Of a stretch of 64,000 bases of DNA, positions 1 through 64,000 are shown one piece after another. The notes beneath the pieces are model-generated. The model saw only the letters and a program-made list of their open reading frames with translations, did not search any database and had not been told where the DNA came from. Positions within the stretch are counted from its first letter, which is position 1, and every line of letters starts with the position of its first letter. A program made the position numbers and the translations under genes. Source of the stretch: an uncultured Tenacibaculum sp. (GTDB lineage: Bacteria; Bacteroidota; Bacteroidia; Flavobacteriales; Flavobacteriaceae); the NCBI RefSeq assembly GCF_947494125.1, contig NZ_CANLTU010000014.1, positions 2,177-66,176 on the forward strand. Direction: 5' to 3'.

Positions 1-1563
1 GTTAACTACTCTAAAAAATTAAATGATTTTGATTTTTCTGCTTATGCTGGTTTTGAAATAACCAACCAAATTTATAGGTACAGCGAATCTGAAACTGTTG
101 GAGGTATGACAACGCCAGGCTTTTATAGTATTACTACATCTGTAGATAGACCCGGTTATGCTGGAGGGAAAATAGAAACAAAAAGAAAAGCTTTATTTTC
201 TTCTCTCTCTATAGGATATAAAGATCTATTTTTTGTAGAAGGTACATATAGAAATGACTGGGGTTCTACAGCAAACCCTGATAAAAATAAAATTACTTCT
301 TTCGGTATCTCTAGTTCTTTTGTCTTTTCTAAATTAATAGAAAATAATGAGACTTTATCTTTTGGTAAAATAAGAATAGGATTAGCAGAAGCTCCATATT
401 TCCCAAACCCATATGCATTATCTCAAACATACACTACCGGAAACCCTTATGGTTCAACTGGAACATCATCAGTACCAAATGCAGGAATTAACCCTCTATT
501 AAGAGGTGGAAGTAAAAAAGAAACAGAATTTGGTATTCAACTTAAATTCTTAAAAAACAGAATTGGTATAGATGTAACTTACTTTAACAGAAAAGATGAA
601 GAACTTCCTTCATGGGTTACGATTCCTGGTTCTACTGGAATTACAGGTTTCTATAGTAATGATGGCAAACAAACCACTAAAGGTTTTGAACTATCTTTAA
701 ATTTAATACCTGTAAAAACAGAAAACTTTAGATGGGATATAGATTTTAATATCGCTTCTCTTAAAAAAACTGTTAATTATATTGCCGATGGTGTAGATGT
801 TAATATTTTAAGCAGCTGGGGGCCTCAATTACAAGAACGTATTGGAAAAGAATGGGGAGCCATTTATGGCAATGCATATAGACGTGATGCTAATGGAAAT
901 AAAATACTTGCTGCTAATGGATTATATGAATATGATACTAATAAATTTTTAGGTTCAATTTTACCCGATTTTACTGGTGGGTTAACAACTAATTTTTCTT
1001 ACAAGAATTTTAACTTATCTTTTGGTTTTGATTACCAATTTGGAGGTAAGTTTTATGGAGTTACAAGAAGATATAGTAATTATGGAGGGCAAGGTATTGA
1101 AACTGTAGGAAATAATCCTTTAGGAAACCCTATACGAAATACTATCACAGGTACTAAAAGTACTGCATGGTCTGTTAATCTAACTAATGCAAATTCTGAT
1201 TCTGGAGGACAATTAACGTCAGGTGTTGATGCCAACGGCAATGCTCAACAATTCTTAGTAAATCCTTATGTTCTATGGAGAACTAATTTAAGAAATGTTC
1301 ATGAAGAGTATATTAATGATGCAACATATATTAAACTTAGAACCATTAGATTTGAGTACAATCTACCAAGTACTATTTTAGAAAAAACTCCTTTTACCAA
1401 TATCAATTTAGGAATATTCGCTAATAATGTTTGGTTAATAGAATCTGATATAGAAGGAATTGATCCATCAGAAATTGAAGGTAGAGATTCATATAATTAT
1501 ATTGAAAACGGTCAAATGCCTAGTGCTCGTTCGATTGGCGTAAATGCAAAATTTACATTTTAA
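1..1563 (+). CDS. SusC/RagA family TonB-dependent outer membrane transporter, C-terminal part (5' end outside window)
   Basis: Frame 1 is open from base 1 (VNYSKKLNDFDFS...). It has beta-barrel strands and SusC motifs (ENGQMPSARSIGVNAKFTF, C-terminal Phe) and lies directly upstream of a SusD-like gene. Confidence 0.93.
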   Translation, partial: VNYSKKLNDFDFSAYAGFEITNQIYRYSESETVGGMTTPGFYSITTSVDRPGYAGGKIETKRKALFSSLSIGYKDLFFVEGTYRNDWGSTANPDKNKITSFGISSSFVFSKLIENNETLSFGKIRIGLAEAPYFPNPYALSQTYTTGNPYGSTGTSSVPNAGINPLLRGGSKKETEFGIQLKFLKNRIGIDVTYFNRKDEELPSWVTIPGSTGITGFYSNDGKQTTKGFELSLNLIPVKTENFRWDIDFNIASLKKTVNYIADGVDVNILSSWGPQLQERIGKEWGAIYGNAYRRDANGNKILAANGLYEYDTNKFLGSILPDFTGGLTTNFSYKNFNLSFGFDYQFGGKFYGVTRRYSNYGGQGIETVGNNPLGNPIRNTITGTKSTAWSVNLTNANSDSGGQLTSGVDANGNAQQFLVNPYVLWRTNLRNVHEEYINDATYIKLRTIRFEYNLPSTILEKTPFTNINLGIFANNVWLIESDIEGIDPSEIEGRDSYNYIENGQMPSARSIGVNAKFTF

Positions 1564-1578
1564 TTAAAATTTATTACA

Positions 1579-3003
1579 ATGAAAACAAGAACAAATAAAC
1601 TTCTATTATTCGTACTTATTGGCACCTTACTAACAAGTTGTGAAACTGTAGATTTTGGAGATACAAATACAAATCCAAACGAATCTTCTATAGCTTCTAG
1701 CTCTGGACTACTAGCTAATGCTTTAAGAGAGATTGGTACTCAGGTTACTCAAAAAACTCCAATGCTTTACAGCCAATATGTAGCTAACGGGCAATATCCT
1801 GATGAAAGTAGATATGTTAGCTTAAACTGGTCATACTACAGGTTATATGCTAATCCTTTAAACGACCTTAAAACTGTAATTGAAATAAATAAAACTAGTA
1901 CAGCTCCAGCTTCAATAAACACTCTTGTTGCAGCTACTTTAGCTCGCGTATATTTTTTACACACTATGACTGATAGATGGGGACGGATACCTTATACAGA
2001 AGCACTTAAAGGTCTTGAATTAAAAAAGCCCGTTTTAGACTCACAAGAAACTGTTTACAAAGGACTTATTTCAGAAATCGATGCTGTTTTGGCTAAAATA
2101 ACAACTTCAGGAGTCCCACAAGGAGATATTTTATTCAATGGTAACATGGCAAGATGGAAACAATTTGGTAATACATTAAAAGCTGTTATGGCTCTTCGTT
2201 TATCTAAAAGAGATGTTGAATTAGGGGGGTATGCTAAAACTAAATTCAACGAAGCTATTTCTGGTGCTATTCAACAATCAAGTGATAATATTTATTACAC
2301 TTTTTTATCTGATGATAATAATGATAATCCTTGGCAAGATGCTTTTGAGACTCGTAAAGATTATTTAATGTCTGATGTTATTGTTAATTACATGATAGGA
2401 ACTGGTTCAGATACAGCTCCTCAAGATCCTAGATTAGCTAAATATTCAGACCCAGCTACTAGCGCTTCCGCAGGTAGTGGCACTAGATTTATCGGTGCTG
2501 ATTATGGAAGTGGTAATGATTTAGTTGATAATTTTTCTTTTATTACAAAAGATATTATTTATAACGGAACTGCTCCTGGTATCATATTTACAGCTGCACA
2601 AATACAGTTCTCTATGGCTGAAGCTGTTGAACTTGGTTGGATGACAGGCAATGCTGAAACTTATTTTAGAAATGGTATAAAAGAATCTATGAAACAATGG
2701 AATGTTCCTACTCCAGATGCGAATACTTTTGCTGATGCTTTTCCGTATACTGGAATGCAATCAATTGCAGAACAAAAATGGGTAGCTTTATTTATGCAAG
2801 GCTATGAATCTTGGGCTGAATGGAGAAGAATTGGTGGTCCTAGTACAATTGTAAAACCTGCAATTTTATTACAAGGTACTGATATTCCTCAAAGACAAGC
2901 ATATGCTACCACAACTCCTAATATTAATAAGGTAAACTATGATAGTGCTATAGCAGCTCAAGGGCCTGACAACCTTGACACTAAACTTTGGTGGGCTAAA
3001 TAA
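1579..3003 (+). CDS. SusD/RagB family nutrient-binding outer membrane lipoprotein
   Basis: Lipobox LLTSC; motifs TDRWGRIPYTEAL, IAEQKWVALF, ESWAEWRR and DTKLWW; starts 15 nt after susC. Confidence 0.92.
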   Translation: MKTRTNKLLLFVLIGTLLTSCETVDFGDTNTNPNESSIASSSGLLANALREIGTQVTQKTPMLYSQYVANGQYPDESRYVSLNWSYYRLYANPLNDLKTVIEINKTSTAPASINTLVAATLARVYFLHTMTDRWGRIPYTEALKGLELKKPVLDSQETVYKGLISEIDAVLAKITTSGVPQGDILFNGNMARWKQFGNTLKAVMALRLSKRDVELGGYAKTKFNEAISGAIQQSSDNIYYTFLSDDNNDNPWQDAFETRKDYLMSDVIVNYMIGTGSDTAPQDPRLAKYSDPATSASAGSGTRFIGADYGSGNDLVDNFSFITKDIIYNGTAPGIIFTAAQIQFSMAEAVELGWMTGNAETYFRNGIKESMKQWNVPTPDANTFADAFPYTGMQSIAEQKWVALFMQGYESWAEWRRIGGPSTIVKPAILLQGTDIPQRQAYATTTPNINKVNYDSAIAAQGPDNLDTKLWWAK

Positions 3004-3050
3004 AAATCTATTTAACAAAAGAATCTTAAAAGGAAAAAATACTTTAAAAA

Positions 3051-3081
3051 CAAAAAAGCTTTCCATTGGCAAGCTTTTTTG
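3051..3081. terminator. Bidirectional intrinsic terminator between the convergent susD and PIG-L genes
   Basis: caaaaaagctt...aagcttttttg inverted repeat with A/T tracts on both sides. Confidence 0.8.
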
Positions 3082-3100
3082 TTTTATAATTCGTTATTTA

Positions 3101-5617
3101 CTACATCTTAATTGCAGTCTTTTTATTTTCTTCTTTTCCTACCGATAACATATTTGCAAACAATTTATAAGCTCCAGAAACTCCTGCAGGCAGCTCTCTA
3201 AAGAAACTTAACCCTGTATACATATAATTACCTTTTCCATATTTAGCTATTAATAAACTTCCTGTTTTAGTTGATTCCCCTTTATCATTCATAGATAATA
3301 TAGGCGTAAACTCTTTACCCCATTGGTTTGGAAAATACAGTCCTCTCTCTTGTACCCAACCGTTAAAATCAGAATCAGAAACTTTATTAGGATAGTTTAA
3401 TAACGAATGATTTTTTGCTAATACTGTAACCTTAGCATCCTCATCAGTAACTCTATCTCTAGATAATTTTAATTCAAAAGGTGCCTTTACATCTACTCTC
3501 CTACTTGTATTATATTGTACAATCATATTTCCACCATTCTTTACATAATCTAACAAATATTTTTGTTTGAATTGTAATTCAGGCAAAACATTATAAGCAC
3601 GTATACCAACAACAACAGCATCAAAATCTTCTAAATTTTTATCGTTAATATCTTTTGGATTAATTTCAATAACATTGTATCCTATTTGACGCAAACTTTC
3701 TGGTACAGCATCTCCAGAACCTTGAATATAAGCAATTCTTTTACCTATTTTTTTTATATTTAAACGTACCATTTTTGCTTCTGATGGTAATAATATTGAT
3801 TGTTTTGGTATGTGATTGTAGTTAATTTCTACTAACTCTTTATCAAACAATTTTCCATTTACTTTAGCTATTACTTTTAAAACTACTTCCGATTGTTCAT
3901 TAGGTGGTATTACTTTAAAATCTACTACTTGTACATCTCCTTTTTGTTCAATATCAAACGCTATTTCTTTTGGTGAAACTTCCCAGCCATTCGGAACTTG
4001 TAAAGAAACAGTTCCTGCTACATTTTTAGCGCCCGAACGCACTTCTAAAGAAACTTTTTGTGAGTGTTCTTCTGAAAATATAACTACTTTATTTTTTAGT
4101 TTAGTTGTAACTATAGGTAATACTTCAAAAGGCTCATAGATTTCACCTTTATCTCTTTCAGAATATCTATGTACTACAGGAATAGTAAATGAAATTGCTT
4201 CATTCTCTATTATTAAATTGTATTGTATTTGTATTGGTCTTTCAGTTTCTGGGTTTCCAATAACTTTTTTATTTGCAACCTTATACATACCTAAATCCCA
4301 AGGAGAGCTTAACCAATATGGCGAAGAATATTCTAACGAACCAATAGTAATATTTTCTTTAAAGTTTTTTCTTGAGTTTGGAGCTAAATCTAAATTCTTT
4401 TGTATCACATTTCCTTCAGGAAGCACCTTTATAGATGCTAATTCCATAGAAAATTTACTTCTATTTAAAATTTCGAAATTAATACTTTCTACACTATTTG
4501 GTGTTGTACTTGATGTATTTGCAGATGCTTCTAGATATAGTCCTGCACAAGCCTTAATAATAGCTTTTAACTCTTTACTTTTTATATTCTTCCAATGTTC
4601 ATCTTTCAAATTCTGAACTAGCTTGTAAGCTTTTAATAATTCTGGAAGATGTTTTGACGGGTTTACAAAATCAAAATTCTTTTCAATTTTATATAAAATA
4701 TCTCCTATATCTCCACCACCTTCTACTCTATTCCATGTGGTATTTATTCCAGAAAATATGTCTTTTTTATTTTTAGGGAAATCTCCTTTTAAAAATTCTA
4801 CATATTCAGTTTGAGTACCTCGTGTTGTTAAACGTCCAAATCCTTGGCATAAATGTTGACTACTCGCTATGGAAGCTACTTCATTGTTAGATAATCCTTT
4901 TAATGGATAATAAGCTCCCACATCAAAACTTAACATTTTACTTCTATCTGCCTTTGCAAACTTTTCTCTACTTCCATAAAACCACCAAGAAGTATTAAAA
5001 AACAATCGTTTAGGTTGCCATATGCTTGTGCTTTTTAATTGATTTGAGTACTTGTTTTTATCGTTAGCCAAATCAAAAGCTTCTACACTTAACATTGCTG
5101 AAGATGTATGATGCCCATGAGTTGTACCGGGGGTTCTGTGATTAAATCGATTGATTATTACATCTGGTTTAAATGTACGAATTGCCCAAACTACATCGGC
5201 TAACACCTTGTCTTTGTTCCAAAGTTTTAAAGTTTCGTCCGGATGTTTAGAGTATCCAAAGTCATTTGCTCTAGAAAAACGTTGTTCTCCTCCATCAACT
5301 CTACGAGCCGCTAATAATTCTTGTGTTCGTATAACTCCTAATAGTTCTCTTATTTCTGGACCTATTAAGTTTTGACCTCCATCACCACGCGTTAATGATA
5401 AATAAGCTGTTCTTGCTTTTTCATGATTTGCTAAATAAGCTATTAATCGAGTATTTTCATCATCAGGATGTGCAGCTATATATAATGCAGAGCCTAAAAA
5501 GTTTAATTTCTGAACTTTTTCATAAATCTGATTTGATGATAATTTTTGAGGCTTTTGTGCTGTTATTGATATAGATATCAATAAAAAAGAAAAACAAAAA
5601 AGTGTTTTTTTGTACAT
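3101..5617 (-). CDS. PIG-L/LmbE family metal-dependent N-acetyl deacetylase with long C-terminal extension
   Basis: AHPDDE zinc motif, LTRGDGGQN, RFSRANDFGYSK and HGHH motifs; signal peptide; C-terminal class I GATase-like region. Confidence 0.88.
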   Translation of the reverse strand: MYKKTLFCFSFLLISISITAQKPQKLSSNQIYEKVQKLNFLGSALYIAAHPDDENTRLIAYLANHEKARTAYLSLTRGDGGQNLIGPEIRELLGVIRTQELLAARRVDGGEQRFSRANDFGYSKHPDETLKLWNKDKVLADVVWAIRTFKPDVIINRFNHRTPGTTHGHHTSSAMLSVEAFDLANDKNKYSNQLKSTSIWQPKRLFFNTSWWFYGSREKFAKADRSKMLSFDVGAYYPLKGLSNNEVASIASSQHLCQGFGRLTTRGTQTEYVEFLKGDFPKNKKDIFSGINTTWNRVEGGGDIGDILYKIEKNFDFVNPSKHLPELLKAYKLVQNLKDEHWKNIKSKELKAIIKACAGLYLEASANTSSTTPNSVESINFEILNRSKFSMELASIKVLPEGNVIQKNLDLAPNSRKNFKENITIGSLEYSSPYWLSSPWDLGMYKVANKKVIGNPETERPIQIQYNLIIENEAISFTIPVVHRYSERDKGEIYEPFEVLPIVTTKLKNKVVIFSEEHSQKVSLEVRSGAKNVAGTVSLQVPNGWEVSPKEIAFDIEQKGDVQVVDFKVIPPNEQSEVVLKVIAKVNGKLFDKELVEINYNHIPKQSILLPSEAKMVRLNIKKIGKRIAYIQGSGDAVPESLRQIGYNVIEINPKDINDKNLEDFDAVVVGIRAYNVLPELQFKQKYLLDYVKNGGNMIVQYNTSRRVDVKAPFELKLSRDRVTDEDAKVTVLAKNHSLLNYPNKVSDSDFNGWVQERGLYFPNQWGKEFTPILSMNDKGESTKTGSLLIAKYGKGNYMYTGLSFFRELPAGVSGAYKLFANMLSVGKEENKKTAIKM

Positions 5618-5695
5618 TTTTAACGTTTTGATTGGCTAACAAATGTAACTTTTTTAGTCAGAGATTCTATCAAATTAACAAAATGCTAACACTTT

Positions 5696-7123
5696 TTAAT
5701 TCAAAAAGTAATCATCCTTAAAACCAATTAAATATAATTTCTCTTGTGCCCTTGTAACTGCTGTGTATAACCATCTTAAATATTCAACACTTGGACCATC
5801 AGGTAAATATGGCTGCTCTATAAAAACAGTATTCCATTGCCCTCCTTGCGATTTATGACAAGTCATAGCATAGGAAAATTTTACTTGTAAGGCATTAAAA
5901 TACTTATTCTTCTTTACTCCCATAAACTGTTTATACTTAGATTTTTCATGAGCGAAATCTTCTTTTACAGCTTCATATAATTTATTTGACTCTTCATAGG
6001 TTAAAGAAGGGCTTTCGCTAGAAAGTGTATCTAAAAGTAATACTGTTTCAAAAGGGTTCATATCAGGATAGTCAATCATACGAATTTCAACTTCAGCAAA
6101 TTTAAATCCATAGAGTTCTTTTATTGAATTGATACGCATTACTTCACAAATGTCTCCATTAGCAATAAAACCGGCTGAAGAAGAATCTTTTAACCAGAAA
6201 TAATTATTCTTTACTACCATTACATAATCTCCTGTTGATATTTCGTTTTCCTGACCTCGAATTGTCGTTCTTATTTGTTGATTATATTGATTTGCTCTTT
6301 TATTTGATCGAACTATAATCGCTGTATCTTCTACTCCTATATCACCGTCATAAGCCGTAGTAATAGCATCTTGAATATCATAACTATCTTCTAATCGAAT
6401 AATATCAGCAAAATTAACATCAAACTTAAAATGAGTCGCATCATTTTGAACTAACAAACGTAAATCTGTAGCATTTGCTAATATTCCAGAGTCTTCTTGT
6501 TGACGTACTACTTCATCTAATTCAATCTCTGTTACCTCCTTATTAAATTGAAACGAAAGATTATCTGCTTCTAAAGCAGGGCTCATTGTTAATTTAACTG
6601 GAGGTAACTGTGCGGTATCTCCTATAAAAACAATTTTACAGTTTTTACCTGAATATACATATGATATTAAATCATCTAATAATGATCCATTTTCAAATAG
6701 TTTCGCATTTTGTCGATCATCAGATATCATTGAAGCCTCATCAATAATAAATATCGTATTTGTATGTTTATTAGGCTGCATTACAAAACTTACACCTCCA
6801 TTACTTTGCTTTTTAGGAAAATATATTTTTTTGTGTATCGTGAATGCTTGTTTTTTTGAATATCCTGAAATTACTTTGGCTGCACGTCCTGTTGGAGCTA
6901 ATAACACTGCTTTTTTTCCTGTTTTCCATAAATTATGTACCACAGTACTTATAATTGTTGTTTTCCCTGTACCAGCATATCCTTTTAGCAAAAAAAGGGC
7001 GTGATTATTGTTATCAAATATAAAATGCGTTAAAGCATCTAATAACTCACTTTGTTTTTGAGTAGGTTGGTACGGAAATTTTTGTAATATTTCTTTATAA
7101 AAATTGGGTGCTGATTCTATCAT
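5696..7123 (-). CDS. RecD-like SF1B ATP-dependent DNA helicase / exonuclease V alpha-like protein
   Basis: Walker A GYAGTGKTT; APTGRAAKV, IDEASM, GDTAQLPPV, YAMTCHKSQGGQW and YTAVTRA motifs. Confidence 0.88.
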   Translation of the reverse strand: MIESAPNFYKEILQKFPYQPTQKQSELLDALTHFIFDNNNHALFLLKGYAGTGKTTIISTVVHNLWKTGKKAVLLAPTGRAAKVISGYSKKQAFTIHKKIYFPKKQSNGGVSFVMQPNKHTNTIFIIDEASMISDDRQNAKLFENGSLLDDLISYVYSGKNCKIVFIGDTAQLPPVKLTMSPALEADNLSFQFNKEVTEIELDEVVRQQEDSGILANATDLRLLVQNDATHFKFDVNFADIIRLEDSYDIQDAITTAYDGDIGVEDTAIIVRSNKRANQYNQQIRTTIRGQENEISTGDYVMVVKNNYFWLKDSSSAGFIANGDICEVMRINSIKELYGFKFAEVEIRMIDYPDMNPFETVLLLDTLSSESPSLTYEESNKLYEAVKEDFAHEKSKYKQFMGVKKNKYFNALQVKFSYAMTCHKSQGGQWNTVFIEQPYLPDGPSVEYLRWLYTAVTRAQEKLYLIGFKDDYFLN

Positions 7124-7138
7124 ATTTCAAATAATGCT

Positions 7139-7197
7139 CAAAGATAAATGTATTTATAGATAATTATTTTCATGAATGAAAAAAAATTGTAGATTTG
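7139..7197. promoter_or_regulatory. Divergent Bacteroidota sigma-A -7 elements (TAnnTTTG)
   Basis: TATCTTTG on the minus strand (7146-7139) and TAGATTTG on the plus strand (7190-7197), each just upstream of a divergent ORF. Confidence 0.6.
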
Positions 7198-7225
7198 CGT
7201 ATATCATATATTAAAAACAAAAAAA

Positions 7226-7960
7226 ATGAATTTATTATTAATGATTTTAGCAGCTGTTGTGGTTGCAGTTCTTTTAGCTTTCCTTATCGTTAAGTTTGTA
7301 CCACTGAAAATGAGATGGTTAATATCTATATTATTATTAGCTGTTACTGCTTTTTTAGTGTATAAAATTTACGGAGGTATTATGGAGCCTATTAATTTTG
7401 CAAAAGACAAAAAAGTAAAATACGCTAAAGTTATTGAGAATTTAAAATTAATTCGTGACGCGGAAGTAAAATATAAAGAAGTTCATAGAACCTATACAGA
7501 TAGTAAAGATTCTTTAATTAACTTTATAGAAAACGGTCAATTAGCTTTAACAGAAACTAAAAATGTTGAAGAAGAAGTTGATAGAGGTGGTGGAATTAAA
7601 ATTACGATTTCTAAAAAACAAATTGACACAATAGGTTATGAACCTGTGATGAAATATTTTGAAGGAAAAGACTATAAAGGAATGTTTAATGTTCCTGGTA
7701 CTGATAAGCAATTTGAATTAGCTACAGGAAAAGTAGAAAAAGTTGCAGGTTTATTAGTTCCAGTTTTTGAAGTAAAAGCAGATAAAGCTTCTATTTTAAA
7801 AGGAATGAGTCGTTCTTTAGTAAAGCAAGAATTAGAAGCAATTGAAACTGATCAAATTAAAGGTCAATTTGTTTCTGTTGGATCTTTAGACGAAGTAACT
7901 ACTGGTGGTAACTGGCCTCCTTACTACGATAAAGCTGAAGCACTTGCAAAAAAAGAGTAA
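7226..7960 (+). CDS. Conserved hypothetical membrane-anchored protein
   Basis: 244 aa ORF with two N-terminal TM helices and a soluble C-terminus ending GNWP; first gene of an apparent operon with DUF3822 and rsmD. Confidence 0.75.
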   Translation: MNLLLMILAAVVVAVLLAFLIVKFVPLKMRWLISILLLAVTAFLVYKIYGGIMEPINFAKDKKVKYAKVIENLKLIRDAEVKYKEVHRTYTDSKDSLINFIENGQLALTETKNVEEEVDRGGGIKITISKKQIDTIGYEPVMKYFEGKDYKGMFNVPGTDKQFELATGKVEKVAGLLVPVFEVKADKASILKGMSRSLVKQELEAIETDQIKGQFVSVGSLDEVTTGGNWPPYYDKAEALAKKE

Positions 7961-8765
7961 AAAAATAAGCGCATTAGCGCAGCATAAGAATCTATCCATC
8001 CAATTTAGTTTGGATGGATTTTCTTTTTGTATTTTTAATTCAGAGACAAAAGAACCAATTCTTTTTACCCAATATATTTTTGATACGCCATTGACTTCTC
8101 CTGAAGTATTATTAAATGAAATCATTAATATATTTGCTATTGATAAAGACTTACAACAGGATTTTATTTCTATTTCTGCGATTCATCAAAATAATTTATC
8201 TACACTAGTTCCTAATAAATATTTTGATAGAAATAATTTAGATTCTTACTTAAAATACACTGTTAAAACACTTTCTACAGATTTAATTACTTATGATTCC
8301 TTAGAAAAAATGGATGCTCATACAGTATATATTCCTTACGTTAATATTAACAATTATCTATTTCAAAATTTTGGAGAATTTGAATTTAAGCATCATTCTA
8401 CAGTATTAATAGATAAACTTTTAAGTTATTCTGAAAAGAATCCTAAGCAACTTTTTTTTGTCCACGTATCTATAAATCAAATAGATATTATTGTTTTTGA
8501 ACAAGGTACTTTAAAACTTCATAATTCTTTTTCTTTTCAAACAAAAGAAGATTTCATTTATTACATTTTATTTACTGCTGAACAATTAGAAATGGATCCT
8601 AATAAATTTCAATTAACTTTTATTGGTGATATTGAAAAAGAATCGGAATTATATGATATTACTTATAATTATGTTCGTAATATTAATTTTATAAACTCAA
8701 ATTCTAGTTTTTTTACTAACAGTACAGATTTTTTTAAACATACTAACTTTATTCTAGTTTCTTAA
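7944..8765 (+). CDS. DUF3822 family protein (probable TTG start at 7944; the ORF track starts at 7905)
   Basis: LSIQFSLDGFSF, VYIPYVNINNYL and DFIYYILF motifs typical of DUF3822; stop overlaps the rsmD start. Confidence 0.8.
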   Translation: MQKKSKKISALAQHKNLSIQFSLDGFSFCIFNSETKEPILFTQYIFDTPLTSPEVLLNEIINIFAIDKDLQQDFISISAIHQNNLSTLVPNKYFDRNNLDSYLKYTVKTLSTDLITYDSLEKMDAHTVYIPYVNINNYLFQNFGEFEFKHHSTVLIDKLLSYSEKNPKQLFFVHVSINQIDIIVFEQGTLKLHNSFSFQTKEDFIYYILFTAEQLEMDPNKFQLTFIGDIEKESELYDITYNYVRNINFINSNSSFFTNSTDFFKHTNFILVS

Positions 8766-9298
8766 TGCGTATTATTTCAGGAAAACATAAAAGCAAACGA
8801 ATTTCAGCTCCAAAAAATTTACCTGTTCGTCCAACGACTGACATGGCTAAAGAATCATTATTTAACATTTTAAATAATACCTATTATTTCGATAACATTT
8901 CTGTATTAGACTTATTTGCTGGTACAGGTAATATTAGTTATGAATTTGCTTCTAGAGGTACAGAAACAATTTATGCTGTAGATGCTAATTATGGATGTAT
9001 TAAATTTATAAATCAAACTTCTAAAGAACTTGATTTTAATATAAACACCTATAAAAGTGACGTTTATAAATTCTTAGAGAAAACACCTTTAAAATCTGAT
9101 GTGATCTTTGCAGATCCTCCTTATGATTTTGAAGCTTCTCAATTTTTAAAAATTGCTGATCTTGTTTTTGAAAAAGAACTCTTAAACGAAGAAGGAATTT
9201 TGGTTATAGAACATTCTAAGCATACTGATTTAACCGAACATCCAAAACACAGTTATGATAAACGTTATGGTGGAAATGTTTTTAGTTTTTTTGAATAA
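8765..9298 (+). CDS. rsmD: 16S rRNA (guanine966-N2) methyltransferase RsmD family
   Basis: MRIISG, RPTTDMAKESLFN, LDLFAGTG, FADPPY and EH motifs. Confidence 0.93.
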   Translation: MRIISGKHKSKRISAPKNLPVRPTTDMAKESLFNILNNTYYFDNISVLDLFAGTGNISYEFASRGTETIYAVDANYGCIKFINQTSKELDFNINTYKSDVYKFLEKTPLKSDVIFADPPYDFEASQFLKIADLVFEKELLNEEGILVIEHSKHTDLTEHPKHSYDKRYGGNVFSFFE

Positions 9299-9367
9299 AA
9301 CGCGGAAACTAACCTAAATAAAAAGTTCTTACACTATAATAAAACTCAAAAAATATTATTAATATTG

Positions 9368-9405
9368 AATAAAAAAAGGGAGCTAATTAGCTCCCTTTTT
9401 TTATT
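9368..9405. terminator. Bidirectional terminator, perfect 38-bp palindrome
   Basis: aataaaaaaagggagctaa|ttagctccctttttttatt between convergent rsmD and ABC-F genes. Confidence 0.88.
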
Positions 9406-11024
9406 TATGAATACATTTTATCTCTTAATTCTTTTACTTTAGGATCTCCTAAATACTCATCAAATGTAGAGTATTTGTCAATTACCCCTTTTGGTGTAAT
9501 CTCAATAATTCTATTTGCTACTGTTTGTGCAAACTCATGATCATGAGTTGAGAATAATACTGTTCCTTTGAAATTGATTAAAGAATTATTTAATGATTGA
9601 ATAGATTCTAAATCTAAGTGATTTGTAGGCTCATCTAACATAACAATATTAGCTCTAGTCATCATCATACGAGATAACATACAACGTACTTTTTCTCCTC
9701 CTGACAATACATTACTTTTCTTCAAAGCTTCTTCTCCTGAAAAAATCATTTTACCTAAGAAACCTCTTAAAAACACTTCTTCTCTTTCTTCTTCAGTTTG
9801 AGCATATTGTCGTAACCAATCTACTAAATCTAACTCACCGTTTTGAAAAAAAGATGAATTATCTGATGGTAAATATGATTGTGTTGTGGTAACTCCCCAA
9901 TTGTATTTTCCAGAATCAGCTTCTTCGTTACCTGAAATAATTTGGTAAAAAGTAGACACTGCTTTAGAATTTTTTGAAATAATAGCTACCTTATCCCCTT
10001 TATTTAAATTAATATCAACATTAGCAAATAAAGCTTCTCCTTCAAAAGATTTTGACAATCCTTCTATATTTAATATCTGATCTCCTGCTTCTCTATCTCT
10101 ATCAAAAATAATTGCTGGATAACGACGGCTAGAAGGTTTAATTTCATCAACATTTAGCTTATCTATCATCTTCTTACGTGAAGTAGCTTGTTTAGACTTA
10201 GCCATATTTGCCGAAAAACGACGAATGAATTCTTCTAATTCTTTCTTTTTATCCTCTGCTTTCTTGTTTTGTTGTGCTCTCTGTTTTGCTGCTAACTGAC
10301 TAGACTCATACCAAAACGTATAGTTTCCTGAAAAATGATTAATCTTCGCAAAATCAATATCAGAAATATGTGTACAAACCGCATCTAAAAAGTGACGGTC
10401 ATGCGATACGACGATTACTGTATTATCAAAATTAGCTAAAAAATTCTCTAACCAAGCGATTGTTTCAAAATCTAAATCATTCGTCGGTTCATCCATTATT
10501 AACACATCAGGATTACCAAATAAAGCTTGAGCTAATAATATCCGTACTTTCTTTTTAGATTCTAAATCGGCTAATAATGTATAATGATCTGCTTCTTTAA
10601 TTCCTAAATTAGATAAAAGTGTCGCTGCAGCAGAGTCGGCATTCCAACCATCCATTTCTTCAAAACGAACCTGTAACTCTCCTATTTTTTCTGCATTTTC
10701 ATCAGTATAATCAGCATATAAAGCATCAATTTCTGATTTAATTTTATGCAATTCTTTATTTCCCATTAAAACAGCTTCTAAAGTAGTATACTCATCAAAA
10801 GCATAATGATCTTGGGTTAAAACTGACATTCTTTTTCCAGGCTCTAAATGAACATGACCAGATGTTGCATCTTGCTTACCTGATAAAATCTTTAAAAAAG
10901 TAGATTTCCCTGCTCCATTTGCTCCGATAATCCCGTAGCAATTTCCTTGAGTAAATTTAGTATTCACTTCATCAAATAAAACACGTTTACCAAACTGAAC
11001 TGATAAATTAGAAACTGATAACAT
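9405..11024 (-). CDS. ybiT: ABC-F family ATP-binding translation factor (YbiT-like)
   Basis: Two ABC domains (GANGAGKST; LSGGEKVR, DEPTNHLD), an inter-domain linker and no TM segments. Confidence 0.88.
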   Translation of the reverse strand: MLSVSNLSVQFGKRVLFDEVNTKFTQGNCYGIIGANGAGKSTFLKILSGKQDATSGHVHLEPGKRMSVLTQDHYAFDEYTTLEAVLMGNKELHKIKSEIDALYADYTDENAEKIGELQVRFEEMDGWNADSAAATLLSNLGIKEADHYTLLADLESKKKVRILLAQALFGNPDVLIMDEPTNDLDFETIAWLENFLANFDNTVIVVSHDRHFLDAVCTHISDIDFAKINHFSGNYTFWYESSQLAAKQRAQQNKKAEDKKKELEEFIRRFSANMAKSKQATSRKKMIDKLNVDEIKPSSRRYPAIIFDRDREAGDQILNIEGLSKSFEGEALFANVDINLNKGDKVAIISKNSKAVSTFYQIISGNEEADSGKYNWGVTTTQSYLPSDNSSFFQNGELDLVDWLRQYAQTEEEREEVFLRGFLGKMIFSGEEALKKSNVLSGGEKVRCMLSRMMMTRANIVMLDEPTNHLDLESIQSLNNSLINFKGTVLFSTHDHEFAQTVANRIIEITPKGVIDKYSTFDEYLGDPKVKELRDKMYS

Positions 11025-11205
11025 TTATATTTTTTTAAATTCCGTGCAAAAGTAAAAAATATACTAATGCAAAAAGAATTTGCAAAGAAATATTTAACAT
11101 CTTACTTTTGACGCTTTTAATTCTTTTAACAACGAATTAACAGCTTGATTATATAGAGATGTCTATTTTTGAACACTATATCTTTATCAAGATAACAACA
11201 AGAAC

Positions 11206-12561
11206 ATGATTAGAAATTACATATATATATTATTAATTATTTTTATTGGATGTAATGATTCAAAAGCACCAAAATCTACTTTTTTTGGAGGCAAAATTAT
11301 TAATCCTAAATGTAGTTATGTAACACTTTCTGATAATTACAATTTTAATGATACTATCTATTTAAAAAAAGATAATAGCTTCATAGGTACTTATAAGAAT
11401 TTAAAAGAAGGATTATACTTTTTTAAACATGGACCAGAACATCAATATGTTTATCTTGAACCAAAAGATAGTTTACTTTTTCGATTAAATACTTGGAACT
11501 TTGATGAATCCTTAGTTTTTAGTGGTGATAATGCAGAGCGAAATAATATTCTAATTGAGTCTTTTTTACAAAACGAGCAAGAAGAAAAATATATTTCAAG
11601 GCTTTATAAACTACCTCAAGAAGATTTTATAAAAAAAATTGACTCAATTAAAAATATAAGACAAGCCATTGTAGACAAATACAAAAAGAATAACAATAAT
11701 TTATCTGAAAAGTTTATTGAAATACTTAACATAGCTTTACTATATCCTATTTATAATTACAAAGAAAAATACGCCATTGACAACTATGCTAAGAATACAC
11801 CTGAAAAATTAGTTGATTCTTATTTTGCCTATCGCAAAAACACCAACTCTAAAAAAGATTCTTTAATTTTTTATGGCCCATATTATAGATTTGTTATTGA
11901 CAAATTATATAATGATGTTTATCTTAAAAATTTAAATTCAACTCCCGAAAACTTTACTGTTGACCTTTTAAATAATATTGATTCACAAATATCTTCTGAA
12001 GAAATAAAAAACAAACTTTTATACAATACTTTAGTTCGCCGTTTTTTTAATGATCCAAAAAATAAGAATGAAGCTTTTTTCACCTTTTTTAAATTGAATA
12101 CTAATATCAATCAAAAGAAAAATATTCAACGCTTAAAAAATGATCTTAAATTATTAAATACAGGTGATAAAATTCCACCTTTTGACTTAATTGATGCTAC
12201 CGGAGAAATAAAAAACATTTCTCAAATTATAAAAGGGAAAAGCGCAGTTATTTTACTAAAAAACTACAAGTATGCCTCTGATGAGTGGGTATCTTCTCGT
12301 ATTAATTATTTAATAAAAAATAATCCTAATACAAGCTTTGTTGTTGTGAACTTATGCAATGACACAAAAAGATATACCAAAAACATTGATATTAAATATC
12401 AATACACCTTACCTAATAAAAGTGCTGTTTGTAATTTTTCTTCAAGTAAATTTCCACGTATGATACTCATTGACAAACAAGGTATTATCAAAAATGGATA
12501 TACTAGTTTATCTGCTAAAGACATAAACCTACAAGTCAGTGATTTACAAAAAATCAAATAA
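11206..12561 (+). CDS. Lipoprotein with C-terminal thioredoxin/TlpA-like fold, no CxxC motif
   Basis: Lipobox FIGC; C-terminal GDKIPPFDLID...FPRMILIDKQGII redoxin-like pattern. Confidence 0.65.
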   Translation: MIRNYIYILLIIFIGCNDSKAPKSTFFGGKIINPKCSYVTLSDNYNFNDTIYLKKDNSFIGTYKNLKEGLYFFKHGPEHQYVYLEPKDSLLFRLNTWNFDESLVFSGDNAERNNILIESFLQNEQEEKYISRLYKLPQEDFIKKIDSIKNIRQAIVDKYKKNNNNLSEKFIEILNIALLYPIYNYKEKYAIDNYAKNTPEKLVDSYFAYRKNTNSKKDSLIFYGPYYRFVIDKLYNDVYLKNLNSTPENFTVDLLNNIDSQISSEEIKNKLLYNTLVRRFFNDPKNKNEAFFTFFKLNTNINQKKNIQRLKNDLKLLNTGDKIPPFDLIDATGEIKNISQIIKGKSAVILLKNYKYASDEWVSSRINYLIKNNPNTSFVVVNLCNDTKRYTKNIDIKYQYTLPNKSAVCNFSSSKFPRMILIDKQGIIKNGYTSLSAKDINLQVSDLQKIK

Positions 12562-12587
12562 ATTTCTTTGATTTATATAAATTACTA

Positions 12588-12595
12588 TATCTTTG
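12588..12595 (+). promoter_or_regulatory. -7 promoter element of the DEAD-box helicase gene
   Basis: TATCTTTG with an upstream TTTG at 12567-12570, implying a 5' UTR of about 130 nt. Confidence 0.6.
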
Positions 12596-12732
12596 CGCGA
12601 TTTTATTTTCGAAATAAAATGAAATTTAGATTATTAACTACCAGATTATTAGCCATATAATCTATTGTCCAAAATAAGAATCAGGTTTACAGATACTGGC
12701 GTCTGTGAATCTAAAAGAACACAGACGTATAT

Positions 12733-14553
12733 ATGTCAACATTTTTAGATTTAGGCTTAAAAGAGCCTATCAATAAAGCATTAACAGATTTAGGTTATGA
12801 AAAGCCTACTGTAATTCAAGAAAAAGCAATTCCTCAAATTATTTCATCTACGGCTGATTTAAAAGCATTCGCTCAAACTGGAACTGGAAAAACTGCTGCA
12901 TTTAGTTTGCCAATTATCGAGCAAATAAATTCTTCAGATAAAAACACTCAAGCTATTATCTTATCTCCTACTCGTGAACTTGCTGTTCAAATAGGAAATA
13001 ATATTAAAGAGTTCTCTAAATACATACCAGACTTAAAAGTGGTAACTGTATATGGTGGTTCTAATATTGAAGAACAAATAAGAGGCTTAAAAAGAGGAGC
13101 GCAAATAGTAGTTGGAACTCCAGGAAGAACTGTCGATTTAATTAATCGTAGAGCTTTAAAATTAGGAAACGTAAAATGGTTAGTCTTAGATGAAGCAGAT
13201 GAAATGCTTAACATGGGGTTTAAAGATGAGTTAGATAAAGTATTAGATGCTACTCCTGAAACTAAACAAACCTTATTGTTTTCTGCAACATTCCCTAGAG
13301 AAGTAGAAGCAATAGCTCGTAATTACATGACCAATCCTGTTGAAATTACTTCAGGAGAAAAAAACCAAGGTTCAGATAACGTAACTCATCAATACTATGT
13401 AGTAAACGAAAGAACACGTTACCAAGCCTTAAAAAGAATTGCAGATGTTAATACTGATATTTATGCAATTATTTTCTGTAGAACTAGAAGAGAAACACAA
13501 GAAGTTGCTAATAACTTAATAAAAGATGGTTATAGTGCTGATGCGTTACATGGAGACTTATCTCAACAACAAAGAGATAGTGTTATGGGTAAATTCCGTA
13601 AGAAAACTATTCAAATTTTAGTGGCAACTGATGTTGCTGCACGTGGTTTAGATGTTACAGAATTAACGCATGTAATAAACCACAAATTACCAGACCAAAT
13701 AGAAAACTATAATCACCGTAGTGGTAGAACTGGTAGAGCTGGTAACAAAGGTATTTCTGTTGTTTTAGTAAACAATAAAGAAAAAGGTAGATTACGTTCG
13801 ATTGAACGTATTATCAAGAAAAAATTTGAAGCTAAAAAAGTACCTACTGGTAAAGAAATTTGCCAAAATCAATTAATGCATTTAATTGAAAAGGTAAAAG
13901 CTACAGAGGTTAACAATGAACAAATTGAAGAATTCTTACCTAGTATCTATGAGAAATTAGAAGAATTAACTAGAGAAGAATTAATACAAAAATTCGTTTC
14001 ATTAGAATTTAATAAATTTTTAAGTTATTACAACAAATCTGCAGATTTAAACGATTTATCGTCATCTAGAGATAGTTCTAGAGGTAGATCTAATGATGAA
14101 AACATGACTCGTTTCTTCATCAATTTAGGAAGAAAAGATAGTTTGAATCCAGCTTCGTTAATTGGATTAATTAACGATCAAAAAATTGCTGATAAAGTTG
14201 AAATAGGCGCTATTGATATTTTAGATACTTTTTCTTTCTTTGAAATAGACAAAAACTTTGAAAAAGAAACATTAGACGCTTTTGGCTCTAACGATCCCGA
14301 TTTTAACGGAAGATCTGTTAATATTGAAATTACTAAATCTAACCGTGGTGGCGGTGGCGGAAGAAGATCTCGTAGCGGCGGTGGTGGATTCAGTGGAAAA
14401 AGAAGAAGTGGTGGAAACGATAGAGGTCATAGAGGCTCTAGAGGTGGAGATTCTAGAAGACGTAGTAGTGATGGCGGATCTAATTCTCCAAGAAGAAGTA
14501 GCGGCGATAGCAATGCTTCTTCAGGATTTGGAAGAAAACGTAAAAGAGATTAA
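12733..14553 (+). CDS. deaD: DEAD-box RNA helicase, DeaD/CsdA type with DbpA RNA-binding domain and Gly/Arg/Ser-rich tail
   Basis: AQTGTGKT, PTRELA, GTPGR, DEAD, SAT and HRSGRTGRAG motifs; C-terminal RNA-binding domain and RGG tail. Confidence 0.9.
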   Translation: MSTFLDLGLKEPINKALTDLGYEKPTVIQEKAIPQIISSTADLKAFAQTGTGKTAAFSLPIIEQINSSDKNTQAIILSPTRELAVQIGNNIKEFSKYIPDLKVVTVYGGSNIEEQIRGLKRGAQIVVGTPGRTVDLINRRALKLGNVKWLVLDEADEMLNMGFKDELDKVLDATPETKQTLLFSATFPREVEAIARNYMTNPVEITSGEKNQGSDNVTHQYYVVNERTRYQALKRIADVNTDIYAIIFCRTRRETQEVANNLIKDGYSADALHGDLSQQQRDSVMGKFRKKTIQILVATDVAARGLDVTELTHVINHKLPDQIENYNHRSGRTGRAGNKGISVVLVNNKEKGRLRSIERIIKKKFEAKKVPTGKEICQNQLMHLIEKVKATEVNNEQIEEFLPSIYEKLEELTREELIQKFVSLEFNKFLSYYNKSADLNDLSSSRDSSRGRSNDENMTRFFINLGRKDSLNPASLIGLINDQKIADKVEIGAIDILDTFSFFEIDKNFEKETLDAFGSNDPDFNGRSVNIEITKSNRGGGGGRRSRSGGGGFSGKRRSGGNDRGHRGSRGGDSRRRSSDGGSNSPRRSSGDSNASSGFGRKRKRD

Positions 14554-14564
14554 TACACAATCTC

Positions 14565-14610
14565 TAAGTAACAAAAAAACAGCTCAATTGAGCTGTTTTT
14601 TTGTTACTTA
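14565..14610. terminator. Bidirectional terminator, perfect 46-bp palindrome
   Basis: taagtaacaaaaaaacagctcaa|ttgagctgtttttttgttactta between convergent deaD and SPFH genes. Confidence 0.9.
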
Positions 14611-14622
14611 AGTTTTATAAAC

Positions 14623-15462
14623 TTATTGATTTCCTAAAATAATTGGCATTCCGCTTTTACCAGCTCCAATTAATACTACTTTACTATTTGGAGATTGTGA
14701 TAATTTCAAAGTAGCTTCAATACCTTTATCTTGTAATATTTTATCTGTTAAAGATGCACTTAGAATTTTGTTTGCATCAGCCTTACCTTTTGCTTCAATT
14801 ATTTGTTTTTCTGCTTCTTTTTGAGCAGTAACTAATCTAAACTCATATTCTAAAGATTCTTGTTCTTGTTTTAATTTACGTTCAATTGCTTCTTTAATTG
14901 TTGATGGTAAAGTTACATCTCTAACTAATACTTCATTTAACTGAATATGTTGCTTATCTAATATTTTTCTTGTTTCTTCAAAAATTTCTGTTTGAATTAC
15001 ATCTCTTTTACTAGAATATAATTGTTCCGGAGTATAACGACCAACAACACTACGAGCTGCAGAACGAATAGCTGGTTGAATAACTCTAGAGATATAATTT
15101 TCTCCTTTTTCTTGATGTAACAAACCTATTTTTTCTGTTTGTGGTTGAAACCAAGCCGAAGCTTCTAATTGAATTTCTAATCCATTAGATGATAAAACCT
15201 GCATTTTTTCAAATATTTCTTGTTGACGTACTTCGTAAACAAAAACTTTATTCCAAGGTGCTACAATTTGAAATCCTTCGCCCAAAGCTGGCTCATCTGT
15301 TACTACTCCCCCTCCAAATGTTTTATATAAAACTCCGGCTTGTCCAGATTTTATAGTTACTGTTGATTTTGAAAAAAGTATGATTCCTATTACTGCTAAT
15401 ATCCCTATAAAGAAAATACCCTTTGGTAATTTAAAGTCTAGTTGTTGTCTATTATTATTCAT
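14623..15462 (-). CDS. SPFH/prohibitin (band 7) family membrane protein
   Basis: N-terminal TM; GEGFQIVAPWNKV, IRSAARSVVGRY and AIERKLKQEQE coiled coil; own -7 element TATTTTTG at 15488-15481. Confidence 0.9.
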   Translation of the reverse strand: MNNNRQQLDFKLPKGIFFIGILAVIGIILFSKSTVTIKSGQAGVLYKTFGGGVVTDEPALGEGFQIVAPWNKVFVYEVRQQEIFEKMQVLSSNGLEIQLEASAWFQPQTEKIGLLHQEKGENYISRVIQPAIRSAARSVVGRYTPEQLYSSKRDVIQTEIFEETRKILDKQHIQLNEVLVRDVTLPSTIKEAIERKLKQEQESLEYEFRLVTAQKEAEKQIIEAKGKADANKILSASLTDKILQDKGIEATLKLSQSPNSKVVLIGAGKSGMPIILGNQ

Positions 15463-15493
15463 TTTTATTTTTATTTATCTCAAAAATACTGAA

Positions 15494-17473
15494 TTAATTC
15501 TCATTATAGCGTAACAATCGTAATGCATTAAAAACAACTAATAATGTTGAACCTTCATGAATTAATACTGCTGGACCAATTTTTGCAAATCCAAATAAAG
15601 TTGCTGGTATTAAAATAGCCACAATACCTAAACTCATCCATAAATTCTGTTTAATTATTGTTTTTGACTTTCTACTTAAACCAATTACAAACGGTAAATT
15701 TTCAATTTTATCACTCATTAAGGCTACATCGGCAGTTTCTAAGGCTACATCACTTCCTGCTGCTCCCATTGCTATTCCAACAGTACTATTCGCCATTGCT
15801 GGGGCATCGTTTACTCCATCTCCAACCATTGCTATTTTAGTATCTCGCAATTTTAATTCTTGAATGGCTGCAACTTTATCTTCTGGCAATAAATTCCCTT
15901 TTACTTCTGTTAATCCTATTTGTTTTGCTATTGAATCTCCTACATTTTGATGATCTCCAGTTAGCATCACCATTTTCTTAATACCTATCTCTTTTAATCT
16001 TTTCAATGTATTTTTAGCCGATTCCCTTGGAACATCCATTACACTTAATAATCCAATTAGTTCGGTTTGATATGCTACTAACATTACAGTTTGTCCATTT
16101 TGAAGTAATTCTTTCATTGAATTTTCAACTTCCTCTGAAATAGCAATGTTTTTATCTGTCATTAACTTTTCATTACCTATAAATACTTTTTTTTCTTTAT
16201 AGTTTGCTGAAATACCTTTTCCTTGTATTGCTTTTATATTTGATGCTTTGTTTGAATTTTCAATCGAAAATTGTTCTTTTATATCTTTTGATATTGCTTT
16301 TGCTAATGGATGATTACTTAAACTCTCAACTGATAGAACTATATTTAAAAACTCTTTTCTATCAAAATTATTTAAAGAAATTGCATTGGTTAACTTTGGT
16401 TTTCCTTCTGTTAAAGTTCCTGTTTTATCAAAAGCTATAGTAGTTAAACTTCCTAAATCTTCTAAAGCCCTTCCTCCTTTTATCAATACACCACTTTTCG
16501 CTGCTCTTGCTACACCACTTAATACTGCACTTGGAGTTGATATTGCTAAAGCACATGGACTCGCGGCAACTAATACTGTAATTGCTCTGTATAAACTTTC
16601 ATTAAAAGTTTCATCGATTATTAAATAAGCAAAACATAAAGAAATTACCAAAACGATTACCATTGGTACAAACCATTTTTCAAACTTTTTAGTAAGCAAC
16701 TGTGTTGGTGATTTTTGAGTCTCTACTTCACTCACCATTTTTACTAATCGAGATATAGTGCTATCTACGCTTAATTTTAGCACTTTAACCTCCAATACAT
16801 TGTTTCCATTTATTGTTCCTGTATACACTACATTTTCAGTATCAATATTGTCAAAATCTAGCAATTTACTGGTATCTAAAACTGCTGTTTTATCTACTGG
16901 CATACTCTCTCCTGTTATAGAAGCTTGGTTTATACTACTGCTTCCTTTTACAATAACACCATCTGCTGCTATTTTTGTATTTGGTTTAACTACAATTACA
17001 TCATTTATTTTTAATTCTTCTACAGTTATTTCAATAATTAAATTTTCTCTTTTAACCAAGGCTGTTTTCGGTGATAATTCACCCAATGCTTCTATAGATT
17101 TTTTAGCTTTATTCATTGCATAATTTTCCAATGCATGTCCTATACTAAATAGAAATAGTAACAAGGCTCCTTCTTCCCATTTACCTATATAACCTGCACC
17201 AACAGCAGCTATAAGCATTAAAAAATCAATTTCAAATTGTCCTTTTCGAATCTTTTCTATGGCTTCTTTAGTTGTAAACCAACCTCCAAAAATAAAAGCA
17301 CTTATAAAATTAATTAAAGCATAACTTTCTGATAAATTAGTTGCTTTCTCTATAATTAAACCAGCAAAGAAAAATACCCCACTTAAAATTGCAAAATAAA
17401 GTTCTGTTTTCTCTCCCAATATACCTTCATGTTTGTGGTAATGATGTTGATTTTTAGAATGTTTTTCAGGCAT
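15494..17473 (-). CDS. cadA: Heavy-metal-translocating P1B-type ATPase (Zn/Cd/Co; CadA/ZntA-like)
   Basis: TGES, SPC in the transmembrane metal site, DKTGTLT, HP and GDGVNDAPA motifs; His-rich N-terminus HHYHKHEG. Confidence 0.9.
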   Translation of the reverse strand: MPEKHSKNQHHYHKHEGILGEKTELYFAILSGVFFFAGLIIEKATNLSESYALINFISAFIFGGWFTTKEAIEKIRKGQFEIDFLMLIAAVGAGYIGKWEEGALLLFLFSIGHALENYAMNKAKKSIEALGELSPKTALVKRENLIIEITVEELKINDVIVVKPNTKIAADGVIVKGSSSINQASITGESMPVDKTAVLDTSKLLDFDNIDTENVVYTGTINGNNVLEVKVLKLSVDSTISRLVKMVSEVETQKSPTQLLTKKFEKWFVPMVIVLVISLCFAYLIIDETFNESLYRAITVLVAASPCALAISTPSAVLSGVARAAKSGVLIKGGRALEDLGSLTTIAFDKTGTLTEGKPKLTNAISLNNFDRKEFLNIVLSVESLSNHPLAKAISKDIKEQFSIENSNKASNIKAIQGKGISANYKEKKVFIGNEKLMTDKNIAISEEVENSMKELLQNGQTVMLVAYQTELIGLLSVMDVPRESAKNTLKRLKEIGIKKMVMLTGDHQNVGDSIAKQIGLTEVKGNLLPEDKVAAIQELKLRDTKIAMVGDGVNDAPAMANSTVGIAMGAAGSDVALETADVALMSDKIENLPFVIGLSRKSKTIIKQNLWMSLGIVAILIPATLFGFAKIGPAVLIHEGSTLLVVFNALRLLRYNEN

Positions 17474-17523
17474 GTTTTTTGTTTCTTAATTGACATCATT
17501 ATTTATATAAAGATGCATTTTGT

Positions 17524-17562
17524 TTGAGGTATCTTAGATTTTTAAAACCTAAGATACCTCAA
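17524..17562. repeat. 14-bp perfect inverted repeat between czcB and the P-type ATPase
   Basis: ttgaggtatcttag / ctaagatacctcaa with an 11-nt loop; no U-tract on the transcribed (minus) strand. Confidence 0.8.
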
Positions 17563-17573
17563 TTATTTTTTAA

Positions 17574-18770
17574 TTAATGTGCATGTCCTTCCATTACTCC
17601 TGCCTGTTGCAGTAATTTACCTTTTAAGAAATGTGCTCCTTTGGTAACTATTTTAATATTAAAGTTATTATCCTGAATCGTTTTTATTTCTACAAACCCA
17701 TTGTCAGTATTCCCTAGTGTCACTTCTAATGGTATAAATTCTTCATTACTCTCTGCCTTAAAAATAAAACTTTCACCTTCATTATCTATAATTGCTTCTT
17801 CTGGAACAGCAAAAACTTCTTTACCTGCTAATAAGACTTGTGCATTGATAAACATTCCTGATTTTAAACGATTTTCTTCATCTTCAAAATGACCGTGTAC
17901 GTTTACTGTTTTAGTTTTTTCATCTACTTTTTGGCTAATTAATTTTATATATCCTTCATATTTTATATCCAAACCAGATGGAATAAAAATAAAATCATCT
18001 CCTTTTTTAATTTTAGTAATATCAGTACCAAAAACATTCAATTCAGCATGCATATGATCATTATCTATAATTTCCATCATTTCACTATTCGCAGCTAAAA
18101 ACATTCCTTTATTTAAATTATTTTCAACAATATAGCCTTCAATTGGAGCTTTTACGTAAACATATTGTTGAATTCCATTTTTAGCTACAGTTTTAGGTGA
18201 CAATCCTGCCATTTTTAATTGAGATGCATAACTACTTGTTAAACTCTTTGCTGAACGATAGATTCCTTCAGTAATTTGAAATGATTTTTTTGAAGTAATA
18301 TCGCTTTCTAATAGCATCTTTTTACGATTATAATCTGCTGTTGCTACATTTAAATTATTTATAGCTTCTAAGTATGCATATTGTAACTTTATAAAGTTTG
18401 GATGTTGCAATACTGCAATTGTTTGCCCTTTACGAACTTTGTCTCCTGGTAACAAGTCTGTTTTAAACACAAATGCTTCCATAGGTGCATATACTGTTGC
18501 TTTACTCTGCGGAGGTACTTCAATAGTACCCGTTACTTCTACTCTATCTCTAATTTTCTTTTTAGCTATACTTTCTACTTTTATCTTAGCTATTTCTAAT
18601 TGTGCTTTCGTTAAATGGATTTCATTTTCGTTGTGCTCTTCTTCAATAACAGCCGATTTTGTTTCTTTATTTTTTTCTTCTAAAGCATGGTCATGCCCTG
18701 AATGATCTTCTTTTTTTGAACTACAACTAATTGCTATAATTGTAATTAATACTAAAAATATTTTTTTCAT
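17574..18770 (-). CDS. czcB: RND efflux periplasmic adaptor (CzcB/CusB-like), lipoprotein with His-rich N-terminus
   Basis: Lipobox AISC; HSGHDH; VKAPIEGYI hairpin motif; AVPEEAI; directly downstream of czcA. Confidence 0.9.
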   Translation of the reverse strand: MKKIFLVLITIIAISCSSKKEDHSGHDHALEEKNKETKSAVIEEEHNENEIHLTKAQLEIAKIKVESIAKKKIRDRVEVTGTIEVPPQSKATVYAPMEAFVFKTDLLPGDKVRKGQTIAVLQHPNFIKLQYAYLEAINNLNVATADYNRKKMLLESDITSKKSFQITEGIYRSAKSLTSSYASQLKMAGLSPKTVAKNGIQQYVYVKAPIEGYIVENNLNKGMFLAANSEMMEIIDNDHMHAELNVFGTDITKIKKGDDFIFIPSGLDIKYEGYIKLISQKVDEKTKTVNVHGHFEDEENRLKSGMFINAQVLLAGKEVFAVPEEAIIDNEGESFIFKAESNEEFIPLEVTLGNTDNGFVEIKTIQDNNFNIKIVTKGAHFLKGKLLQQAGVMEGHAH

Positions 18771-18812
18771 TTTATAATGTCTTTTACTTTTAAATACTTA
18801 AAAGTCTATATG

Positions 18813-21800
18813 TTAATTCCTATTTTCTGTATAAAACTCGTAAGCTATTACAGTTTGATTGTAATTATTTATTAGTGATAAATAATTTTGCATTACCTGA
18901 AAATATGCATTAAAACTTTGATTATATTGATATGCATCTATCTCTCCAGATTTATATGCTAATTCCAACTTTTTAATAAATTTTTCCGCTTGTTTTTTCG
19001 TTTTATCTATACTTAACAGTTCGCTTTTTAAATACTTAATTTGATTTTGTAAGCTTTTAAAATTATTTTGAATTGCTATTCTTTTAGATTCATTTTCAAA
19101 TGCTACTTCTTCTTTAATTATCTTTTGTTGCTTAATTTTAGCATTATTTGACCAAAAAGATAATGGAATATTTAAACCTATATTAAATCCTGTATAGTCA
19201 TTATTACCTCCTGTTTTTCTATTAATAATTCCTGCTTTTAATTCTGGAAAATAAGTTGATTTTATTGCTAGCACACTTCTTTCTGCAACTATATTACTTT
19301 TTTCTAAGGCCTTTAAAAAGGTTTCTGAAAGTGTATCTTTGATTATTAAAACTTCCTTTTTATTTGGAAATTTACTCACTGGAATTATAGCTTCCTTTAA
19401 TTGCAATAATTCTTTTAACTCATTTTCCACTTTAAGGAAATCTTTATATACTTTACTTTTTTGAGATTGAACTCCTAAAGATTGTATGGCAGTTAAATCA
19501 TTTTCTAAACCTCCAATTTCTCCTGATTTATATAGCTTTTCTGCTATATTCTTTATCTGGCTCGTATTTTCTTGCTGTTCTTCCATTAAAGAGATCAATC
19601 CAAATAAATAATTCCACTGTTGGTATAGCTTCTTTACTTTCCTTTGAGTTTCTTTTTTTGAAATATCTCTTAAAGAATTTGCTAAAACTACTTTAGATTT
19701 TGCTAACTTTTTTCTCTGTATGTGAGATAGTATTGATCCAAAATTTTGATTTATAGCCCATTCTTTTTCTGATAATCCAGGTGCAACTCCTACATCTTGA
19801 TATTGTACCGATGTTGGTTTTATAATAATAGCTCCTGAAACTAAAGTTTCTTTTTTCTCTATATTTAAAGCTGCCTTTTTTAATAAAACATCTTTCTTTA
19901 AAGCTAAATTTATTACTTCTTTCTCTGATAATTTCCTCGGCATTTCTTGCGCTTGTGCTACTGAAATACTAAAAAGAAAAACAAGAACTGTAATACTTTT
20001 TGAAAGAATTTCTTTCTTTGTTTTAACAGTTTCAAACAGCATATATAATACTGGTAAAATTAATAATGTTAATAAAGTTGCAGATATTAAACCTCCTATA
20101 ACCACTGTAGCCAAAGGCTTTTGAACTTCTGCTCCTGCCGATGATGAAATTGCCATTGGTAAAAAACCTAAAGATGCTACGGCTGCTGTCATAATTACTG
20201 GTCTTAAACGAATTGATGTTCCTTTTTTAACTATTTCTTTTAAATTAGTTATGCCTTCTTTTTTTAAACGATTAAACTCGGCAATCAATACAATACCATT
20301 TAATACAGCTACACCAAATAAGGCTATAAACCCAATTCCTGCTGATATTGAAAATGGCATATCTCGTAACCACAACGCAAATATTCCTCCTATTGCTGAC
20401 ATTGGAATTGCTGTAAAAATTAAAATACTTTGCTTTATTGATTTAAACGTTATGTATAATAATAGAAATATTAATAATAAAGCTACTGGTACTGCTATTC
20501 CAAGACGAGCGCGGGCTTCTTCTAAATTTTTAAACGTTCCTCCGTATGTAATATAGTACCCTGGATCAAATTGGATTTCATTATTTACTTTCTGCTTTAA
20601 TTCAGCAACAATACTGGCAACATCACGTCCACGTACATTAAACCCTACAGTAATTCTACGTTTAGCATCATCACGTTGTATTTGATTTGGTCCTGTTTTA
20701 AAATCAACATTGGCTACATTTGCTAGCGGTATTTGAGCTCCGTTTGGCGTTGTTATATATAGTTTACGGATATCTTCTATATTAGCTCTATTCTTTTTTG
20801 CTAAGCGAACTACTAAATCAAAACGCTTTTCACCTTCATAAACAGAACCTGCATTTTGACCTGCAAATGCTGCATTTATAGCTGTATTTACATCAGATAT
20901 ATTTAATCCATAATACGCTAATTGGCTTCTATTATAATCTATTACAATTTGCTTAAGCCCTGTCATTTTCTCTACATACAAATCTTCTGCTCCTTCAACT
21001 TTTGGAATAATCTTACTCAGTTCATTTCCATATTTTACTAATTTATCTAAATCTTCTCCATAAATTTTTAAAACTACATCTTGCCTTGCTCCTGTCATTA
21101 ACTCATTAAAACGCATTTGAATAGGTTGTTGAAATCCAAATGAAACCCCCAACATATTGTCTTCTAATATTTTTTGCATTTTAGTAGTCAACTCATTTTT
21201 AGTTTCTGCTTTTGTCCACTTATCCTTATCTTTTAAAATAATTATAATATCTGAAGCTTCAATTGGCATTGGATCTGTAGGTATTTCTGAGGAACCTATT
21301 CTACTTACTATTTGCTCTATTTCATCTGGAAATTCTTTCAGTAATAATTCTGATGATTTATTAGAAACTTCTACTGTATAGGATAATGAACTCCCTGTAG
21401 AAACAATGGTTTGTACTGCTAAATCTCCTTCATCTAATGATGGTATAAATTCTGATCCCATTTTTGAAAAAGTAAACAGACTCAATCCAAAAATTAATAT
21501 GGCTCCAACAACAACTTTCTTTTGATTACCAAGTACAAATTCTAACAAAGGTGTATACCCTCTTTGTATTGTTTCAATAATTTTATCGGAAATATTCTTC
21601 TTATTGTTAATGGTCTTTTTAAGAAACAATGCACTCATCATAGGTACGTAGCTTAACGACAAAAGGAAAGCTCCTAAAATTGCAAAACTTACTGTCATAG
21701 CCATAGGTTTAAACATTTTTCCTTCTATACCTACTAATGCTAAAATTGGTAAATACACAATTAGAATAATGATTTCTCCAAAAGCTGCACTGGTTCTAAT

Positions 21801-23132
21801 TTTTGATGCAGAATTATATACTTCTTCATCCATTTCTTCTTGTGAAAGCTTTACTCCTGACTTTTTCAATCCTAAATAATGCAAAGTAGCTTCTACAATT
21901 ATTACAGAGCCATCTACAATAATTCCAAAATCTATAGCTCCTAAACTCATTAGGTTACCAGAAACGCCAAAAACGTTCATTAAGCTTATAGCAAATAGCA
22001 TTGCTAATGGAATTACTGATGCTACAATTAACCCCGCTCTTAAATTTCCTAATAGTAATACTAGTATAAAAATTACAATTAATGCTCCTTCTACAAGATT
22101 TGTTGCTACTGTTTTAATAGCTTTATCTACTAATTTTGTTCTATCTAAAAATGGCCTTATTGCGACACCTTCTGGTAAGCTTTTTTCTATTTGAACTATT
22201 CGTTCTTTTACATCTTTAATTACCTTTGATGAATTTGCTCCTTTTAGCATCATTACAATTCCTCCAACTACTTCTCCATCGGCATTTCTTGTCATTGCTC
22301 CATAACGAACTGCATGTCCTAATTGTACTTTTCCTATGTCTTTAATTAAAATAGGTGTGCCATTTTCAGTATTTTTTACTACTATATTTCTTATATCCTC
22401 AGGTGTTTTTATTAACCCTTGACTTCGAATAAAATAGGCTTTAGGATTTTTATCTATGTAGGCTCCTCCAGTATTTTGGTTGTTATTTTCTAAAGCTTTA
22501 AAAACTTCATTAATACTTACATTTAATGATTGCAACCTCTCTGGTTGGATGGCTACTTCATATTGTTTTAAAAAACCTCCAAAGCTACTTACATCTGCTA
22601 CTCCTTCTATTCCTAGTAGTTGTCGACGAACTATCCAATCTTGAATGGAACGTAATTCCATTATTGGGTACAGCTTTTCAAATCCATTTTTAGCATATAA
22701 AGTATATTGATATATTTCTCCTAATCCAGTTGTTACCGGCGCCATTTCTGGAGTTCCTACTCCTTCTGGTACTTGATTCTTTGCTTCAACTAAGCGTTCA
22801 CTTATTTGTTGACGTGCCCAATAAATATCTACTTTATCTTTAAAAACGACTGTTACTACACTTAAACCAAATCGAGAAAAAGATCGTATTTCTTCTATAT
22901 TTGGAATACTCGACATTGTCATTTCTATTGGAAAAGTAACTAAGCGCTCAATGTCTTGGGCTGACTGTGATGGTGCTGATGTTATTATTTGCACCTGATT
23001 GTTGGTTATATCCGGTACTGCATCAATTGGTAATTGTTTTAAGGAATATAATCCCCATCCAATTAATGCGAATACCAAAGCTCCAATAATCAATTTATTT
23101 TTAATTGAAAATTTTATGATATTATCTAACAT
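18813..23132 (-). CDS. czcA: CzcA/CusA heavy-metal RND transporter fused to a C-terminal TolC/CzcC-like outer membrane factor
   Basis: DAVPDITNNQVQ, GAIDFGIIVDGSVIIVE and RLRPVIMTA motifs in the first ~1040 aa; ~380 aa helical OMF-like C-terminal domain. Confidence 0.93.
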   Translation of the reverse strand: MLDNIIKFSIKNKLIIGALVFALIGWGLYSLKQLPIDAVPDITNNQVQIITSAPSQSAQDIERLVTFPIEMTMSSIPNIEEIRSFSRFGLSVVTVVFKDKVDIYWARQQISERLVEAKNQVPEGVGTPEMAPVTTGLGEIYQYTLYAKNGFEKLYPIMELRSIQDWIVRRQLLGIEGVADVSSFGGFLKQYEVAIQPERLQSLNVSINEVFKALENNNQNTGGAYIDKNPKAYFIRSQGLIKTPEDIRNIVVKNTENGTPILIKDIGKVQLGHAVRYGAMTRNADGEVVGGIVMMLKGANSSKVIKDVKERIVQIEKSLPEGVAIRPFLDRTKLVDKAIKTVATNLVEGALIVIFILVLLLGNLRAGLIVASVIPLAMLFAISLMNVFGVSGNLMSLGAIDFGIIVDGSVIIVEATLHYLGLKKSGVKLSQEEMDEEVYNSASKIRTSAAFGEIIILIVYLPILALVGIEGKMFKPMAMTVSFAILGAFLLSLSYVPMMSALFLKKTINNKKNISDKIIETIQRGYTPLLEFVLGNQKKVVVGAILIFGLSLFTFSKMGSEFIPSLDEGDLAVQTIVSTGSSLSYTVEVSNKSSELLLKEFPDEIEQIVSRIGSSEIPTDPMPIEASDIIIILKDKDKWTKAETKNELTTKMQKILEDNMLGVSFGFQQPIQMRFNELMTGARQDVVLKIYGEDLDKLVKYGNELSKIIPKVEGAEDLYVEKMTGLKQIVIDYNRSQLAYYGLNISDVNTAINAAFAGQNAGSVYEGEKRFDLVVRLAKKNRANIEDIRKLYITTPNGAQIPLANVANVDFKTGPNQIQRDDAKRRITVGFNVRGRDVASIVAELKQKVNNEIQFDPGYYITYGGTFKNLEEARARLGIAVPVALLLIFLLLYITFKSIKQSILIFTAIPMSAIGGIFALWLRDMPFSISAGIGFIALFGVAVLNGIVLIAEFNRLKKEGITNLKEIVKKGTSIRLRPVIMTAAVASLGFLPMAISSSAGAEVQKPLATVVIGGLISATLLTLLILPVLYMLFETVKTKKEILSKSITVLVFLFSISVAQAQEMPRKLSEKEVINLALKKDVLLKKAALNIEKKETLVSGAIIIKPTSVQYQDVGVAPGLSEKEWAINQNFGSILSHIQRKKLAKSKVVLANSLRDISKKETQRKVKKLYQQWNYLFGLISLMEEQQENTSQIKNIAEKLYKSGEIGGLENDLTAIQSLGVQSQKSKVYKDFLKVENELKELLQLKEAIIPVSKFPNKKEVLIIKDTLSETFLKALEKSNIVAERSVLAIKSTYFPELKAGIINRKTGGNNDYTGFNIGLNIPLSFWSNNAKIKQQKIIKEEVAFENESKRIAIQNNFKSLQNQIKYLKSELLSIDKTKKQAEKFIKKLELAYKSGEIDAYQYNQSFNAYFQVMQNYLSLINNYNQTVIAYEFYTENRN

Positions 23133-23142
23133 TTTTCATGTA

Positions 23143-23262
23143 TTTAATTCTATTTTAATATGATATATCCCGAATTAACTTTGAAAGTTATCGGTATAAC
23201 AACATGTAATTCTTGTGTAGACAAGAATTATAAACTGTTAAAATTTAAAATGTAGAATTAAA
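23143..23262 (-). promoter_or_regulatory. Predicted multi-stem RNA structure sequestering the czcA translation-initiation region
   Basis: 23253-23262 is complementary to 23143-23152, and 23245-23250 to 23153-23158. The enclosed hairpins are 23207-23230 (10 bp) and 23170-23194. Confidence 0.6.
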
Positions 23263-23599
23263 CCCGTGGAGGCTGAAAAAGTTCATCTAAAAAGTTAGAT
23301 GCATTTAAATGTTTACGAAAAAGTATTTTCTTTTTTACTTGTAATGGTTTTACAAATAAATAATTAAATTCTTTTGTAATAATAGCATTAGATATACCAA
23401 GAGAAATACAGTGATGATGATGCTCTTTACTTTTCTCTTCTTCTGTATCATTTTCATGATGAGAATCATGATGTGTACTATCTATTACATCAATATGTGC
23501 CTCAGTTAAATCGTCTTCAAAAATAATAGCATCCGCATGTGCTTGTACTGGTGGTACAAACAATAAAAGCGTTAATATTATGATACTAATATTTTTCAA
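23258..23599 (-). CDS. Small His-rich leader ORF (DUF6660/DUF2946-like) ending LFQPPRV; candidate arrest peptide
   Basis: 113 aa, TTG start, signal peptide (AHA|D), HHDSHH...HHHHC cluster, C-terminal QPP; -7 element TAGCTTTG at 23629-23622. Confidence 0.75.
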   Translation of the reverse strand: MKNISIIILTLLLFVPPVQAHADAIIFEDDLTEAHIDVIDSTHHDSHHENDTEEEKSKEHHHHCISLGISNAIITKEFNYLFVKPLQVKKKILFRKHLNASNFLDELFQPPRV

Positions 23600-23696
23600 A
23601 TCAATCTTATAAGATTATATGCAAAGCTATTAAAAAAAAATAATATTTTCTTTTTTTAACTGCTTTTAATAAATTGAAATACGTCTATATATAGAA

Positions 23697-23725
23697 CAAC
23701 CTGTATTAAAAAATAATACAGGCTG
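23697..23725 (-). terminator. Probable terminator of the TonB receptor gene
   Basis: cctgtatta/taatacagg stem 25 nt past the stop codon, with a weak U-tract. Confidence 0.55.
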
Positions 23726-23750
23726 CTGTAATAATTATAAATTACTCTTT

Positions 23751-26141
23751 TTAATTTCTATTACTTCTTTTTGCATTTCTATTTTTATCAGATGGTTTTT
23801 GGTTAAACTTATATACAAAACTCAATGAAAATCTTTGTGCATTTCTACTTCTATCTTGATAGATTGAAAAATTATCGCCTGTAATTTGTTCTCTTGACCT
23901 TCTTGTATCAAGTACATTGTAAATATTAAAGATTAAACTTCCTTTATTATTGAACAAACTTTTTTGTAATCCAAAATTTAAATTGGTTATAGGTTTTGTC
24001 TTTGTTTGTGCATTACTTTCTTCTCCTTGATGAAAAATTCTTGTTTGAAGCCGTATGGTTTTAGTTGGTCTAATATTCATTGTGAAATTTGTAAACCAAG
24101 TATTGTTTGAAAAATCTGCAACTTTATTATTAAGTATTCCTTTTTGTTTAAAAGCGTACATATTAAAATCTCCCGAAAACCTTAACCATTTTAATGGATT
24201 GTATGACGCAGATAACTCAGCTCCATATCGCTTTTCATTATCTAAGTTTATAGGTGATTGAATAAAAATGCCTTCATTATTTTGTTTTGTTTCATATTGA
24301 AATACATCATTGGTACCTGAATAATAAATAGAAGGATTTAATCTAAATTTATTTCCTCTGTAAATAAGAGATAATTCAATAGCATCTGTATATGATGGAT
24401 TTAATGCTGGATTTCCTGTAAATCTAGATGTAAAATCTTTTAATTGAAAAAAAGGATTTAATTGCCATAATGATGGTCGACTAATACGTTTACTATAATT
24501 TATTTGTCCACTAAAGTTTTCTTTAAACTCATATCCTAATGTAGCTGATGGAAATAAATTTGTATAATTATTTTTTAAGTTTAATGTTGTTTCTGATGCT
24601 TGTATATCAATACTTGTATTTTCTAATCTTAATCCTACTTGGTAACTAATTTTTCCCTTTTTAGAATTTAATTGTGCATAACCCGACATTATTTTTTCTT
24701 TATAATTTAATTGATTATTTATATTATCAATTACCTCAAACTGTCCATTAATTAATTCTTCAGCTAAGAATTCATTTGTTATTTTTCTATTTTCAAACTT
24801 TGCTCCTATTTCAAAATTAGATTGTTTATTTATTGGTGTTTTAAAATCTGTTTGAATTACAATATCATCTGTACTTCCCTTTCCTTTTGTTTGAATGGTT
24901 GTTTGAGCAATAGATGTTGTAGGAAATTTTTCATCCGTTTGTAAATGCCAATCTTTTTCACTGTTCCAAAAATCATATTGAAAATCTATTGTTAATTTCT
25001 GACCTTTTTTAGCAAATGTTTTCGTGTAATTTGCTTCTAATTGGTTATAATCTCTTTCTTCTTTAGAATTACCTATAGTTTGTAACGATTGTGATAAAAC
25101 TCCTGAGTTAGAAAAATCATAAAATAAATTTGTTACATCTGTATCTTCTGTTTCATTTCTATAATAAGCTACTGTAATTGTATTTTTATCATTTATATAA
25201 TAATCTGTACCAAAATAAAATAGTTGTCCATCATCATGTCTATCTTCATCTTCTCTTTGATTTAAAAAAGTTGTGATATTATTTTCTGTAGTTGTTTGTT
25301 GTTTAAAATATTCTCCTTCATAATCTGTATATCTAATTCCTATGTTGGTGAAAAAATTAAATTTATTTGCTTTATAATTTAAATTTCCAATAGCTCTAAA
25401 ATCATCTGGAACACCTGATACTAAACGTACTTGACCATTTAACCCTGTTTTTCTATTCTTTTTAAGTATTATGTTAATAATACCTGCTGAACCTGAAGCA
25501 TCATATTTTGCTGATGGATTTGTAATAACCTCTATACTTTCAATAACATCTGCGGATAATTGTTCTAATGCTTGCGATTGTGTTAATGCTGAACGTCTTC
25601 CGTTTATCATTACTTGTACATTAGCGTTTCCACGTAAACTTACCGTTCCTGTAGGGCTGACATTTACTGATGGCACATTACTTAATACATCTGTTGCTGA
25701 ACCACTTTGTGAAGTAATATCTTTACCAACTCTGAACACTTTCTTTCCCAATTTTAAAGAGACTTCTGATGTTTCTGCCTTTACCACTATTTCATCAAGT
25801 GTTTTTGTATTCTCTTTTAATATTATGCTACCTAAACTTACAATTCTTTGTTCTTTAGTTATTTTAATTTTTCTTTCAATGGTTTCAAAACCTATATATT
25901 GAATTTCTAAGTTATAATCTCCTATAAGTATCTTAGAAAAAGTAAATAATCCTTCTTCATCGGTAACAACACCTTCTAAAATTTGTTTAGAAGCGTCTTT
26001 TAAAACAACTGTTGCATACGGTAATGTTTCTTTTGAACTATCTACAATTTTACCTGAAATTTTTCCATTACTAGATTGTTTCTGTGCCAATACTGAAATA
26101 CTAAAAAGCAAACAGATTAATAGGTTTATAAATGTTTTCAT
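23751..26141 (-). CDS. TonB-dependent receptor / outer-membrane beta-barrel protein with N-terminal CarboxypepD_reg-like domain
   Basis: GKISGKIVD...LPYATV, plug motif IESIEVITNPSAKYDASGSAGIINIILKK and barrel strands. Confidence 0.88.
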   Translation of the reverse strand: MKTFINLLICLLFSISVLAQKQSSNGKISGKIVDSSKETLPYATVVLKDASKQILEGVVTDEEGLFTFSKILIGDYNLEIQYIGFETIERKIKITKEQRIVSLGSIILKENTKTLDEIVVKAETSEVSLKLGKKVFRVGKDITSQSGSATDVLSNVPSVNVSPTGTVSLRGNANVQVMINGRRSALTQSQALEQLSADVIESIEVITNPSAKYDASGSAGIINIILKKNRKTGLNGQVRLVSGVPDDFRAIGNLNYKANKFNFFTNIGIRYTDYEGEYFKQQTTTENNITTFLNQREDEDRHDDGQLFYFGTDYYINDKNTITVAYYRNETEDTDVTNLFYDFSNSGVLSQSLQTIGNSKEERDYNQLEANYTKTFAKKGQKLTIDFQYDFWNSEKDWHLQTDEKFPTTSIAQTTIQTKGKGSTDDIVIQTDFKTPINKQSNFEIGAKFENRKITNEFLAEELINGQFEVIDNINNQLNYKEKIMSGYAQLNSKKGKISYQVGLRLENTSIDIQASETTLNLKNNYTNLFPSATLGYEFKENFSGQINYSKRISRPSLWQLNPFFQLKDFTSRFTGNPALNPSYTDAIELSLIYRGNKFRLNPSIYYSGTNDVFQYETKQNNEGIFIQSPINLDNEKRYGAELSASYNPLKWLRFSGDFNMYAFKQKGILNNKVADFSNNTWFTNFTMNIRPTKTIRLQTRIFHQGEESNAQTKTKPITNLNFGLQKSLFNNKGSLIFNIYNVLDTRRSREQITGDNFSIYQDRSRNAQRFSLSFVYKFNQKPSDKNRNAKRSNRN

Positions 26142-26204
26142 ATTTTTTGAGTTTTAATTTTCATCAAAAATCAACACAAAATCGTATTCTTATATTTAAA
26201 ATTA

Positions 26205-26239
26205 TGTAAACTGCTCTAACCATTTGTAAACTGCTCTAA
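26205..26239. promoter_or_regulatory. 15-bp perfect direct repeat (TGTAAACTGCTCTAA x2, 20-bp period); putative LytTR binding site
   Basis: Copies at 26205-26219 and 26225-26239, between the divergent TonB receptor and LytS/LytTR genes. Confidence 0.7.
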
Positions 26240-26284
26240 AAACACTTTTATTTCATTTACTTTTACCATAATAAAATAGTATTC

Positions 26285-27985
26285 ATGAATAAAATACTTT
26301 ACATATCTTTTATACTACTACTTGTTTCATGTAAAAATGAAATAAAACGAGACAAGGCTTTTCTTAAAATTCACGAAAATAGCTCCAAAACATTGTACAA
26401 AACTGGAGACAACTCTTCTTGGGCTTTAAAGGATTTTAATGATAGTAATTGGAGTATAAAGAAGACTATTCCTGAAGGAGATAGTATTTTTTGGGCTAGA
26501 AAAATACTTAAAACAGTTAAAGCTCCAGATTCATTACAAAAAACGGGTTTAAACATACATACTTTTGGAGCTTATGAAGTATTTTGGGATGGTGTCTTAA
26601 TAGGACGAAATGGACAGCCTGGAAATGAATTTAACAATAAAAAAACAGGTGGAACAACGGAAACCTTTCTAATCCCAAATAACTTACTTAATGCTGGAAA
26701 TCATACTATTGCCTTAAGAATGTCTCAATTATATGAAAAGGAATCACCACGTGGAATTTACATATCTGTATATAATTATAAAGAACTAATTACTAATAAA
26801 TTAAAAGATACCATCTACATAAATATTTTAGCGGGAGCTTTTTTACTTGCAACTATTTACTATTTCTTTTTATATATAAATGATAGAAAACAATATACAA
26901 TGTTGTTATTTAGTTTGTCTAGTTTTTTATTTTTCCTCTTAATTATTTTAGAGTATATAAAATTTTACATCCCTATTCATTATTCTGATTTTATCTTACG
27001 TTTAAAGGCTATTGGTATATTAACTTTACTCATATCGTTTTTAGTTCCCTATTATTTCGCTGTACAGTTTTCTTTTGTTTATCGTAAATGGTTTTTCTTA
27101 GCTTATGCCATATTCCAAATTTGGATCTATAATTTTTATTCACATTCATTCGATTATACAGCCTTATATTTAGCCCAAATGATGTGGTTATCTTCTACTT
27201 TAATTATATGCTATGCTATATACAAAAAACAAAAAGCTGCTATAGTGGTACTAATTGGACTATTACTCAGTTTTACTGTATATAAAATCTCCATTTACGA
27301 CGTTAGTTTGTTTGTAAGTTTTGGTATTATTTCTTTGTGTATGTTCTACTTATTATCTGTAAAATTAAAAGAGCAAAGATTAGCTTTTGAGCATTCTATA
27401 GCTGAATCTACAAGATTAAAATATGAGTTATTAAAAAAGAAAATACAACCTCATTTTTTAATGAACACCTTAACTTCTTTGATTGATTGGGTTGAAGAAG
27501 CTCCAGATAAAGGAGTAGAATTTATTGAAGCTTTAGCTGATGAGTTTGATTTATTAAATCAAGTAGAAAATGAAACATTAATTCCTATCTCTCAAGAAAT
27601 AAAACTTTGTAAGAGTCACTTAAACATTATGAAATACAGAAAGGAGATTGATTACGTTTGGGAAGATGAAGGTGTTTTAAATGATGATTCTCAGAAGATT
27701 CCGCCAGCAGTTATTCATACTCTATTAGAAAATAGTATTACACATTGTTTGCCTCTTAAAAATAACTCAATACGTTTTAAATTAGTTGTAAAAACCAATG
27801 AACAACAACAAAGCTACACCTTTATTACTTTTGCTAAAGTTAGGAATTTACAAAAAGAAAGAGCTGACGGAACTGGTTTTAAATATATAAAAGCTCGATT
27901 AACCGAAAGTTATAAAAACCGTTGGCATTTTAGTTCAGAATCGACAAAAGATGGATGGAAGAATGTAATTACAATTTTAAATTAG
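26285..27985 (+). CDS. LytS/YehU-family sensor histidine kinase with periplasmic jelly-roll domain and multiple TM helices
   Basis: IQPHFLMNTL H-box, EIKLCKSHLNIMKYR and LLENSITH motifs; multiple TM segments; N-terminal LVSC lipobox-like signal. Confidence 0.88.
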   Translation: MNKILYISFILLLVSCKNEIKRDKAFLKIHENSSKTLYKTGDNSSWALKDFNDSNWSIKKTIPEGDSIFWARKILKTVKAPDSLQKTGLNIHTFGAYEVFWDGVLIGRNGQPGNEFNNKKTGGTTETFLIPNNLLNAGNHTIALRMSQLYEKESPRGIYISVYNYKELITNKLKDTIYINILAGAFLLATIYYFFLYINDRKQYTMLLFSLSSFLFFLLIILEYIKFYIPIHYSDFILRLKAIGILTLLISFLVPYYFAVQFSFVYRKWFFLAYAIFQIWIYNFYSHSFDYTALYLAQMMWLSSTLIICYAIYKKQKAAIVVLIGLLLSFTVYKISIYDVSLFVSFGIISLCMFYLLSVKLKEQRLAFEHSIAESTRLKYELLKKKIQPHFLMNTLTSLIDWVEEAPDKGVEFIEALADEFDLLNQVENETLIPISQEIKLCKSHLNIMKYRKEIDYVWEDEGVLNDDSQKIPPAVIHTLLENSITHCLPLKNNSIRFKLVVKTNEQQQSYTFITFAKVRNLQKERADGTGFKYIKARLTESYKNRWHFSSESTKDGWKNVITILN

Positions 27986-27988
27986 CCT

Positions 27989-28687
27989 ATGAAAATTTTA
28001 ATTATTGAAGATGAAGCTCGCATCGCTAAAAGAATTGAACGTATGACTAAAGAATTCTTTTTAAACACACTTCAAGAATTAACCTGTGTACATTCTTTGG
28101 CTGAAGGCATTGAATATATTCAAAATAACAAACTAGACTTATTATTACTAGATTTAAACCTTAATGGTGAAAGTGGTTTTGAGGTTTTACAAAACAGTGT
28201 TTCTGAAGCTTTTCACACTATTATTATATCTGCAAATAAACATCAAGCTTTAACAGCCTTTGAGCATGGTGTTTTAGATTTTGTTCCTAAACCTTTTAAT
28301 AAAAACAGATTAGAACAAGCTTTCAATAGAATTATAAAAAAAGAAGAAGTTACTACTGAAAACTTGCAATATTTAGCTATTAAAAAACGTACAGGAGTTC
28401 AATTAATAGATATCAAAAATGTAAGATATATTAAAGGAGCTGGTGTATATACTGAAGTTTTCTTGACCAACGAACAAAAAGAATTACACGATAAATCTTT
28501 AGAAAAACTTTCTCAATTATTACCTGAATCTTTTCAGCGTATCCATAAATCTTATTTAGTAAAAATTACTGAAATTAAAGAAATCATTGTACAAACTGGA
28601 AGTAAATATTCCATTGAATTGAATAATGGAGAGATTTTACCTGTTGGTAGAACTAAATATAAAGAATTAAAAAAGTTATTTTTTTAA
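27989..28687 (+). CDS. LytTR family response regulator
   Basis: Receiver domain (IIEDE, LLDLNL, DFVPKP) and LytTR domain (FQRIHKSYLV, LPVGRTKY). Confidence 0.93.
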   Translation: MKILIIEDEARIAKRIERMTKEFFLNTLQELTCVHSLAEGIEYIQNNKLDLLLLDLNLNGESGFEVLQNSVSEAFHTIIISANKHQALTAFEHGVLDFVPKPFNKNRLEQAFNRIIKKEEVTTENLQYLAIKKRTGVQLIDIKNVRYIKGAGVYTEVFLTNEQKELHDKSLEKLSQLLPESFQRIHKSYLVKITEIKEIIVQTGSKYSIELNNGEILPVGRTKYKELKKLFF

Positions 28688-29065
28688 TCTGTCTTTTGCG
28701 TATTCTATTTTTGTTTTTCCATGAGCAACAGGAGTGCCTTCTTCATCTAAACTAACCATAATTATTTTATCAATAGCAATAATAGTTTTCTGCGTAATCT
28801 TATTACGTACTTCGCAATTTAAAGTAATAGATGATCTTCCAAACTTTACAACTTCTATACCTATTTCTATAATGTCTCCTTGCTTTGCAGAACTTACAAA
28901 GTCTATTTCCGACATAAACTTAGTTACTGTTTTTGGAATTTCTAATTGAATAATAGCATATAAAGCAACTTCTTCATCAATCCATTGTAATAAACGACCA
29001 CCAAACAAAGTTCCATTTGGATTTAAATCTTCTGGTTTTACCCATTTTCTAGTGTGAAATTTCAT
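28676..29065 (-). CDS. Acyl-CoA thioesterase (hotdog fold, YciA-like)
   Basis: DLNPNGTLFGGRLLQWIDEE motif. Confidence 0.9.
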   Translation of the reverse strand: MKFHTRKWVKPEDLNPNGTLFGGRLLQWIDEEVALYAIIQLEIPKTVTKFMSEIDFVSSAKQGDIIEIGIEVVKFGRSSITLNCEVRNKITQKTIIAIDKIIMVSLDEEGTPVAHGKTKIEYAKDRLKK

Positions 29066-29130
29066 ATATTTTATTTTACTACAAATTTCAATAATTAGGT
29101 TTAGTAAACCTATTAAACTCTATTTGTTTT

Positions 29131-31149
29131 TTATATTTTACCATAGTATTTTCTAATAAACCATTCTATAGATAACAATGCTATAATTAAAAATAAAGCC
29201 CATTTCCAATTAATTAAATTTTGCTTTTTGGTAATAGATTTCTGTGTTGTAAAATATGATTTATTTACTGATAATTCTTCCAACAAATCATTGACTTTAT
29301 TGGCATGAAACAATTTACCATTTGTCTTTAATGCTAAAGAATTAAGTTTTTTATAATTTGCATTTGTAAATTGCTGTTCAACTTGATAATCGGTAACTTT
29401 AAACTTTCCGTAACTACTTATATTTTGATTATTAACAGATACTTTATAAGTATAGTCTCCCGAAGATAAACCTTCAACAGATACTTGGTATGAATTACTT
29501 ACTAATGAAAAAGGAACTGTCTTTTTCTCTTTATTTTTTTCATTTGTAATCGTTAATTGCAATGCAGCTCTATTATCAAACTTAAAATTTTTATCAACAT
29601 AAAAAGCTGTAATAGAAACGGGTGTATTAGCAGGATACAATCGTTCTGCGTTAACCTCTAATCTTTTTCTTTTTTTGTTTGATGCTAAATATTGTACTAA
29701 ACTTCCTAAAAACGAGTCAAATTCTTCAAAAGACTGATCTTTTAAAAAACTTGCAGCTCTCCATTTCCAAATTCCTTCACCAAATAGAACTGCATATTTC
29801 TCCTCATTATTTTCAATGGTAGTTAATAAAGGCTGCTGCGTTTCAACTCCTGCATATTTTTGGTACAATAAATTTTGTGATTTGTTATTCAATATAACTT
29901 CTCCAAATTTATCTCTTAAAGGCGGAAATTCATTAAAACCTATATCTTTTTGTAAAAAAGTTAGAAAATTATCATTATAAATGGCAGCATACTCTTCTAT
30001 TTGATTAATTGCTTGTTTTCTAATTCCTAGTTCTTGAGAATTTATAAAGTTCCAATCAGTTTTAGTTCCAGAAACTAACAAATAATTTGAAGGTATTTTT
30101 TCTAAAATATTTTTAAAATAACTATTAGGCTGATACAATACAAAAAATTGATAATCAGCAATATTAATATTTTTATTACTTACTAAAGCAATATCAGCTT
30201 TACGTTGTTTATTACTTTCTATAGATTTTTTTATAGCACCTAAATCAGGATGTAAAAAAGAACTAACAATTAGCACTTTTGTTTGCTCATCTAGTATTTC
30301 AACTGAAAAGTTTTTATAATTATTTTTTATATTTTTTTCATTTTCAATTTTACGAATTGATGCCGAATAATATTGCAAGCCTTTTTCTCCTGATAATAGA
30401 TTCGTAGAAACTGTTTGTGATGGATTTGACGAAGAAAACTGTAATTTCTTTGAAAATACTCTTTTTCCTTTATGCGTAATTGTAAAAACAGAATTTACAT
30501 TTCCTTTTCCTTGGTAGTACAATAATACTTCTACAGGAAACTTATTTTTTATATAACTATACTTGTTAACATTTAACTGTGAAATTTCTAAATCTTGATA
30601 TCTTGTTGTATCTCCTATAACAATTGGATAAATGCTATTTTTAGTGTTTGTATACTCATAATCATCTCCATTTGTTTGATTACCATCACTAATTAAAATA
30701 GTAGCGTTATTCGCATCTTTATTTAATTGATTAACAGATTCAATCGCTTGTGAAATATCAGTTTGAGTTTCTAAAAAAGATAAACTATCAAGTACAGTAG
30801 TTGTTTTTCCAAAAGAAAATAATTGAACATTAAATTTATCTTGTACATTTTTGTTTTCTTCTATATCTTTTAAAATAGTAGTTATTGCAGTCTCTTCTTT
30901 AAAATATTTTACAGAAAGAGAATTATCTACTAAAACAGATAAAATTGGTTTCTTATTTTCAATTTCAATGGTTTCTATTTTTGGGTTAATTAGCAATAAA
31001 ATTAACAGAAACAAGCTTAAAGCTTTTAAAAAGAATAGTAAAACGTGAATTTTAGGTGTTTTTTTCGTTTTATAAAAATATTGAAAAAAAGCAATAGTAA
31101 CACTTACTAAAATTGCTAAAACTATATATACGAGAGTTAATGATTCCAC
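29131..31149 (-). CDS. vWA-domain membrane protein
   Basis: N-terminal TM pair; LVDNSLS MIDAS-like motif, TDISQA and LISDGNQT; C-terminal LLSIEWFIRK TM. Confidence 0.8.
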   Translation of the reverse strand: MESLTLVYIVLAILVSVTIAFFQYFYKTKKTPKIHVLLFFLKALSLFLLILLLINPKIETIEIENKKPILSVLVDNSLSVKYFKEETAITTILKDIEENKNVQDKFNVQLFSFGKTTTVLDSLSFLETQTDISQAIESVNQLNKDANNATILISDGNQTNGDDYEYTNTKNSIYPIVIGDTTRYQDLEISQLNVNKYSYIKNKFPVEVLLYYQGKGNVNSVFTITHKGKRVFSKKLQFSSSNPSQTVSTNLLSGEKGLQYYSASIRKIENEKNIKNNYKNFSVEILDEQTKVLIVSSFLHPDLGAIKKSIESNKQRKADIALVSNKNINIADYQFFVLYQPNSYFKNILEKIPSNYLLVSGTKTDWNFINSQELGIRKQAINQIEEYAAIYNDNFLTFLQKDIGFNEFPPLRDKFGEVILNNKSQNLLYQKYAGVETQQPLLTTIENNEEKYAVLFGEGIWKWRAASFLKDQSFEEFDSFLGSLVQYLASNKKRKRLEVNAERLYPANTPVSITAFYVDKNFKFDNRAALQLTITNEKNKEKKTVPFSLVSNSYQVSVEGLSSGDYTYKVSVNNQNISSYGKFKVTDYQVEQQFTNANYKKLNSLALKTNGKLFHANKVNDLLEELSVNKSYFTTQKSITKKQNLINWKWALFLIIALLSIEWFIRKYYGKI

Positions 31150-31213
31150 AAAAATTATTTTAATCTGTGAATATAAAAATATCTATTCAATTAAATTAAT
31201 CTAATAACTTTTC

Positions 31214-31261
31214 ATTTATGATTTGGGTCATAAATTAATTAATGTTTGGCTACTAATTTTG
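31214..31261 (+). promoter_or_regulatory. Crp/Fnr-type box ATTTATGA-N6-TCATAAAT plus -7 element TAATTTTG
   Basis: Palindrome at 31214-31235; -7 element at 31254-31261; box centre 36.5 nt from the final G. Confidence 0.72.
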
Positions 31262-31279
31262 TAGTAAATATTATTAGGC

Positions 31280-31618
31280 ATGAGTACAACAAAACATTTA
31301 ACAGTAAGTAATTCAATAAATGCATCTTTAAACTTCAATTTAATAAGCATTATAAACAAAAAAATAGCGCAAGAAAAAGAAAACGCTATTGGTATTTCAG
31401 TTATTTTAATAATGATTGGTACTATGATAGCTTCCTTCTCAGCTGCATTAGCTGTACATGGAGAAGTAAATATCCTTCCTTTAGCATTTACTTGTATTTC
31501 TGCTATGGGAGCTAATGCAATAGCAATAAGTCAACGAGCATTTAAAACGGTAGCTTGGGCATTTATAATTAATATATTAGGGAATATTTTATTAATTATT
31601 TATCAACTTATACTTTAG
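31280..31618 (+). CDS. Small hypothetical membrane protein (about 3 TM)
   Basis: 112 aa ORF with three hydrophobic segments and its own promoter elements. Confidence 0.7.
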   Translation: MSTTKHLTVSNSINASLNFNLISIINKKIAQEKENAIGISVILIMIGTMIASFSAALAVHGEVNILPLAFTCISAMGANAIAISQRAFKTVAWAFIINILGNILLIIYQLIL

Positions 31619-32006
31619 GTTTAGCTTCAAACATTTTAAAAAAGAGCATGGAAGCAATATTTCGTGCTCTTTCTTTAGCTTCGTGTGCTTTGGTTCCTAT
31701 AAAAAGATTGTCAATAGTTTCAAACCATAATTGAAGCCACCTGCCAAAATGTTCTTGAGAAATACTATGGTTAAAATTGCTATCAAGATCTTTGTGAGCT
31801 TTCATAGGATTCCCTTTAAACTTACGAACAAAGAAAAGGTTAGTTTCCCAAAAATCGGTCAACTTTTGTAAATGACTCTCCCAAGTCTCATTAGGGATCG
31901 CTTTTAAAAATATATGGCCTATAAAATCATCTTCTTTAATTTTATCATAAAAAGTTGATACTAATAAATATACATCATCTCTATTTTCTATTTCTTTTCT
32001 ATTCAT
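31608..32006 (-). CDS. Group III (trHbP-like) truncated haemoglobin
   Basis: DDVYLLVSTFYDKI, HLQKLTDFWETNLF, H-ligand region and HFGRWLQLWFETIDNLF; ATG at 32006 (ORF track uses TTG at 32009). Confidence 0.88.
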   Translation of the reverse strand: MNRKEIENRDDVYLLVSTFYDKIKEDDFIGHIFLKAIPNETWESHLQKLTDFWETNLFFVRKFKGNPMKAHKDLDSNFNHSISQEHFGRWLQLWFETIDNLFIGTKAHEAKERARNIASMLFFKMFEAKPKV

Positions 32007-32030
32007 CAAAAACTATATATTAATAAGCCG

Positions 32031-32076
32031 CAAAAGTATATCTTTATGCTGTTGCAATTTATGACTTAAATCATAA
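32031..32076 (-). promoter_or_regulatory. Crp/Fnr-type box TTATGA-N6-TCATAA plus -7 element TACTTTTG for the haemoglobin gene
   Basis: Box at 32059-32076; -7 element at 32038-32031; same 36.5-nt spacing as the first box; box overlaps the first base of the Crp/Fnr ATG. Confidence 0.72.
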
Positions 32077-32672
32077 TGATACCTAAAGAACTTTTACTTA
32101 GCTACAACGCTCAATATAAAATCTACAAAAAAGGAGATATTATTTTCTCTGAAAATGAAACGGCTCATTACTATTTTCAAATTAGTAATGGGGCTGTTAA
32201 AATGAATAATTATAATGAAGATGGAAAAGAGTTTATTCAAGGTATATTTTACAAAGAACAAAGTTTTGGAGAACCTCCCCTATTTATAGATGTAAAATAT
32301 CCTGCAAATGCTGAAGCAATATCTGAATCTGAAATTTTAATAATTTCTAAAAAAGATTTATTTAAGTTATTGCAAGAAAACCCTGAAACTCATTTAAAAA
32401 TAACGCAAAGTTTAGCTAAACGTTTATATTACAAAGCAATTATAGCCTCAGAAATTTCTAGTCAAGAACCAGCTCATAGAGTTTTACGTTTTTTCGATTA
32501 TTTAAAAAACGATGTGTATAAAATAAAAGGTGATTTTACTTTTAAAGTAGAATATACCCGCCAACAAATTGCCGACACTTTAGGTTTACGAGTAGAAACA
32601 GTAATACGAGTTATTAAATTGTTAGAAAAGAGAGGAGCTCTTAAAATCTTAAAACGAAAAGTTTATCGTTAA
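32076..32672 (+). CDS. Crp/Fnr family transcriptional regulator (Cys-free, DNR/NnrR-like)
   Basis: cNMP-binding-like domain (SFGEPPLF) and HTH TRQQIADTLGLRVETVIR; contains no cysteine. Confidence 0.92.
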   Translation: MIPKELLLSYNAQYKIYKKGDIIFSENETAHYYFQISNGAVKMNNYNEDGKEFIQGIFYKEQSFGEPPLFIDVKYPANAEAISESEILIISKKDLFKLLQENPETHLKITQSLAKRLYYKAIIASEISSQEPAHRVLRFFDYLKNDVYKIKGDFTFKVEYTRQQIADTLGLRVETVIRVIKLLEKRGALKILKRKVYR

Positions 32673-32743
32673 ATTCCTTTCAGATATCCGCTAAATAAAA
32701 TAAGTATTTTCTATTTTTGTCCCTTACAACACAACAACAAAAA

Positions 32744-34087
32744 ATGAACTTAACACAATTAAATGCCATCTCTCCTATTGATGGTAGGTACCGTAATAAA
32801 GTTGCGGATTTAGCTAATTATTTTTCTGAAGAAGCCTTAATTAAATACAGAGTAAAAGTAGAAATAGAGTATTTTATTGCTTTATGTGAAATTCCTTTAC
32901 CTCAGTTAACTGACTTCAATAAAGATTTATATTCTAATTTACGTGAAATCTACACTTCTTTTTCATCTGACGATGCTCAGAAAATAAAAGATATCGAAGC
33001 AGTTACAAATCATGATGTAAAAGCTGTTGAATATTTTATTAAAGAAAAATTTGATAAACTAAGCTTGAATAAATATAAAGAGTTTATCCATTTCGGATTA
33101 ACATCTCAGGATATAAATAATACTGCCATTCCACTATCTATTAAAGATGCGATGAATGAAGTTTATTATCCAACATTAGATACTTTGGTATGTAAATTAG
33201 CAGATTTATCTGAAGAATGGGATCAAATACCAATGTTAGCTCGTACGCATGGGCAACCTGCCTCTCCTACTCGTTTAGGTAAAGAATTTTTTGTATTTGT
33301 AGAGCGTATTAACAATCAGGCAATACATATACAACACACACCACATGCAGCAAAATTTGGTGGTGCAACTGGTAATTTCAATGCACACAAAGTAGCATAC
33401 CCTGATATCGATTGGAAAAATTTTGGAACTCATTTCGTTGAAGAAATTTTAGGTTTACACCATTCATTTCCAACAACACAAATTGAGCATTATGATCATA
33501 TGGCTGCTTTATATGATGGTTTAAAACGTATAAATACAGTTTTAATTGATTTAGATCGTGATGTGTGGACCTATGTATCAAACGATTATTTTAAACAAAA
33601 AATTAAAAAAGGAGAAGTAGGATCTTCAGCAATGCCACATAAAGTTAACCCAATTGATTTTGAAAATTCAGAAGGTAATTTAGGTATTGCAAATGCTATT
33701 TTTGAACATTTATCAGCAAAATTACCTGTTTCAAGGTTGCAACGTGATTTAACAGACAGTACTGTTTTACGTAATGTAGGAGTTCCTTTTGGGCATACAT
33801 TAATTGGTTTTGCGTCAACTTTAAAAGGATTGAACAAGTTATTACTAAATGAAGCTAAGTTTGCTGAAGATTTAGAAAACAATTGGGCTGTAGTTGCTGA
33901 AGCAATTCAAACTATTTTACGTCGAGAAGCCTATCCAAATCCATATGAAGCATTAAAAGGCTTAACACGTACCAATGAAAAAATAACACAACAATCAATT
34001 GCTAACTTTATTGATACTTTAGAAGTTTCTTCTGAAATAAAAAATGAATTAAAAGCAATTACACCATCTAACTATACAGGAATTTAA
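32744..34087 (+). CDS. purB: Adenylosuccinate lyase (ATG at 32744 preferred; the TTG at 32717 overlaps the -7 element)
   Basis: AISPIDGRY, TNHDVKAVEY, RTHGQPA, GSSAMPHKVNPIDFEN and SRLQRDLTDS motifs. Confidence 0.96.
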   Translation: MNLTQLNAISPIDGRYRNKVADLANYFSEEALIKYRVKVEIEYFIALCEIPLPQLTDFNKDLYSNLREIYTSFSSDDAQKIKDIEAVTNHDVKAVEYFIKEKFDKLSLNKYKEFIHFGLTSQDINNTAIPLSIKDAMNEVYYPTLDTLVCKLADLSEEWDQIPMLARTHGQPASPTRLGKEFFVFVERINNQAIHIQHTPHAAKFGGATGNFNAHKVAYPDIDWKNFGTHFVEEILGLHHSFPTTQIEHYDHMAALYDGLKRINTVLIDLDRDVWTYVSNDYFKQKIKKGEVGSSAMPHKVNPIDFENSEGNLGIANAIFEHLSAKLPVSRLQRDLTDSTVLRNVGVPFGHTLIGFASTLKGLNKLLLNEAKFAEDLENNWAVVAEAIQTILRREAYPNPYEALKGLTRTNEKITQQSIANFIDTLEVSSEIKNELKAITPSNYTGI

Positions 34088-34091
34088 TTTT

Positions 34092-34664
34092 ATGAATATC
34101 ATTATTTTCGGACCTCCTCTTGCTGGAAAGGGTACACAGTCTAAGACAATAATTAATAACTTTGGTTTAACTCATCTTTCAACTGGAGATGTATTAAGAG
34201 CTGAAAAGTCTCAAAAAACTGACTTAGGTTTAAAAGCTTCCGAATATAGTAATAAAGGCTTATTAGTTCCTGATGAATTAGTAATGAAGATTCTTGAAAA
34301 AGTTTATAAAAATAGTGATAATAAAAAGAATTTTTTATTTGACGGATATCCTAGAAATACTAAGCAGGCAGAACACTTAATTAATGTCTTAGAAAAAGAT
34401 AATAATTCTATAGATTTTGTAATATTTTTAAAAGTACCTAAAGAAGTATTGTTAGAAAGAGCCAAAATAAGAGCTAAACAAGAGAACAGAAAAGATGATG
34501 CTGACCAAAATACGGTCTTAACTAGAATAGATGAGTTTATAACTCAAACAATACCTGCAATTGATTACATTAAAGGGAGAAACATTCCTACATTAGAAAT
34601 TGATGGTAATCAATCAATAGAAAATATTAGTCAAACTATTTATAAAAACTTAAAGTCGCTATAA
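34092..34664 (+). CDS. adk: Adenylate kinase (short LID type)
   Basis: GPPLAGKGTQ, HLSTGDVLR, LVPDE and FDGYPRN motifs. Confidence 0.95.
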   Translation: MNIIIFGPPLAGKGTQSKTIINNFGLTHLSTGDVLRAEKSQKTDLGLKASEYSNKGLLVPDELVMKILEKVYKNSDNKKNFLFDGYPRNTKQAEHLINVLEKDNNSIDFVIFLKVPKEVLLERAKIRAKQENRKDDADQNTVLTRIDEFITQTIPAIDYIKGRNIPTLEIDGNQSIENISQTIYKNLKSL

Positions 34665-34666
34665 CT

Positions 34667-35122
34667 ATGATTAAATCTGTTAATTTTTCATCTTCTATTA
34701 TAATTAGTTGTGGAATTATTCTTTTTCTTTTTGCTATTTTATTTTCCTCATGTACTCCAGAAAAAAAAGGAGACCCAACACGTTTTAAATACGGAACCTT
34801 TGAAATTCCTGCAGGCGATGGTTATGGAAAAACTATTATTATTAGAAAAGATAGCTTACAAATAGAAAAGTATACTAAAAAAGTAAGTATTTCAACTGAT
34901 AGTCTTGTTACTGAAAAAGAAAGTATACACATAGATACTTTATACATTAAGTGGAAAAATAACTTCGCTTACTATTTAAAAATGAAAAACCCAAAAACAG
35001 ATTTAGATAAAGACCCTATATTTGTTCAACTTACTAAAGTTACAGATAGCTCTTATAGCTTTACAGCAAGGATTGGATACTCAAATTTTAAACAAAAAGG
35101 AACCGTATATAAAGTAAAATAA
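34667..35122 (+). CDS. Hypothetical lipoprotein
   Basis: FSSC lipobox; beta-rich soluble domain; operonic spacing of 2-3 nt. Confidence 0.65.
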   Translation: MIKSVNFSSSIIISCGIILFLFAILFSSCTPEKKGDPTRFKYGTFEIPAGDGYGKTIIIRKDSLQIEKYTKKVSISTDSLVTEKESIHIDTLYIKWKNNFAYYLKMKNPKTDLDKDPIFVQLTKVTDSSYSFTARIGYSNFKQKGTVYKVK

Positions 35123-35125
35123 ACT

Positions 35126-35905
35126 ATGGAAATATTTTTACAACCCGATACTTGGGGTGCATTAGTAACCTTAACATTTTTAGAAATCGTTTTAGGTATT
35201 GATAATATTATATTTATATCAATTGCAGCTAATAAATTACCTGAAAAACTACAAAAAAAAGCTACCAATATAGGTTTAGTATTAGCAATGGTATTACGTA
35301 TTGCTTTACTTTTTGGTATTTCATTACTTATTGCAATGAATGCTCCTCTTTTTCATATAGATTTCTCTTGGTTTAAAGCAGGTTTTACTGGTCAAGCATT
35401 AATATTATTTGCTGGAGGTATATTTCTTCTTTATAAGAGTACCAAAGAAATCCATCATAAAGTAGAGGGTCATGAAGATGAAGATACAGATGGTAAACCT
35501 CAAAAGGGTTATACATTAACACAAGCTATAATTCAAATAACTTTAATTAATATTGTATTCTCATTCGACTCTATTTTAACTGCAGTAGGTATGACTAACG
35601 GTGTTGAAGGTGCAATGGTTATTATGATTGCTTCAGTTATTCTATCTATGATTATTATGATGTTATTTGCGAATCCAGTTGGTAAGTTTGTAAACAAACA
35701 CCCAACAATTCAAATGTTAGGATTATCATTCTTAATATTAATTGGATTCATGCTAATTGCTGAAAGTGCTCACTTATCACACGCTAAATTATTTGGTGAA
35801 GAAATAGGTGTTATACCAAAAGGATATTTATATTTTGCTATTACCTTTTCTTTAGGTGTAGAGATGTTAAATATGCGTATTAGAGGAAGTAAAAAAAACC
35901 ATTAA
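35126..35905 (+). CDS. TerC family integral membrane protein (Alx/MeeF-like)
   Basis: LEIVLGIDNIIF, FSFDSILTAVG and YLYFAITFS motifs. Confidence 0.92.
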   Translation: MEIFLQPDTWGALVTLTFLEIVLGIDNIIFISIAANKLPEKLQKKATNIGLVLAMVLRIALLFGISLLIAMNAPLFHIDFSWFKAGFTGQALILFAGGIFLLYKSTKEIHHKVEGHEDEDTDGKPQKGYTLTQAIIQITLINIVFSFDSILTAVGMTNGVEGAMVIMIASVILSMIIMMLFANPVGKFVNKHPTIQMLGLSFLILIGFMLIAESAHLSHAKLFGEEIGVIPKGYLYFAITFSLGVEMLNMRIRGSKKNH

Positions 35906-35928
35906 GAAAAATTTAAGATATTTAAAAC

Positions 35929-35969
35929 AATACCCGATAGTCGTAAAGGTTATCGGGTATTTATTTTTT
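35929..35969 (+). terminator. Intrinsic terminator of the purB-adk-lipoprotein-terC operon
   Basis: aatacccgata / tatcgggtatt stem followed by tatttttt. Confidence 0.85.
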
Positions 35970-35990
35970 AATACCTTTGCTTCTGAAATC

Positions 35991-36311
35991 ATGTTTCGCT
36001 TAAAAAAACATATAGCCCTTCTAAGTTTACTTGTGTTACTATTACCATCAGTAATACAAATAGCTCATAGTTTTGAAAATCATGAACATACCATTTGTTC
36101 ATCTATTGACGATCATCACTTTCATGAACAAGAATTAGATTGTTCTTTATTTCATTATCAACTTCAAGTTTTCTCGTATTCAACAGCTTCAAATTATGCT
36201 GTAATACCACAACATTTTTATAAAAAAGAATACACTTTTCTACCTCAAGTAGTTTCTGTTGTTTATTCCGATAAAAGAACCTCACGAGGACCTCCTTATT
36301 TTACTGTTTAA
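35991..36311 (+). CDS. Small His/Cys-rich leader ORF ending RGPP (DUF2946/CruR-like candidate arrest peptide)
   Basis: 106 aa; N-terminal TM/signal; HxxxxHEHxxC...HHFHE...C...H cluster; RGPP at 36285-36296; -7 element TACCTTTG at 35972-35979. Confidence 0.78.
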   Translation: MFRLKKHIALLSLLVLLLPSVIQIAHSFENHEHTICSSIDDHHFHEQELDCSLFHYQLQVFSYSTASNYAVIPQHFYKKEYTFLPQVVSVVYSDKRTSRGPPYFTV

Positions 36312-36363
36312 TCAAATTGTTATAAAAAAAAGAATAACAAACTTATTATTTCACAGTAAAATA
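36297..36363 (+). promoter_or_regulatory. Predicted hairpin sequestering the TonB receptor translation-initiation region
   Basis: 36297-36307 (tattttactgt) is the exact reverse complement of 36353-36363 (acagtaaaata; -17 to -7 of the ATG); inner stem 36317-36323/36334-36340. Confidence 0.65.
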
Positions 36364-36369
36364 CATTAA

Positions 36370-38631
36370 ATGAAAAAAATAGTATTCTTCCTATTGTTTA
36401 TAGGAACGTCGGTTATATACGCGCAAAATAATTTATCAGGAAAAATTACAGACATTAATAAATCACCTCTTTTAGGAGTTGAAGTATTCTCAAATCAATT
36501 ACATAAAGGAACAGTTTCTAATGATCAAGGAGACTATACTTTTAAAAACATTCCAAATGGAAAAGTTACTATTAACTTTACTTTTTTAGGATTTAAAACT
36601 GTTTCTAAAGAATTTATTTTTAACAATCAGAATATTACATTTGATTTGCAATTGGAAGAATCTGTTTTTAAAATAGATGAAATTATAATTTCTACACCTT
36701 TTAATAAATTACAATCTGAAAATGTAATGAAAGTAGAACGATTGTCTGCTAAAGCTATCCAAAAAACTGGAGCCACTACGTTATCTGAAGGAATTACAAA
36801 TATAGCTGGAGTTTCTCAAATTACAACTGGAGCTTCAATTGGTAAGCCAGTAATAAGAGGTTTAAGTGGTAATAGAGTATTAGTATACACGCAAGGTATT
36901 CGTTTAGAAAACCAGCAATTTGGAGGCGAACATGGGTTAGGAATAAGCGATGCAGGAATTGAAAGTATTGAAGTTATAAAAGGACCTGCTTCTTTATTAT
37001 ATGGTTCAGATGCTTTAGGAGGTGTTTTATATATTCAACCAGAAAAATTTGCTCCAGAAAACACTACTAAATTCAATGTAAATCAACGTTACTTTAGTAA
37101 TACAATAGGAAGCAATACTTCATTAGGGGTAAAATCGTCTCTTAAAAATTGGCAATTTTTAGCAAGAGGAACCTATGCTATTCATTCAGATTATAAAACT
37201 CCTAATCAAAGAGCAACCAATACTCGTTTTAAAGAAAAAGATTTAAAACTTGGTGTTGGTTTTCATGAAAAAAACTTCTCTTCTGAATTACGTTATAATT
37301 TTAATAATTCAAGACTTGGATTAACTGAAGGTATCGGTGAACAAACTAAAGAAACACATTTAGAAATTCCTTTTCAAGATATAGATAATCATATTATTAG
37401 TTTACACAATCATTTATTCTTCAAAAACTCAAAATTAGATATTGATTTAGGATATACTATAAACAATAGAAAAGAGTTTGAAGAGCATGAGGAACACGAA
37501 GAAGGTGAAACCGAAGAAGAACATGAAGAGCACGAAGAAGGTGAAGCAGCTTTAAGTATGAAGTTAAAAACATTTAGCTATAACACTAAATATCATTTTC
37601 CTAAAATGAATAAGTTTGAACTTTTAATTGGTACTCAAGGATTGCATCAAACAAATACTAATTTTGGCGAAGAATTATTAATACCTAATGCTAAAATTAA
37701 TGATTTTGGGGTATTTACTACTGCTAATTTTGAACTTAGTAATAATACTCGTTTACAAGGAGGTATACGTTTTGACAACCGATCTATTAAAACAGAAAGA
37801 CATGAAGTACAACATGAAAATGAAGTACATATTTTCAATACCATAGATAAATCATTTAATAGTTTTACTGCCTCATTAGGATTGAAAACTAAATTATTTG
37901 CTGTTTTAAATACACGTATTAATATAGCTAATGGTTTTAGGGCTCCTAATTTAGCAGAATTAACTTCTAATGGAGTTCATCATGGAACGAATCGTTTTGA
38001 AAAAGGAAATAATAATCTTGTTAACGAGAAAAATTTACAATTAGATATTTCATTTGATTATAATACTGAGCACTTTGAAATATTTGCCAATGGATTTTAT
38101 AATAAATTAAACAACTATATTTATTTATCACCAACAGGTGAAATTGAAGACGGTGCTCCAGTTTATACGTATTTACAAGAAGATGCTAAATTATATGGTG
38201 GTGAATTTGGTTTTCATTTACACCCACACCCATTAGATTGGTTACATATAGAAAGTAGTTTTGAAACAGTTATAGGTAAACAGGATAGTGGTAACTATTT
38301 ACCCTTAATACCAGCTAATGCATGGAAGAATACACTTAGAACAGAGTTTTCTATTAAAAAATGGTTGCAACATGGTTATACATCATTAAGTATGCACTCA
38401 TATTTTAAACAAAACAATGTTAGTCAATTTGAAACTACCACGCCTGCTTATAATTTGATAAACTTTGGTTTTGGAGGAGATATCATGATTAACAAATATA
38501 AGTTTACTACGTCTGTAGCTATAAATAACCTTTTTAATGAAAAATATATTAACCATTTATCTAGATTAAAATCAAATGGAATACTAAATCCTGGTAGAAA
38601 TATTGTTCTAGGTTTACAGTTTAATATATAG
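36370..38631 (+). CDS. TonB-dependent receptor with His/Glu-rich loops, probable divalent-metal (Zn/Ni/Co) importer
   Basis: Plug motifs KPVIRGLSGNRV and IEVIKGPASLLYGSDALGGV; EEHEEHEEGE x2, HEVQHENEVH and GVHHGT; C-terminal GRNIVLGLQFNI. Confidence 0.9.
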   Translation: MKKIVFFLLFIGTSVIYAQNNLSGKITDINKSPLLGVEVFSNQLHKGTVSNDQGDYTFKNIPNGKVTINFTFLGFKTVSKEFIFNNQNITFDLQLEESVFKIDEIIISTPFNKLQSENVMKVERLSAKAIQKTGATTLSEGITNIAGVSQITTGASIGKPVIRGLSGNRVLVYTQGIRLENQQFGGEHGLGISDAGIESIEVIKGPASLLYGSDALGGVLYIQPEKFAPENTTKFNVNQRYFSNTIGSNTSLGVKSSLKNWQFLARGTYAIHSDYKTPNQRATNTRFKEKDLKLGVGFHEKNFSSELRYNFNNSRLGLTEGIGEQTKETHLEIPFQDIDNHIISLHNHLFFKNSKLDIDLGYTINNRKEFEEHEEHEEGETEEEHEEHEEGEAALSMKLKTFSYNTKYHFPKMNKFELLIGTQGLHQTNTNFGEELLIPNAKINDFGVFTTANFELSNNTRLQGGIRFDNRSIKTERHEVQHENEVHIFNTIDKSFNSFTASLGLKTKLFAVLNTRINIANGFRAPNLAELTSNGVHHGTNRFEKGNNNLVNEKNLQLDISFDYNTEHFEIFANGFYNKLNNYIYLSPTGEIEDGAPVYTYLQEDAKLYGGEFGFHLHPHPLDWLHIESSFETVIGKQDSGNYLPLIPANAWKNTLRTEFSIKKWLQHGYTSLSMHSYFKQNNVSQFETTTPAYNLINFGFGGDIMINKYKFTTSVAINNLFNEKYINHLSRLKSNGILNPGRNIVLGLQFNI
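37480..37545 (+). repeat. Tandem coding repeat EEHEEHEEGE x2
   Basis: Two 30-nt near-identical units (37480-37509 and 37516-37545). Confidence 0.8.
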
Positions 38632-38638
38632 AAAATCA

Positions 38639-38665
38639 AAAACTCCCCAAATTTTGGGGAGTTTT
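38639..38665. terminator. Bidirectional terminator between the TonB receptor and msrA
   Basis: aaaactccccaa-att-ttggggagtttt. Confidence 0.82.
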
Positions 38666-38699
38666 CTTTTTATATAAACAAACTTTAAATTAATAAAGT

Positions 38700-39356
38700 T
38701 TAATGCTTTTCCTTTTTAAGCAATTCTGGAAATTTTCGCTTAAAACGATTTAATCTAGGAATAGAAACTTTTTGAACATAAGGGTTTTCAGGATGCAGCT
38801 TTTCATAATTTTGATGGTATTCTTCTGCTGGATAAAACTTAGTGAATTTTGTTACTTCAGTAACTATTTTCCCCTTATAAAACTCTTTATTTAATTTCTT
38901 AATAGTACTCTCTATGATTTGTTTCTCTTTTTCATTTTTATAAAATGCAATAGATCTATATTGTGTACCATAATCTGGATGTTGTCCATTTTTGGTAGTT
39001 GGATTATGTGATCCGAAGTAAACATCTACCAAGGTTTGAAAACTAACTTTTTTAGTATTATAATAAACCGCAACAGTTTCAGCATGCCCTGTTCTACCAG
39101 TACCTATTTTTCTATACGTTGGATTTTTTGTGAGACCTCCTGCGTAACCTGAGACAGCTTCCTCCACTCCTTTTACACTTTCAAAAATAGCTTCAACACA
39201 CCAAAAACACCCACTAGCAAAATAGGCTACTTCTGTTTTTTCTAAATAGTTTATTGCCTCATTGTTTTCTATCTTTACTTGTTTCTCTGTGAAATTTGTA
39301 AAAATAATAGTTAAAAAGAGCACAGCTAAAAGTGCTATTGGTTTAAGTATCTTCAT
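38700..39356 (-). CDS. msrA: Peptide-methionine (S)-S-oxide reductase with export signal
   Basis: ASGCFWCVE, GHAETV, GTQYRS and AEEYHQNY motifs; hydrophobic N-terminus. Confidence 0.95.
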   Translation of the reverse strand: MKILKPIALLAVLFLTIIFTNFTEKQVKIENNEAINYLEKTEVAYFASGCFWCVEAIFESVKGVEEAVSGYAGGLTKNPTYRKIGTGRTGHAETVAVYYNTKKVSFQTLVDVYFGSHNPTTKNGQHPDYGTQYRSIAFYKNEKEKQIIESTIKKLNKEFYKGKIVTEVTKFTKFYPAEEYHQNYEKLHPENPYVQKVSIPRLNRFKRKFPELLKKEKH

Positions 39357-39444
39357 AAATTTTAAACTTTTATATCTATTCAGTCGTTTAAAAAAACAAG
39401 TTTTTACAATTGTTTACAACTTTAGGGTTTCCTTAAGAAAATTG

Positions 39445-39476
39445 TTTGCTAATTGTAATGTGGTTTTTTACTTTTG
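39445..39476 (+). promoter_or_regulatory. Consensus Bacteroidota promoter for dnaX
   Basis: TTTG (39445-39448), 20-nt spacer, TACTTTTG (39469-39476). Confidence 0.7.
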
Positions 39477-39499
39477 TTTGAGTAAACAGGAGCAATTAA

Positions 39500-41200
39500 A
39501 TGGAGCATTTTATAGTATCAGCACGTAAGTATCGTCCTCAAAATTTTGAAGATGTTGTTGGCCAACAAGCCATAACGAATACGTTAGAAAATGCTATAAA
39601 AAATAATCATTTAGCACAGGCTTTACTTTTTACAGGACCTCGTGGTGTTGGTAAAACTTCTTGTGCTCGTATTCTAGCTAAAAGAATAAATCAAGAAAAC
39701 GCAGATACTACTAATGAAGATGAAGATTTTGCTTTTAACATTTTCGAATTAGATGCTGCTTCTAATAATTCAGTTGATGACATTCGTAATTTAACTGATC
39801 AGGTTCGTATACCTCCTCAAACGGGAAAATATAAAGTATATATTATTGACGAGGTTCACATGCTTTCTCAAGCAGCTTTTAACGCTTTTTTAAAAACCTT
39901 AGAAGAACCGCCTGCACATGCTATATTTATTTTAGCAACTACAGAAAAGCATAAAATTATTCCAACGATATTATCTCGTTGTCAAATTTTTGATTTTAAA
40001 CGAATCGGAGTTTTAGATGCAAAAGAGTATTTAAAAATTATTTGTGCTAAAGAAAATATTACGGCTGAAGACGATGCTTTGCATGTAATTGCTCAAAAAG
40101 CAGATGGAGCCATGCGTGATGCTTTATCTATTTTTGATAGAGTTGTAAGTTTTTCTGGAAGTAACTTAACCCGTGAAGCTGTTACTCAGAACTTAAATGT
40201 ACTTGATTATGATGTCTATTTTAACATCACTGATTTATTATTAGAAAATAAGATTCCACAAGTATTAATGGCCTTTAATGATGTTTTAAGTAAAGGTTTT
40301 GAAGGACACCATTTTATTAATGGACTTGCCTCACACTTTAGAGATTTATTAGTTGCTAAAGATGAAGCAACAATACAATTATTAGAGGTTGGAGATAATA
40401 CTAAAAAGAAATATTTTGATCAAGCGAAAAAAGCTAATATGCAATTTTTGCTTCCTGCTATTGACAAAGCTAATGATTGTGACTTAAAATATCGAGGCAG
40501 TAAAAATCAACGTTTACTGGTAGAACTTACCTTAATGCAAATAGCCTCTATCACTTTTGATGGAGCAAAAAAAAAATCTAGCAACTACATAATTCCAGCT
40601 ACTTTTTTTACTTCTTTATCGCCAACGATAAAGAAAATTGCAATTAAACCAATTGTTAAAGCTTCTGAGATTCCTCAAGAAGTTAAACCTGAGGTCAAAG
40701 AAGTTCCGAAAGCAACCAAGCCTTTATTAAAAAACATAAAGCGTAGAGCTTCTGCTTTATCTTTAAAAAGTATTCATAATAAAAAGGTGGTTAGTACTTC
40801 TTTTGACGATGATGAAAATTTTGAAAACCATCCAAAAACACCTTTTACCAACGAAGAATTAAGTGAAACTTGGAAGAAATATTATTTTAAGTTACAAGGT
40901 CTTGGAGAGCGTAGCATGGCAGCTATTTTAGCATCAGACACTCCATTATTAGGAGCAAATCATAAAATAAGCTTTTCTATTCCTAATGAGTTAATGAAAG
41001 CTCAATTAGAAAAAGGAAAGCCAAAATTAATGCGTTATTTACGAGAATCTCTCAATAATTATGGTATTTCTATTGAAATTGTAGTTAATGAAACTATTGA
41101 AAAGAAGTTTGCTTATACACCTCATGAAAAATATGAGAAATTAAAAGAAAAAAACCCTTTAATTGAAAAATTAAAGCAAACTTTTGGATTAGACCTCTAA
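39500..41200 (+). CDS. dnaX: DNA polymerase III subunit gamma/tau
   Basis: ARKYRPQNF, GPRGVGKTS, ELDAASN, IDEVHML, LKTLEEPP and SRCQ motifs. Confidence 0.96.
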   Translation: MEHFIVSARKYRPQNFEDVVGQQAITNTLENAIKNNHLAQALLFTGPRGVGKTSCARILAKRINQENADTTNEDEDFAFNIFELDAASNNSVDDIRNLTDQVRIPPQTGKYKVYIIDEVHMLSQAAFNAFLKTLEEPPAHAIFILATTEKHKIIPTILSRCQIFDFKRIGVLDAKEYLKIICAKENITAEDDALHVIAQKADGAMRDALSIFDRVVSFSGSNLTREAVTQNLNVLDYDVYFNITDLLLENKIPQVLMAFNDVLSKGFEGHHFINGLASHFRDLLVAKDEATIQLLEVGDNTKKKYFDQAKKANMQFLLPAIDKANDCDLKYRGSKNQRLLVELTLMQIASITFDGAKKKSSNYIIPATFFTSLSPTIKKIAIKPIVKASEIPQEVKPEVKEVPKATKPLLKNIKRRASALSLKSIHNKKVVSTSFDDDENFENHPKTPFTNEELSETWKKYYFKLQGLGERSMAAILASDTPLLGANHKISFSIPNELMKAQLEKGKPKLMRYLRESLNNYGISIEIVVNETIEKKFAYTPHEKYEKLKEKNPLIEKLKQTFGLDL

Positions 41201-43006
41201 CTTTTTCCCTAAATAAACAATTGCATTATTCTCTTTAATATTTTCTAAATTGAATGTTGGTAATAATTCTAAAGCATCTCCTACCTTTATAAATAATGGT
41301 ATAGATTTTAATTCTTTATTAATTTTTTCAAGCTTCGTTGTAAAATCTTCTTTTGAAGTAATAATCAATTCGTGTATTGCAGGATAATCTCTTGCACTTT
41401 CATTCAAATTGATATAATCATCATTTTTAGTAAACAAATTAACTTCGTTTTCTATTTCATCTTCTTTTACTTCTTTAGAACTTGCTATTCTATATGCTCC
41501 TTTTTCACCATATTGTTCAGACAATTGAGCTATTGCATATTTATTTACTACATCACTACCGGTCATAGCTATTAAATAACCTACATCACTCAATTCTACT
41601 TTTTCATCTATACTATCATTATAAATATCAATATCAAAAGCTTCAATTTTATTGTTTCGTGCCTTTTCAATATAGTCTTTGTTTTGATCTAATAGTACTA
41701 CTCTTCTATCATTCTCCACCAAATATTTAGCTATAACTCTTGCCGCTTCTGATGCTCCAATAATTATTATTGCTTCTGATTCTTTTAAAAATACACCTAC
41801 AATCTTCGCAAATAAACGTGCAGTAGTTGCATTTAAAAGTACTGTACCTAATACAATCATAAATACCAAAGGCGTAATATACTCTGCTCCTACTATACCT
41901 TGATTCATTAATTTACTTCCAAATAATGAAGCAATACCAGCAGCTACAATACCTCTAGGTCCTACCCAACTTATAAATAATTTCTCATTTAATTTTAAAG
42001 TAGATCCTCTAGTACTTAAAAATACACCTAAGGGACGTATAACTAAGACTATCGCTGCAAATAATAGTAAAGCTTTCCAATTAAAGATAAGCTCTAGTTG
42101 GCTCATATCCATATTTGCTGCCAACAAAATAAAAAGTATCGATATTAATAATACAGAAAGTGACTCTTTAAAATATAATAATTCATCAAAACTATGAATC
42201 TTGCTATTAGCTATTACCATCCCCATTACTACTACTGATAATAAACCTGATTCATGTGCAAATAAATCTGACAATACAAACACAAATAGCACTGTTGAAA
42301 GTGAAACTACATTTAATAAATAATGTGGCACTAATTTTTTATTCACTATAAAAATTAAAGCATGAGCAAAAGTAAAACCAAATGTAGATCCAAATAATAA
42401 AATTTTTCCAAATTCTAATAATGCAGTTTTAGTAAAACCACTTCCTCCACCTACACTAATAAATTCAAAAACTAATACAGCTACTAAAGCTCCAATAGGG
42501 TCTATTAAAATCCCTTCCCATTTTAATACTGCTGCTACATCTTTTTTAAGAGGTACATTTCTTAATATTGGCGATATTACTGTTGGACCAGTTACTATAA
42601 TTAAAGCTGAAAATAGCATTGAAATTTCCCAACCTAATCCAAAAATATAATGTGCAAGTATTCCTGAAATAACAAAAGTTACTGCAGAACCTAAAGTAAT
42701 AAGTTTTGTTATCACGGGTCCTACATTAGAAATCTCACTTTTTCTTAGGGTAAGTCCTCCTTCAAAAAGAATAATACTTATTGCTAAAGACACAAAATAG
42801 AACAGTCCATCACCAGGAAATAATCCTTTCTTTCCATTCCATATAGGTTCTATCCACTTACTTCCATCTTCACTAAAAAATTCAGCAGCAACAGGACCAA
42901 CTAATAATCCTATCAAAATTAAAGGCAATATTGCTGGAATTTTAAATTTCCATGCTACCCATTGTGCTAAAATTCCTAAAATAATAATTCCTGCTAACTC
43001 TACCAT
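41189..43006 (-). CDS. CPA1/NhaP-type cation:proton antiporter with C-terminal TrkA-N-like domain
   Basis: ILFEGGL, TGPTVI, WEGILIDPIG and GPRGIVAA motifs; IIIIGASEAARVIA Rossmann-like domain. Confidence 0.9.
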   Translation of the reverse strand: MVELAGIIILGILAQWVAWKFKIPAILPLILIGLLVGPVAAEFFSEDGSKWIEPIWNGKKGLFPGDGLFYFVSLAISIILFEGGLTLRKSEISNVGPVITKLITLGSAVTFVISGILAHYIFGLGWEISMLFSALIIVTGPTVISPILRNVPLKKDVAAVLKWEGILIDPIGALVAVLVFEFISVGGGSGFTKTALLEFGKILLFGSTFGFTFAHALIFIVNKKLVPHYLLNVVSLSTVLFVFVLSDLFAHESGLLSVVVMGMVIANSKIHSFDELLYFKESLSVLLISILFILLAANMDMSQLELIFNWKALLLFAAIVLVIRPLGVFLSTRGSTLKLNEKLFISWVGPRGIVAAGIASLFGSKLMNQGIVGAEYITPLVFMIVLGTVLLNATTARLFAKIVGVFLKESEAIIIIGASEAARVIAKYLVENDRRVVLLDQNKDYIEKARNNKIEAFDIDIYNDSIDEKVELSDVGYLIAMTGSDVVNKYAIAQLSEQYGEKGAYRIASSKEVKEDEIENEVNLFTKNDDYINLNESARDYPAIHELIITSKEDFTTKLEKINKELKSIPLFIKVGDALELLPTFNLENIKENNAIVYLGKKLEV

Positions 43007-43086
43007 AGTCTTTTAATGTGCTAAATATTATTTCTTTAAATAAGAATAAAATTTTTATCTTCGAAATCTTAAAAATAAACAATATT

Positions 43087-43914
43087 TTGATTAAAAAAAT
43101 TTTAATTGGTATTGCTTTCTCTCCCAATTTAAAAGCTAATTTATTTGAGGCTTTTAGATTAGGGAATATGTTTGGAGCTCAGGTAATTGGAGTACATGTT
43201 GGAGAAAAGTCTAATGAAAAAGAAAAACAATTACAACAATTGTTAAATGAAGCTCCTAAATTACAACAACCATTAAAAACACTTTGGCAAGAAGGTAAAC
43301 CTGTAAATGTAATACTTGAAACAACAATACAAGAAAACGTTGATTTACTAATACTTGGTGCTTTACAAAAAGAAAAACTATATAAATATTATGTAGGCTC
43401 TATTGCTAGAGAACTTACTCGTAAAGCGCAATGTTCTGTACTCCTTTTAATAAAACCATCTATTGAAAGAATCCCTTGTAAACATATTGTTGTAAGTGGC
43501 TTAGAAGATGAAAAAACCGAAGAAACAATTAAAGCTGCTTTTACTATTTCTAAAAACTTAGATTGCAAAAGAGTTACTATAGTTGAAGAGATTAGTCAAG
43601 CAGAATTAAATGTAAAAGTTAGTGATGATGCTACATTACGCAAGGCTACATTAGCTAAAGAACGTTTAAAAAAACGTGAAGACTTTCGTGTGGAATGCAT
43701 GCTTAAACAAATTGACACCAACGATATTATTATAAAAAAACAAAGTATATTTGGGCGTAGAGGGTATTCTATAGGTCACTATGCAAAAATTAAAAGAGCA
43801 GATTTATTAGTAATGAATGCTCCAAAAAAAATGGGAATTATTGATAGAATTTTTCCTCACGATTTAGAATACATTTTATCAGAATTACCAACAGATGTTT
43901 TAATAGTTAAATAA
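43087..43914 (+). CDS. Universal stress protein (probable TTG start at 43087)
   Basis: IKKILIGIAFSP, VDLLILGA, ADLLVMNA and PTDVLIVK USP motifs. Confidence 0.82.
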   Translation: MIKKILIGIAFSPNLKANLFEAFRLGNMFGAQVIGVHVGEKSNEKEKQLQQLLNEAPKLQQPLKTLWQEGKPVNVILETTIQENVDLLILGALQKEKLYKYYVGSIARELTRKAQCSVLLLIKPSIERIPCKHIVVSGLEDEKTEETIKAAFTISKNLDCKRVTIVEEISQAELNVKVSDDATLRKATLAKERLKKREDFRVECMLKQIDTNDIIIKKQSIFGRRGYSIGHYAKIKRADLLVMNAPKKMGIIDRIFPHDLEYILSELPTDVLIVK

Positions 43915-46131
43915 ATGGGGAAAAAGAATCGATTTAAAACATTTTTAGGCGAATTACCACAAAATATTTTTTCAGGATTTGTAGTATCATTAATAGCTCT
44001 TCCATTAGGTTTAGGCTTAGCTTTAGCTTCTGGAGCACCACCAATATCAGGAATAATTGCTGCTATTATTGGAGGTTCTGTTGTTGCTATACTAGGTGGC
44101 TCAAATGTAACTATTACTGGACCTGGTAACGGATTAGTAGTAGTAATTCTAGCAGCTATAACTACTTTAGGAGCTGGAGATATGCATCAAGGTTTTCTAT
44201 ATACTCTAGCTGCCATTGTTGTTTCTGGAATTATCATGATTATTTTAGGGTTCTTACGCCTAGGTTCTCTTGGAGATTTCTTTCCTTCTTCCGCCATACA
44301 AGGAATGTTAGCCGCTATTGGTATTGGTATTTTTGCCAAGCAAATTCATGTAATGTTTGGTAACTTAAATGCTAAAGGGAGCATTATTGATTTATTAATA
44401 CAAGTTCCTCAAGGAATTATTGAATTTATAAATACAGATAACACAAGTACTTTTTATGCGGGATTAGTAGGTATAGTGAGCTTACTTATAATGGTTTTTT
44501 ATAGTAAAATTAGAAACAAATACTTTCAATTAATTCCAGCACCAATGTGGATTGTGGTTTTAAGTGTAGGTTTATATTATTACTATGATATGTTTTCTAC
44601 TTCTGCGTATCCTATAGATAAAAGTATTTTAATTAGTTTACCCAATGACGTGTTATCTAATTTTGCTTTTCCTGATTTTAGTAAAATTTATCAATTTGAG
44701 TTTATAAATGCAGTAATTGCTATTACTTTAATTGCAAGTATAGAAAGTTTATTAAGTATTAAAGCCGTTGACAAATTAGATCCTTTAAAACGACGTTCTA
44801 ACGTAAATAAAGATATTCGTGCTTTAGGATTAGCTACTGTTATTAGTGGTTTTCTTGGTGGTTTAAATGTAGTTACAGTAATTGCTCGAAGTTCTGTAAA
44901 TGTTAATAATAAAGGAAGTAATCGTTCAGCTAACTTTTTTCACGCAGCTTTTTTAGTTGCTTTTATCTTATTATTTGCTGCCGAACTACGTAAAATCCCT
45001 CTTCCTGCCTTAGCTGCTATTTTAGTATATACAGGATACAAATTAGCCTCTCCTGAGAATATTAGAAAAGTTTTTCAAATTGGTACAGAACAGTTAATTA
45101 TATTTTTAGTTACCTTATTAACAACTATTGCTACTAGTTTAATTACAGGAATTTTAGCAGGTATCTTTATTACTTTTGTTATTCACGTATTTATCAATAA
45201 AAATTTTATGTTTTTTCTTAAAAACTTATTAAAACCTAATGTTTTAATGTTTAAAGAAGATGAAAAATACTATGTTTCAGTTGAAAATTTTTCCAGTTTT
45301 TTAAATTACACAAAATTAAAAGCTAAACTAGATCAGATTCCGGAAAATGAAGATGCTATAATTGATTTTACTTTATGTGATTTTGTGGATCATTCTGTAA
45401 TGGAAAACCTACATAATTATGCTGAATCTTTTAAACGTAAAGGAGGACACTTTGAAGTAATTGGGCTTGATGGATATAAAACTGGTAGTGAGCATCCTTT
45501 TGCGCTTCGTAAAAATATTCCTATCCAAACAGAAGGAACAACTAATTTAAATAATTTAACAAAAAGACAAAAAGCACTACAAGCTATTAGTAATGATTTA
45601 GGATGGAGTTATACAGCTTTACCTAAAGAATCTGTTACTCAAATACCACATTTTGGATATTTTAAAACTAGACAAATAAATAAAGTATCTAATATATTAT
45701 CTAATAAAAATTGTACACTTTTTGATGTAGAATTTCACGAAGGTGAACTTTTTGCTAAACAAATTATAAAAGCAACAATGTTGCATATTGATTTAGGTGA
45801 AGATTTACCAGAATTTACTTTAGATAGAGAAGGAATTTTTGAATACATATACCACTTTGCAGGGTTTAAAGATATTAACATAGAAAATCATCCAGATTTT
45901 TCAAAGAGATTTTATTTATCTGGAAAAGATGAATCAAAAATTAGATTTTTCTTTACAGATGAATTAATTTTATTTTTCGAAAGCAATAAATATTATCATA
46001 TAGAAGCAAGTAATCAAGGTTTACTAGTTATTGGTAGAGAACGTTTAGCAGGTGTTAAAGAAATTAAATCTTTAGCTGATTTTGGAGTTCGATTAAAAAG
46101 CGTGATTAAGAAAAAAGAGGTTATTATTTAA
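43915..46131 (+). CDS. SulP family inorganic anion transporter with STAS domain and extra C-terminal domain
   Basis: ALPLGLGLALASG, ITGPG, ESLLS and VIARSSVN motifs; STAS-like IIDFTLCDFVDHS. Confidence 0.9.
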   Translation: MGKKNRFKTFLGELPQNIFSGFVVSLIALPLGLGLALASGAPPISGIIAAIIGGSVVAILGGSNVTITGPGNGLVVVILAAITTLGAGDMHQGFLYTLAAIVVSGIIMIILGFLRLGSLGDFFPSSAIQGMLAAIGIGIFAKQIHVMFGNLNAKGSIIDLLIQVPQGIIEFINTDNTSTFYAGLVGIVSLLIMVFYSKIRNKYFQLIPAPMWIVVLSVGLYYYYDMFSTSAYPIDKSILISLPNDVLSNFAFPDFSKIYQFEFINAVIAITLIASIESLLSIKAVDKLDPLKRRSNVNKDIRALGLATVISGFLGGLNVVTVIARSSVNVNNKGSNRSANFFHAAFLVAFILLFAAELRKIPLPALAAILVYTGYKLASPENIRKVFQIGTEQLIIFLVTLLTTIATSLITGILAGIFITFVIHVFINKNFMFFLKNLLKPNVLMFKEDEKYYVSVENFSSFLNYTKLKAKLDQIPENEDAIIDFTLCDFVDHSVMENLHNYAESFKRKGGHFEVIGLDGYKTGSEHPFALRKNIPIQTEGTTNLNNLTKRQKALQAISNDLGWSYTALPKESVTQIPHFGYFKTRQINKVSNILSNKNCTLFDVEFHEGELFAKQIIKATMLHIDLGEDLPEFTLDREGIFEYIYHFAGFKDINIENHPDFSKRFYLSGKDESKIRFFFTDELILFFESNKYYHIEASNQGLLVIGRERLAGVKEIKSLADFGVRLKSVIKKKEVII

Positions 46132-48472
46132 CCTCTATAAAGCGTATTTTTTCATTTCCAAAATCATCTATAACTGTTATTTTATATTTTCCTATTTTAG
46201 GTTTTATAGATTGCTCATGATATTGTTGTGTTGTGCCTATATATTTGTTATTTAAATACCAATACACCTTAGCTCCTTCATTTGCGTGCATTAATTTTAA
46301 AATAACAGGATTTAGTTTTTTATTTTCATTTCGTATTAATGATACTTTCGAATATTTTTTCGACGGAAAAATAAAATCCATAGTAGTACTCTCTATTTGA
46401 ATACAATCATTTCTGAAACTAGGTAAAGTCTTATAATTGGCGTTTTTTTGTTGATAATAATATGCCATTAAAGGAGGCAATTCAAACCATACAATATTTT
46501 TTGTATTAGTTATAGACTCACAAGCAGAATTTACTCTATACTTTTCAAATTTATCAACCGTAATTTGTTTATGATATAGACATGATTTAGCATTTATTCC
46601 ACTTTTAGGAATTCCTTTTATTATCGATTTACAAATAGGCAAAGCTAAGTAACCACTTTGCTCGCAAACTTTCTCTTCTATTAAATCTTCATAAGGTTCT
46701 AAAAACCAATCCGATTTAGGTAAAACATCAAAAACATTAAACATTAACGGTGCGGCACTTCCAACTCCTGTTAAATCTGGACGTCCTTCTCCATCAGAGT
46801 TTCCAACCCACACTCCTACTACATATTTTGGAGTTACTCCAATTGCCCAAGCATCTTTATTTCCAAAACTAGTTCCAGTTTTCCAACCTATTTTTTGTGA
46901 AGAATCAAAATACTTCCATGCTTGGTCCGTATATGGCCTATTAACTTCTGTTAACGTGTTTAAAGTAGTAAATGCTGTACCAGCATCAATAGTTACATAA
47001 TTTTCATTTACAGTCCCTAAATCAATTTTATTTGAGTTTGTATAACTCGGAGAGACAAATTCATTTTTATAATATTTATGTTTTAAAGCTTCATAATTAT
47101 TTATAATACCTGCATAACCTGCAAATGTTTTACTCAAATCCCATAAACTAGCTTCAGCACCACCTAAAATTAAAGATAAGCCATAATAATCAGCAGGTTT
47201 ATTAATATCATTAATATGATACTCTTTTAAATCTTCTGTAAATTTTTCTAATCCATACGATTGTAACATGCGTACAGCAGGAATGTTTAACGATCTTGTT
47301 AAAGCTTCATTTGCAGGAACTGCACCATCAAAAGTTAAATTAAAATTATTAGGACTATACCCAGCTATTTCTGTTGGAATATCAGCTACTAATTGAGTTG
47401 GTAATAAATCTCCAGATTGCAACATATGTGCATATAAAAATGGTTTTAAAGTACTTCCTGTACTCCGAGGAGCAATAATATTATTTACATCTTTTTGATG
47501 TTGTTTGTCTGTAGGTGAGTTTCCTACATAACTTACTACTTTCCTAGTTTTAACATCCAACACCAATACTGCCAAATTATATACTTCGTTCTGTTTTTGA
47601 TGTAAATAATGTTGCTTTGCTAAATTATTCACTTGTCTCTGTATATGGATGTCTATAGAACTTTGTATGTATTTTCCTTGGTGCTTTTTTTCTATTTCTT
47701 GTACTAAGTGTTTTGCTAAGCTAGGTAAAGCATAAGGCCTTTTTGGTAATTCTTCTTCAAGAGCTAACTCATAAGTTATTTTATCAATGATATTCTCTTT
47801 ATACAACTTGCCTAATAACCGATTTCTTTTCTTTTTTAATTTTAGTTGATTCTTTCCTGGGTAAATTAAAGATGGTGCATTGGGTAATACAGCTAACGTT
47901 GCACTTTCTGCCCAAGAAAGTTGATGTGGTTGTAAACCAAAATAACGCCACGAAGCCATTTCTAAACCTACTACATTACCTCCAAAAGGTGCATGAGATG
48001 CATATAGTTTTAAAATCTCTTCTTTTGAATACTTAAACTCTAATCGGGTTGCTAATACTAGTTCTTTTAACTTCTCAATATAGGAACGTTGTTGATTTTT
48101 ACGTGCTAAACGAATTACTTGTTGCGTAATAGTACTTCCTCCTCTAACTATTTTCTTAGCTTTAATATTATCAAACATTGCTTTTCCCATAGCAACAGGA
48201 TTAAAGCCAAAATGTTGATAGAAATGTGCATCTTCAAATTGTAAAATACACTGCTCAAACTTTTTTGGAACTGAATCTAATTCAGGAAACCGCCATTGCC
48301 CATCTTTTGCAACTACAGCTCCTAATAACTCATTATTTCTTGCTGTTACAACTGTTGATGTTGGTGTTTGAAAAAGTTTTTGAGGCAAACAATTATAATA
48401 AACAATCATTAATGCACTTATAATGATTGACTTTATTTTATGCTTTTTCAGAAAGTTTACGCCTTTTTTCAT
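46124..48472 (-). CDS. pbpC: Penicillin-binding protein 1C
   Basis: Transglycosylase motifs EDAHF and GGSTITQQ; transpeptidase motifs STLK, SLN and KTGTS; C-terminal BiPBP-like domain. Confidence 0.93.
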   Translation of the reverse strand: MKKGVNFLKKHKIKSIIISALMIVYYNCLPQKLFQTPTSTVVTARNNELLGAVVAKDGQWRFPELDSVPKKFEQCILQFEDAHFYQHFGFNPVAMGKAMFDNIKAKKIVRGGSTITQQVIRLARKNQQRSYIEKLKELVLATRLEFKYSKEEILKLYASHAPFGGNVVGLEMASWRYFGLQPHQLSWAESATLAVLPNAPSLIYPGKNQLKLKKKRNRLLGKLYKENIIDKITYELALEEELPKRPYALPSLAKHLVQEIEKKHQGKYIQSSIDIHIQRQVNNLAKQHYLHQKQNEVYNLAVLVLDVKTRKVVSYVGNSPTDKQHQKDVNNIIAPRSTGSTLKPFLYAHMLQSGDLLPTQLVADIPTEIAGYSPNNFNLTFDGAVPANEALTRSLNIPAVRMLQSYGLEKFTEDLKEYHINDINKPADYYGLSLILGGAEASLWDLSKTFAGYAGIINNYEALKHKYYKNEFVSPSYTNSNKIDLGTVNENYVTIDAGTAFTTLNTLTEVNRPYTDQAWKYFDSSQKIGWKTGTSFGNKDAWAIGVTPKYVVGVWVGNSDGEGRPDLTGVGSAAPLMFNVFDVLPKSDWFLEPYEDLIEEKVCEQSGYLALPICKSIIKGIPKSGINAKSCLYHKQITVDKFEKYRVNSACESITNTKNIVWFELPPLMAYYYQQKNANYKTLPSFRNDCIQIESTTMDFIFPSKKYSKVSLIRNENKKLNPVILKLMHANEGAKVYWYLNNKYIGTTQQYHEQSIKPKIGKYKITVIDDFGNEKIRFIEVK

Positions 48473-48556
48473 CTACAATTTATTCAATTCAAAAGTATAA
48501 AGTTTATCACTAAAATATAACCATAAGTAAGTTATATTTGCAGCTTATTAAATACT

Positions 48557-49504
48557 ATGAGTTTCACCTTACTTTCGTCTCCTTTACAAGGATTTACCGA
48601 TTTTCGTTTTAGAAATGCCCAACACAAATATTTTGGTGGTATTGATACCTATTATGCTCCATATATTAGATTGAATGGGAAATTTAAAATAAAATCTAGT
48701 TACGAACGTGATTTACTACCTGAAAATAACACAACTTTAACGGTTATTCCTCAAGTTATTACGAATAATCCTGATGAGTTTTTGTTTGTTGCTAAATATG
48801 TACAAAGTTTAGGATATAAAGAATTAAACTGGAACTTAGGTTGCCCTTACCCAATGGTAACCAAATCAGGTATGGGGTCTGGATTAATTTGCGACCCTGC
48901 AAGAATTGATGAAGTTTTACACAAAGCTCATAATGAAACAGATATTTTAGTTTCTATGAAAATGAGAATGGGATATGAAAATAGCGAAGAAATTTTACAC
49001 TCCTTCCCTATTTTAGATAAATATCCTTTAAAGAATATAGCTATTCATGCTCGTATTGGTAAGCAACTATATAAAGGTGGAGTAGATTTAGAGGCTTTTC
49101 AAAAATGTATAGATGTTGCCAAACATCAATTGTATTATAATGGTGATATTACTTCTGTAGAAAGCTTTAATGCTATGAAAGAACGTTTTCCTAGCATTAC
49201 ACATTTTATGATTGGGCGTGGATTAATTGCTGATCCTTTTTTACCACAAATGATTAAAGATAATACTACAGAATATCCGAAAGATAGATGGAAACGTTTT
49301 GAAACTTTTCATAATGAAATATATCAACAATACGATGCTGCTTTATCGGGGCCAACTCCAATAAAAATGAAAATGTTAGGCTTTTGGGAATATTTTTCTC
49401 AATCTTTTGCTGATCCTCGTAAAACGTATAAAAAAATTAAAAAAGCTGGAAATCCGAAGAAATACCAAGCTGCTGTAAAAGAGATTTTGAATAGCGAAAA
49501 ATAA
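48557..49504 (+). CDS. tRNA-dihydrouridine synthase (Dus family)
   Basis: SPLQG, NLGCP, VSMKMRMG, IHARIGKQLYKG, NGDI and MIGRG motifs. Confidence 0.9.
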   Translation: MSFTLLSSPLQGFTDFRFRNAQHKYFGGIDTYYAPYIRLNGKFKIKSSYERDLLPENNTTLTVIPQVITNNPDEFLFVAKYVQSLGYKELNWNLGCPYPMVTKSGMGSGLICDPARIDEVLHKAHNETDILVSMKMRMGYENSEEILHSFPILDKYPLKNIAIHARIGKQLYKGGVDLEAFQKCIDVAKHQLYYNGDITSVESFNAMKERFPSITHFMIGRGLIADPFLPQMIKDNTTEYPKDRWKRFETFHNEIYQQYDAALSGPTPIKMKMLGFWEYFSQSFADPRKTYKKIKKAGNPKKYQAAVKEILNSEK

Positions 49505-49625
49505 TACAATTAAATACTTTACTAATATCTTATTAGCATCTTCTTATTAAGCATAAACAATTATTCTTTTTATAATCAATCTTTTAATTATATTTGGATT
49601 CTTGAATAAGAAAACTTAAAATGCT

Positions 49626-52600
49626 ATGAATAGTTTTTACACTAAAATGTCGGCCAAAATACCGACTGGTTTAACACAACCAACAAAATCTTTTAAAAAA
49701 CATGTATGGTTATCTGTACTTGGTTTATTTCTTTTTATAATTCTATATTTTTCATTAACAGTATGGTTTGCCAAATTAGCTTACAATTTATTTGTTGATG
49801 CTAATAATTTTGATGGCCATTTTTGGAATTATTTACTTGCCATATGCTTTGGTTTTTTATCACTTTTTATGATAAAATCTCTTTTCTTTTTAAATAAAAA
49901 AGAAGAAAATTCAATGCAACAATATATCAGTAAGAAGGATGAACCTTTATTATTTGATTTCCTATATAAATTAGCTGATGAAGCAGGAGCTCCAAGGCCT
50001 CACAAAGTGTTTTTAACAGATCGAGTTAATGCTAGTGTTTCCTATGACATTTCTTTTTTAAACTTACTTATACCTTCAAAAAAGAACTTAGAAATTGGAC
50101 TTGGATTAGTTAATGTATTAAGTCTTGGTGAATTTAAGGCTGTATTGGCTCATGAATTTGGACATTTTGCTCAAAAATCAATGCTACTAGGTAGATATGT
50201 TTATGTTGCTCAGCAAATAGCTCATAAAATTATTACTAAACGAGATGCTTTTGACAATTTTTTAGCCGGACTGTCAAGTATCGATATAAGGATATCATGG
50301 ATTGGATGGATACTTTCAATTTTAGTTTGGGCTATTAGATCTTTAATTGAAATTTGTTTCAGTATTGTAATTATTGCTGAAAGAGCTTTATCTAGAGAAA
50401 TGGAATTTCAAGCTGATTTGGTTGCTGTTTCCTTAACAGGAAGTGATGCACTTATTCATGCTTTGTATAAATTACAAATAGCCGATGAAGCTTATGCCAA
50501 TGCTTTAAATTGTATTAACGAAGATTTACAAGAAAAAAAAGCAATTGAAGATATGTATGTATTGCAAACTAATTACATACAACAAATGGCTAAAGTATTG
50601 GATAATACTAATTATGGTAAATCTCCTGAAATCCCTAAAGAAAATCGTGAAAAGCATAGAATATTTACTTCTGCAAAGTATAACCCGCCAAAAATGTGGG
50701 AAACACATCCAGCTGATATAGAAAGAGAAAACAATGCTAAGAAAACTTATATTTATGAACCAATAGATAATCGATTATCTTGGGATTTATTTTCTAATCC
50801 ATCTTTTTATAAAAAAGAATTAACTGAACGACTTATTAAAACAAGTAAGGTCGAAACTGTTTCAATAAGTAATGAAGAAGCTTTAAAAAAACAAAATTCT
50901 ACATTTTTCAATTGGTTATTTTTAAATCCAAAATATCACTCTACTTTTTTACAAAGACAGCCTTTTTTAAATTTTAAAACATCTGAATCTTTATTTGATG
51001 CCGATGTTCCTATTAAACCTTTAAAAGACGATTTTGATAAACTTTATCCTAAAGAAATTAGTAAAAAAATTGATCTACTTCAGGAAATACAACAAGAAAT
51101 TACTGCATTAACTATAAGTAAAAATGAAGCTATAACTATAGAAAAAAGAAGAATATGGCATAGAGGAAATGAAATAAAAAGAAAAGATATTCCTGAGCTT
51201 TTAAATTCTTTGCAAAAAGAAGTTGATGAAATTCAGCAAGAATTAATGGAACACGATAAACGTTGTAGGACTATTCATTTTAAAGCTTCAAAACTTATAA
51301 ATATAAAAGCTAGTGTTTATTTAAAAGAATTAACGAAACTAGTACATTATAGCGAACATAGTATTTCTAGTATTAATGATATAAGAGATAGTTTTAATCA
51401 TACTTTAATTATAGCACTAGCTGATGGAAATGTATCTTCATCTGAATTAGCAGGAATTCTTAAGCTTGGTAATGAATATTATAGTGTTTTAAGAAGAGTT
51501 TACTTGCACAGTAATGAGATTAAACTTTCATCTGAACTACTAAAAAACATTAATATAGAAAACTATTCTTCACTATTTGAAGAATTTAAATTAACCCCTC
51601 CTGATAAAGAAAACATAAATGATTGGGTAAATGTAATTGATGGTTGGACTAATATAGCTATAAATGCTCTTCAAAAATTAAGAAATGAATCATTAGAATT
51701 ATTATTAGAGACTGAGGATAAAGTTAAGAATGCTTATTTACAACAACAACCTTTAGACTTAAAAACAAACTCTCTCTCTATTCCTGAAAAATATGACACT
51801 TTAGTTTCTGGAAATGAGCGAGAAATCCAGCAAAAGTTAAGTTCATGGGATCGTTTTATTATTGGAGATGGTTTAATTCCTTCCATAGCTAAATTTGGCG
51901 TTTCTGCTAGTATTGTTCTAGCAGCTCTGTATTATGGTAATTATTCTCAAAAACTACCTTTATATGTCTATAATGGACTTCAAACAAATGTAAACGTCTC
52001 TTTTAATGATGATATTTATTTTATACCTCCAAATTCATCAAAGAAATTACAATTAAATTATGGTGAAAAATATCATAGCATAACTACTACACTAGAAGGA
52101 GCGTTAATTGAAGAAGATGATTTTGAGTTTAATGATCATTCTGCATATATTTATAATATTGCAAATGCTAGTGTTTTTATGGAGTACCCTATTTTCTATG
52201 GCTATAATTATACACCCTCAGGAATAAATCAAAGAACTTATTTAGGCTCTAAAAAATGGTTTTCTACTAAGGTTGATTACGTTTTAGAAGAACCTCCTGT
52301 ATCAATTGATTTATCTTCTGGTAGTAGCGGAGAAAAAAGGTATGCCTTACATGCTTACAGCGATATTGCGCCAGAAAATATTATGAGCATGTTAACTGAT
52401 TCTATTCAACAAAATAACATTATCAAAACTCATAGCAAATGGGATCATGAAAACAGTAAACATTTAATAACATGGTTACATTATTTAAACGAAATACCTA
52501 ATGGAATTGATGTTGTTAAATCTAGATTAGCTAAAAACCCAACAGAATTAATTAGTTTAAGGGCTATGCAAGATCTTAGTGATTCTTTATCTCTCAAAAA

Positions 52601-53459
52601 TATTTGTGAGAAGAACACACAATTATTAATTAATTCTCCAAACAATCCAAATTATTTTTATTTAGCAACTAGATGTATAGAAAATGAAAATGAAAAAAAT
52701 GCTCAATTTATAAAAGGTTACGAAAAATGGAAAAATCATAGTTGGTTAGCTCTTGCAGCTGCAAGTTGTTATAGTGAAAATGGGTCCTTTTCAAAAGCAT
52801 ATGAAGCTTTTGAAATTGTAAATAATGAAAACAAAGGGCTCCAAGAATTAGTAGCTAATAATGCAGAACGCATAAAAAGAGTGTTAAACAATATATCAAA
52901 GGAAGAAAAGTATGCTAGTATAATAGACAATGAAGAAATAAACTATTATAATAATTTAGAAAATGGAAACATAGAAGGTAAGACTACAAACCCTGATTAT
53001 ATTTATTATCTTTTACATAAAGGTAAAATAGTAGAAGCTTATGAATTAGCTCAAAAATTTGAAGATTATAAAGCTTATGCTCTACGTTTAATTGGAGCTT
53101 CTAAAGGAGCAACTAAACAAATGATAGCTTCTGCGTTAAATATTTCCGAAAAAGAAGGCTTGAATTTAAATAATGTTTGGGCAACTATGGCTCTTGCTAT
53201 AAAAAGCAAAGAGGATTATAAAAAACTCTTACCTTCATTTGAACTGCTTAAGCTAGATAAAAAATATATTAATAAACTGGTTACTCTTATTAAAACAAAA
53301 AAATATTCAAAAGTAGATAAGCATATAGCTAAACTAGAATTAAGATGGAAAGCACAAGCTTATATCATGGCAAATATTATTCTAGATGGTGATATTCCTT
53401 TAAAATGGAAGCAAATATATGAAGGTGGTTTATTTGCAAATGAAAAACCTTATTTGTAG
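49626..53459 (+). CDS. Large M48 (HtpX/Ste24-like) zinc metallopeptidase with long C-terminal extension
   Basis: HEFGH zinc motif, SREMEFQAD and THP motifs; N-terminal TMs; about 900 aa of helical/TPR-like C-terminus with an internal TM. Confidence 0.85.
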   Translation: MNSFYTKMSAKIPTGLTQPTKSFKKHVWLSVLGLFLFIILYFSLTVWFAKLAYNLFVDANNFDGHFWNYLLAICFGFLSLFMIKSLFFLNKKEENSMQQYISKKDEPLLFDFLYKLADEAGAPRPHKVFLTDRVNASVSYDISFLNLLIPSKKNLEIGLGLVNVLSLGEFKAVLAHEFGHFAQKSMLLGRYVYVAQQIAHKIITKRDAFDNFLAGLSSIDIRISWIGWILSILVWAIRSLIEICFSIVIIAERALSREMEFQADLVAVSLTGSDALIHALYKLQIADEAYANALNCINEDLQEKKAIEDMYVLQTNYIQQMAKVLDNTNYGKSPEIPKENREKHRIFTSAKYNPPKMWETHPADIERENNAKKTYIYEPIDNRLSWDLFSNPSFYKKELTERLIKTSKVETVSISNEEALKKQNSTFFNWLFLNPKYHSTFLQRQPFLNFKTSESLFDADVPIKPLKDDFDKLYPKEISKKIDLLQEIQQEITALTISKNEAITIEKRRIWHRGNEIKRKDIPELLNSLQKEVDEIQQELMEHDKRCRTIHFKASKLINIKASVYLKELTKLVHYSEHSISSINDIRDSFNHTLIIALADGNVSSSELAGILKLGNEYYSVLRRVYLHSNEIKLSSELLKNINIENYSSLFEEFKLTPPDKENINDWVNVIDGWTNIAINALQKLRNESLELLLETEDKVKNAYLQQQPLDLKTNSLSIPEKYDTLVSGNEREIQQKLSSWDRFIIGDGLIPSIAKFGVSASIVLAALYYGNYSQKLPLYVYNGLQTNVNVSFNDDIYFIPPNSSKKLQLNYGEKYHSITTTLEGALIEEDDFEFNDHSAYIYNIANASVFMEYPIFYGYNYTPSGINQRTYLGSKKWFSTKVDYVLEEPPVSIDLSSGSSGEKRYALHAYSDIAPENIMSMLTDSIQQNNIIKTHSKWDHENSKHLITWLHYLNEIPNGIDVVKSRLAKNPTELISLRAMQDLSDSLSLKNICEKNTQLLINSPNNPNYFYLATRCIENENEKNAQFIKGYEKWKNHSWLALAAASCYSENGSFSKAYEAFEIVNNENKGLQELVANNAERIKRVLNNISKEEKYASIIDNEEINYYNNLENGNIEGKTTNPDYIYYLLHKGKIVEAYELAQKFEDYKAYALRLIGASKGATKQMIASALNISEKEGLNLNNVWATMALAIKSKEDYKKLLPSFELLKLDKKYINKLVTLIKTKKYSKVDKHIAKLELRWKAQAYIMANIILDGDIPLKWKQIYEGGLFANEKPYL

Positions 53460-53485
53460 TTATTTTATTAATGTTCTAAACCTAT

Positions 53486-53535
53486 ACAAATAAAAAAAGT
53501 ACTTACAATTATTAGTAAGTACTTTTTTTATTTGT
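53486..53535. terminator. Bidirectional terminator with 21-bp stem
   Basis: acaaataaaaaaagtacttac / gtaagtactttttttatttgt between convergent genes. Confidence 0.88.
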
Positions 53536-53548
53536 GTAATAGTATAAT

Positions 53549-54862
53549 TTATGCCAAAGTAATACGTACTTTTTTATTCTTTAAACGTGTATTATTTAAT
53601 TCTTCTATTAACTTTTTTGCTTCACTTATAGGCACTGAAATAAAGGCACAATCTTGCTTTAATTCAATAACACCTAATTGATCTTTTGTTAAGTTTCCTT
53701 TTTTAAAGAACAATCCTGCAATATCTCCTTTTGAAATTTTATCTTTTCTTCCTCCAGAAATAAATAAAGTTTCCCAATAATTAGGCTTTAATTTTTCTTT
53801 TTGAGAAATATCAGCATTAGGAATATTTTTAAGAAACTCCGGTAAGCTTTCTTTTTGCCATTTTAAAATATAAGCAGTTCCTTTAGCATTTACTCTTGCA
53901 GTTCTACCATTTCTATGTGTAAATTCTTCAACTCTTTCTGGCAACTCGTAATGAATAATATATTTCATTTCTGGAATATCAATTCCTCTTGCTGCTAAAT
54001 CAGTTGCAATTAACACCTGACTTGTTCCATTTCTGAATTTTATCAACGAGCGCTCACGATCTCTTTGTTCCATCCCTCCTGAAAAACAACTATGTGCTAT
54101 CTTATTTTTGGTTAAGAACTCGCTTACATGATTTATACTGTCTTTTAAATTACAGAATATAATTCCTTGTTGATTTCCTATATGTTTTAACAATTCAACT
54201 AAAGTCTGATTCTTATTTTTTATAGGAGAAACAACCGTTTTTAAAGTTAACTGTCTAGATTTTTTACCTGTTAAGTAATTTAATATAGTAGGGTTATTTA
54301 AACGAACAAACTCTGGTATTTCAGCTTCTTGAGTTGCTGATGTTAAAATACGTTTACTAATATTAGGTAACTGATTAATAATTCCACGCATTTCATACTC
54401 AAAACCTACTTCTAACGATTTATCGAACTCGTCTAAAATTAAGGTCTTTATACTGTCTTTAGAAAAACGATCGTTTGCAAAGTGATCTGAAATTCTACCT
54501 GGAGTACCAATTAAAATACTTGGAGTATGCTTTAATTCAATTTTATCTTTCGCCATTGAACGTCCACCATACACGGCATTTACTTTTAAACCTGTTCCCA
54601 TTTCACGAATTACCTGTTCTATTTGAATAGCTAATTCTCTTGATGGTACTAAAATTAGAGCTTGAATCTCTTTATTATCAGGTTCTATCAGTTTTAACGT
54701 TGGTAGTAAAAAGCCCAAGGTTTTACCAGTTCCTGTAGGAGAAAGTATTACTGTATTTGCAGTTTCATCAATTGTTGAAATTGCTTTTTGTTGCATTTCA
54801 TTTAATTCATAGATATTCAATTTTGCTAAAATATCTTCCTGTGTTTTCATTGTCGTTGCCAT
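53549..54862 (-). CDS. DEAD/DEAH-box RNA helicase with DbpA-type C-terminal domain
   Basis: SPTGTGKT, PSRELA, GTPGR, DEFD, SAT and HRNGRTAR motifs; GGRKDKISKGDI C-terminal domain. Confidence 0.9.
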   Translation of the reverse strand: MATTMKTQEDILAKLNIYELNEMQQKAISTIDETANTVILSPTGTGKTLGFLLPTLKLIEPDNKEIQALILVPSRELAIQIEQVIREMGTGLKVNAVYGGRSMAKDKIELKHTPSILIGTPGRISDHFANDRFSKDSIKTLILDEFDKSLEVGFEYEMRGIINQLPNISKRILTSATQEAEIPEFVRLNNPTILNYLTGKKSRQLTLKTVVSPIKNKNQTLVELLKHIGNQQGIIFCNLKDSINHVSEFLTKNKIAHSCFSGGMEQRDRERSLIKFRNGTSQVLIATDLAARGIDIPEMKYIIHYELPERVEEFTHRNGRTARVNAKGTAYILKWQKESLPEFLKNIPNADISQKEKLKPNYWETLFISGGRKDKISKGDIAGLFFKKGNLTKDQLGVIELKQDCAFISVPISEAKKLIEELNNTRLKNKKVRITLA

Positions 54863-54945
54863 AATATTTAAATATCTATGAAATTTTTTATCAACCGCAA
54901 AGATAAGTAGTCTTTGATTAGGAAAGATTAAGTATTTTGGAAATT

Positions 54946-54977
54946 ACAAAGCTTATTGATTTCTCAATAAGCTTTGT
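54946..54977 (-). terminator. Hairpin, probable terminator of the upstream lipoprotein gene
   Basis: acaaagcttattga / tcaataagctttgt 14-bp stem with a 4-nt loop. Confidence 0.65.
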
Positions 54978-55015
54978 CTCATTTACGCATTCCTTTTGAA
55001 GGAAAATTATAATTT

Positions 55016-55675
55016 CTATGATCTTTTTCCTGTTGTTATATATTCGATAACATTTTCAATAGATCTTGTTTTAGCTTTCAATAATGTTTTGGTAAAATCA
55101 AACATAAATACTGAACTTTCACCAGTAGAATCAAACTCTAATATTTGTTTTTTCTCTTTTATATTATAAACTATAACTTTAGCCGTTACAACACAAAACT
55201 CTGTTGTGTTATGATGTCCAAAGCTTCCAGGTCCAAAACCAGGTGAATATGAAGATACAAACCTATTATTAATCGTGAAGTTTTTAAAATATAATAAATA
55301 ACGTTTATCACTATTTATAAATAATGAGTTTATTTCAGCTTGATTATTTGCATTGTATCCTTCAATTAACACATCCCAATTAGTGGTAGTATCTATTTCA
55401 AAGTTAGAAGACTTATTATTTTGTCTTATTTGTGTTACAAACTCATTTAAATATGATTTTAAAAAAGCTTTATCATTCTCATAATTTTTTTTATAGGTTT
55501 TAGTGAAGTTATTTAATTGAACATTTTCATGCCCAGCAATTAAAATAGATTTAATTTTTGAATTCATAATTTCACCATTTTTTACTACATTATTTATATA
55601 ATGTCTTGTTGGCATACATGAATTTAAAAAGAAAAAAAAGGAAATTAAACCTAAAAATATTGTATATTTTCTCAT
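55016..55675 (-). CDS. Hypothetical lipoprotein
   Basis: LNSC lipobox; 219 aa ORF with no competing ORF. Confidence 0.68.
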   Translation of the reverse strand: MRKYTIFLGLISFFFFLNSCMPTRHYINNVVKNGEIMNSKIKSILIAGHENVQLNNFTKTYKKNYENDKAFLKSYLNEFVTQIRQNNKSSNFEIDTTTNWDVLIEGYNANNQAEINSLFINSDKRYLLYFKNFTINNRFVSSYSPGFGPGSFGHHNTTEFCVVTAKVIVYNIKEKKQILEFDSTGESSVFMFDFTKTLLKAKTRSIENVIEYITTGKRS

Positions 55676-55724
55676 AGCATTTAGAAATTAAATTAAGCGG
55701 CAATATTAAAAAAAATCTATAAAA

Positions 55725-55756
55725 AAAACTCAGAATTGAATACAATTCTGAGTTTT
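55725..55756 (-). terminator. Intrinsic terminator of the alpha-2-macroglobulin gene
   Basis: aaaactcagaattg / caattctgagtttt stem followed by a U-tract on the minus strand. Confidence 0.82.
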
Positions 55757-55784
55757 AAATAAATGTAAACAAATTTATTTAAGT

Positions 55785-58700
55785 TTACTTCACTACTTCA
55801 ATCCATTGTCCTTTTGTACGTGCTATATAATCATTATCGTACATAGCTTCTACTTGTACTCCTGGTAAATAATACTTACCTAAATACGATGCATTTAACA
55901 ATACTCTAAATGTTTTGATTTCATACTTATTTAAAGTAAAATAATTACTAATACTTGCATCTCTAATATCTGTATAATCTACTTTTGAAGAAGTAGTATT
56001 GTTTCCAAAATCAGTAAATCTTGTATTAATAATTTCCCATCCAGAAGGTATATATTCAGTTAATGCTATATTCTCTACTTTATCATTTGTTGAATTTCGT
56101 ACAGTTACTTCTGCTATAAAGTTAGTCCCTTGTGATATACTTATTGGATCTATACGGTTTCCCCCTTTAGTTTTATAAGTTATCGTTGTTTCTAAATTTT
56201 TTTGAACTATTTTCTCTACGCCTACCGGTAAAATTCCCTTATTCAATAATCGTACATATAATACACCTTTACTTTTATTCGATATTTTAAACGTGTTTTC
56301 TTTCTTTATTTCTTCTATATCTTCTGCATACAATGCTTTCTGAATATTAATCTTTTTTGAATTACTATTCAAAGTATAACTTGCGTGAATACCTGTATTA
56401 TCTCCATTTTGTAGGGCATATTGACTCATTGCTAATAAACTAAATGCAGTAGTTTGTGTACTCATCCATTTATCACTAGATAAATTTCCTGCTATTTCTT
56501 TCGCCAATTTAATTGCTTTTACTTCATCTTTTAACAACGTATATGTTTCTAGAGCCATGGCTTTATTTCTAGTTTCTGAACCATAATTATAATAATACCT
56601 TCTAGCGTAATTTTCTTCTGTTAGAGTTCCTAAAATAATATTTGCTATCGACTTCTTTCCTATTAAAGCGTATGCTGCTGCTAAACGCATTTTTGCTTGA
56701 TTTGAAATGTTTTTAGTTTCTCTTAAACGATTCATAGATGCTAAATCTGGGCTATTTGCCAAACTTAAAGTATACAATCTATACGCTTGATTAAATGCAT
56801 TGTTGTAATAACTTGAATTATTTCTCCAATTACGAGCTTGTTGTTTCTGATAAGCTATCCAATTTGATTTAAAACCTATTGGTAATACATAACCTTTTTT
56901 TGCTGCTTCAATCATAAAATGACCTGCATACGATGTTCCCCAATTATCAGCACTACTATTTCCTTGCCAATATGATAAACCTCCGTTTGATATTTGAAAA
57001 TCTGACAATCGTTGAATTGTTGCTTTAATATTTCGTTCTATTGATTGTTGCTTTTCTTTTGATAAATCAAATATTTCTGGTAAATATAACTGTGGAAACG
57101 CACTAGAGGTTGTTTGCTCTACACAACCATGCGGATAACGAATTAGATATCCCATACGTTTAGTAAAATTCATTGGTGGTAATGTTGATAATTCAACACT
57201 CGCAGTATTTGTTCCTTTGGTTCCAAAAGCTGTAAAATCTATTTCTTTTACTTCATTAGATTTTAATACCAAGTCTTTTACTTCTGTAGTTACAGGATTT
57301 GGATTTAACACATCTATTTCTACTTCGTAAGATGCTTTTTCATTCCCTGAACTTGCATTTATTTTTACTTTTCCTATTCCTTTAAAATCATTTACTTTTA
57401 ATGTAAAATATGCCATTTTTTCATCTGGCTGATTAAATGAAATAGTTTGTGTTTTATCTCCAACTATTGTGTACGATTCATTTGGCGCTACCGTTACCTT
57501 TACTTTTTTAATTTCTGGTTTCATAGCAAAAACGGTTACTGGCAATGTTACGGTTTCTTGCGGTGTAATTTTTCGAGGTAAGGATGCTAAAATCATAACT
57601 GGCTTGCGTACAAATGCTGTTTTCTCGTCGCTTCCATAAGCTTCTTCTTTCGCATTTGTAGCTACTACCATTGCTCTTACCGACCCTACATACTTTGGTA
57701 TTTTTATCGAATGTTTTTGTATGTCTCCTTTTTCTAAATTAAATGGTCCTAAATAGGTAACCATTGGCTTAAATCGGTTAGCTTTCTTATTCTTACTTCC
57801 TGCTTCAGCTTCGTCTCCTCCAATACTTAATATTTGATTTACTTTTCCTCCATATGCTCCAATTACATCATCAAAAATATCCCAAGTTCTAACTCCTAAC
57901 GATTGCCTAGCATAAAATGTATTCCATGGATTTGGCGTTTTAAATCGTGTTAAATCTAGTAAACCATCATCTACCAATGCTATTGTATAAGTCATTGGCT
58001 TTCCATTCTTTTCTTTTACTCTAATATTTGCTACAGATTCTGGTCTTAACTCATCTGCTAACTGTATTTCTGGTTCCAATTTAGTTGCCGGGTCATTTAC
58101 CAACATTGGTAAAGATCCATACATACGTATTGGTAAATCATTTACTGTTTGACTATGCTTTTGTAGTAATGAAATATTTACATACACATTTGGGGTATAA
58201 TTTGCCAATACTGGGAAAGAGAATTTTGTTTGTTTTGCTTTTGTTGGCACCCAAAAATGATCTAATACTTCTGTACCATTTTCTATAGTAATTAATGCTC
58301 TACCTCCCTCTGATGATGGAAATTTAACTGTTGCTGTTTCCTTTACATTATAAGTCTCTTTATCTGTTGTAAAAACTAGCATTGTTGCATTTGTTTTATC
58401 TTGACTTCCTTTTTTCTTCCCATACCAAGAAGGCCAATCGAAATATGCAATGTTTGACGTTACGTGTTTACTCTTTTTATCTGTAATTTTTATTAAATAA
58501 CGTCCCCAATCATTTTCACTTACTTTTAAATCAAACGACCCTTTTCCATTTGCACCTGTTTTTACTTGCACAGTTTTATATGGTTCATGGTAACGTGTTC
58601 CGTCATAATTAGAAAGTCCATTATCTGAAGTGCTCCACCACCAACGCCAAGATAGCTTATATACTTTTACGTCTAAACGATTTGCTACTCCTACTCCATT

Positions 58701-61280
58701 TTCATTAACTGTTGCTACATTAAAAGTATATTTTTCATCTGTAAATAAATAGTTTTTTGATTGTTGCTCTTCTGCGTTTAATAAACCTACATAACTAGTA
58801 TATGGCGATACTTTTTTAGTAAATACATCGGTACTAAAATCTCCTCCATTTTCATAAACCTTAGTTATAAAACTCGCTTTCAACATTCCAGGAGCTTTCG
58901 TATCTAATTTAGGTTTTACTGAAAACTTTGTTTCTCCTTCGTTATTTAATTTTCCTTTTAATACTGAAAATTCTTCTGTACCAAATCTCCTAGTAACATC
59001 GTCAAAATTATAATTCTTGAATTTAGAAAATTCTGTTTTTGTTTGTCTAAACTTTCCGTTTATATCTAGTTTTAAGTTCCTTGCTATGGCACCATGCAAC
59101 CATTTAACTTCTACATCTCCATCAATTGACGTATTCGCTTTTATTACTTCAGTAGCAGTATTTAGTTTAATCTTTAAACGATTCGGTTTTATCGTTTCTA
59201 TTTTTAAAGTCTTTGTAAAAACTGCTCCTCCAACACTTACTCTCAATTTCCAATTTCCTGTAATTGCATCCACATTAGTTTTTGGTGCATAGGCATATAC
59301 ATTATGTGCATTCTTATATTGAATTTTTCTATCTACAATTTTACCTTGTGGATTTATCAATTCAAACTTTATTGGATGTTTTTCTGGTAATGGATTTGCT
59401 TTATCATTTAACACAAACGTTAAAAACAATTGATCTCCTGGTCTCCACACACCTCTTTCTCCGTATATATAACCTTTTATTCCTTTTTGAAGTTTTGTTC
59501 CTGATACATCAAACTTACTCATTGACAATGCACTTCCCTCATTCAATTTAACGTAAGTTGTATTATTATTTTTTGTTACTACTGCAAAAAAAGCATTTGT
59601 TATTTCATCAAACTTCGCAATTCCTTCTTTGTCTGTTGTTAGTGTTGTTACTGCTTGTTGCTGTAAATTAAACAGGGTTACTTTTGCTCCAGAAGCTGAC
59701 TCTGCAGTTAATAAATTTGTAACTGCTATAAAGGTTTTATTATTATTTCCTTTTTTTACAATTACTCCTAAATTAGTAGCTAAGATATTAGTACTAATTT
59801 TTTTACTGTAGTAATAAGATGAAGTACAAGGGTTTTCTCTATCTCTCCAATTATAATTGTAATAATCATTATTATAATAATTTTGACTATCGTATTGCTT
59901 TGTGTTTATTTTCTTTTTACCATACACTATTGTGCTACTATTTACAATTCCATCACAAGAATAATTTGAATACTCTTTATTAAATGATAGCTCTACTCTA
60001 TACATAGCCCCATTTTCTATTGCTAAGACTTCTGTTAAATCAATGGCAAATGCATTTTCTTTTGTTAAATCTACTCCTTGGTTGGTTAAATTTACTGTGT
60101 ACTTTGCTTCTGGCCTTCCTACATAACGTAAATTTCCTTGGTTATTTAAATTATTATGTTGTAAAAATTGTAAGACATTATTTTTATAAATCTTGTAAAC
60201 TGTTGCATCTACCGCTTTTAAATTAACAGATTTAAAATTGATTTTTAAATTGTTTGAGTTTGGTAAAATTGACCCACTTTTTATAAAAGAAACTGAAGGT
60301 TTTAATTGTTCAAAATGTAATGTTTTACTAAACTTTTCTTTTAAATCATACCCTTCTGAATTTTTTATTCCTTTAAAAACGTTTATAACTACCTTATTTT
60401 TAAAAGAAGATTTTGGATATATATTTACCACATTATTACTTATTTTGTAAGTAAATCTTCTTTTCTGTGTATTTTCAAATTGAATTAACCCGCTTAAATC
60501 TTGTCCTTTTTTTATTGGATCTGAAAAACTAATTTCAATGTGCTGTTTATCTGTATTAACTACTTCTGCATTTAAAACTTTAAAATTATTTTTCCCTGTT
60601 ATTATTAGCTCTCTATCTCCTTTTGATGTTGATTTTATTGACGTTCCATCCCATTCAATTTTTAAAACTTTATCATCATCAAAACGTTGTAAGCTATCTA
60701 TTTTAAAATGTATTTTCGAAGCAAATTTTTCAAAAGTCTCAAACTTTACTTCTGTTTGTTTTCCATTATAATTTGCTTTTATAAGCGTTGGTAGTTTTGA
60801 ACTTTCTATCACATCGCTAGCCGTTAAAACTCCTTCTACGACATATATATCTTTACTTGAAACCTTTGGAGACTTTAATGATACATTAAAAAGTAATTCC
60901 TTTGTTTTTACTTTTATTGTAAAATCTTTTAAATCTGAATCTATTTCATCATATAATTTTGATAAATGTAATGTAAGTTTATACTCTTGATTACTTTGTA
61001 ATTTTTCATTTGGAATAAAAGAAATTACATTATTCTTAAATGTTACTTCTCCTTTTACTTTCGGACTAATTGTAAAAACATCATTATTTACAGTTGCTTC
61101 TTCTATTTTTTTCTTTAAAAAGAAATCAAATTTTGGAGTAATAGATACTAGCTTTTCAGGAAATACAGATACATATTCACTATAAGCGTTTACATTACTT
61201 ACTTTACCTGTTGTTTTTTTACAAGCATTAACAATTAGCAGTAAGATTATTAGCGCAATTATTTTTACATTTTTTTTCAT
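55785..61280 (-). CDS. Bacterial alpha-2-macroglobulin (YfhM/MG2 family) lipoprotein
   Basis: Lipobox VNAC; YGERGVWRPG, IKPNRLK and thioester motif YPHGCVEQ; C-terminal VEAMY. Confidence 0.94.
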   Translation of the reverse strand: MKKNVKIIALIILLLIVNACKKTTGKVSNVNAYSEYVSVFPEKLVSITPKFDFFLKKKIEEATVNNDVFTISPKVKGEVTFKNNVISFIPNEKLQSNQEYKLTLHLSKLYDEIDSDLKDFTIKVKTKELLFNVSLKSPKVSSKDIYVVEGVLTASDVIESSKLPTLIKANYNGKQTEVKFETFEKFASKIHFKIDSLQRFDDDKVLKIEWDGTSIKSTSKGDRELIITGKNNFKVLNAEVVNTDKQHIEISFSDPIKKGQDLSGLIQFENTQKRRFTYKISNNVVNIYPKSSFKNKVVINVFKGIKNSEGYDLKEKFSKTLHFEQLKPSVSFIKSGSILPNSNNLKINFKSVNLKAVDATVYKIYKNNVLQFLQHNNLNNQGNLRYVGRPEAKYTVNLTNQGVDLTKENAFAIDLTEVLAIENGAMYRVELSFNKEYSNYSCDGIVNSSTIVYGKKKINTKQYDSQNYYNNDYYNYNWRDRENPCTSSYYYSKKISTNILATNLGVIVKKGNNNKTFIAVTNLLTAESASGAKVTLFNLQQQAVTTLTTDKEGIAKFDEITNAFFAVVTKNNNTTYVKLNEGSALSMSKFDVSGTKLQKGIKGYIYGERGVWRPGDQLFLTFVLNDKANPLPEKHPIKFELINPQGKIVDRKIQYKNAHNVYAYAPKTNVDAITGNWKLRVSVGGAVFTKTLKIETIKPNRLKIKLNTATEVIKANTSIDGDVEVKWLHGAIARNLKLDINGKFRQTKTEFSKFKNYNFDDVTRRFGTEEFSVLKGKLNNEGETKFSVKPKLDTKAPGMLKASFITKVYENGGDFSTDVFTKKVSPYTSYVGLLNAEEQQSKNYLFTDEKYTFNVATVNENGVGVANRLDVKVYKLSWRWWWSTSDNGLSNYDGTRYHEPYKTVQVKTGANGKGSFDLKVSENDWGRYLIKITDKKSKHVTSNIAYFDWPSWYGKKKGSQDKTNATMLVFTTDKETYNVKETATVKFPSSEGGRALITIENGTEVLDHFWVPTKAKQTKFSFPVLANYTPNVYVNISLLQKHSQTVNDLPIRMYGSLPMLVNDPATKLEPEIQLADELRPESVANIRVKEKNGKPMTYTIALVDDGLLDLTRFKTPNPWNTFYARQSLGVRTWDIFDDVIGAYGGKVNQILSIGGDEAEAGSKNKKANRFKPMVTYLGPFNLEKGDIQKHSIKIPKYVGSVRAMVVATNAKEEAYGSDEKTAFVRKPVMILASLPRKITPQETVTLPVTVFAMKPEIKKVKVTVAPNESYTIVGDKTQTISFNQPDEKMAYFTLKVNDFKGIGKVKINASSGNEKASYEVEIDVLNPNPVTTEVKDLVLKSNEVKEIDFTAFGTKGTNTASVELSTLPPMNFTKRMGYLIRYPHGCVEQTTSSAFPQLYLPEIFDLSKEKQQSIERNIKATIQRLSDFQISNGGLSYWQGNSSADNWGTSYAGHFMIEAAKKGYVLPIGFKSNWIAYQKQQARNWRNNSSYYNNAFNQAYRLYTLSLANSPDLASMNRLRETKNISNQAKMRLAAAYALIGKKSIANIILGTLTEENYARRYYYNYGSETRNKAMALETYTLLKDEVKAIKLAKEIAGNLSSDKWMSTQTTAFSLLAMSQYALQNGDNTGIHASYTLNSNSKKINIQKALYAEDIEEIKKENTFKISNKSKGVLYVRLLNKGILPVGVEKIVQKNLETTITYKTKGGNRIDPISISQGTNFIAEVTVRNSTNDKVENIALTEYIPSGWEIINTRFTDFGNNTTSSKVDYTDIRDASISNYFTLNKYEIKTFRVLLNASYLGKYYLPGVQVEAMYDNDYIARTKGQWIEVVK

Positions 61281-61472
61281 TACAAAATAGCTTTTTCATT
61301 AATTTGACGAAGTATTTCAAAGTTAAGTATTTTAAAAACACTACTATAAAAAATAACTTAAATAATTTTATAAAAAAGCATGAGTTGAATTACTTTATAA
61401 AAAGAAAAGTAAGTACTATTCTTTCTTACATTTAATAATTCTTAATTTTGCCTTCCATCTTGAAATAAGAAC

Positions 61473-62054
61473 ATGTTAGGATTAAAATTTGAAACAGAAA
61501 CTTCTTGGGCAGATATTGCTAAAGATAATTTACAACAGATATTAACAGATCATGCTTTTTTAGAACAAAAAGCTGCTTCTAATGCTGTATCTATAATTAT
61601 TAATTATTCTGAAGAAACTGAGCTTGTACAAAGCATGAGTGCTATTGCTATTGAAGAAATGGAACATTTTAAAATGGTTCATGATTTTATGGTAAAACGA
61701 GGGATGGTTTTAGGTAGAGAACAAAAGAATGATTATGCTATTCAATTACAAAAATTCTTTACTAAAACTAAAGATCGTACGGAAGCTTTAATTCAACGTT
61801 TACTAATAGCTGCTATTATTGAAGCTAGAAGTTGTGAACGTTTTAAAGTTTTTTCTGAAAATATGGAGGACGAAGAGTTATCTAAATTCTACAAGGATTT
61901 AATGATTTCTGAAGCCAATCACTACACTACTTTTTTAGGTTTTGCTCGAAAATATCAAGACAGAGAGCTTGTTGATAAAAAATGGGACGACTTAGTTGCT
62001 TTTGAAGCTGAGATGATGAGAAGTCGCGGGACTATTGCTAAAGTTCATGGATAA
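61473..62054 (+). CDS. miaE: tRNA-(ms2io6A37) hydroxylase
   Basis: DHAFLEQKAA, EEMEHF, EARSCERF and SEANHY di-iron motifs. Confidence 0.93.
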   Translation: MLGLKFETETSWADIAKDNLQQILTDHAFLEQKAASNAVSIIINYSEETELVQSMSAIAIEEMEHFKMVHDFMVKRGMVLGREQKNDYAIQLQKFFTKTKDRTEALIQRLLIAAIIEARSCERFKVFSENMEDEELSKFYKDLMISEANHYTTFLGFARKYQDRELVDKKWDDLVAFEAEMMRSRGTIAKVHG

Positions 62055-62066
62055 ATTAATACTTTT

Positions 62067-62309
62067 ATGAACTATTTACTGAAAATAATAGAAATCTTTA
62101 TAATACTTCTAATTATTTATTTATGGAATAAATATATTATTCCTTTCCTAATAAAAAAAGTAGTTAGTTTTCATAAAAGTTTCACAAAAATAGATGAAAA
62201 CCCTGCTATCAAATTCTTTGTCAAAAATGAGCAAAAAATAATAAATTTTGCGCAATATTTTTACTGGGTTGGAGCTGTAATAATTACTATAAGTATCTTA
62301 ATAAATTAA
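62067..62309 (+). CDS. Small hypothetical membrane protein (2 TM)
   Basis: 80 aa ORF with operonic spacing (12 nt before, 3 nt after). Confidence 0.55.
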   Translation: MNYLLKIIEIFIILLIIYLWNKYIIPFLIKKVVSFHKSFTKIDENPAIKFFVKNEQKIINFAQYFYWVGAVIITISILIN

Positions 62310-62312
62310 TTA

Positions 62313-62750
62313 ATGTTTAGTAAAGAAGAATCTGCTCTATTACGTAAAGAATTTTGGACTAGTTTTGGAAAATCTTTTCCAAGAAAATGGTTGTTGTACA
62401 ATACTAAAATTAAAGGTTTTGCTTTTAAATTTCAAGCTGATCGAAAGAAAGCATCAGTATGTTTAGATTTTGAACATCCTGATAGTGTTGCTAACGAACT
62501 TTTATTCGATCAATTACTTTCTTTAAAAAACATTTTGGAATCAGAATATTTACCTGAAGTAATTTATAACGATAATTTTGAATTAGATAATAGAAAAATT
62601 ATACATCGGATTTATGTTCCTTATGAGAAAAAATTTAGCATTCATAACAAAAATACTTGGCGTGATTGTTATGAATTTTATGTTGAGACCATGGAGCAAT
62701 TTGAATTGTTTTTTTATGAATATGAAGATTTTATAAAGCAAGCTATCTAA
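62313..62750 (+). CDS. DUF4268 family protein
   Basis: MFSKEE...EFWTSFGK...RKWLLYNTKIK...FFYEYED, typical of Bacteroidota DUF4268. Confidence 0.8.
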   Translation: MFSKEESALLRKEFWTSFGKSFPRKWLLYNTKIKGFAFKFQADRKKASVCLDFEHPDSVANELLFDQLLSLKNILESEYLPEVIYNDNFELDNRKIIHRIYVPYEKKFSIHNKNTWRDCYEFYVETMEQFELFFYEYEDFIKQAI

Positions 62751-62857
62751 CATAGGAAAAACACCCTTTTTAACTAATAATCAACACATTAGACGTAAAT
62801 ATTAATTCTTTTGACATATATTTGTAACGTTTTTTATTAACCCCTATACCCCTAATA

Positions 62858-63352
62858 ATGAATAACCAACCCCTACGGTTATTACTAGTGTTATGTGCAT
62901 TAGTTTTAACATCATGCTCGTCAAATAGCGAAATAGAATTGGCTGGAAACACTTCAGAGCCAATAACTGTTATTGCTGAAAAATCTATTGAAGCGGAAAT
63001 ATTAGTTCTTATTAACAACTACAGAGTTGCTAATGGACTTTCTGTTTTAAATAAATTGCAAACTATAAAGTCACAAGCCAATACTCATACTAATTATATG
63101 ATTGATCAGAATAAAATCTCTCACGATTTTTTCTATCAACGCAAAGAATACTTAACACAAAATGCTAATGCTGTTGGTGTTGGAGAAAATGTTGCTTATG
63201 GTTATTCTTCTGCTGAATCTGTTGTAAACGCTTGGGTTAAAAGTGAAAGTCACAAAAAGAATATAGAAGGAAATTTTACTCATTTTGAAATTTCTGCAGA
63301 GAAAGATAACGATGGTAAATGGTATTTTACCAACATCTTTATTAAAAAATAA
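62858..63352 (+). CDS. CAP/SCP (YkwD-like) domain lipoprotein
   Basis: LTSC lipobox; INNYR, ISHD, GENVAYG, WVKSESHKKNI and YFTNIF motifs. Confidence 0.9.
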   Translation: MNNQPLRLLLVLCALVLTSCSSNSEIELAGNTSEPITVIAEKSIEAEILVLINNYRVANGLSVLNKLQTIKSQANTHTNYMIDQNKISHDFFYQRKEYLTQNANAVGVGENVAYGYSSAESVVNAWVKSESHKKNIEGNFTHFEISAEKDNDGKWYFTNIFIKK

Positions 63353-63384
63353 TGTTATTGTTTATTTGAATTTTTAACAATAGT

Positions 63385-63422
63385 AAAAGCCTTCATTCAA
63401 TAATTATTGAATGAAGGCTTTT
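63385..63422. terminator. Bidirectional terminator, perfect 38-bp palindrome
   Basis: aaaagccttcattcaataa|ttattgaatgaaggctttt between convergent CAP and OmpA genes. Confidence 0.88.
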
Positions 63423-63451
63423 TGGAAAACCTGCTACTGGGAAACACTTAA

Positions 63452-64000
63452 TTATTTATAATCGTTTAGTATTATAAACTTTGATCTTCTATTTTCTTGA
63501 TGTTCTTCCTCTGTACAAGGAATATAATTACGACATTTATTTACTAATTGTTTTTCTCCATAACCTATTGCACTTTCTATTCTTTGTTTTTCTATATTTC
63601 TTGATATAATATAATCTCTAGTCGATTTTGCTCGTTTATCAGATAACGTTTCATTATATAAATCTCCTCCTCTACTATCAGTATGCGATTCTATTTTAAT
63701 AATCATGTCTGGGTGATTATTTAGTACTTTAACTACATATTCAAGTTCAAAAGCAGCATCTGGCCTTATATTCCATTTATCAAAATCAAAAAATATTGGA
63801 GCTATTACAATTTCTTTATCAATTATTAACGGTGTTAAAAATAAATCTTGTTCTATAATTTTGTGATGGATATTTGTAGTTTCTACATTTTTTAAATCGT
63901 CTTTATAATCAATTTTTGTTCCTCTTAAAGTATACTTCTTATTACATTCTGCTTCAAACTCAAAGCTTCCTTCAATTGTTGTTGTTATTTTATTTATAAC
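63452..64000 (-). CDS. OmpA-family peptidoglycan-binding protein, C-terminal part (5' end outside window; possibly PorE-like)
   Basis: Frame is open to the window edge: IFFDFDKWNIRPDAA...IKIESHTDSRG...LSDKRAKST...GYGE...NRRSKF. Confidence 0.9.
   Translation of the reverse strand, partial: VINKITTTIEGSFEFEAECNKKYTLRGTKIDYKDDLKNVETTNIHHKIIEQDLFLTPLIIDKEIVIAPIFFDFDKWNIRPDAAFELEYVVKVLNNHPDMIIKIESHTDSRGGDLYNETLSDKRAKSTRDYIISRNIEKQRIESAIGYGEKQLVNKCRNYIPCTEEEHQENRRSKFIILNDYK

Follow-up and report, generated by a model that had tools for sequence, protein, structure and literature searches.

A candidate CutF-type metal-responsive leader upstream of a czcA efflux operon in Tenacibaculum

Introduction

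How is a metal-resistance operon controlled when no metal-responsive transcription factor is evident adjoining it? This question is raised by a czcA operon in a 64,000-nt stretch of the genome of an uncultured Tenacibaculum sp. (contig NZ_CANLTU010000014.1; hereafter the window), for which a first reading of the sequence had proposed a translational attenuator in a small upstream ORF, with ribosome stalling promoted by metal. Nascent-chain sensing of periplasmic metal has so far been shown for two proteins only, both copper sensors of Proteobacteria. CutF of Rhodobacter combines a 45-aa spacing, a GPPPRL-stop tail and a stem that masks the start of cutO. In this switch, which requires translation and Sec export, metal prolongs stalling at the proline motif and the stalled ribosome melts the stem; the action is in cis only, and the protein is undetectable in cells (bioRxiv 10.1101/2022.11.11.516240, 10.1101/2025.02.05.636593). 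CruR of Bordetella has 45 residues from CXXC to RAPP, and five additional residues abolish regulation (PMC9426467). In Bacteroidota, "CutF-like" ORFs upstream of ACR_tran (CzcA-like) RND pumps have been listed previously (Ozturk et al., mBio 2023, PMC9973294), and our literature search found no experimental study of a Bacteroidota czcA leader. As we read it, the design of the Tenacibaculum leader matches the experimentally characterised CutF switch; this precedent and that of CruR, which the original prediction did not mention, lower its novelty.

A conserved His-rich leader heads the czcA operon

The features of the leader and of the operon that it precedes are as follows.

23622..23629, minus strand: -7 promoter element of Bacteroidota type, TAGCTTTG (TAnnTTTG), located 22 nt upstream of the TTG start
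23258..23599, minus strand: leader ORF, 113 aa, TTG start, for an apparently exported His-rich protein ending FQPPRV-stop
23540..23599, minus strand: predicted signal peptide, codons 1-20 (MKNISIIILTLLLFVPPVQA / HAD), from hydropathy and inspection
23408..23473, minus strand: putative metal-ligand region H43-C64 (HHDSHHENDTEEEKSKEHHHHC), terminating in the invariant HHHHC
23267..23272, minus strand: Pro110-Pro111 codons (CCU CCA), proposed pause site, Pro-Pro invariant
18813..23132, minus strand: 1439-aa fusion of czcA with a TolC-like outer-membrane factor domain; first gene under the proposed control
14623..18770, minus strand: rest of the operon, assigned by Pfam/NCBIfam
18770-17574, minus strand: czcB adaptor
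17473-15494, minus strand: Zn/Cd-type P1B ATPase
15462-14623, minus strand: Band 7/SPFH protein

The czcA product matches Pfam ACR_tran (1.9e-283) and OEP as well as TIGR00914 (CusA/CzcA, 1202 bits). The leader has to start at TTG, since its protein contains no internal Met. Of the 56 related loci examined, 44 have a TAnnTTTG box ahead of the leader start, mostly 16-30 nt away, and the upstream gene ends in a hairpin, so that the leader probably heads its own transcript.

The 113-aa ORF with a signal peptide, HHHHC64 and Q-P110-P111 had been described in the original prediction and is confirmed in the sequence as a real and conserved gene for an apparently exported, His-rich protein. The signal peptide, called solely from hydropathy and inspection, comprises K2, a hydrophobic core (residues 4-15 by inspection; Kyte-Doolittle 2.5 over residues 7-17) and a V-Q-A cleavage-type site (VQA/H), with no Cys for lipidation. 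Hydropathy indicated no second hydrophobic segment in the protein, and one source labels a homologue "conserved exported protein". Further along lie H43H44, H47H48, H60-H63, C64 and P110-P111, then R-V-stop. The predicted "46-aa spacer" is right as the offset from C64 to P110, which are 46 positions apart; the residues between them number 45, not 46.

Homologues were found with E-values down to 1e-64. H60-H63, C64, Q109, P110 and P111 are invariant among them, HHHHC is kept in 20 of 20 close homologues, and the family has just one conserved Cys. Across 57 family members, the spacing from this Cys to Pro-Pro is 45 residues in 46 and 46 residues in 10. The spacer is fixed in length and poorly conserved in sequence; the length before the Cys varies by 9 residues. 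Neither Pfam nor NCBIfam models matched the leader ORF even at E ≤ 10, and Pfam assigned no family to six distant relatives at E ≤ 10, so the label "DUF6660-like" that it had been given finds no support. Pfam DUF2946 (PF11162) had no match in the ORF or anywhere in the genome at E ≤ 10; some UniRef entries nonetheless name leader homologues "DUF2946 domain-containing". The DUF2946 hallmarks CXXC/CXXXC and RAPP are absent from the leader, which instead carries HHHHC, with a single Cys, and FQPP.

The features used to list CutF-like ORFs (Ozturk et al. 2023) are found in this leader: it is shorter than 150 aa (113 aa), has PP within its last 15 residues, an N-terminal signal peptide (by hydropathy and inspection) and an invariant HHHHC64 as putative metal ligands, and is followed by the czcA start after an intergenic region of 125 nt. 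It also shares with CutF and CruR a family-conserved spacing of about 45 residues from metal motif to arrest motif and, in silico, with CutF an intergenic stem masking the downstream start.

A stable periplasmic metal-binding protein that acts in trans as a chaperone or CzcI-like regulator, with FQPP as a protein-level motif, would account for the signal peptide and for conservation of the whole protein including the mature N-terminal part (DAIIF, HHxNDTEEEK), a region whose conservation would be expected of a secreted protein with a function; in Proteobacteria, RND metal pumps are also accompanied by small periplasmic proteins, CzcI and CusF among them. However, AlphaFold2 yields no confident fold for the leader (mean pLDDT 50.6, below 50 at residues 77-113), and a spacer from HHHHC to PP that is constant in length and loose in sequence argues against such a role, as do a spacing like that of CutF and CruR and a tail like that of CutF, the two proteins being shown to act as nascent chains. 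CutF, moreover, is itself exported and then degraded. We therefore regard a protein acting in trans as rather improbable.

The end of the leader is predicted to pair with the czcA start region

The minimum-energy fold of 23280-23120 obtained with ViennaRNA contains the following elements.

23245..23263, minus strand: 5' arm of the closing stem, made up of helix I 23263-23253 (GUUUAAUUCUA, with the stop codon 23260-23258 inside it) and of helix II 23250-23245
23142..23158, minus strand: 3' arm of the closing stem (UUAAAAUAGAAUUAAAU), -10..-26 of the czcA ATG
23170..23240, minus strand: two internal hairpins bringing the arms together, from the minimum-energy fold
23132..23138, minus strand: 3' side of an outer 7-bp helix (UGAAAAA), including the A of the czcA ATG

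Helix I pairs 23263-23253 with 23152-23142 (11 bp) and, after a 2-nt bulge, helix II pairs 23250-23245 with 23158-23153 (6 bp), the 5' arm beginning 3 nt past the second Pro codon. The fold reproduces the stem of the original prediction (16 bp with a 2-nt bulge), its 10 bp becoming 11 with an outer G.U pair, and likewise the multiloop with two hairpins inside the stem. One of these hairpins (23240-23197) has a perfect 10-bp core at 23230-23207 that is extended by 6 more pairs; the other spans 23194-23170. The outer 7-bp helix, between leader codons 107-109 (23280-23274) and -6..+1 of the czcA ATG (23138-23132), is confined to the closest relatives and is hence weaker evidence.

The fold has an energy of -30.4 kcal/mol compared to -19.1 ± 3.3 in shuffles (z = -3.39), and none of 200 shuffles was as good. 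In 2.3% of 620 same-strand intergenic regions of the same genome, the stop region and the 34 nt ahead of the following start share a run of 11 pairs or more. This single locus is hence only modestly unusual, and the weight is carried by conservation and covariation across loci. Rfam gave no hit at E ≤ 1 over 23000-23750.

According to a folding model, the mean unpaired probability of czcA -22..+4 is 0.23 in the free RNA, 0.57-0.60 with a ribosome on either Pro codon and 0.64 with a ribosome at the stop. Any terminating ribosome would thus open the stem too, so that plain translational coupling may explain part of the design.

The stem is conserved and placed relative to Pro-Pro

Of the 28 genus loci, 24 have a closing stem with 10 or more consecutive pairs, in several different arm sequences (at least eight distinct ones among the genus loci); L023, where the downstream start needed shifting 30 nt further, was left out of the stem counts. 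In an arm-only alignment, which was fitted to the helix register, 92.1% of the cells are paired versus 73.0 ± 1.8 in shuffles (0/500), 7 of the 12 stem pairs change on both sides, and compensatory cells number 44 versus 14.7 ± 2.7 in shuffles (0/500). Slid registers of the same alignment are 29-55% paired (32% at a 2-column offset), and cognate arm duplexes have a mean of -10.0 kcal/mol versus -6.3 for non-cognate ones. RNA folding and covariation, both named as checks when the stem was predicted, speak in its favor, the latter because the stem is kept with compensatory changes. The comparative evidence for the RNA half of the proposed switch thus appears unusually strong.

Among the 24 loci whose run reaches 10 pairs or more, 23 have a 5' arm that begins 2-6 nt past PP, and from locus to locus the 3' arm stops 0-13 nt short of the downstream ATG. 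Where the stop lies 9-33 nt after PP (L018-L022 and L030), the 5' arm still begins 3-8 nt past PP, within the coding tail. The closing stem is placed relative to the Pro-Pro codons, not to the stop codon. This placement counts against the trans-acting protein, for which the stem would merely couple czcA to leader translation or stabilise the mRNA. That role of the stem, to which a terminating ribosome opening it regardless of pausing would lend itself, seems to us just as improbable as the protein that it goes with.

The "first" leader implied when the czcA leader was described as a second one is indeed present in the window, at 35991-36311 on the plus strand. It is unrelated to the czcA leader, yet of the same design, and its stem likewise follows PP rather than the stop.

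The stem is also kept where the intergenic loop reaches 323-513 nt and where the downstream gene differs. The internal hairpins vary in sequence by locus; one or two are predicted in nearly all loci, in most of them without a U-run after the hairpins. These hairpins could be attenuator elements if control were transcriptional, the paused ribosome shielding the RNA from Rho or from an intergenic terminator. CruR indeed uses Rho-dependent termination with a long intergenic region of 162 nt; the one here has 125 nt. However, a terminator scan found no terminator-like site, and the hairpins are accordingly not read as attenuators. On inspection of its sequence, the intergenic RNA is AU-rich rather than C-rich and heavily structured, and the conserved pairing of leader end and downstream start points to control of initiation. 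Transcriptional control is therefore highly improbable in our view.

The cargo downstream of the leader varies

Wherever a downstream gene could be called, it immediately follows the leader and shares its strand. The first downstream gene encodes a CzcA-type pump in 44 of the 56 loci. The same leader and stem design stands directly upstream of a TonB-dependent receptor (TBDT) gene in 12 of the 28 Tenacibaculum loci. Of five TBDT-first loci studied in full, three (L057, L058 and L061) carry a ZitB-like CDF exporter in the same operon; L059 and L060 have TonB-dependent receptor cargo with no efflux gene. Downstream genes beginning MIKNI...AQN had been candidates for outer-membrane efflux factors; this was rejected, as Pfam identifies them as TonB-dependent receptors.

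The same chromosomal site, flanked by the leader and Band 7 throughout, may hold czcA-czcB-ATPase, TBDT-CDF or TBDT alone as cargo, and the whole intergenic region travels with the cargo. Part of the covariation reflects such joint inheritance, in which an intergenic cassette is passed on whole together with its cargo (L009 versus L011), rather than independent point compensation. The exchange of cassettes could suggest that the arms are DNA-level inverted repeats with no function in RNA. Against this, the arms hold fixed places with respect to the PP codons and the downstream ATG in all cassette types, compensatory changes also occur within a type (e.g., L001/L003, L013/L015 and L004/L017), G.U pairs are tolerated in the stem (L030), and the unrelated leader in the same window repeats the design. 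This reading of the arms is hardly credible to us.

A proposed metal switch and its polarity

The best explanation as a whole, which we favor with moderate confidence, is that the 113-aa ORF acts in cis as a CutF-type regulatory leader with a built-in metal switch. The ORF, its motifs, the 45-residue spacing, the predicted stem, its covariation and its placement relative to PP are seen directly; export, pausing, metal binding and the sign of the response are steps that we infer as follows. The leader would have a promoter of its own, and SecYEG would export its product during translation. With the ribosome at Pro110-Pro111, the HHHHC64 cluster would be 45 residues behind; exit tunnel and translocon together span roughly this length, so the cluster would be just emerging on the periplasmic side. 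Zn(II) or Cd(II) would be the likeliest occupant of the His4-Cys site, and its binding there would change the ribosome dwell at Pro-Pro. The stem starts 3 nt past the Pro codons, so that the leading edge of a paused ribosome would sit inside the 5' arm and hold the stem open, freeing the 3' arm at -10..-26 of czcA. In a Shine-Dalgarno-poor host, the 30S subunit would have to bind unstructured RNA in this very region; once it is free, the czcA-czcB-ATPase operon would be translated. If the leader is finished quickly, the stem would re-form and mask the start region. The polarity that we favor is that metal lengthens the pause and thereby turns the pump on, as in CutF.

Several points weigh against this explanation. 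The single conserved Cys makes the disulfide-based pulling model proposed for CutF inapplicable as such. In the EF-P literature, Q-P-P followed by R, K or Q is not known to be among the strongest polyproline stall contexts. In force-release experiments, arrest is usually relieved, not reinforced, when metal makes a nascent chain fold. The same pause-and-stem switch in cis might run with the opposite sign: the apo chain would pause, and metal binding or folding at the translocon exit would pull on it and relieve the pause. Metal would then lower downstream expression; alternatively, a ribosome paused at the foot of the stem would block stem-opening ribosomes. CruR follows the relief form for a TonB-dependent importer (PMC9426467), and the receptor cargo of the 12 sister loci, of which L059 and L060 carry no efflux gene, does not easily fit a switch that metal turns on. 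A ribosome with its P-site on the first Pro codon, moreover, covers just the first few pairs of the 10-15-bp stem. On the other side, CzcA-type pumps come first in most loci, a CDF exporter accompanies three of the five fully examined receptors, an efflux operon turned off by metal would be maladaptive, and the folding model predicts almost the same opening of the start region for a ribosome at PP as for one that terminates. We consider the opposite sign unlikely, in its relief and in its blocking form alike. The TBDT-first loci mean that an argument from the function of the efflux pump does not settle the polarity. The translational attenuator of the original prediction is thus supported in part, by a conserved gene, a compensated stem, its placement relative to PP and the match to CutF; the metal-promoted sign that came with it is not fixed by the data.

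If the CutF-type reading is right, a small "hypothetical" gene family present in about one in eight of the Flavobacteriaceae genera sampled gains a function, and the control of metal-resistance operons with no adjacent transcription factor is explained. The locus would be a genetically testable case in another phylum, with His4-Cys ligands, probably for Zn/Cd, and an RND efflux pump as target. More tentatively, leader and closing stem may together form a portable sensor cassette in which selection keeps geometry rather than sequence, namely a ruler of 45 residues between ligand site and Pro-Pro, with a stem that sets in a few nt past Pro-Pro. Such a geometry might have arisen or been retained in sequence-unrelated families across phyla, with interchangeable cargo in Flavobacteriaceae (RND pump and P-type ATPase, TonB-dependent receptor and CDF exporter, or receptor alone). 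The identical 45-residue ruler in families with no detectable similarity suggests that the ribosome tunnel and the SecY channel set the design. If the cassette reading holds, it would be a general transmembrane nascent-chain sensor of Zn/Cd in bacteria whose initiation is not led by Shine-Dalgarno sequences, and one design might be able to give opposite outputs.

Comparison with known systems

SecM, VemP and MifM are also exported nascent chains whose C-terminal arrest keeps a start-masking stem open; they differ in sensing translocation or insertion activity rather than metal, and in their arrest motifs. CzcI of Cupriavidus metallidurans is, like the leader, a small exported protein encoded upstream of a czc operon (czcCBA). 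The CutF paper places it among CutF-like clusters (PMC9973294); by description, however, its C-terminus carries no proline motif, and the proposal is that it works as a protein.

CruR (Bp2923, Bordetella pertussis, DUF2946; Roy et al., mBio 2022, PMC9426467) is likewise an upstream ORF that heads a metal operon and has a predicted export signal, with 45 residues between metal motif and C-terminal arrest motif (within 1-2 residues across the family) and a C-terminal xxPP few residues before the stop. Some members of its family precede TonB-dependent receptors, like the 12 sister loci here. In contrast to the leader, CruR carries CXXC and RAPP motifs, acts through Rho-dependent termination and can dispense with its signal peptide, and copper relieves its arrest, which turns the operon off.

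The closest counterpart in design is CutF of Rhodobacter capsulatus (cutFOG operon), whose switch has been shown experimentally, whereas that of the leader here is predicted in silico. There is no detectable sequence homology between the two, and the leader has no DUF2946 match. CutF has CxxxC plus two further Cys, the leader His4-Cys with its single Cys, and PPP in CutF compares with PP here. The simple stem-loop of CutF masks a Shine-Dalgarno site, whereas the long-range helix described here closes an intergenic region of 69-513 nt with inner hairpins and would mask an AU-rich leader. The target is an RND pump or TonB-dependent receptor instead of a multicopper oxidase. Shared by both are the small size (118 versus 113 aa), a Sec signal peptide (predicted here), a metal-ligand motif about 45 residues from a C-terminal proline repeat, an ending of proline repeat, two residues and stop (GPPPRL* versus FQPPRV*), an intergenic stem, here predicted, that masks the start region of the next gene, and a position at the head of a metal-detoxification operon.

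A leader ORF with a predicted signal peptide and a nearly fixed Cys-to-Pro-Pro distance

The features considered here, by position in the window, are:
23629-23622, minus strand: Bacteroidota -7 promoter box TAGCTTTG, 22 nt 5' of the leader start
23599 (TTG) to 23260-23258 (TAA), minus strand: leader ORF, 113 residues encoded
18813-23132, minus strand: CzcA-TolC fusion of 1439 aa (TIGR00914, 1202 bits), beginning 125 nt past the leader stop
After czcA, in operon order: CzcB, a Zn/Cd-type P1B ATPase and a Band 7 protein
35991-36311, plus strand: second leader of 106 aa ending in ...SRGPPYFTV, unrelated in sequence to the czcA leader

The leader encodes MKNISIIILTLLLFVPPVQA/HADAIIFEDDLTEAHIDVIDSTHHDSHHENDTEEEKSKEHHHHCISLGISNAIITKEFNYLFVKPLQVKKKILFRKHLNASNFLDELFQPPRV (slash, predicted signal-peptide cleavage). 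Sequence and hydropathy show a V-Q-A site preceded by a basic residue and a hydrophobic core of 12 residues (hydropathy 2.5), with neither a lipobox nor a second hydrophobic segment in the 113-aa protein; the N-terminus is thus a predicted classical signal peptide. Its c-region (FVPPVQA; residues 14-20, 23540-23560, minus strand) carries a near-invariant second Pro-Pro, P16-P17. The small ORF and the intergenic region match no Pfam, NCBIfam or Rfam model. Downstream, CzcA and a TolC-like outer-membrane factor domain form one frame, with ACR_tran at residues 5-1033 and OEP extending to residue 1435.

Among 57 distinct family members, the Cys of the HHHHC motif varies in position between residues 59 and 68 and is separated from the first Pro by 45 residues in 46 members, by 46 in ten and by 43 in one. 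This spacer is the least conserved sequence in the family. The last roughly 20 residues are conserved as (F/Y)(Y/H)...S(Y/F)L..(L/I)FQPP, a C-terminus which may be likened to that of arrest peptides. No confident fold came from AlphaFold2 when run on the family alignment (mean pLDDT 50.6, below 50 at residues 77-113). The family is narrow in sequence: a search of 1.84 billion representatives gave 52 clusters. A related subfamily of 131-138 aa, always with a CzcA-like gene next, was found in 37 of the 300 Flavobacteriaceae genera sampled; it has HSHxQCCHP 44-45 residues ahead of ...YLESLFQPPKV, and a stop-to-start stem of 10-11 bp.

Start codons in the HHHHC subfamily (window 23597-23599 and loci L001-L030 in other genomes) are TTG in 17 cases and GTG in eight, and rarely ATG, the start of the longer QCC subfamily. 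The TAnnTTTG box mostly lies about 25-30 nt 5' of the HHHHC-subfamily start, so close that a very short 5' UTR is implied. In the window, the stretch from the -7 box to the TTG holds a perfect palindrome of 14 nt, AATCTTATAAGATT (23603-23616, minus strand), without conservation at the other loci. In the 131-138-aa subfamily (L025-L056), a conserved TTGCACAACCnnTGCA motif (TGCA-N8-TGCA) just 5' of the -7 box is a possible operator or -33 element. Recent horizontal spread is suggested by the near-identity of the leaders and intergenic regions of this subfamily across many genera.

A covarying stem encloses the intergenic region

The minimum-energy fold of 23280-23120 reproduces the originally predicted stop-to-czcA stem, with its 2-nt bulge and two inner hairpins. 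An 11-bp helix pairs 23263-23253, including the stop codon, with 23152-23142; after the bulge, a 6-bp helix joins 23250-23245 to 23158-23153, and together they close the multiloop that holds the two hairpins. An outer 7-bp helix pairs leader codons 107-109 with -6 to +1 of the czcA ATG. The fold has -30.4 kcal/mol compared to -19.1 +/- 3.3 for shuffles (z = -3.39), and in 2.3% of 620 same-strand intergenic regions of this genome, 11 or more consecutive pairs link the stop region to the 34 nt that precede the following start. Taken as a lone case, the window stem is only moderately unusual. An out-of-frame mini-ORF, AUG AAA AAU GUU AGA UAA, overlaps the czcA start codon (23122-23139, minus strand) in the window and the closest relative (L002) only.

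Leader homologues are present in 26 of 101 Tenacibaculum genomes, and we compared 28 oriented loci over the stretch between the Pro-Pro codons and the gene that follows. At least ten consecutive canonical pairs between a 5' arm near the leader end and a 3' arm ending 0-13 nt before the next ATG were found in 24 of the 28, and in the minimum-energy folds this closing stem is a helix enclosing the whole intergenic region. At least eight types of arm sequence occur, e.g., UUCUA/UAGAA, UUUGUU/AACAAA, UUUAUUA/UAAUAAA, UUCAGUU/AACUGAA, UUAAUUAU/AUAAUUAA and AAUUAUAA/UUAUAAUU. Covariation was counted in an alignment of the two arms only, joined by an artificial GAAA linker, and these counts are to be read with the caveats that the alignment was fitted to the helix, that the loci are related and that the variation is in part passed on with entire intergenic cassettes: the paired share of cells is 92.1% vs 73.0 +/- 1.8 in shuffles, 44 cells are compensatory vs 14.7 +/- 2.7, and the covariation score is 0.452 vs 0.124 (each 0/500). 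Both sides have changed in 7 of 12 stem pairs, registers slid by 1-3 columns are only 29-55% paired, and cognate arm duplexes are on average 3.7 kcal/mol better than non-cognate ones. Compensations also occur within cassette types, and complementarity is preserved in all of the types. The stem persists where the downstream gene is replaced and where insertions enlarge the loop to 323-513 nt. Insertions of 200-400 nt between the arms are seen in L003 and L006 (intergenic regions of about 325-330 nt) and L015 (513 nt), with the stem still predicted; those of L003 and L006 carry a G+C-richer segment (GAAGCAATTTCCCGCTTTCCGCACTCGC...) resembling a small repeat element.

The stem is positioned by Pro-Pro

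In most loci the tail consists of Pro-Pro, two residues and the stop, and the 5' arm begins 2-6 nt past the second Pro codon. Longer tails, of 3-11 residues in L018-L022 and of 10 residues in L030, put the in-frame stop 9-33 nt further downstream, and the 5' arm still follows Pro-Pro by 3-8 nt, there within coding sequence. Thus, the closing stem is positioned by Pro-Pro, not by the stop codon. The second leader of the window, located 58 nt 5' of a ZnuD/heme-receptor-like TonB-dependent receptor gene (36370-38631), has H55 45 residues before Pro-Pro. Its 5' arm (UAUUUUACUGU) directly follows the Pro-Pro codons within the coding tail YFTV; its pairing partner, ACAGUAAAAUA, lies about 8 nt 5' of the AUG (z = -2.0).

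A putative translational switch with variable cargo

In this phylum, where Shine-Dalgarno sites are scarce, initiation requires upstream RNA that is free of structure. The leader would be translated and exported co-translationally. When Pro110 or Pro111 occupies the P-site, the His4-Cys cluster would be 45-46 residues from the peptidyl-transferase centre, about the length of tunnel plus translocon, so that it would just reach the periplasmic side, and the ribosome front would reach into the closing stem's first pairs. Metal on the cluster would change the dwell time at Pro-Pro, and a long dwell would keep the 3' arm (-10 to -26 of czcA) free for initiation. In a partition-function model in which bases under the ribosome cannot pair, the mean unpaired probability of -22 to +4 of czcA rises from 0.23 in free RNA to 0.57-0.60 with the P-site on a Pro codon and 0.64 with the ribosome at the stop; 17 other loci show similar trends.

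The ORF, motifs and stem that were originally described are confirmed, and the conserved covarying stem and fixed Cys-to-Pro-Pro spacing strengthen them. In silico, there is good support for reading the leader as a translational switch that acts in cis. We infer the mechanism as a whole, including metal as the trigger and the sign of the response, from anatomy and precedent. Operon content (CzcA, CzcB and a ZntA-like ATPase) points to Zn/Cd as the probable ligand. Several points weaken the switch reading: QPP is not known to be an especially strong context for stalling, the closing stem is opened in any case by each ribosome that terminates, the family has a single Cys, and the mature N-terminal region is conserved enough to permit function as a protein.

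The switch could have either polarity: the gene after the leader is a TonB-dependent receptor (TBDT), not czcA, in 12 of the 28 Tenacibaculum loci. TBDT-first loci share the chromosomal site of the window operon: an orthologous neighbouring protein of 672 aa is 69% identical, and their Band 7 proteins are 63-91% identical to that of the window. In the five TBDT-first loci examined in full (L057-L061) and the window, the cargo differs.

Cargo between leader and Band 7 gene
L057, L058, L061: TBDT and ZitB-like CDF exporter
L059, L060: TBDT alone
Window (site at 14623-31149): CzcA-OEP, CzcB and P1B ATPase

A receptor-only operon would better fit "off with metal", the logic of CruR, and a CDF or RND operon would fit "on with metal", that of CutF. 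A TonB-dependent receptor in one operon with a cation exporter (L057, L058, L061) is odd in itself.

Comparison with CutF and CruR

The leader design has already been described for two proteobacterial proteins. In Rhodobacter capsulatus, CutF combines a Sec signal peptide with CxxxC, 45 aa to the C-terminal motif and the tail GPPPRL-stop, and a stem-loop masks the cutO ribosome-binding site; when the exported portion of the nascent chain binds Cu, the ribosome stalls for longer at PPP, which melts the stem so that CutO is made, and cutF acts in cis only, with CutF protein undetectable in cells (10.1101/2022.11.11.516240; 10.1101/2025.02.05.636593). CruR of Bordetella pertussis has CXXC, 45 intervening residues and RAPP three residues from its end, a spacing kept within 1-2 residues in more than 2000 DUF2946 proteins and whose extension by five residues abolishes regulation; here Cu relieves arrest, leading to Rho-dependent termination ahead of a TonB-dependent transporter gene (PMC9426467). 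Of 5,334 listed "CutF-like" proteins, Bacteroidota account for 19% (40% after normalisation), and ACR_tran (CzcA-like) genes are frequent among the downstream neighbours (PMC9973294).

Our leader has all the features by which the CutF-like class is defined and gives no match to the DUF2946 HMM; it is a further member of the published CutF-like kind and, judged by its sequence, not a DUF2946 protein. We found no published test of a leader of this kind, either in Bacteroidota or ahead of czcA. The leader family has a single Cys, so that, unlike for CutF, a disulfide model cannot apply. Beyond the known class, the leader features a long-range covarying stem anchored at the putative pause site, a candidate His4-Cys ligand set, predicted Shine-Dalgarno-independent masking and interchangeable cargo.

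Follow-up and report, generated by a model that had tools for sequence, protein, structure and literature searches.

Putative metal-sensing arrest-peptide leaders precede an efflux operon and a TonB-dependent receptor gene in Tenacibaculum

The window analysed here, a 64,000-nucleotide stretch of DNA from an uncultured Tenacibaculum sp. of the Flavobacteriaceae, contains two small open reading frames, ORF1 and ORF2, each of which precedes a predicted metal transporter gene. ORF1 heads an efflux operon on the minus strand (locus 1), with the following features:

23622-23629, minus strand: Bacteroidetes-type -7 promoter element (TAGCTTTG), a pattern match 22 nt 5' of the ORF1 TTG
23258-23599, minus strand: leader ORF1, 113 aa, TTG start, C-terminus LFQPPRV
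23408-23539, minus strand: putative metal-sensor segment of ORF1, residues 21-64 (HxD..H..HH..HH..HHHHC), with invariant alignment columns
23267-23278, minus strand: FQPP codons of ORF1 (residues 108-111), putative arrest core
23245-23263, minus strand: arm 1 of locus 1, made up of the last sense codon, the UAA stop and the next bases; core GUUUAAUUCUA, 23253-23263
23208-23229, minus strand: inner 9-bp hairpin (AAUUCUUGU-CUAC-ACAAGAAUU) within the 125-nt spacer
23142-23159, minus strand: arm 2 of locus 1, at -27 to -10 of the czcA ATG; core UAGAAUUAAAU, 23142-23152
18813-23132, minus strand: CzcA/CusA-family RND pump fused to a TolC-like OEP domain, 1439 aa
14623-18770, minus strand: remaining efflux operon
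17574-18770, minus strand: HlyD_D23 membrane-fusion protein (CzcB) of the efflux operon
15494-17473, minus strand: P-type ATPase of the efflux operon
14623-15462, minus strand: SPFH/Band_7 protein of the efflux operon

The pump matches TIGR00914 (1202 bits), PF00873 and PF02321, while no Pfam or NCBIfam family matched either ORF1 or ORF2. ORF1 begins with a signal peptide (..PPVQA/HAD; assigned, as in ORF2, by eye and hydrophobicity only), followed by a His-rich region (H21-H63), C64, a 43-residue linker and FQPP, whose Pro-Pro (P110-P111) is separated from the stop codon by RV. In an alignment of 20 homologues H60-63, C64, Q109, P110 and P111 are invariant, and [FL][QH]PP is kept in most members of the family, with EPP or KPP in a few. 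The family, which comprises 52 representative clusters in a search of 1.84e9 proteins, was found in 26 of 101 genomes of the genus, and leaders of this type always stand at the head of metal-resistance operons, encoding either CzcA or a TBDR together with CDF and Band_7 proteins. Since the -7 motif by itself is not enriched in the window, the promoter call for ORF1 is weak; TAnnTTTG is present at the equivalent position in loci homologous to that of ORF1. Arm 2 constitutes the putative occluded initiation region of czcA, and the inner hairpin, after which neither a U run nor a terminator-like site was found, may draw the two arms together.

ORF2 precedes a receptor gene on the plus strand (locus 2):

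35929-35961, plus strand: intrinsic terminator of the upstream TerC-family gene
35972-35979, plus strand: -7 promoter element TACCTTTG, 11 nt before the ORF2 ATG
35991-36311, plus strand: leader ORF2, 106 aa, ATG start, C-terminus SRGPPYFTV
36066-36143, plus strand: putative metal-sensor segment of ORF2, H26 to C51, with invariant alignment columns
36285-36296, plus strand: RGPP codons of ORF2, putative arrest core
36297-36307, plus strand: arm 1 of locus 2 (UAUUUUACUGU), the YFTV codons
36353-36363, plus strand: arm 2 of locus 2 (ACAGUAAAAUA), at -17 to -7 of the receptor ATG
36370-38631, plus strand: ZnuD-like TonB-dependent receptor, plug and barrel

Because the TerC-family gene ends in its own terminator, the ORF2 transcription unit is isolated; its 5' leader is very short. 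The protein consists of an N-terminal TM or signal segment, the residues H26, H31, H33, C36, H43, H45 and C51, a variable 47-residue linker and R99-G-P-P102 (Pro-Pro, P101-P102), followed by YFTV and the stop codon, and a 58-nt spacer separates it from the receptor. The ORF2 family is present in 92 of 101 genomes of the genus and in 165 of 250 genera of Flavobacteriaceae, some relatives in other genera having a CxxC in the sensor segment. RGPP or RAPP is found in all members examined bar one, which has RGPT, and both in the genus and in 27 genera beyond it R[GA]PP lies 1-6 residues from the C-terminus; the same motifs are absent from all 2781 ORFs of at least 150 aa in this genome. The receptor carries a His/Glu-rich loop (HEEHEEHEEGETEEEHEEHEEGE), with a similar acidic/His loop in its orthologues from other genera, and scores 148.7 bits against the ZnuD model NF038289, below the curated cut-off of 950. 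It thus resembles ZnuD by the His/acidic loop only, and its presumed specificity for Zn is read from that loop.

A preliminary description of this DNA had portrayed the two ORFs as metal-sensing leaders of shared design without evident similarity to each other. The anatomy holds, in that each starts with a signal or TM segment, carries clusters of His and Cys and has a Pro-Pro close to its C-terminus, and so does the lack of similarity: hhalign assigns the pair a probability of 5.7%, covering the hydrophobic N-terminus only. Both proteins are predicted to be mostly unstructured (pLDDT 53.5 and 50.6). The further claim that in each of them the last metal ligand lies about 46 residues before the Pro-Pro stands for ORF1, where the spacing from C64 to P110 is conserved (46 in 18 loci, 44 in 4 and 47 in 3), but not for ORF2, in which H55, the residue used for the measurement, is not conserved and H75 sits nearer the Pro-Pro. 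The conserved anchor of ORF2 is C51, 50 residues from P101 (50 in 29 loci, 49 in 8 and 48 in 3, with a range of 46-51 in the family), so the exact agreement at 46 was coincidental, although each family keeps a fixed spacing of its own. In the ORF2 family the length of the linker is fixed while its sequence drifts, with a conservation of 0.32 compared to 0.78 for the arrest motif.

Both families have leaders whose 3' ends base-pair with a segment at about -24 to -8 of the downstream ATG, the median position of arm 2 in the ORF1 family being -22 to -8. At locus 1 the pairing joins 23253-23263 with 23142-23152 (-11.7 kcal/mol, equalled by 0 of 200 shuffles), and at locus 2 it joins 36297-36307 with 36353-36363. 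The duplex is better than those of dinucleotide shuffles (p<=0.05) at 18 of 26 ORF1-family loci and 15 of 30 ORF2-family loci, as well as at 12 of 26 loci from other genera. Exchanging the partners weakens it from -10.3 to -5.5 and from -9.5 to -7.2 kcal/mol, and it also exceeds the background of 600 adjacent gene pairs of the genome, which have a mean of -5.55 and of which 5% reach -10. The arms covary across more than 80 loci, with compensatory C-G/U-A and G-C/A-U changes in arms of the locus 2 type and compensatory changes at +5 to +7 in the ORF1 family, where the stop codon is paired in 26 of 26 loci. The anti-initiation arms proposed earlier are real at both loci. In both unrelated families the helix extends from +7/9 to +23 nt relative to the first Pro codon, and it is retained at spacer lengths of 31-513 nt. 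The duplex is rich in AU, and a minority of loci (e.g. L031, L038, L089, L090) have only a weak one or none. Between leader and transporter, searches turned up neither a terminator nor a further TAnnTTTG promoter element nor an Rfam element.

The design of ORF1 and ORF2 is already published and does not represent a new principle. In Bordetella pertussis, Cu releases a RAPP stall in CruR (Bp2923, DUF2946) before an importer (Roy 2022, PMC9426467), and in Rhodobacter capsulatus Cu induces a PP stall in CutF that melts a stem-loop before a detoxification gene (PMC9973294; bioRxiv 10.1101/2025.02.05.636593). Since CruR and CutF respond oppositely to Cu (PMC9426467, PMC9973294), the notion of one architecture with opposite outputs, put forward earlier for these loci, has direct precedent. 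RAPP/RGPP uORFs before TonB receptors have been described in silico as a 'TonB-related' class in Gram-negative bacteria (Fujiwara 2025, PMC12992588); in other proteins RGPP and RAPP are, experimentally, robust and EF-P-refractory arrest cores. They are underrepresented in proteomes and overrepresented at the C-terminal ends of small secreted proteins encoded before TonB-dependent receptors (PMC12992588).

Like CruR, ORF2 is a small first operon gene with an export signal, encodes a predicted unstructured protein in which a metal motif with Cys precedes a C-proximal R-A/G-P-P, located 3-4 residues from the stop, by about 45-50 residues, and is followed by a TonB-dependent transporter gene; the polarity of CruR, in which metal shortens the stall and turns the importer off, is what ORF2 would need. 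CruR has 45 residues between CXXC and RAPP, and an insertion of 5 residues breaks regulation (PMC9426467); in ORF2, 47 residues lie between C51 and R99-GPP, and the corresponding elements of ORF1 are HHHHC and FQPP. Some relatives of ORF2 have CxxC and RAPP, whereas ORF2 itself has a single Cys (DCS). Unlike CruR, ORF2 has mainly His ligands (HxH..C..HxH..C) and a ZnuD-like receptor, which makes Zn rather than Cu the likely metal; it belongs to Bacteroidota, not Proteobacteria, and where CruR has a C-rich Rho site, the RNA feature conserved here hides the start region. The DUF2946 model of Pfam (PF11162) matched neither ORF1 nor ORF2, and among relatives it gave one hit in 20 ORF1-family members, at E=0.23, and none in 16 ORF2-family members. 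UniRef labels two ORF1 relatives 'DUF2946 domain-containing'.

ORF1 shares with CutF a length below 150 aa, a Sec signal peptide, a metal motif, a Pro-Pro in the last 15 residues and a place at the head of metal-detoxification genes, and the logic of CutF (metal lengthens the stall, exporter on) is the one that ORF1 needs. It differs in its His-rich HHHHC and FQPP core (CxxxC and PPP in CutF), in its target, an RND/P-type ATPase operon instead of a multicopper oxidase, and in a helix that hides an SD-less, A-rich region. Proteins were defined as CutF-like by a length below 150 aa, an N-terminal signal peptide, PP in the last 15 residues and a same-strand gene less than 1000 nt downstream (Ozturk 2023), and about 40% of the resulting list (normalised) is from Bacteroidota, with ACR_tran, OEP and TonB neighbours (Ozturk 2023, PMC9973294; bioRxiv 10.1101/2025.02.05.636593). 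Both ORF1 (113 aa, PP 3 residues from the end, 125-nt spacer) and ORF2 (106 aa, PP 5 residues from the end, 58-nt spacer) fall within this definition, and at both loci the computed pairing shields the downstream initiation site with an mRNA structure that a stalled ribosome could melt. As a small secreted protein with such a core (R99-G-P-P102) close to its C-terminus, ORF2 further resembles the RAPP/RGPP peptides of the ApdA, ApdP and SecM type; the characterised ones monitor Sec/YidC (Morici 2024, PMC10951233; PMC12992588), whereas the putative sensor of ORF2 consists of clustered metal ligands. In ORF1 the Arg of these peptides is missing, and [FL][QH]PP, in this case FQPP, takes the place of their core.

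On balance we consider it likely that both ORFs act in cis as metal-sensing arrest-peptide leaders like CruR and CutF and are not primarily mature proteins. The core idea of the preliminary description, in which the stall of an exported, metal-binding nascent chain at its C-terminal Pro-Pro lets the ribosome free the downstream start, agrees with the comparative data and fits CruR and CutF. Bacteroidota mRNAs lack Shine-Dalgarno sequences and have an A-rich landing region before the start codon. Each leader would be co-transcribed with its transporter from the promoter directly upstream, and the ribosome would pause when the first Pro codon of the core, RGPP in ORF2 and FQPP in ORF1, occupies the P site; at that point the His/Cys cluster, 46-50 residues back, would be just outside the exit tunnel. 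A point against the stall proposed at FQPP is that XPP stalls are normally relieved by EF-P. Metal loading of the cluster may then alter the force on the nascent chain, or its conformation, and through it the length of the pause. A paused ribosome would keep the 5' half of the helix in its mRNA channel and free the transporter start region, so that a long pause would lead to translation of the transporter and a short one would not. For the ZnuD-like importer, metal, probably Zn, would be expected to shorten the pause, like Cu on CruR; for the CzcA-OEP/CzcB/P-type ATPase operon it would be expected to lengthen it, like Cu on CutF. The sensed metal, its compartment and the polarity are inferred at both loci. 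As the leaders have signal peptides, they could also work as mature periplasmic metal binders.

The combination of a signal peptide or TM segment with conserved His/Cys clusters, and the conservation of both ORFs at the protein level, would also suit ordinary mature accessory proteins, periplasmic or membrane-anchored and metal-binding (a metallochaperone or CzcI-like), with a Pro-Pro that serves the mature protein and a helix that serves translational coupling. The stop codon inside the helix in the ORF1 family means that a terminating ribosome would open it, and as any terminating ribosome does so transiently, room is left for plain coupling. We regard this explanation as unlikely, given that the linker of the ORF2 family is free in sequence and fixed in length, that the structure models of both proteins are low-confidence and unstructured, and that the strongly avoided, arrest-prone R[GA]PP is kept almost throughout. 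Moreover, in loci with a longer C-terminal tail (L018-L020) arm 1 tracks the Pro codons and not the stop, and the mature CutF and CruR proteins are undetectable or dispensable, cutF complementation requiring an intact operon (PMC9973294, PMC9426467).

A stall could be real and its output transcriptional, with the ribosome blocking Rho or another attenuation process in the spacer and the helix secondary. Such an output is experimentally supported for the closest importer analogue, CruR-bfrG (PMC9426467), and some loci have spacers of 100-500 nt, but for the leaders described here we find it quite improbable: many spacers measure just 31-60 nt, their extreme AT-richness and few C make a C-rich rut site unlikely, and across divergent spacers the sole conserved feature is the start-region pairing, fixed in its distance from the Pro codons and the ATG. 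It is very improbable that metal control is exerted wholly by trans-acting regulators of the Fur/Zur, MerR/ZntR or ArsR type encoded elsewhere, with leaders that sense nothing, since the conserved Cys-to-Pro spacing, arrest motif and helix would be left unexplained, none of these regulator genes is on the contig of the window, and the surroundings of the leader promoters, which abut upstream terminators or stop codons, show no palindromic operator that is conserved. Regulators of these types do exist in the genome (one Fur-family gene, four MerR_1 and three ArsR-type HTH_5 matches above the Pfam cut-off), and in Riemerella, also of the Flavobacteriales, deletion of the MerR-type ZntR alters TonB receptor and RND pump expression (PMC11960050); the earlier characterization of the system as transcription-factor-free thus goes too far. 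Its companion, the absence of nearby metalloregulators, is correct for Fur, MerR and ArsR genes on the whole contig, although the window does encode other regulators:

26285-28687: His_kinase/LytTR pair
32076-32672: Crp/Fnr protein

The genome-wide extent supposed earlier comes down to three loci in this genome.

An [FL][QH]PP-type core also ends the proteins of DUF6660 (PF20365) and of a third family (FHPP). DUF6660 is an uncharacterised Bacteroidota family, with members in Tenacibaculum and other Flavobacteriales, for which no mention was found in the literature searched; its Pfam model matched nothing in the genome of the window, nor ORF1, ORF2 or their relatives. The members are about 105 aa long, have an N-terminal hydrophobic segment and the C-terminus [LW][QH]PPxx, and sit 50-213 nt before CzcA or TonB receptors, with a Cys-rich PCxD..CSPFCxCxCC in place of the His-rich motif of ORF1. 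A C-terminal [FWL][QH]PP core common to three Bacteroidota leader families is possibly new. If the mechanism holds, it would give DUF6660 a function and the arrest-peptide field a possible new core motif.

More speculatively, and with doubts of our own, much of the Zn, Cd and Cu homeostasis of Flavobacteriaceae might run through several unrelated nascent-peptide sensor families with two arrest cores and start-hiding helices. The cores would be the known R[GA]PP and an undescribed aromatic/aliphatic-[QH]-P-P common to the ORF1, DUF6660 and FHPP families, every sensor family would be read out by a helix over an A-rich, SD-less initiation region, and the ORF2 family would be the first Zn-responsive counterpart of CruR. 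To our knowledge, experiments have demonstrated nascent-peptide metal sensing for copper alone, in two proteobacteria. If it holds, the mechanism proposed for ORF1 and ORF2 would extend such sensing to Bacteroidota, probably to zinc, and to SD-less mRNAs, and the ORF2 family, in about two thirds of Flavobacteriaceae genera, would form a major unannotated layer of metal regulation in marine and fish-associated bacteria; such ORFs would then be better annotated as regulatory leaders than as 'hypothetical exported proteins'.

ORF1 and ORF2, the two short leader ORFs that precede transporter genes on opposite strands of the window, are real genes, embedded in loci composed as follows.

23258-23599, minus strand: ORF1, leader of 113 aa with a TTG start, followed by a 125-nt spacer
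18813-23132, minus strand: CzcA/CusA-type RND pump carrying a TolC-like OEP domain fused in frame, 1439 aa
After czcA, minus strand: genes for an HlyD_D23 membrane-fusion protein, a P-type ATPase and a Band_7 protein
35929-35961, plus strand: terminator of the TerC-family gene, 5' of ORF2
35972-35979, plus strand: TAnnTTTG element between this terminator and ORF2
35991-36311, plus strand: ORF2, leader of 106 aa, followed by a 58-nt spacer
36370-38631, plus strand: TonB-dependent receptor of 753 aa with a His/Glu-rich loop

In ORF1, a signal peptide is followed by the putative ligand cluster HxD..H..HH..HH..HHHHC64, a linker and the ending LFQPPRV-stop; ORF2 consists of a TM/signal segment, the residues H26..H31xH33..C36..H43xH45..C51, a linker and SRGPPYFTV-stop. 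Pfam and NCBIfam scans placed neither ORF1 and ORF2 nor the other members of their families in any family, and profile-profile comparison detected no homology between the two families. The ORF1 family is small, with 19 homologues in the database, representatives in 26 of the 101 genus genomes and only 52 representative clusters among 1.84 billion proteins; the ORF2 family is broader (92 of the 101 genus genomes and 165 of the 250 genera of the taxonomic family). Conservation in the latter is centred on the ligand positions and on R-G/A-P-P, with a majority-residue fraction of 0.32 in the 41-residue linker against 0.78 in the arrest segment (76 distinct members). The AlphaFold2 models (pLDDT 53.5 and 50.6, with the N-terminal helix alone confident) are weak evidence, since the underlying alignments are shallow. 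Leaders of the ORF1 family and some of the ORF2 family begin with TTG or GTG approximately 10-25 nt after a TAnnTTTG element (23599 and homologous loci), which implies weak start codons and very short 5' leaders.

The preliminary description had noted an equal spacing of about 46 residues between the last metal ligand and the Pro-Pro of both leaders (C64 to P110 and H55 to P101). The exact match is fortuitous, because H55 is not conserved and another His, H75, is nearer to the Pro-Pro, but a fixed distance just above the length of the exit tunnel does hold within each family. In the ORF1 family, the Cys of HHHHC precedes the first Pro by 46 residues in 18 of 26 loci (44 in four, 47 in three), and the conserved second Cys of the ORF2 family does so by 50 residues in 29 of 41 genus members (49 in eight, 48 in three) and in 21 of 25 members from other genera, a distance that is kept even between unrelated linker sequences. 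A comparable constraint has been described for CruR of Bordetella pertussis, where the 45 residues intervening between CXXC and RAPP are conserved within 1-2 residues and the addition of five residues breaks regulation (PMC9426467).

The 3' end of each leader ORF (arm 1) is complementary to the initiation region of the downstream transporter gene (arm 2). At locus 1, GUUUAAUUCUA (23253-23263), comprising the last sense codon, the stop codon and five further bases, pairs with UAGAAUUAAAU (23142-23152; positions -20 to -10 of the czcA ATG), and the 201-nt region has a folding z of -4.2. At locus 2, UAUUUUACUGU (36297-36307, the YFTV codons) pairs with ACAGUAAAAUA (36353-36363; positions -17 to -7 of the receptor ATG). 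Duplexes were scored between the segment from the first Pro codon to 15 nt past the stop and positions -30 to +12 of the downstream ATG, against 200 dinucleotide shuffles; p ≤ 0.05 was reached at 18 of 26 ORF1-family and 15 of 30 ORF2-family loci and, with mononucleotide shuffles, at 12 of 26 ORF2-family loci from other genera, against a chance expectation of about 1.3-1.5 loci. The duplexes are AU-rich, and about a third to a half of single loci fall short of this threshold. The loci are related and not independent, a dependence mitigated by the inter-genus set and by swapping partners: cognate arms average -10.3 versus -5.5 kcal/mol for non-cognate arms in the ORF1 family, and -9.5 versus -7.2 kcal/mol in the ORF2 family. 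Across 600 adjacent same-strand ORF pairs of the window's genome the mean is -5.55 kcal/mol and only 5% reach -10, compared with -11.7 and -11.2 kcal/mol for the two window loci.

The arms vary between species yet stay complementary, as in GUUUAAUUCUA/UAGAAUUAAAU, UUUAAAUUAAUUAU/AUAAUUAAUUUAAA and GUAUAAUUCAGUU/AACUGAAUUAAUAC in the ORF1 family and UUUUACUGU/ACAGUAAAA, UUUUAUUGU/ACAAUAAAA and UUUGUAAUUUA/AAAUUACAAA in the ORF2 family. For the ORF2 family, RNAalifold applied to unfitted MAFFT mini-constructs yielded eight pairs, two with compensatory changes. The same procedure predicted no structure for the ORF1 family because the alignment set arm 2 out of register, and covariation was read instead from stop-anchored pair tables, in which the stop codon is paired in 26 of 26 loci and C-G, U-A, A-U and G-C alternate at +5 to +7. 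Complementarity, suggested originally from the two loci, thus exceeds chance by shuffles, swapped partners, genome background and covariation. Pairing is kept over spacers of 31 to 513 nt. Counted from the first nucleotide of the first Pro codon, arm 1 covers +7/+9 to about +23 nt in both unrelated families, and arm 2 covers about -24/-22 to -8 relative to the ATG. In leaders with a longer C-terminal tail (QPPRNFKL), arm 1 shifts into the coding region and its distance to the Pro codons is unchanged. As ribosome toeprints fall at about +16 from the P-site codon, pausing with the first Pro in the P site would place the 5' half of arm 1 within the mRNA channel of the ribosome.

Other modes of control at these loci were considered. 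An Rfam scan of 14000-40000 gave no match, hence no known riboswitch or leader RNA in that interval. Terminator attenuation was rejected, as no terminator-like site was found between leader and transporter, and so was an internal promoter, the spacers containing no same-strand TAnnTTTG. Inspection by eye of more than 50 upstream regions revealed no conserved operator or palindrome near the leader promoters. The proposal that sensing is free of transcription factors is not established. The genome has one Fur-family gene (on contig C2) and, above the Pfam cut-off, four MerR_1 and three ArsR-type (HTH_5) matches, with one more below it; none of these lies on the window's contig. The window itself encodes a Crp/Fnr protein and, divergently from the OMP gene that precedes ORF1, a His_kinase/LytTR pair (26285-28687), and in Riemerella the MerR-type ZntR influences TonB receptors and RND pumps (PMC11960050).

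The anatomy of both leaders matches a published class. CruR (DUF2946) is an exported uORF with RAPP three residues from its end, which is needed for expression of the downstream TonB-dependent transporter; copper sensed via CXXC relieves the stall and permits Rho termination (PMC9426467). CutF of Rhodobacter capsulatus has a signal peptide, a copper motif and a C-terminal Pro-rich motif. The survey in the CutF paper covered proteins of <150 aa that carry a signal peptide and have PP among their last 15 residues; Bacteroidota contribute about 40% of the 5,334 "CutF-like" proteins found when numbers are normalised, and the neighbouring genes include OEP, ACR_tran and TonB types. The responses of CruR and CutF are stated there to be opposite (PMC9973294). 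Robust, EF-P-refractory arrest has been shown for RAPP and, above all, RGPP, which are depleted from proteomes (bias in Bacteroidota 0.17 and 0.14) and concentrated close to the C-terminal end of small secreted proteins 5' of TonB-dependent receptors (Fujiwara et al. 2025, PMC12992588). The absence of RGPP from all 2781 long ORFs of the genome is weak evidence, since AGPP (0) and AAPP (1) are nearly absent too and the genome is AT-rich. The survey supplements checked for these exact proteins hold no Tenacibaculum entries.

Because of this match, ORF2 most likely belongs to the TonB-related RGPP/RAPP uORFs and is functionally analogous to CruR, and ORF1 fits the operational CutF-like definition, with a core of its own, FQPP. 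Motifs, ruler, covarying helix, operon contexts and distribution are direct observations of this analysis; from them we infer the stall, the compartment sensed and the polarity of each response; the ZnuD-like His/acidic loop of the receptor, conserved in orthologues from other genera, suggests zinc as the metal. The idea that a single stalling design serves opposite outputs amounts to rediscovering the CruR/CutF contrast: the observations behind it were largely confirmed and its interpretation is supported in outline. ORF1 and ORF2 are new, uncharacterised members of a type of regulator already known, and no new principle emerges.

In other Tenacibaculum, ORF1-type leaders head either CzcA or operons of a TonB receptor, a CDF exporter (Cation_efflux and ZT_dimer) and a Band_7 protein. 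This consistent association of the family with metal-resistance operons fits a metal-induced (CutF-like) polarity. A TonB receptor is always found downstream of ORF2-type leaders. When ORFs of 60-160 aa in the window's genome were screened for PP within the final 10 residues, a hydrophobic N-terminus and four or more His/Cys, ORF1 and ORF2 ranked first (12 and 11 His+Cys), and a third candidate emerged outside the window:

G000:C1:77733-78101 (contig C1 of the same genome), minus strand: candidate leader of 122 aa with a TM segment and three Cys, ending IFHPPTT

The gene that begins 88 nt downstream encodes a Met/His-rich Phenol_MetA_deg-like outer-membrane protein; UGUAAAAUUUA, 5' of the ATG of this gene, pairs with the stop region of the candidate leader (UAGAUUUUACA). 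The candidate's family, present in 54 of the 101 genus genomes, always ends [VI]FHPPxx and keeps the last Cys 65 residues before the Pro-Pro; shuffle tests for candidate and family used mononucleotide shuffles. DUF6660 proteins (L112-L118, from other Tenacibaculum and Flavobacteriales), a Pfam family of unknown function with no mention in the literature searched, end [LW][QH]PPxx, have CzcA or TonB receptors downstream at 50-213 nt and look like another leader-peptide family. Judged by these C-termini, a [FWL][QH]PP ending is common to three putative leader families of the lineage, beside the R[GA]PP family, and the recurrence of this core stands out as the most novel result of the analysis.

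A subset of ORF2-type leaders (L085, L099 and, within the genus, L033, L038, L039, L049 and L052) precedes another TonB-receptor subtype with a Cys-containing N-terminus, ..SQNC.Y..; here the spacers are very short (31-47 nt), the duplex is often weaker, and the subset may represent a second regulatory variant. In other species, an acyl-CoA thioesterase-like gene (28676-29065 in the window) lies immediately 5' of the ORF1-type leader; in the window the two are separated by the His_kinase/LytTR pair and an OMP_b-brl_3 protein (23751-26141). The TerC-family gene (35126-35905) is a conserved upstream neighbour of the ORF2 leader (also at L042-L058). The window has a terminator between them, but in several species the leader begins a few nucleotides past the TerC stop without one, so that a single transcript may span TerC, leader and receptor in those species.

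Follow-up and report, generated by a model that had tools for sequence, protein, structure and literature searches.

A candidate metal-sensing arrest leader ahead of a TonB-dependent receptor in Tenacibaculum and other Flavobacteriaceae

A short open reading frame (ORF) immediately upstream of a TonB-dependent receptor gene in an uncultured Tenacibaculum species probably encodes a CruR/CutF-type nascent peptide with a regulatory role, which would turn the importer off when metal is plentiful (probability roughly 0.6). The locus lies in a stretch of 64,000 nucleotides, here called the window. The anatomy of the leader, its conservation, the constant length of its spacer, and the covariation of a hairpin that connects its last codons to the receptor start region are established by the comparisons described below. 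The system falls within the known class of metal-sensing stalling leaders represented by CruR and CutF and does not constitute a new kind of system.

The leader and receptor form a two-gene unit

The leader and the 753-aa TonB-dependent receptor make up a two-gene unit with a terminator on either side. Its main elements are listed below in window coordinates.

35929-35971, + strand: intrinsic terminator (14-bp stem, 35929-35961, then a T-run) that ends the upstream TerC-family gene and bounds the leader-receptor unit on its 5' side
35972-35979, + strand: putative -7 promoter box, TACCTTTG, matching the Bacteroidota consensus TAnnTTTG
35991-36311, + strand: leader ORF, 106 aa, with a TM/signal helix, His/Cys cluster, spacer, RGPP and four-residue tail
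36370-38631, + strand: TonB-dependent receptor, 753 aa, with CarboxypepD_reg-like domain, plug and barrel
38639-38665, no strand assigned: bidirectional terminator closing the unit; msrA converges from the opposite strand

According to the preliminary description of this DNA, the leader opens its own transcript. Comparison with related loci is consistent with this. The -7 box lies 12-20 nt ahead of the leader start codon in 16/16 Tenacibaculum loci, and a terminator occupies the equivalent position upstream of the leader in Tenacibaculum relatives. The position of the box implies that the transcript carries a very short 5' leader. The intergenic spacer separating leader and receptor is AU-rich and C-poor and is 58 nt long here (31-60 nt in most genera). 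No terminator is found between the two genes at the window locus.

Architecture and conservation of the leader peptide

The leader ORF, whose stop codon occupies positions 36309-36311, can be divided into four segments ahead of its short tail.

36003-36065, + strand: hydrophobic N-terminal segment (approximately residues 5-25) preceded by a basic n-region, from sequence and AlphaFold
36066-36143, + strand: putative metal-ligand cluster, H26-x4-H31-x-H33-x2-C36 ... H43-x-H45 ... C51, from conservation
36144-36284, + strand: spacer, residues 52-98, of fixed length and unconserved sequence
36285-36296, + strand: R99-G-P-P (residues 99-102 of 106), an arrest-type motif by position and family conservation

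An AlphaFold model of the leader is confident only for a helix spanning residues 2-28 (pLDDT 86-97), in the hydrophobic N-terminal segment. It predicts no folded domain beyond this helix, and its confidence in the spacer is low. The N-terminal segment may act as an export signal or as an Nin-Cout membrane anchor.

The leader belongs to a family of 699 representatives that is present in 243/301 Flavobacteriaceae genomes. Of 165 family proteins, 157 carry an R-[G/A]-P-P motif lying 2-6 residues ahead of the C-terminus, which reads RGPP in 96 and RAPP in 61. Five residues (H31, C51, R99, P101 and P102) are invariant in 64 diverse leaders, and residues 55-97 have no consensus. H26, H31, H33, C36, H43, H45 and C51 are either invariant or at least 90% conserved (alignments A1 and A2). 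All nine ligand residues listed in the preliminary description are present in the window leader, but two of them, H42 and H55, are not conserved across the family. Elsewhere in the whole genome, no other C-terminal motif of the RGPP/RAPP type is found ahead of a downstream gene.

The spacer acts as a length ruler. Of 141 family proteins, 111 have exactly 47 residues from C51 to the arginine and 139 have 46-48, in agreement with the earlier estimate of approximately 46-50. A C-x-x-C motif occurs at the C51 position in 46/154 family members (30%), and in these proteins the second cysteine is 43-45 residues from the arginine. The window leader has C51-S-L-F54 at this position and thus lacks the second cysteine.

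A link to DUF2946, the family of CruR, had been considered, and the Pfam model does not place the leader in that family. Neither the window leader nor 16 Tenacibaculum homologues match PF11162 at E<=10. The best score among ten distant family members is 16.2 bits (one member, E=0.018), below the gathering score of 23.7 bits. A six-frame search of the whole genome with DUF2946 gave no match, and the control genomes did match. Scans of the leader and 26 homologues against Pfam and NCBIfam placed them in no family above threshold; a CzcI match (E=0.02) was also sub-threshold.

A hairpin joins the leader tail to the receptor start region

The last codons of the leader can pair with the region just upstream of the receptor start codon, and a smaller stem-loop can form between the two arms.

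36297-36307, + strand: hairpin 5' arm in the last leader codons, TATTTTACTGT
36317-36340, + strand: inner stem-loop of 7 bp (36317-36323 pairing with 36334-36340), which the minimum-free-energy fold contains
36353-36363, + strand: hairpin 3' arm, ACAGTAAAATA, at -17 to -7 of the receptor ATG, in the A-rich initiation region

Both helices were noted in the preliminary description and both are found as described: TATTTTACTGT and ACAGTAAAATA are exactly reverse-complementary over 11 bp. The pairing energy of -11.0 kcal/mol was matched by 0/2000 shuffles of the 3' region. When tail/start-region pairing is compared among 820 co-directional gene pairs in the same genome, the leader/receptor pair ranks among the top 6. 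The whole-region fold has an unremarkable z-score of -1.5, so fold stability alone is not used as an argument here, and the weight rests on conservation and covariation.

Conservation of the hairpin was assessed by permutation of cognate and non-cognate duplexes and by an in-register alignment of six sequences. Cognate arms pair with a mean of -8.2 kcal/mol in 10 Tenacibaculum lineages, versus -3.8 kcal/mol for non-cognate arms (0/20,000 permutations). The corresponding values in 28 other genera are -8.07 and -3.85 kcal/mol (also 0/20,000). In the six-sequence alignment, which was unfitted, 5/13 hairpin pairs show double changes. Its covariation score is 0.267, compared with 0.118 when shuffled and at most 0.087 when slid. 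A naive MAFFT alignment of 23 genera yielded no predicted structure in RNAalifold, since the register of the arms differs among genera.

The hairpin is retained with differing sequences among genera, and its placement is constrained at both ends. The 5' arm begins 0-5 nt past the PP codons in 27/28 genera, and the 3' arm ends 0-12 nt upstream of the receptor ATG. The inner stem has a counterpart of other sequence in L001 and L018 and is absent from genera with spacers of 31-45 nt. In the T. finnmarkense/piscium lineage, the leader and receptor are separated by 171-212 nt and pairing is weak, which indicates that the hairpin design is not obligatory.

Bacteroidota such as Tenacibaculum initiate translation without Shine-Dalgarno pairing. 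In the folding model, the probability that -17 to -7 is unpaired is 0.03 in free mRNA and rises to 0.68 when the footprint of a ribosome at RGPP is masked. Structure in the initiation region is known to tune translation initiation in Flavobacterium johnsoniae (PMC6847099).

The hairpin was also considered as a terminator or attenuator. The AU-rich stem, which lacks a T-run and is located on the initiation region, led to the rejection of this possibility. An Rfam search returned no relevant family.

Relationship to known arrest leaders

CruR (Bp2923, DUF2946) precedes the TonB-dependent transporter gene bfrG in Bordetella pertussis (Roy et al. 2022, PMC9426467). Copper relieves arrest at its RAPP motif, and Rho-dependent termination before the receptor gene follows. 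Its spacer measures 45 +/- 2 residues, and the addition of five residues strongly cuts copper control (PMC9426467). The window leader resembles CruR in being the first gene of an operon ahead of a TonB-dependent receptor, and in having an N-terminal export signal or TM segment and a cysteine-containing metal motif. Both have a spacer of constant length near 45 residues (in the window family, 47 from C51 and 44 from the CXXC position). Both also carry a RAPP-type motif lying 3-4 residues ahead of the C-terminus. The expected logic, in which metal shuts off its own importer, is likewise shared.

Several features set the two apart. The window leader falls under the Pfam threshold for DUF2946, and its sensor is His-rich (H-x4-H-x-H-x2-C ... 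H-x-H ... C). The intergenic spacer is 58 nt and AU-rich, compared with 162 nt for CruR. A hairpin covers the start region where CruR employs Rho-dependent termination, and the window host does not use Shine-Dalgarno pairing.

CutF precedes cutO in Rhodobacter capsulatus (Ozturk et al. 2023, PMC9973294; bioRxiv 10.1101/2025.02.05.636593). In this system the stalled ribosome opens a stem-loop that otherwise masks the start of the downstream gene, and copper turns the oxidase on (PMC9973294). That work defines CutF-like proteins as shorter than 150 aa, with PP among the C-terminal 15 residues, a signal, and a same-strand neighbour. The window leader has 106 aa, PP at 101-102, and a same-strand receptor 58 nt downstream. 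It also has a basic n-region and a hydrophobic helix (residues 2-28), which may be a cleaved signal or a membrane anchor, and its hairpin, like the CutF stem-loop, shields the initiation region within reach of a stalled ribosome. CutF is a small exported protein with a metal motif, a C-terminal proline motif and a short intergenic region, and the window leader, which is probably exported, shares these features. They differ in that the CutF motif is PPP and depends on EF-P, whereas the window family uses RGPP/RAPP, and in that the window stem shields an A-rich region instead of a Shine-Dalgarno sequence. Since the CutF target is an oxidase that is turned on with copper and the window target is an importer, the sign of the response is probably reversed.

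RAPP and RGPP are reportedly the most potent arrest motifs and are enriched ahead of TonB receptors in Gram-negative phyla (PMC12992588). They are used by the monitoring substrates ApdA, ApdP and SecM-like proteins (PMC10987492; PMC12992588), which are also small proteins with a localization signal and a C-terminal RGPP/RAPP encoded upstream of a regulated gene. The classic members monitor Sec/YidC activity rather than metal. The motif, its position and its conservation make the Flavobacteriaceae family candidate arrest peptides. The preliminary description knew of no example from Flavobacteriaceae. This is correct for experiments, but surveys already list CutF-like and RAPP/RGPP leaders before TonB receptors, with Bacteroidota included (PMC12992588; PMC9973294). 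The CutF-like catalogue has many Bacteroidota members, and TonB proteins are the second most frequent neighbour.

The receptor and its metal

The solved structures that best match the receptor are ZnuD, the zinc receptor of Neisseria (1.2e-24), and OprC, the copper receptor of Pseudomonas (6e-14). These are only its closest solved relatives. Its scores are far below the NCBIfam cut-offs: 148.7 versus 950 bits for the ZnuD equivalog and 85.7 versus 472 bits for TonB-copper. Like ZnuD, the receptor has a His/acidic loop of the extracellular type, which is Glu/His-rich at approximately residues 368-392 and richer in histidine in relatives. Unlike ZnuD and OprC, it carries an additional N-terminal CarboxypepD_reg-like domain, which is typical of Bacteroidota. 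Neighbourhoods of leader-receptor pairs from 8 genera contain no conserved metal-specific partner gene, so genomic context does not identify the metal. Searches of the literature for zinc-regulated receptors of Flavobacteria turned up nothing specific to the window receptor. Zinc is slightly favoured over copper as the candidate sensed metal.

Proposed mechanism and alternatives

The window system appears to join the logic of CruR (RAPP-type motif, spacer ruler and TonB receptor) to a CutF-type output (a stem-loop over the start region). With a very short 5' leader or none at all, the ORF would be translated, and its N-terminal helix would take the nascent chain to the membrane. The ribosome is predicted to arrest at R99-G-P-P with the second proline codon in the A site. 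It would then cover the following 11 nt (36297-36307) and bar their pairing with -17 to -7, leaving the A-rich, Shine-Dalgarno-less initiation region open so that the TonB-dependent receptor is translated. At this point the conserved His/Cys cluster, whose distance to the peptidyl-transferase centre is constant at approximately 50 residues, would lie just beyond the exit tunnel. Metal on the cluster probably frees the arrested ribosome, possibly via chain compaction or pull. Termination four codons on would allow the hairpin to re-form and would turn the importer off at high metal. In this scheme, arrest and metal binding are inferred, as are which metal acts and the direction of its effect. 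The comparative evidence fits this design, which was first read from the sequence in the preliminary description, and lends it support.

Any translating ribosome will transiently open a hairpin that is AU-rich and of moderate stability (-11 kcal/mol), so plain translational coupling could make use of it too. Indeed, -17 to -7 is unpaired with a modelled probability of 0.66 when the ribosome is terminating at the leader stop codon. The hairpin might then only set stoichiometry, with the leader serving as a stable membrane or periplasmic accessory, such as a metal chaperone or receptor partner, in which R-x-P-P is structural. Conservation of the leader at the protein level, TM helix and metal ligands included, would suit such a role. 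This explanation is unlikely. It does not account for an invariant RGPP/RAPP whose distance to the ligands, over a spacer of unconserved sequence, is constant, nor for a 5' arm that lies precisely where the mRNA channel of a PP-paused ribosome would be. Furthermore, proteomes strongly avoid RAPP/RGPP except in arrest peptides (PMC12992588), and the motif has no second C-terminal occurrence before a gene in this genome.

The sign of the response could also be the opposite, a slightly less probable case than coupling. Copper enhances stalling in CutF and switches the downstream gene on, and the motif, ruler and hairpin fit equally well if metal strengthens or prolongs arrest and the receptor is produced in its presence. 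The sign therefore cannot be read from architecture. A receptor made under these conditions might function, for example, in the handling of metal complexes, detoxification or signalling. However, the downstream gene encodes an importer-type TonB receptor nearest to ZnuD and OprC, and metal normally represses its own importer, as with CruR-BfrG. Least probable, and quite improbable, is a CruR-like transcriptional output in which arrest would keep Rho or an attenuator from acting on the nascent RNA and the hairpin would be incidental. CruR does act via Rho-dependent termination, and the longer spacers of some genera contain terminator-like, GC-rich hairpins (L042 and L038 are examples). The short, AU-rich window spacer argues against a Rho site, no terminator separates leader and receptor, and the element that covaries is the tail/start-region pairing itself.

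A more specific version of the preferred reading, arrest relieved by metal, can be put forward tentatively. The leader might act as a nascent-chain sensor of the histidine type that responds to zinc, or to some metal other than copper, and reads the periplasmic level of that metal via force-sensitive release at RGPP. Such sensors might operate throughout the Flavobacteriaceae. This proposal is considerably more doubtful than the general one.

Implications for the Flavobacteriaceae

If the proposed mechanism is correct, one metal importer in most Flavobacteriaceae is translationally controlled by its own leader peptide, and the CruR/CutF principle extends to a phylum in which initiation does not involve Shine-Dalgarno pairing. 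The organisms concerned include marine polymer degraders, fish pathogens, and soil and plant-associated species. The fixed 47-residue ruler, natural compensatory variants of the stem, and sensors with either CXXC or a single cysteine provide material for experiments, and T. finnmarkense/piscium represents lineages in which the switch is seemingly decaying. Should the zinc-sensor version be true, the leader would be the first zinc sensor to act at the level of translation, and a ZnuD-like importer would have it as its main switch. The family would then also offer a natural series, with CXXC versus single-Cys sensors and two receptor types, for studying how metal cancels arrest from outside the tunnel. 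A previously unannotated protein family of approximately 700 representative clusters also gains a name and a likely function.

A leader ORF and a TonB-dependent receptor

The leader ORF of 106 codons is followed after 58 nt by the gene for a TonB-dependent receptor, in which Pfam and NCBIfam scans recognize a CarboxypepD_reg-like domain, a plug and a barrel. The two genes are predicted to form a unit of their own, because terminators lie on both sides of the pair.

Features of the leader-receptor locus (window positions)
35929-35961: intrinsic terminator, then T-run
35972-35979: candidate -7 box TACCTTTG, fitting the Bacteroidota TAnnTTTG
35991-36311, +: leader ORF, 106 codons
36297-36307: 5' arm TATTTTACTGT, the 11 nt directly after the second Pro codon
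36317-36323 with 36334-36340: inner stem, 7 bp
36353-36363: 3' arm ACAGTAAAATA, -17 to -7 of the receptor ATG
36370-38631, +: TonB-dependent receptor, 753 aa
38639-38665: bidirectional terminator

Each of the 16 Tenacibaculum loci examined has a box of the TAnnTTTG type 12-20 nt ahead of the leader start codon. This spacing implies that the 5' leader of the transcript would be very short or absent. The upstream terminator and the -7 box agree with the earlier proposal that the leader probably starts its own transcript.

A gene for a TerC/YkoY-family membrane protein lies upstream (35126-35905, +), and msrA (38700-39356, -) converges on the receptor from downstream. In the other genera examined, folE lies downstream of the receptor in the opposite orientation; in three of them (loci L046, L050 and L053) msrA is its neighbour.

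The leader protein family

The leader (MFRLKKHIALLSLLVLLLPSVIQIAHSFENHEHTICSSIDDHHFHEQELDCS...TSRGPPYFTV) matched no Pfam or NCBIfam family in profile scans, and its close homologues are found only in Tenacibaculum. A profile search of 1.84 billion representatives recovers 699 family members at E<=0.001. In six-frame searches the family is present in 243 of 301 Flavobacteriaceae genomes (242 of 300 genera), nearly always as one copy per genome. A Bacteroidota-wide sample of 201 genomes contains 22 matching genomes, only 9 of them outside the Flavobacteriaceae. Within the window's own 3.85-Mb genome, no other ORF that precedes a gene has R[AG]PP near its C-terminus.

The C-terminal motif is RGPP in 96 and RAPP in 61 of 165 family sequences, and always lies 2-6 residues from the C-terminus. 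An alignment of 64 sequences with a mean column identity of 30% shows H31, C51, R99, P101 and P102 to be invariant, and P19, H26, H33, C36, H43 and H45 to be at least 90% conserved. Residues 55-97 have no consensus whatever in this alignment. The stretch between C51 and the arginine is nevertheless constant in length though not conserved in sequence: of 141 proteins, 111 have 47 residues there and 139 have 46-48. At the C51 position, 30% of family members carry C-x-x-C, the second cysteine of which lies 43-45 residues from the arginine. AlphaFold with the family alignment is confident for the N-terminal helix alone (residues 2-28); the rest has a pLDDT of 54-71, and the pTM is 0.33.

Pairing between leader tail and receptor start

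A TonB-dependent receptor gene follows the leader, on the same strand, in every locus of Tenacibaculum and also in 28 further genera. The codons after PP, together with the stop codon, are complementary to the stretch just before the receptor ATG, and the arm sequences vary by lineage.

Hairpin arms in the window and in six loci of relatives (5' arm; 3' arm)
Window: TATTTTACTGT; ACAGTAAAATA
L005: GTTACTATTT; AAATAGTAAC
L007: TTTAATTTAATTT; AAATTAAATTAAA
L008: TTTGTAATTT; AAATTACAAA
L018: TTTTTTATTGTT; AACAATAAAAAA
L025: GTTAATAGTTAA; TTAACTATTAA
L037: TTTTGGTT; AACCAAAA

As expected for an AU-rich region, the z-score of the whole-region fold is modest (-1.5). The tail/start-region duplex itself has an energy of -11.0 kcal/mol, which is reached by none of 2000 shuffles of the 3' region. 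Pairing every upstream gene's tail with the start region of the gene after it, across 820 co-directional gene pairs of this genome, puts the duplex among the top 6. Cognate tails and start regions average -8.2 kcal/mol in Tenacibaculum versus -3.8 for non-cognate ones; in the 28 other genera the values are -8.07 and -3.85. Among 20,000 permutations, not one attains the observed sum in either set. In 27 of the 28 genera the 5' arm begins 0-5 nt past the PP codons; 0-12 nt separate the end of the 3' arm from the ATG.

Six sequences that an ordinary MAFFT alignment places by chance in register have 5 of 13 pairs changed on both sides. Their covariation score is 0.267, versus 0.118 when shuffled (0 of 500 reach 0.267) and at most 0.087 in slid controls. 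By covariation, the predicted hairpin is conserved.

The sequence observations of the preliminary description are confirmed in full. The histidines and cysteines that it named are all present, the 11-nt complementarity is exact, and the inner stem forms part of the minimum-free-energy fold. The covariation that it proposed to look for among Flavobacteriaceae relatives is borne out by the cognate pairing kept in Tenacibaculum and the 28 other genera.

Proposed mechanism and direction of control

Ribosomes arrested at RAPP-type motifs hold the second proline codon in the A site, as in the ApdA and ApdP structures. The mRNA channel of a ribosome arrested at RGPP would be occupied by about the next 12-15 nt, and this segment is precisely the 5' arm. 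When the footprint is modelled, positions -17 to -7 of the receptor start go from an unpaired probability of 0.03 to one of 0.68. Ribosomes of Bacteroidia do not respond to Shine-Dalgarno sequences; in F. johnsoniae, both upstream adenines and structure within the initiation region modulate how well translation starts (PMC6847099). A hairpin over the A-rich start stretch is therefore a plausible off-switch.

At the arrest, the fixed ruler would leave about 50 residues between the peptidyl-transferase centre and the His/Cys cluster, and would place the cluster immediately beyond the exit tunnel, beside the membrane-targeting helix. Metal binding there would release the arrest; termination would follow four codons on, after which the hairpin would close. 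Metal would then turn expression off, a sensible sign for an importer. This sign is preferred because the receptor is an importer and because CruR shows the same one, but we infer it, since that of CutF is opposite. The interpretation given in the preliminary description is supported: we put the probability of putative arrest, hairpin and metal release, as stated, at roughly 0.62. A switch of some sign that combines arrest and hairpin is very probable, and the metal and the direction of control are held with less confidence than that.

The closest solved receptor is the zinc receptor ZnuD, followed by the copper receptor OprC. One receptor loop is rich in Glu and His, and relatives are richer still in His (up to 10 in 25 residues). 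Many leader family members carry a copper-like CXXC. None of the genes in the neighbourhoods examined decides the metal, and the synteny with TerC/YkoY, msrA and folE says nothing clear about it.

Variants in relatives and a second leader-like ORF

The leader-receptor spacer is enlarged to 171-212 nt in T. finnmarkense (L002, L003) and T. piscium (L004), and the pairing is weak (-3.9 to -7.3 kcal/mol). A large T. finnmarkense protein cluster (P0008) has RGSP in place of RGPP, and the L004 leader tail carries a frameshift (RGPPLFYCLK). Decay or rewiring of the switch may be under way in this lineage.

The family precedes two receptor types, both found within Tenacibaculum, which divide L007-L015, L046 and L051 from the window, L001-L006 and L047-L050. 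Type A receptors are about 740-810 aa long, with a loop rich in His, Asp and Glu at about 365-410. Those of type B, at about 800 aa, have an N-terminal QNC..F.G.V.DFHD and lack this loop; in the two loci examined (L046, L051) they are followed by a lipoprotein of about 190 aa without a Pfam family.

In many genera the leader ATG adjoins the stop codon of an upstream gene for a DUF6787 membrane protein, or overlaps it, in TAA-ATG junctions (L021, L023, L025, L029, L030, L032, L036, L037, L040, L041), within a conserved DUF937/DUF6146/DUF6787 neighbourhood. Tenacibaculum has instead a terminator-promoter junction of its own 12-20 nt before the start codon, so that its leader is probably near-leaderless. 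Longer spacers (59-134 nt) with GC-rich hairpins occur in L042, L038, L029 and L036. The L042 hairpin is terminator-like (AAAGCCCTTTTTAGGGCTATTT), and the leader tail GCCCTGG can pair with its 3' half. Such spacers may be attenuation-type variants of the switch. Divergent homologues with C-P-V-C and tails ending in LRAPPALF (L059, L060; genus g174) are found ahead of an ABC-transporter ATPase gene, at a distance of 222-280 nt, rather than ahead of a TonB receptor gene; several g174 genomes have 2-3 leader paralogues.

The window also contains a second leader-like ORF of 113 aa (23258-23599, -) that has no Pfam family. Its N-terminus is signal-like, one stretch is rich in His (HHDSHHEN...EHHHHC), and the tail ends in LFQPPRV. 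An RND efflux gene of 1439 aa (18813-23132, -) follows after 125 nt. The spacer between them (23133-23257) folds strongly (z = -4.2), and GUUUAAUUCUA around the stop codon of the ORF pairs with UAGAAUUAAAU, immediately ahead of the efflux AUG. The tail/start-region design recurs here in front of an exporter.

Relation to known metal-sensing leaders

CruR, a DUF2946 leader of Bordetella, combines an export signal with a CXXC; its 45-residue spacer is conserved in length to +/-2, and RAPP stands three residues from the C-terminus. It precedes a TonB-dependent transporter gene; copper relieves its arrest, and control is exerted through Rho-dependent termination (PMC9426467). In CutF of Rhodobacter, a signal peptide and a CXXXC motif are joined by a proline motif at the C-terminus, and the stalled ribosome melts a stem-loop shielding the cutO start (PMC9973294; bioRxiv 10.1101/2025.02.05.636593). 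The catalogue of CutF-like proteins numbers 5,334, with a Bacteroidota share of 19% (40% normalised) and TonB proteins as the second most frequent neighbour (PMC9973294). According to a 2025 survey, small RAPP/RGPP proteins are enriched ahead of TonB-dependent receptors across the Gram-negative phyla (PMC12992588).

The window element combines the motif, ruler and target type of CruR with the RNA output of CutF. The link to DUF2946 raised earlier does not hold by the Pfam model, which excludes the leader from that family. However, the shared architecture, including an equally spaced optional CXXC, suggests remote homology. By every operational criterion that can be checked, the leader is CutF-like. 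We class it with an already known kind of metal-sensing leader, and its putative His-type sensor, the covarying pairing over a start region without a Shine-Dalgarno sequence and its near-universal presence in one bacterial family go beyond the descriptions in these papers.
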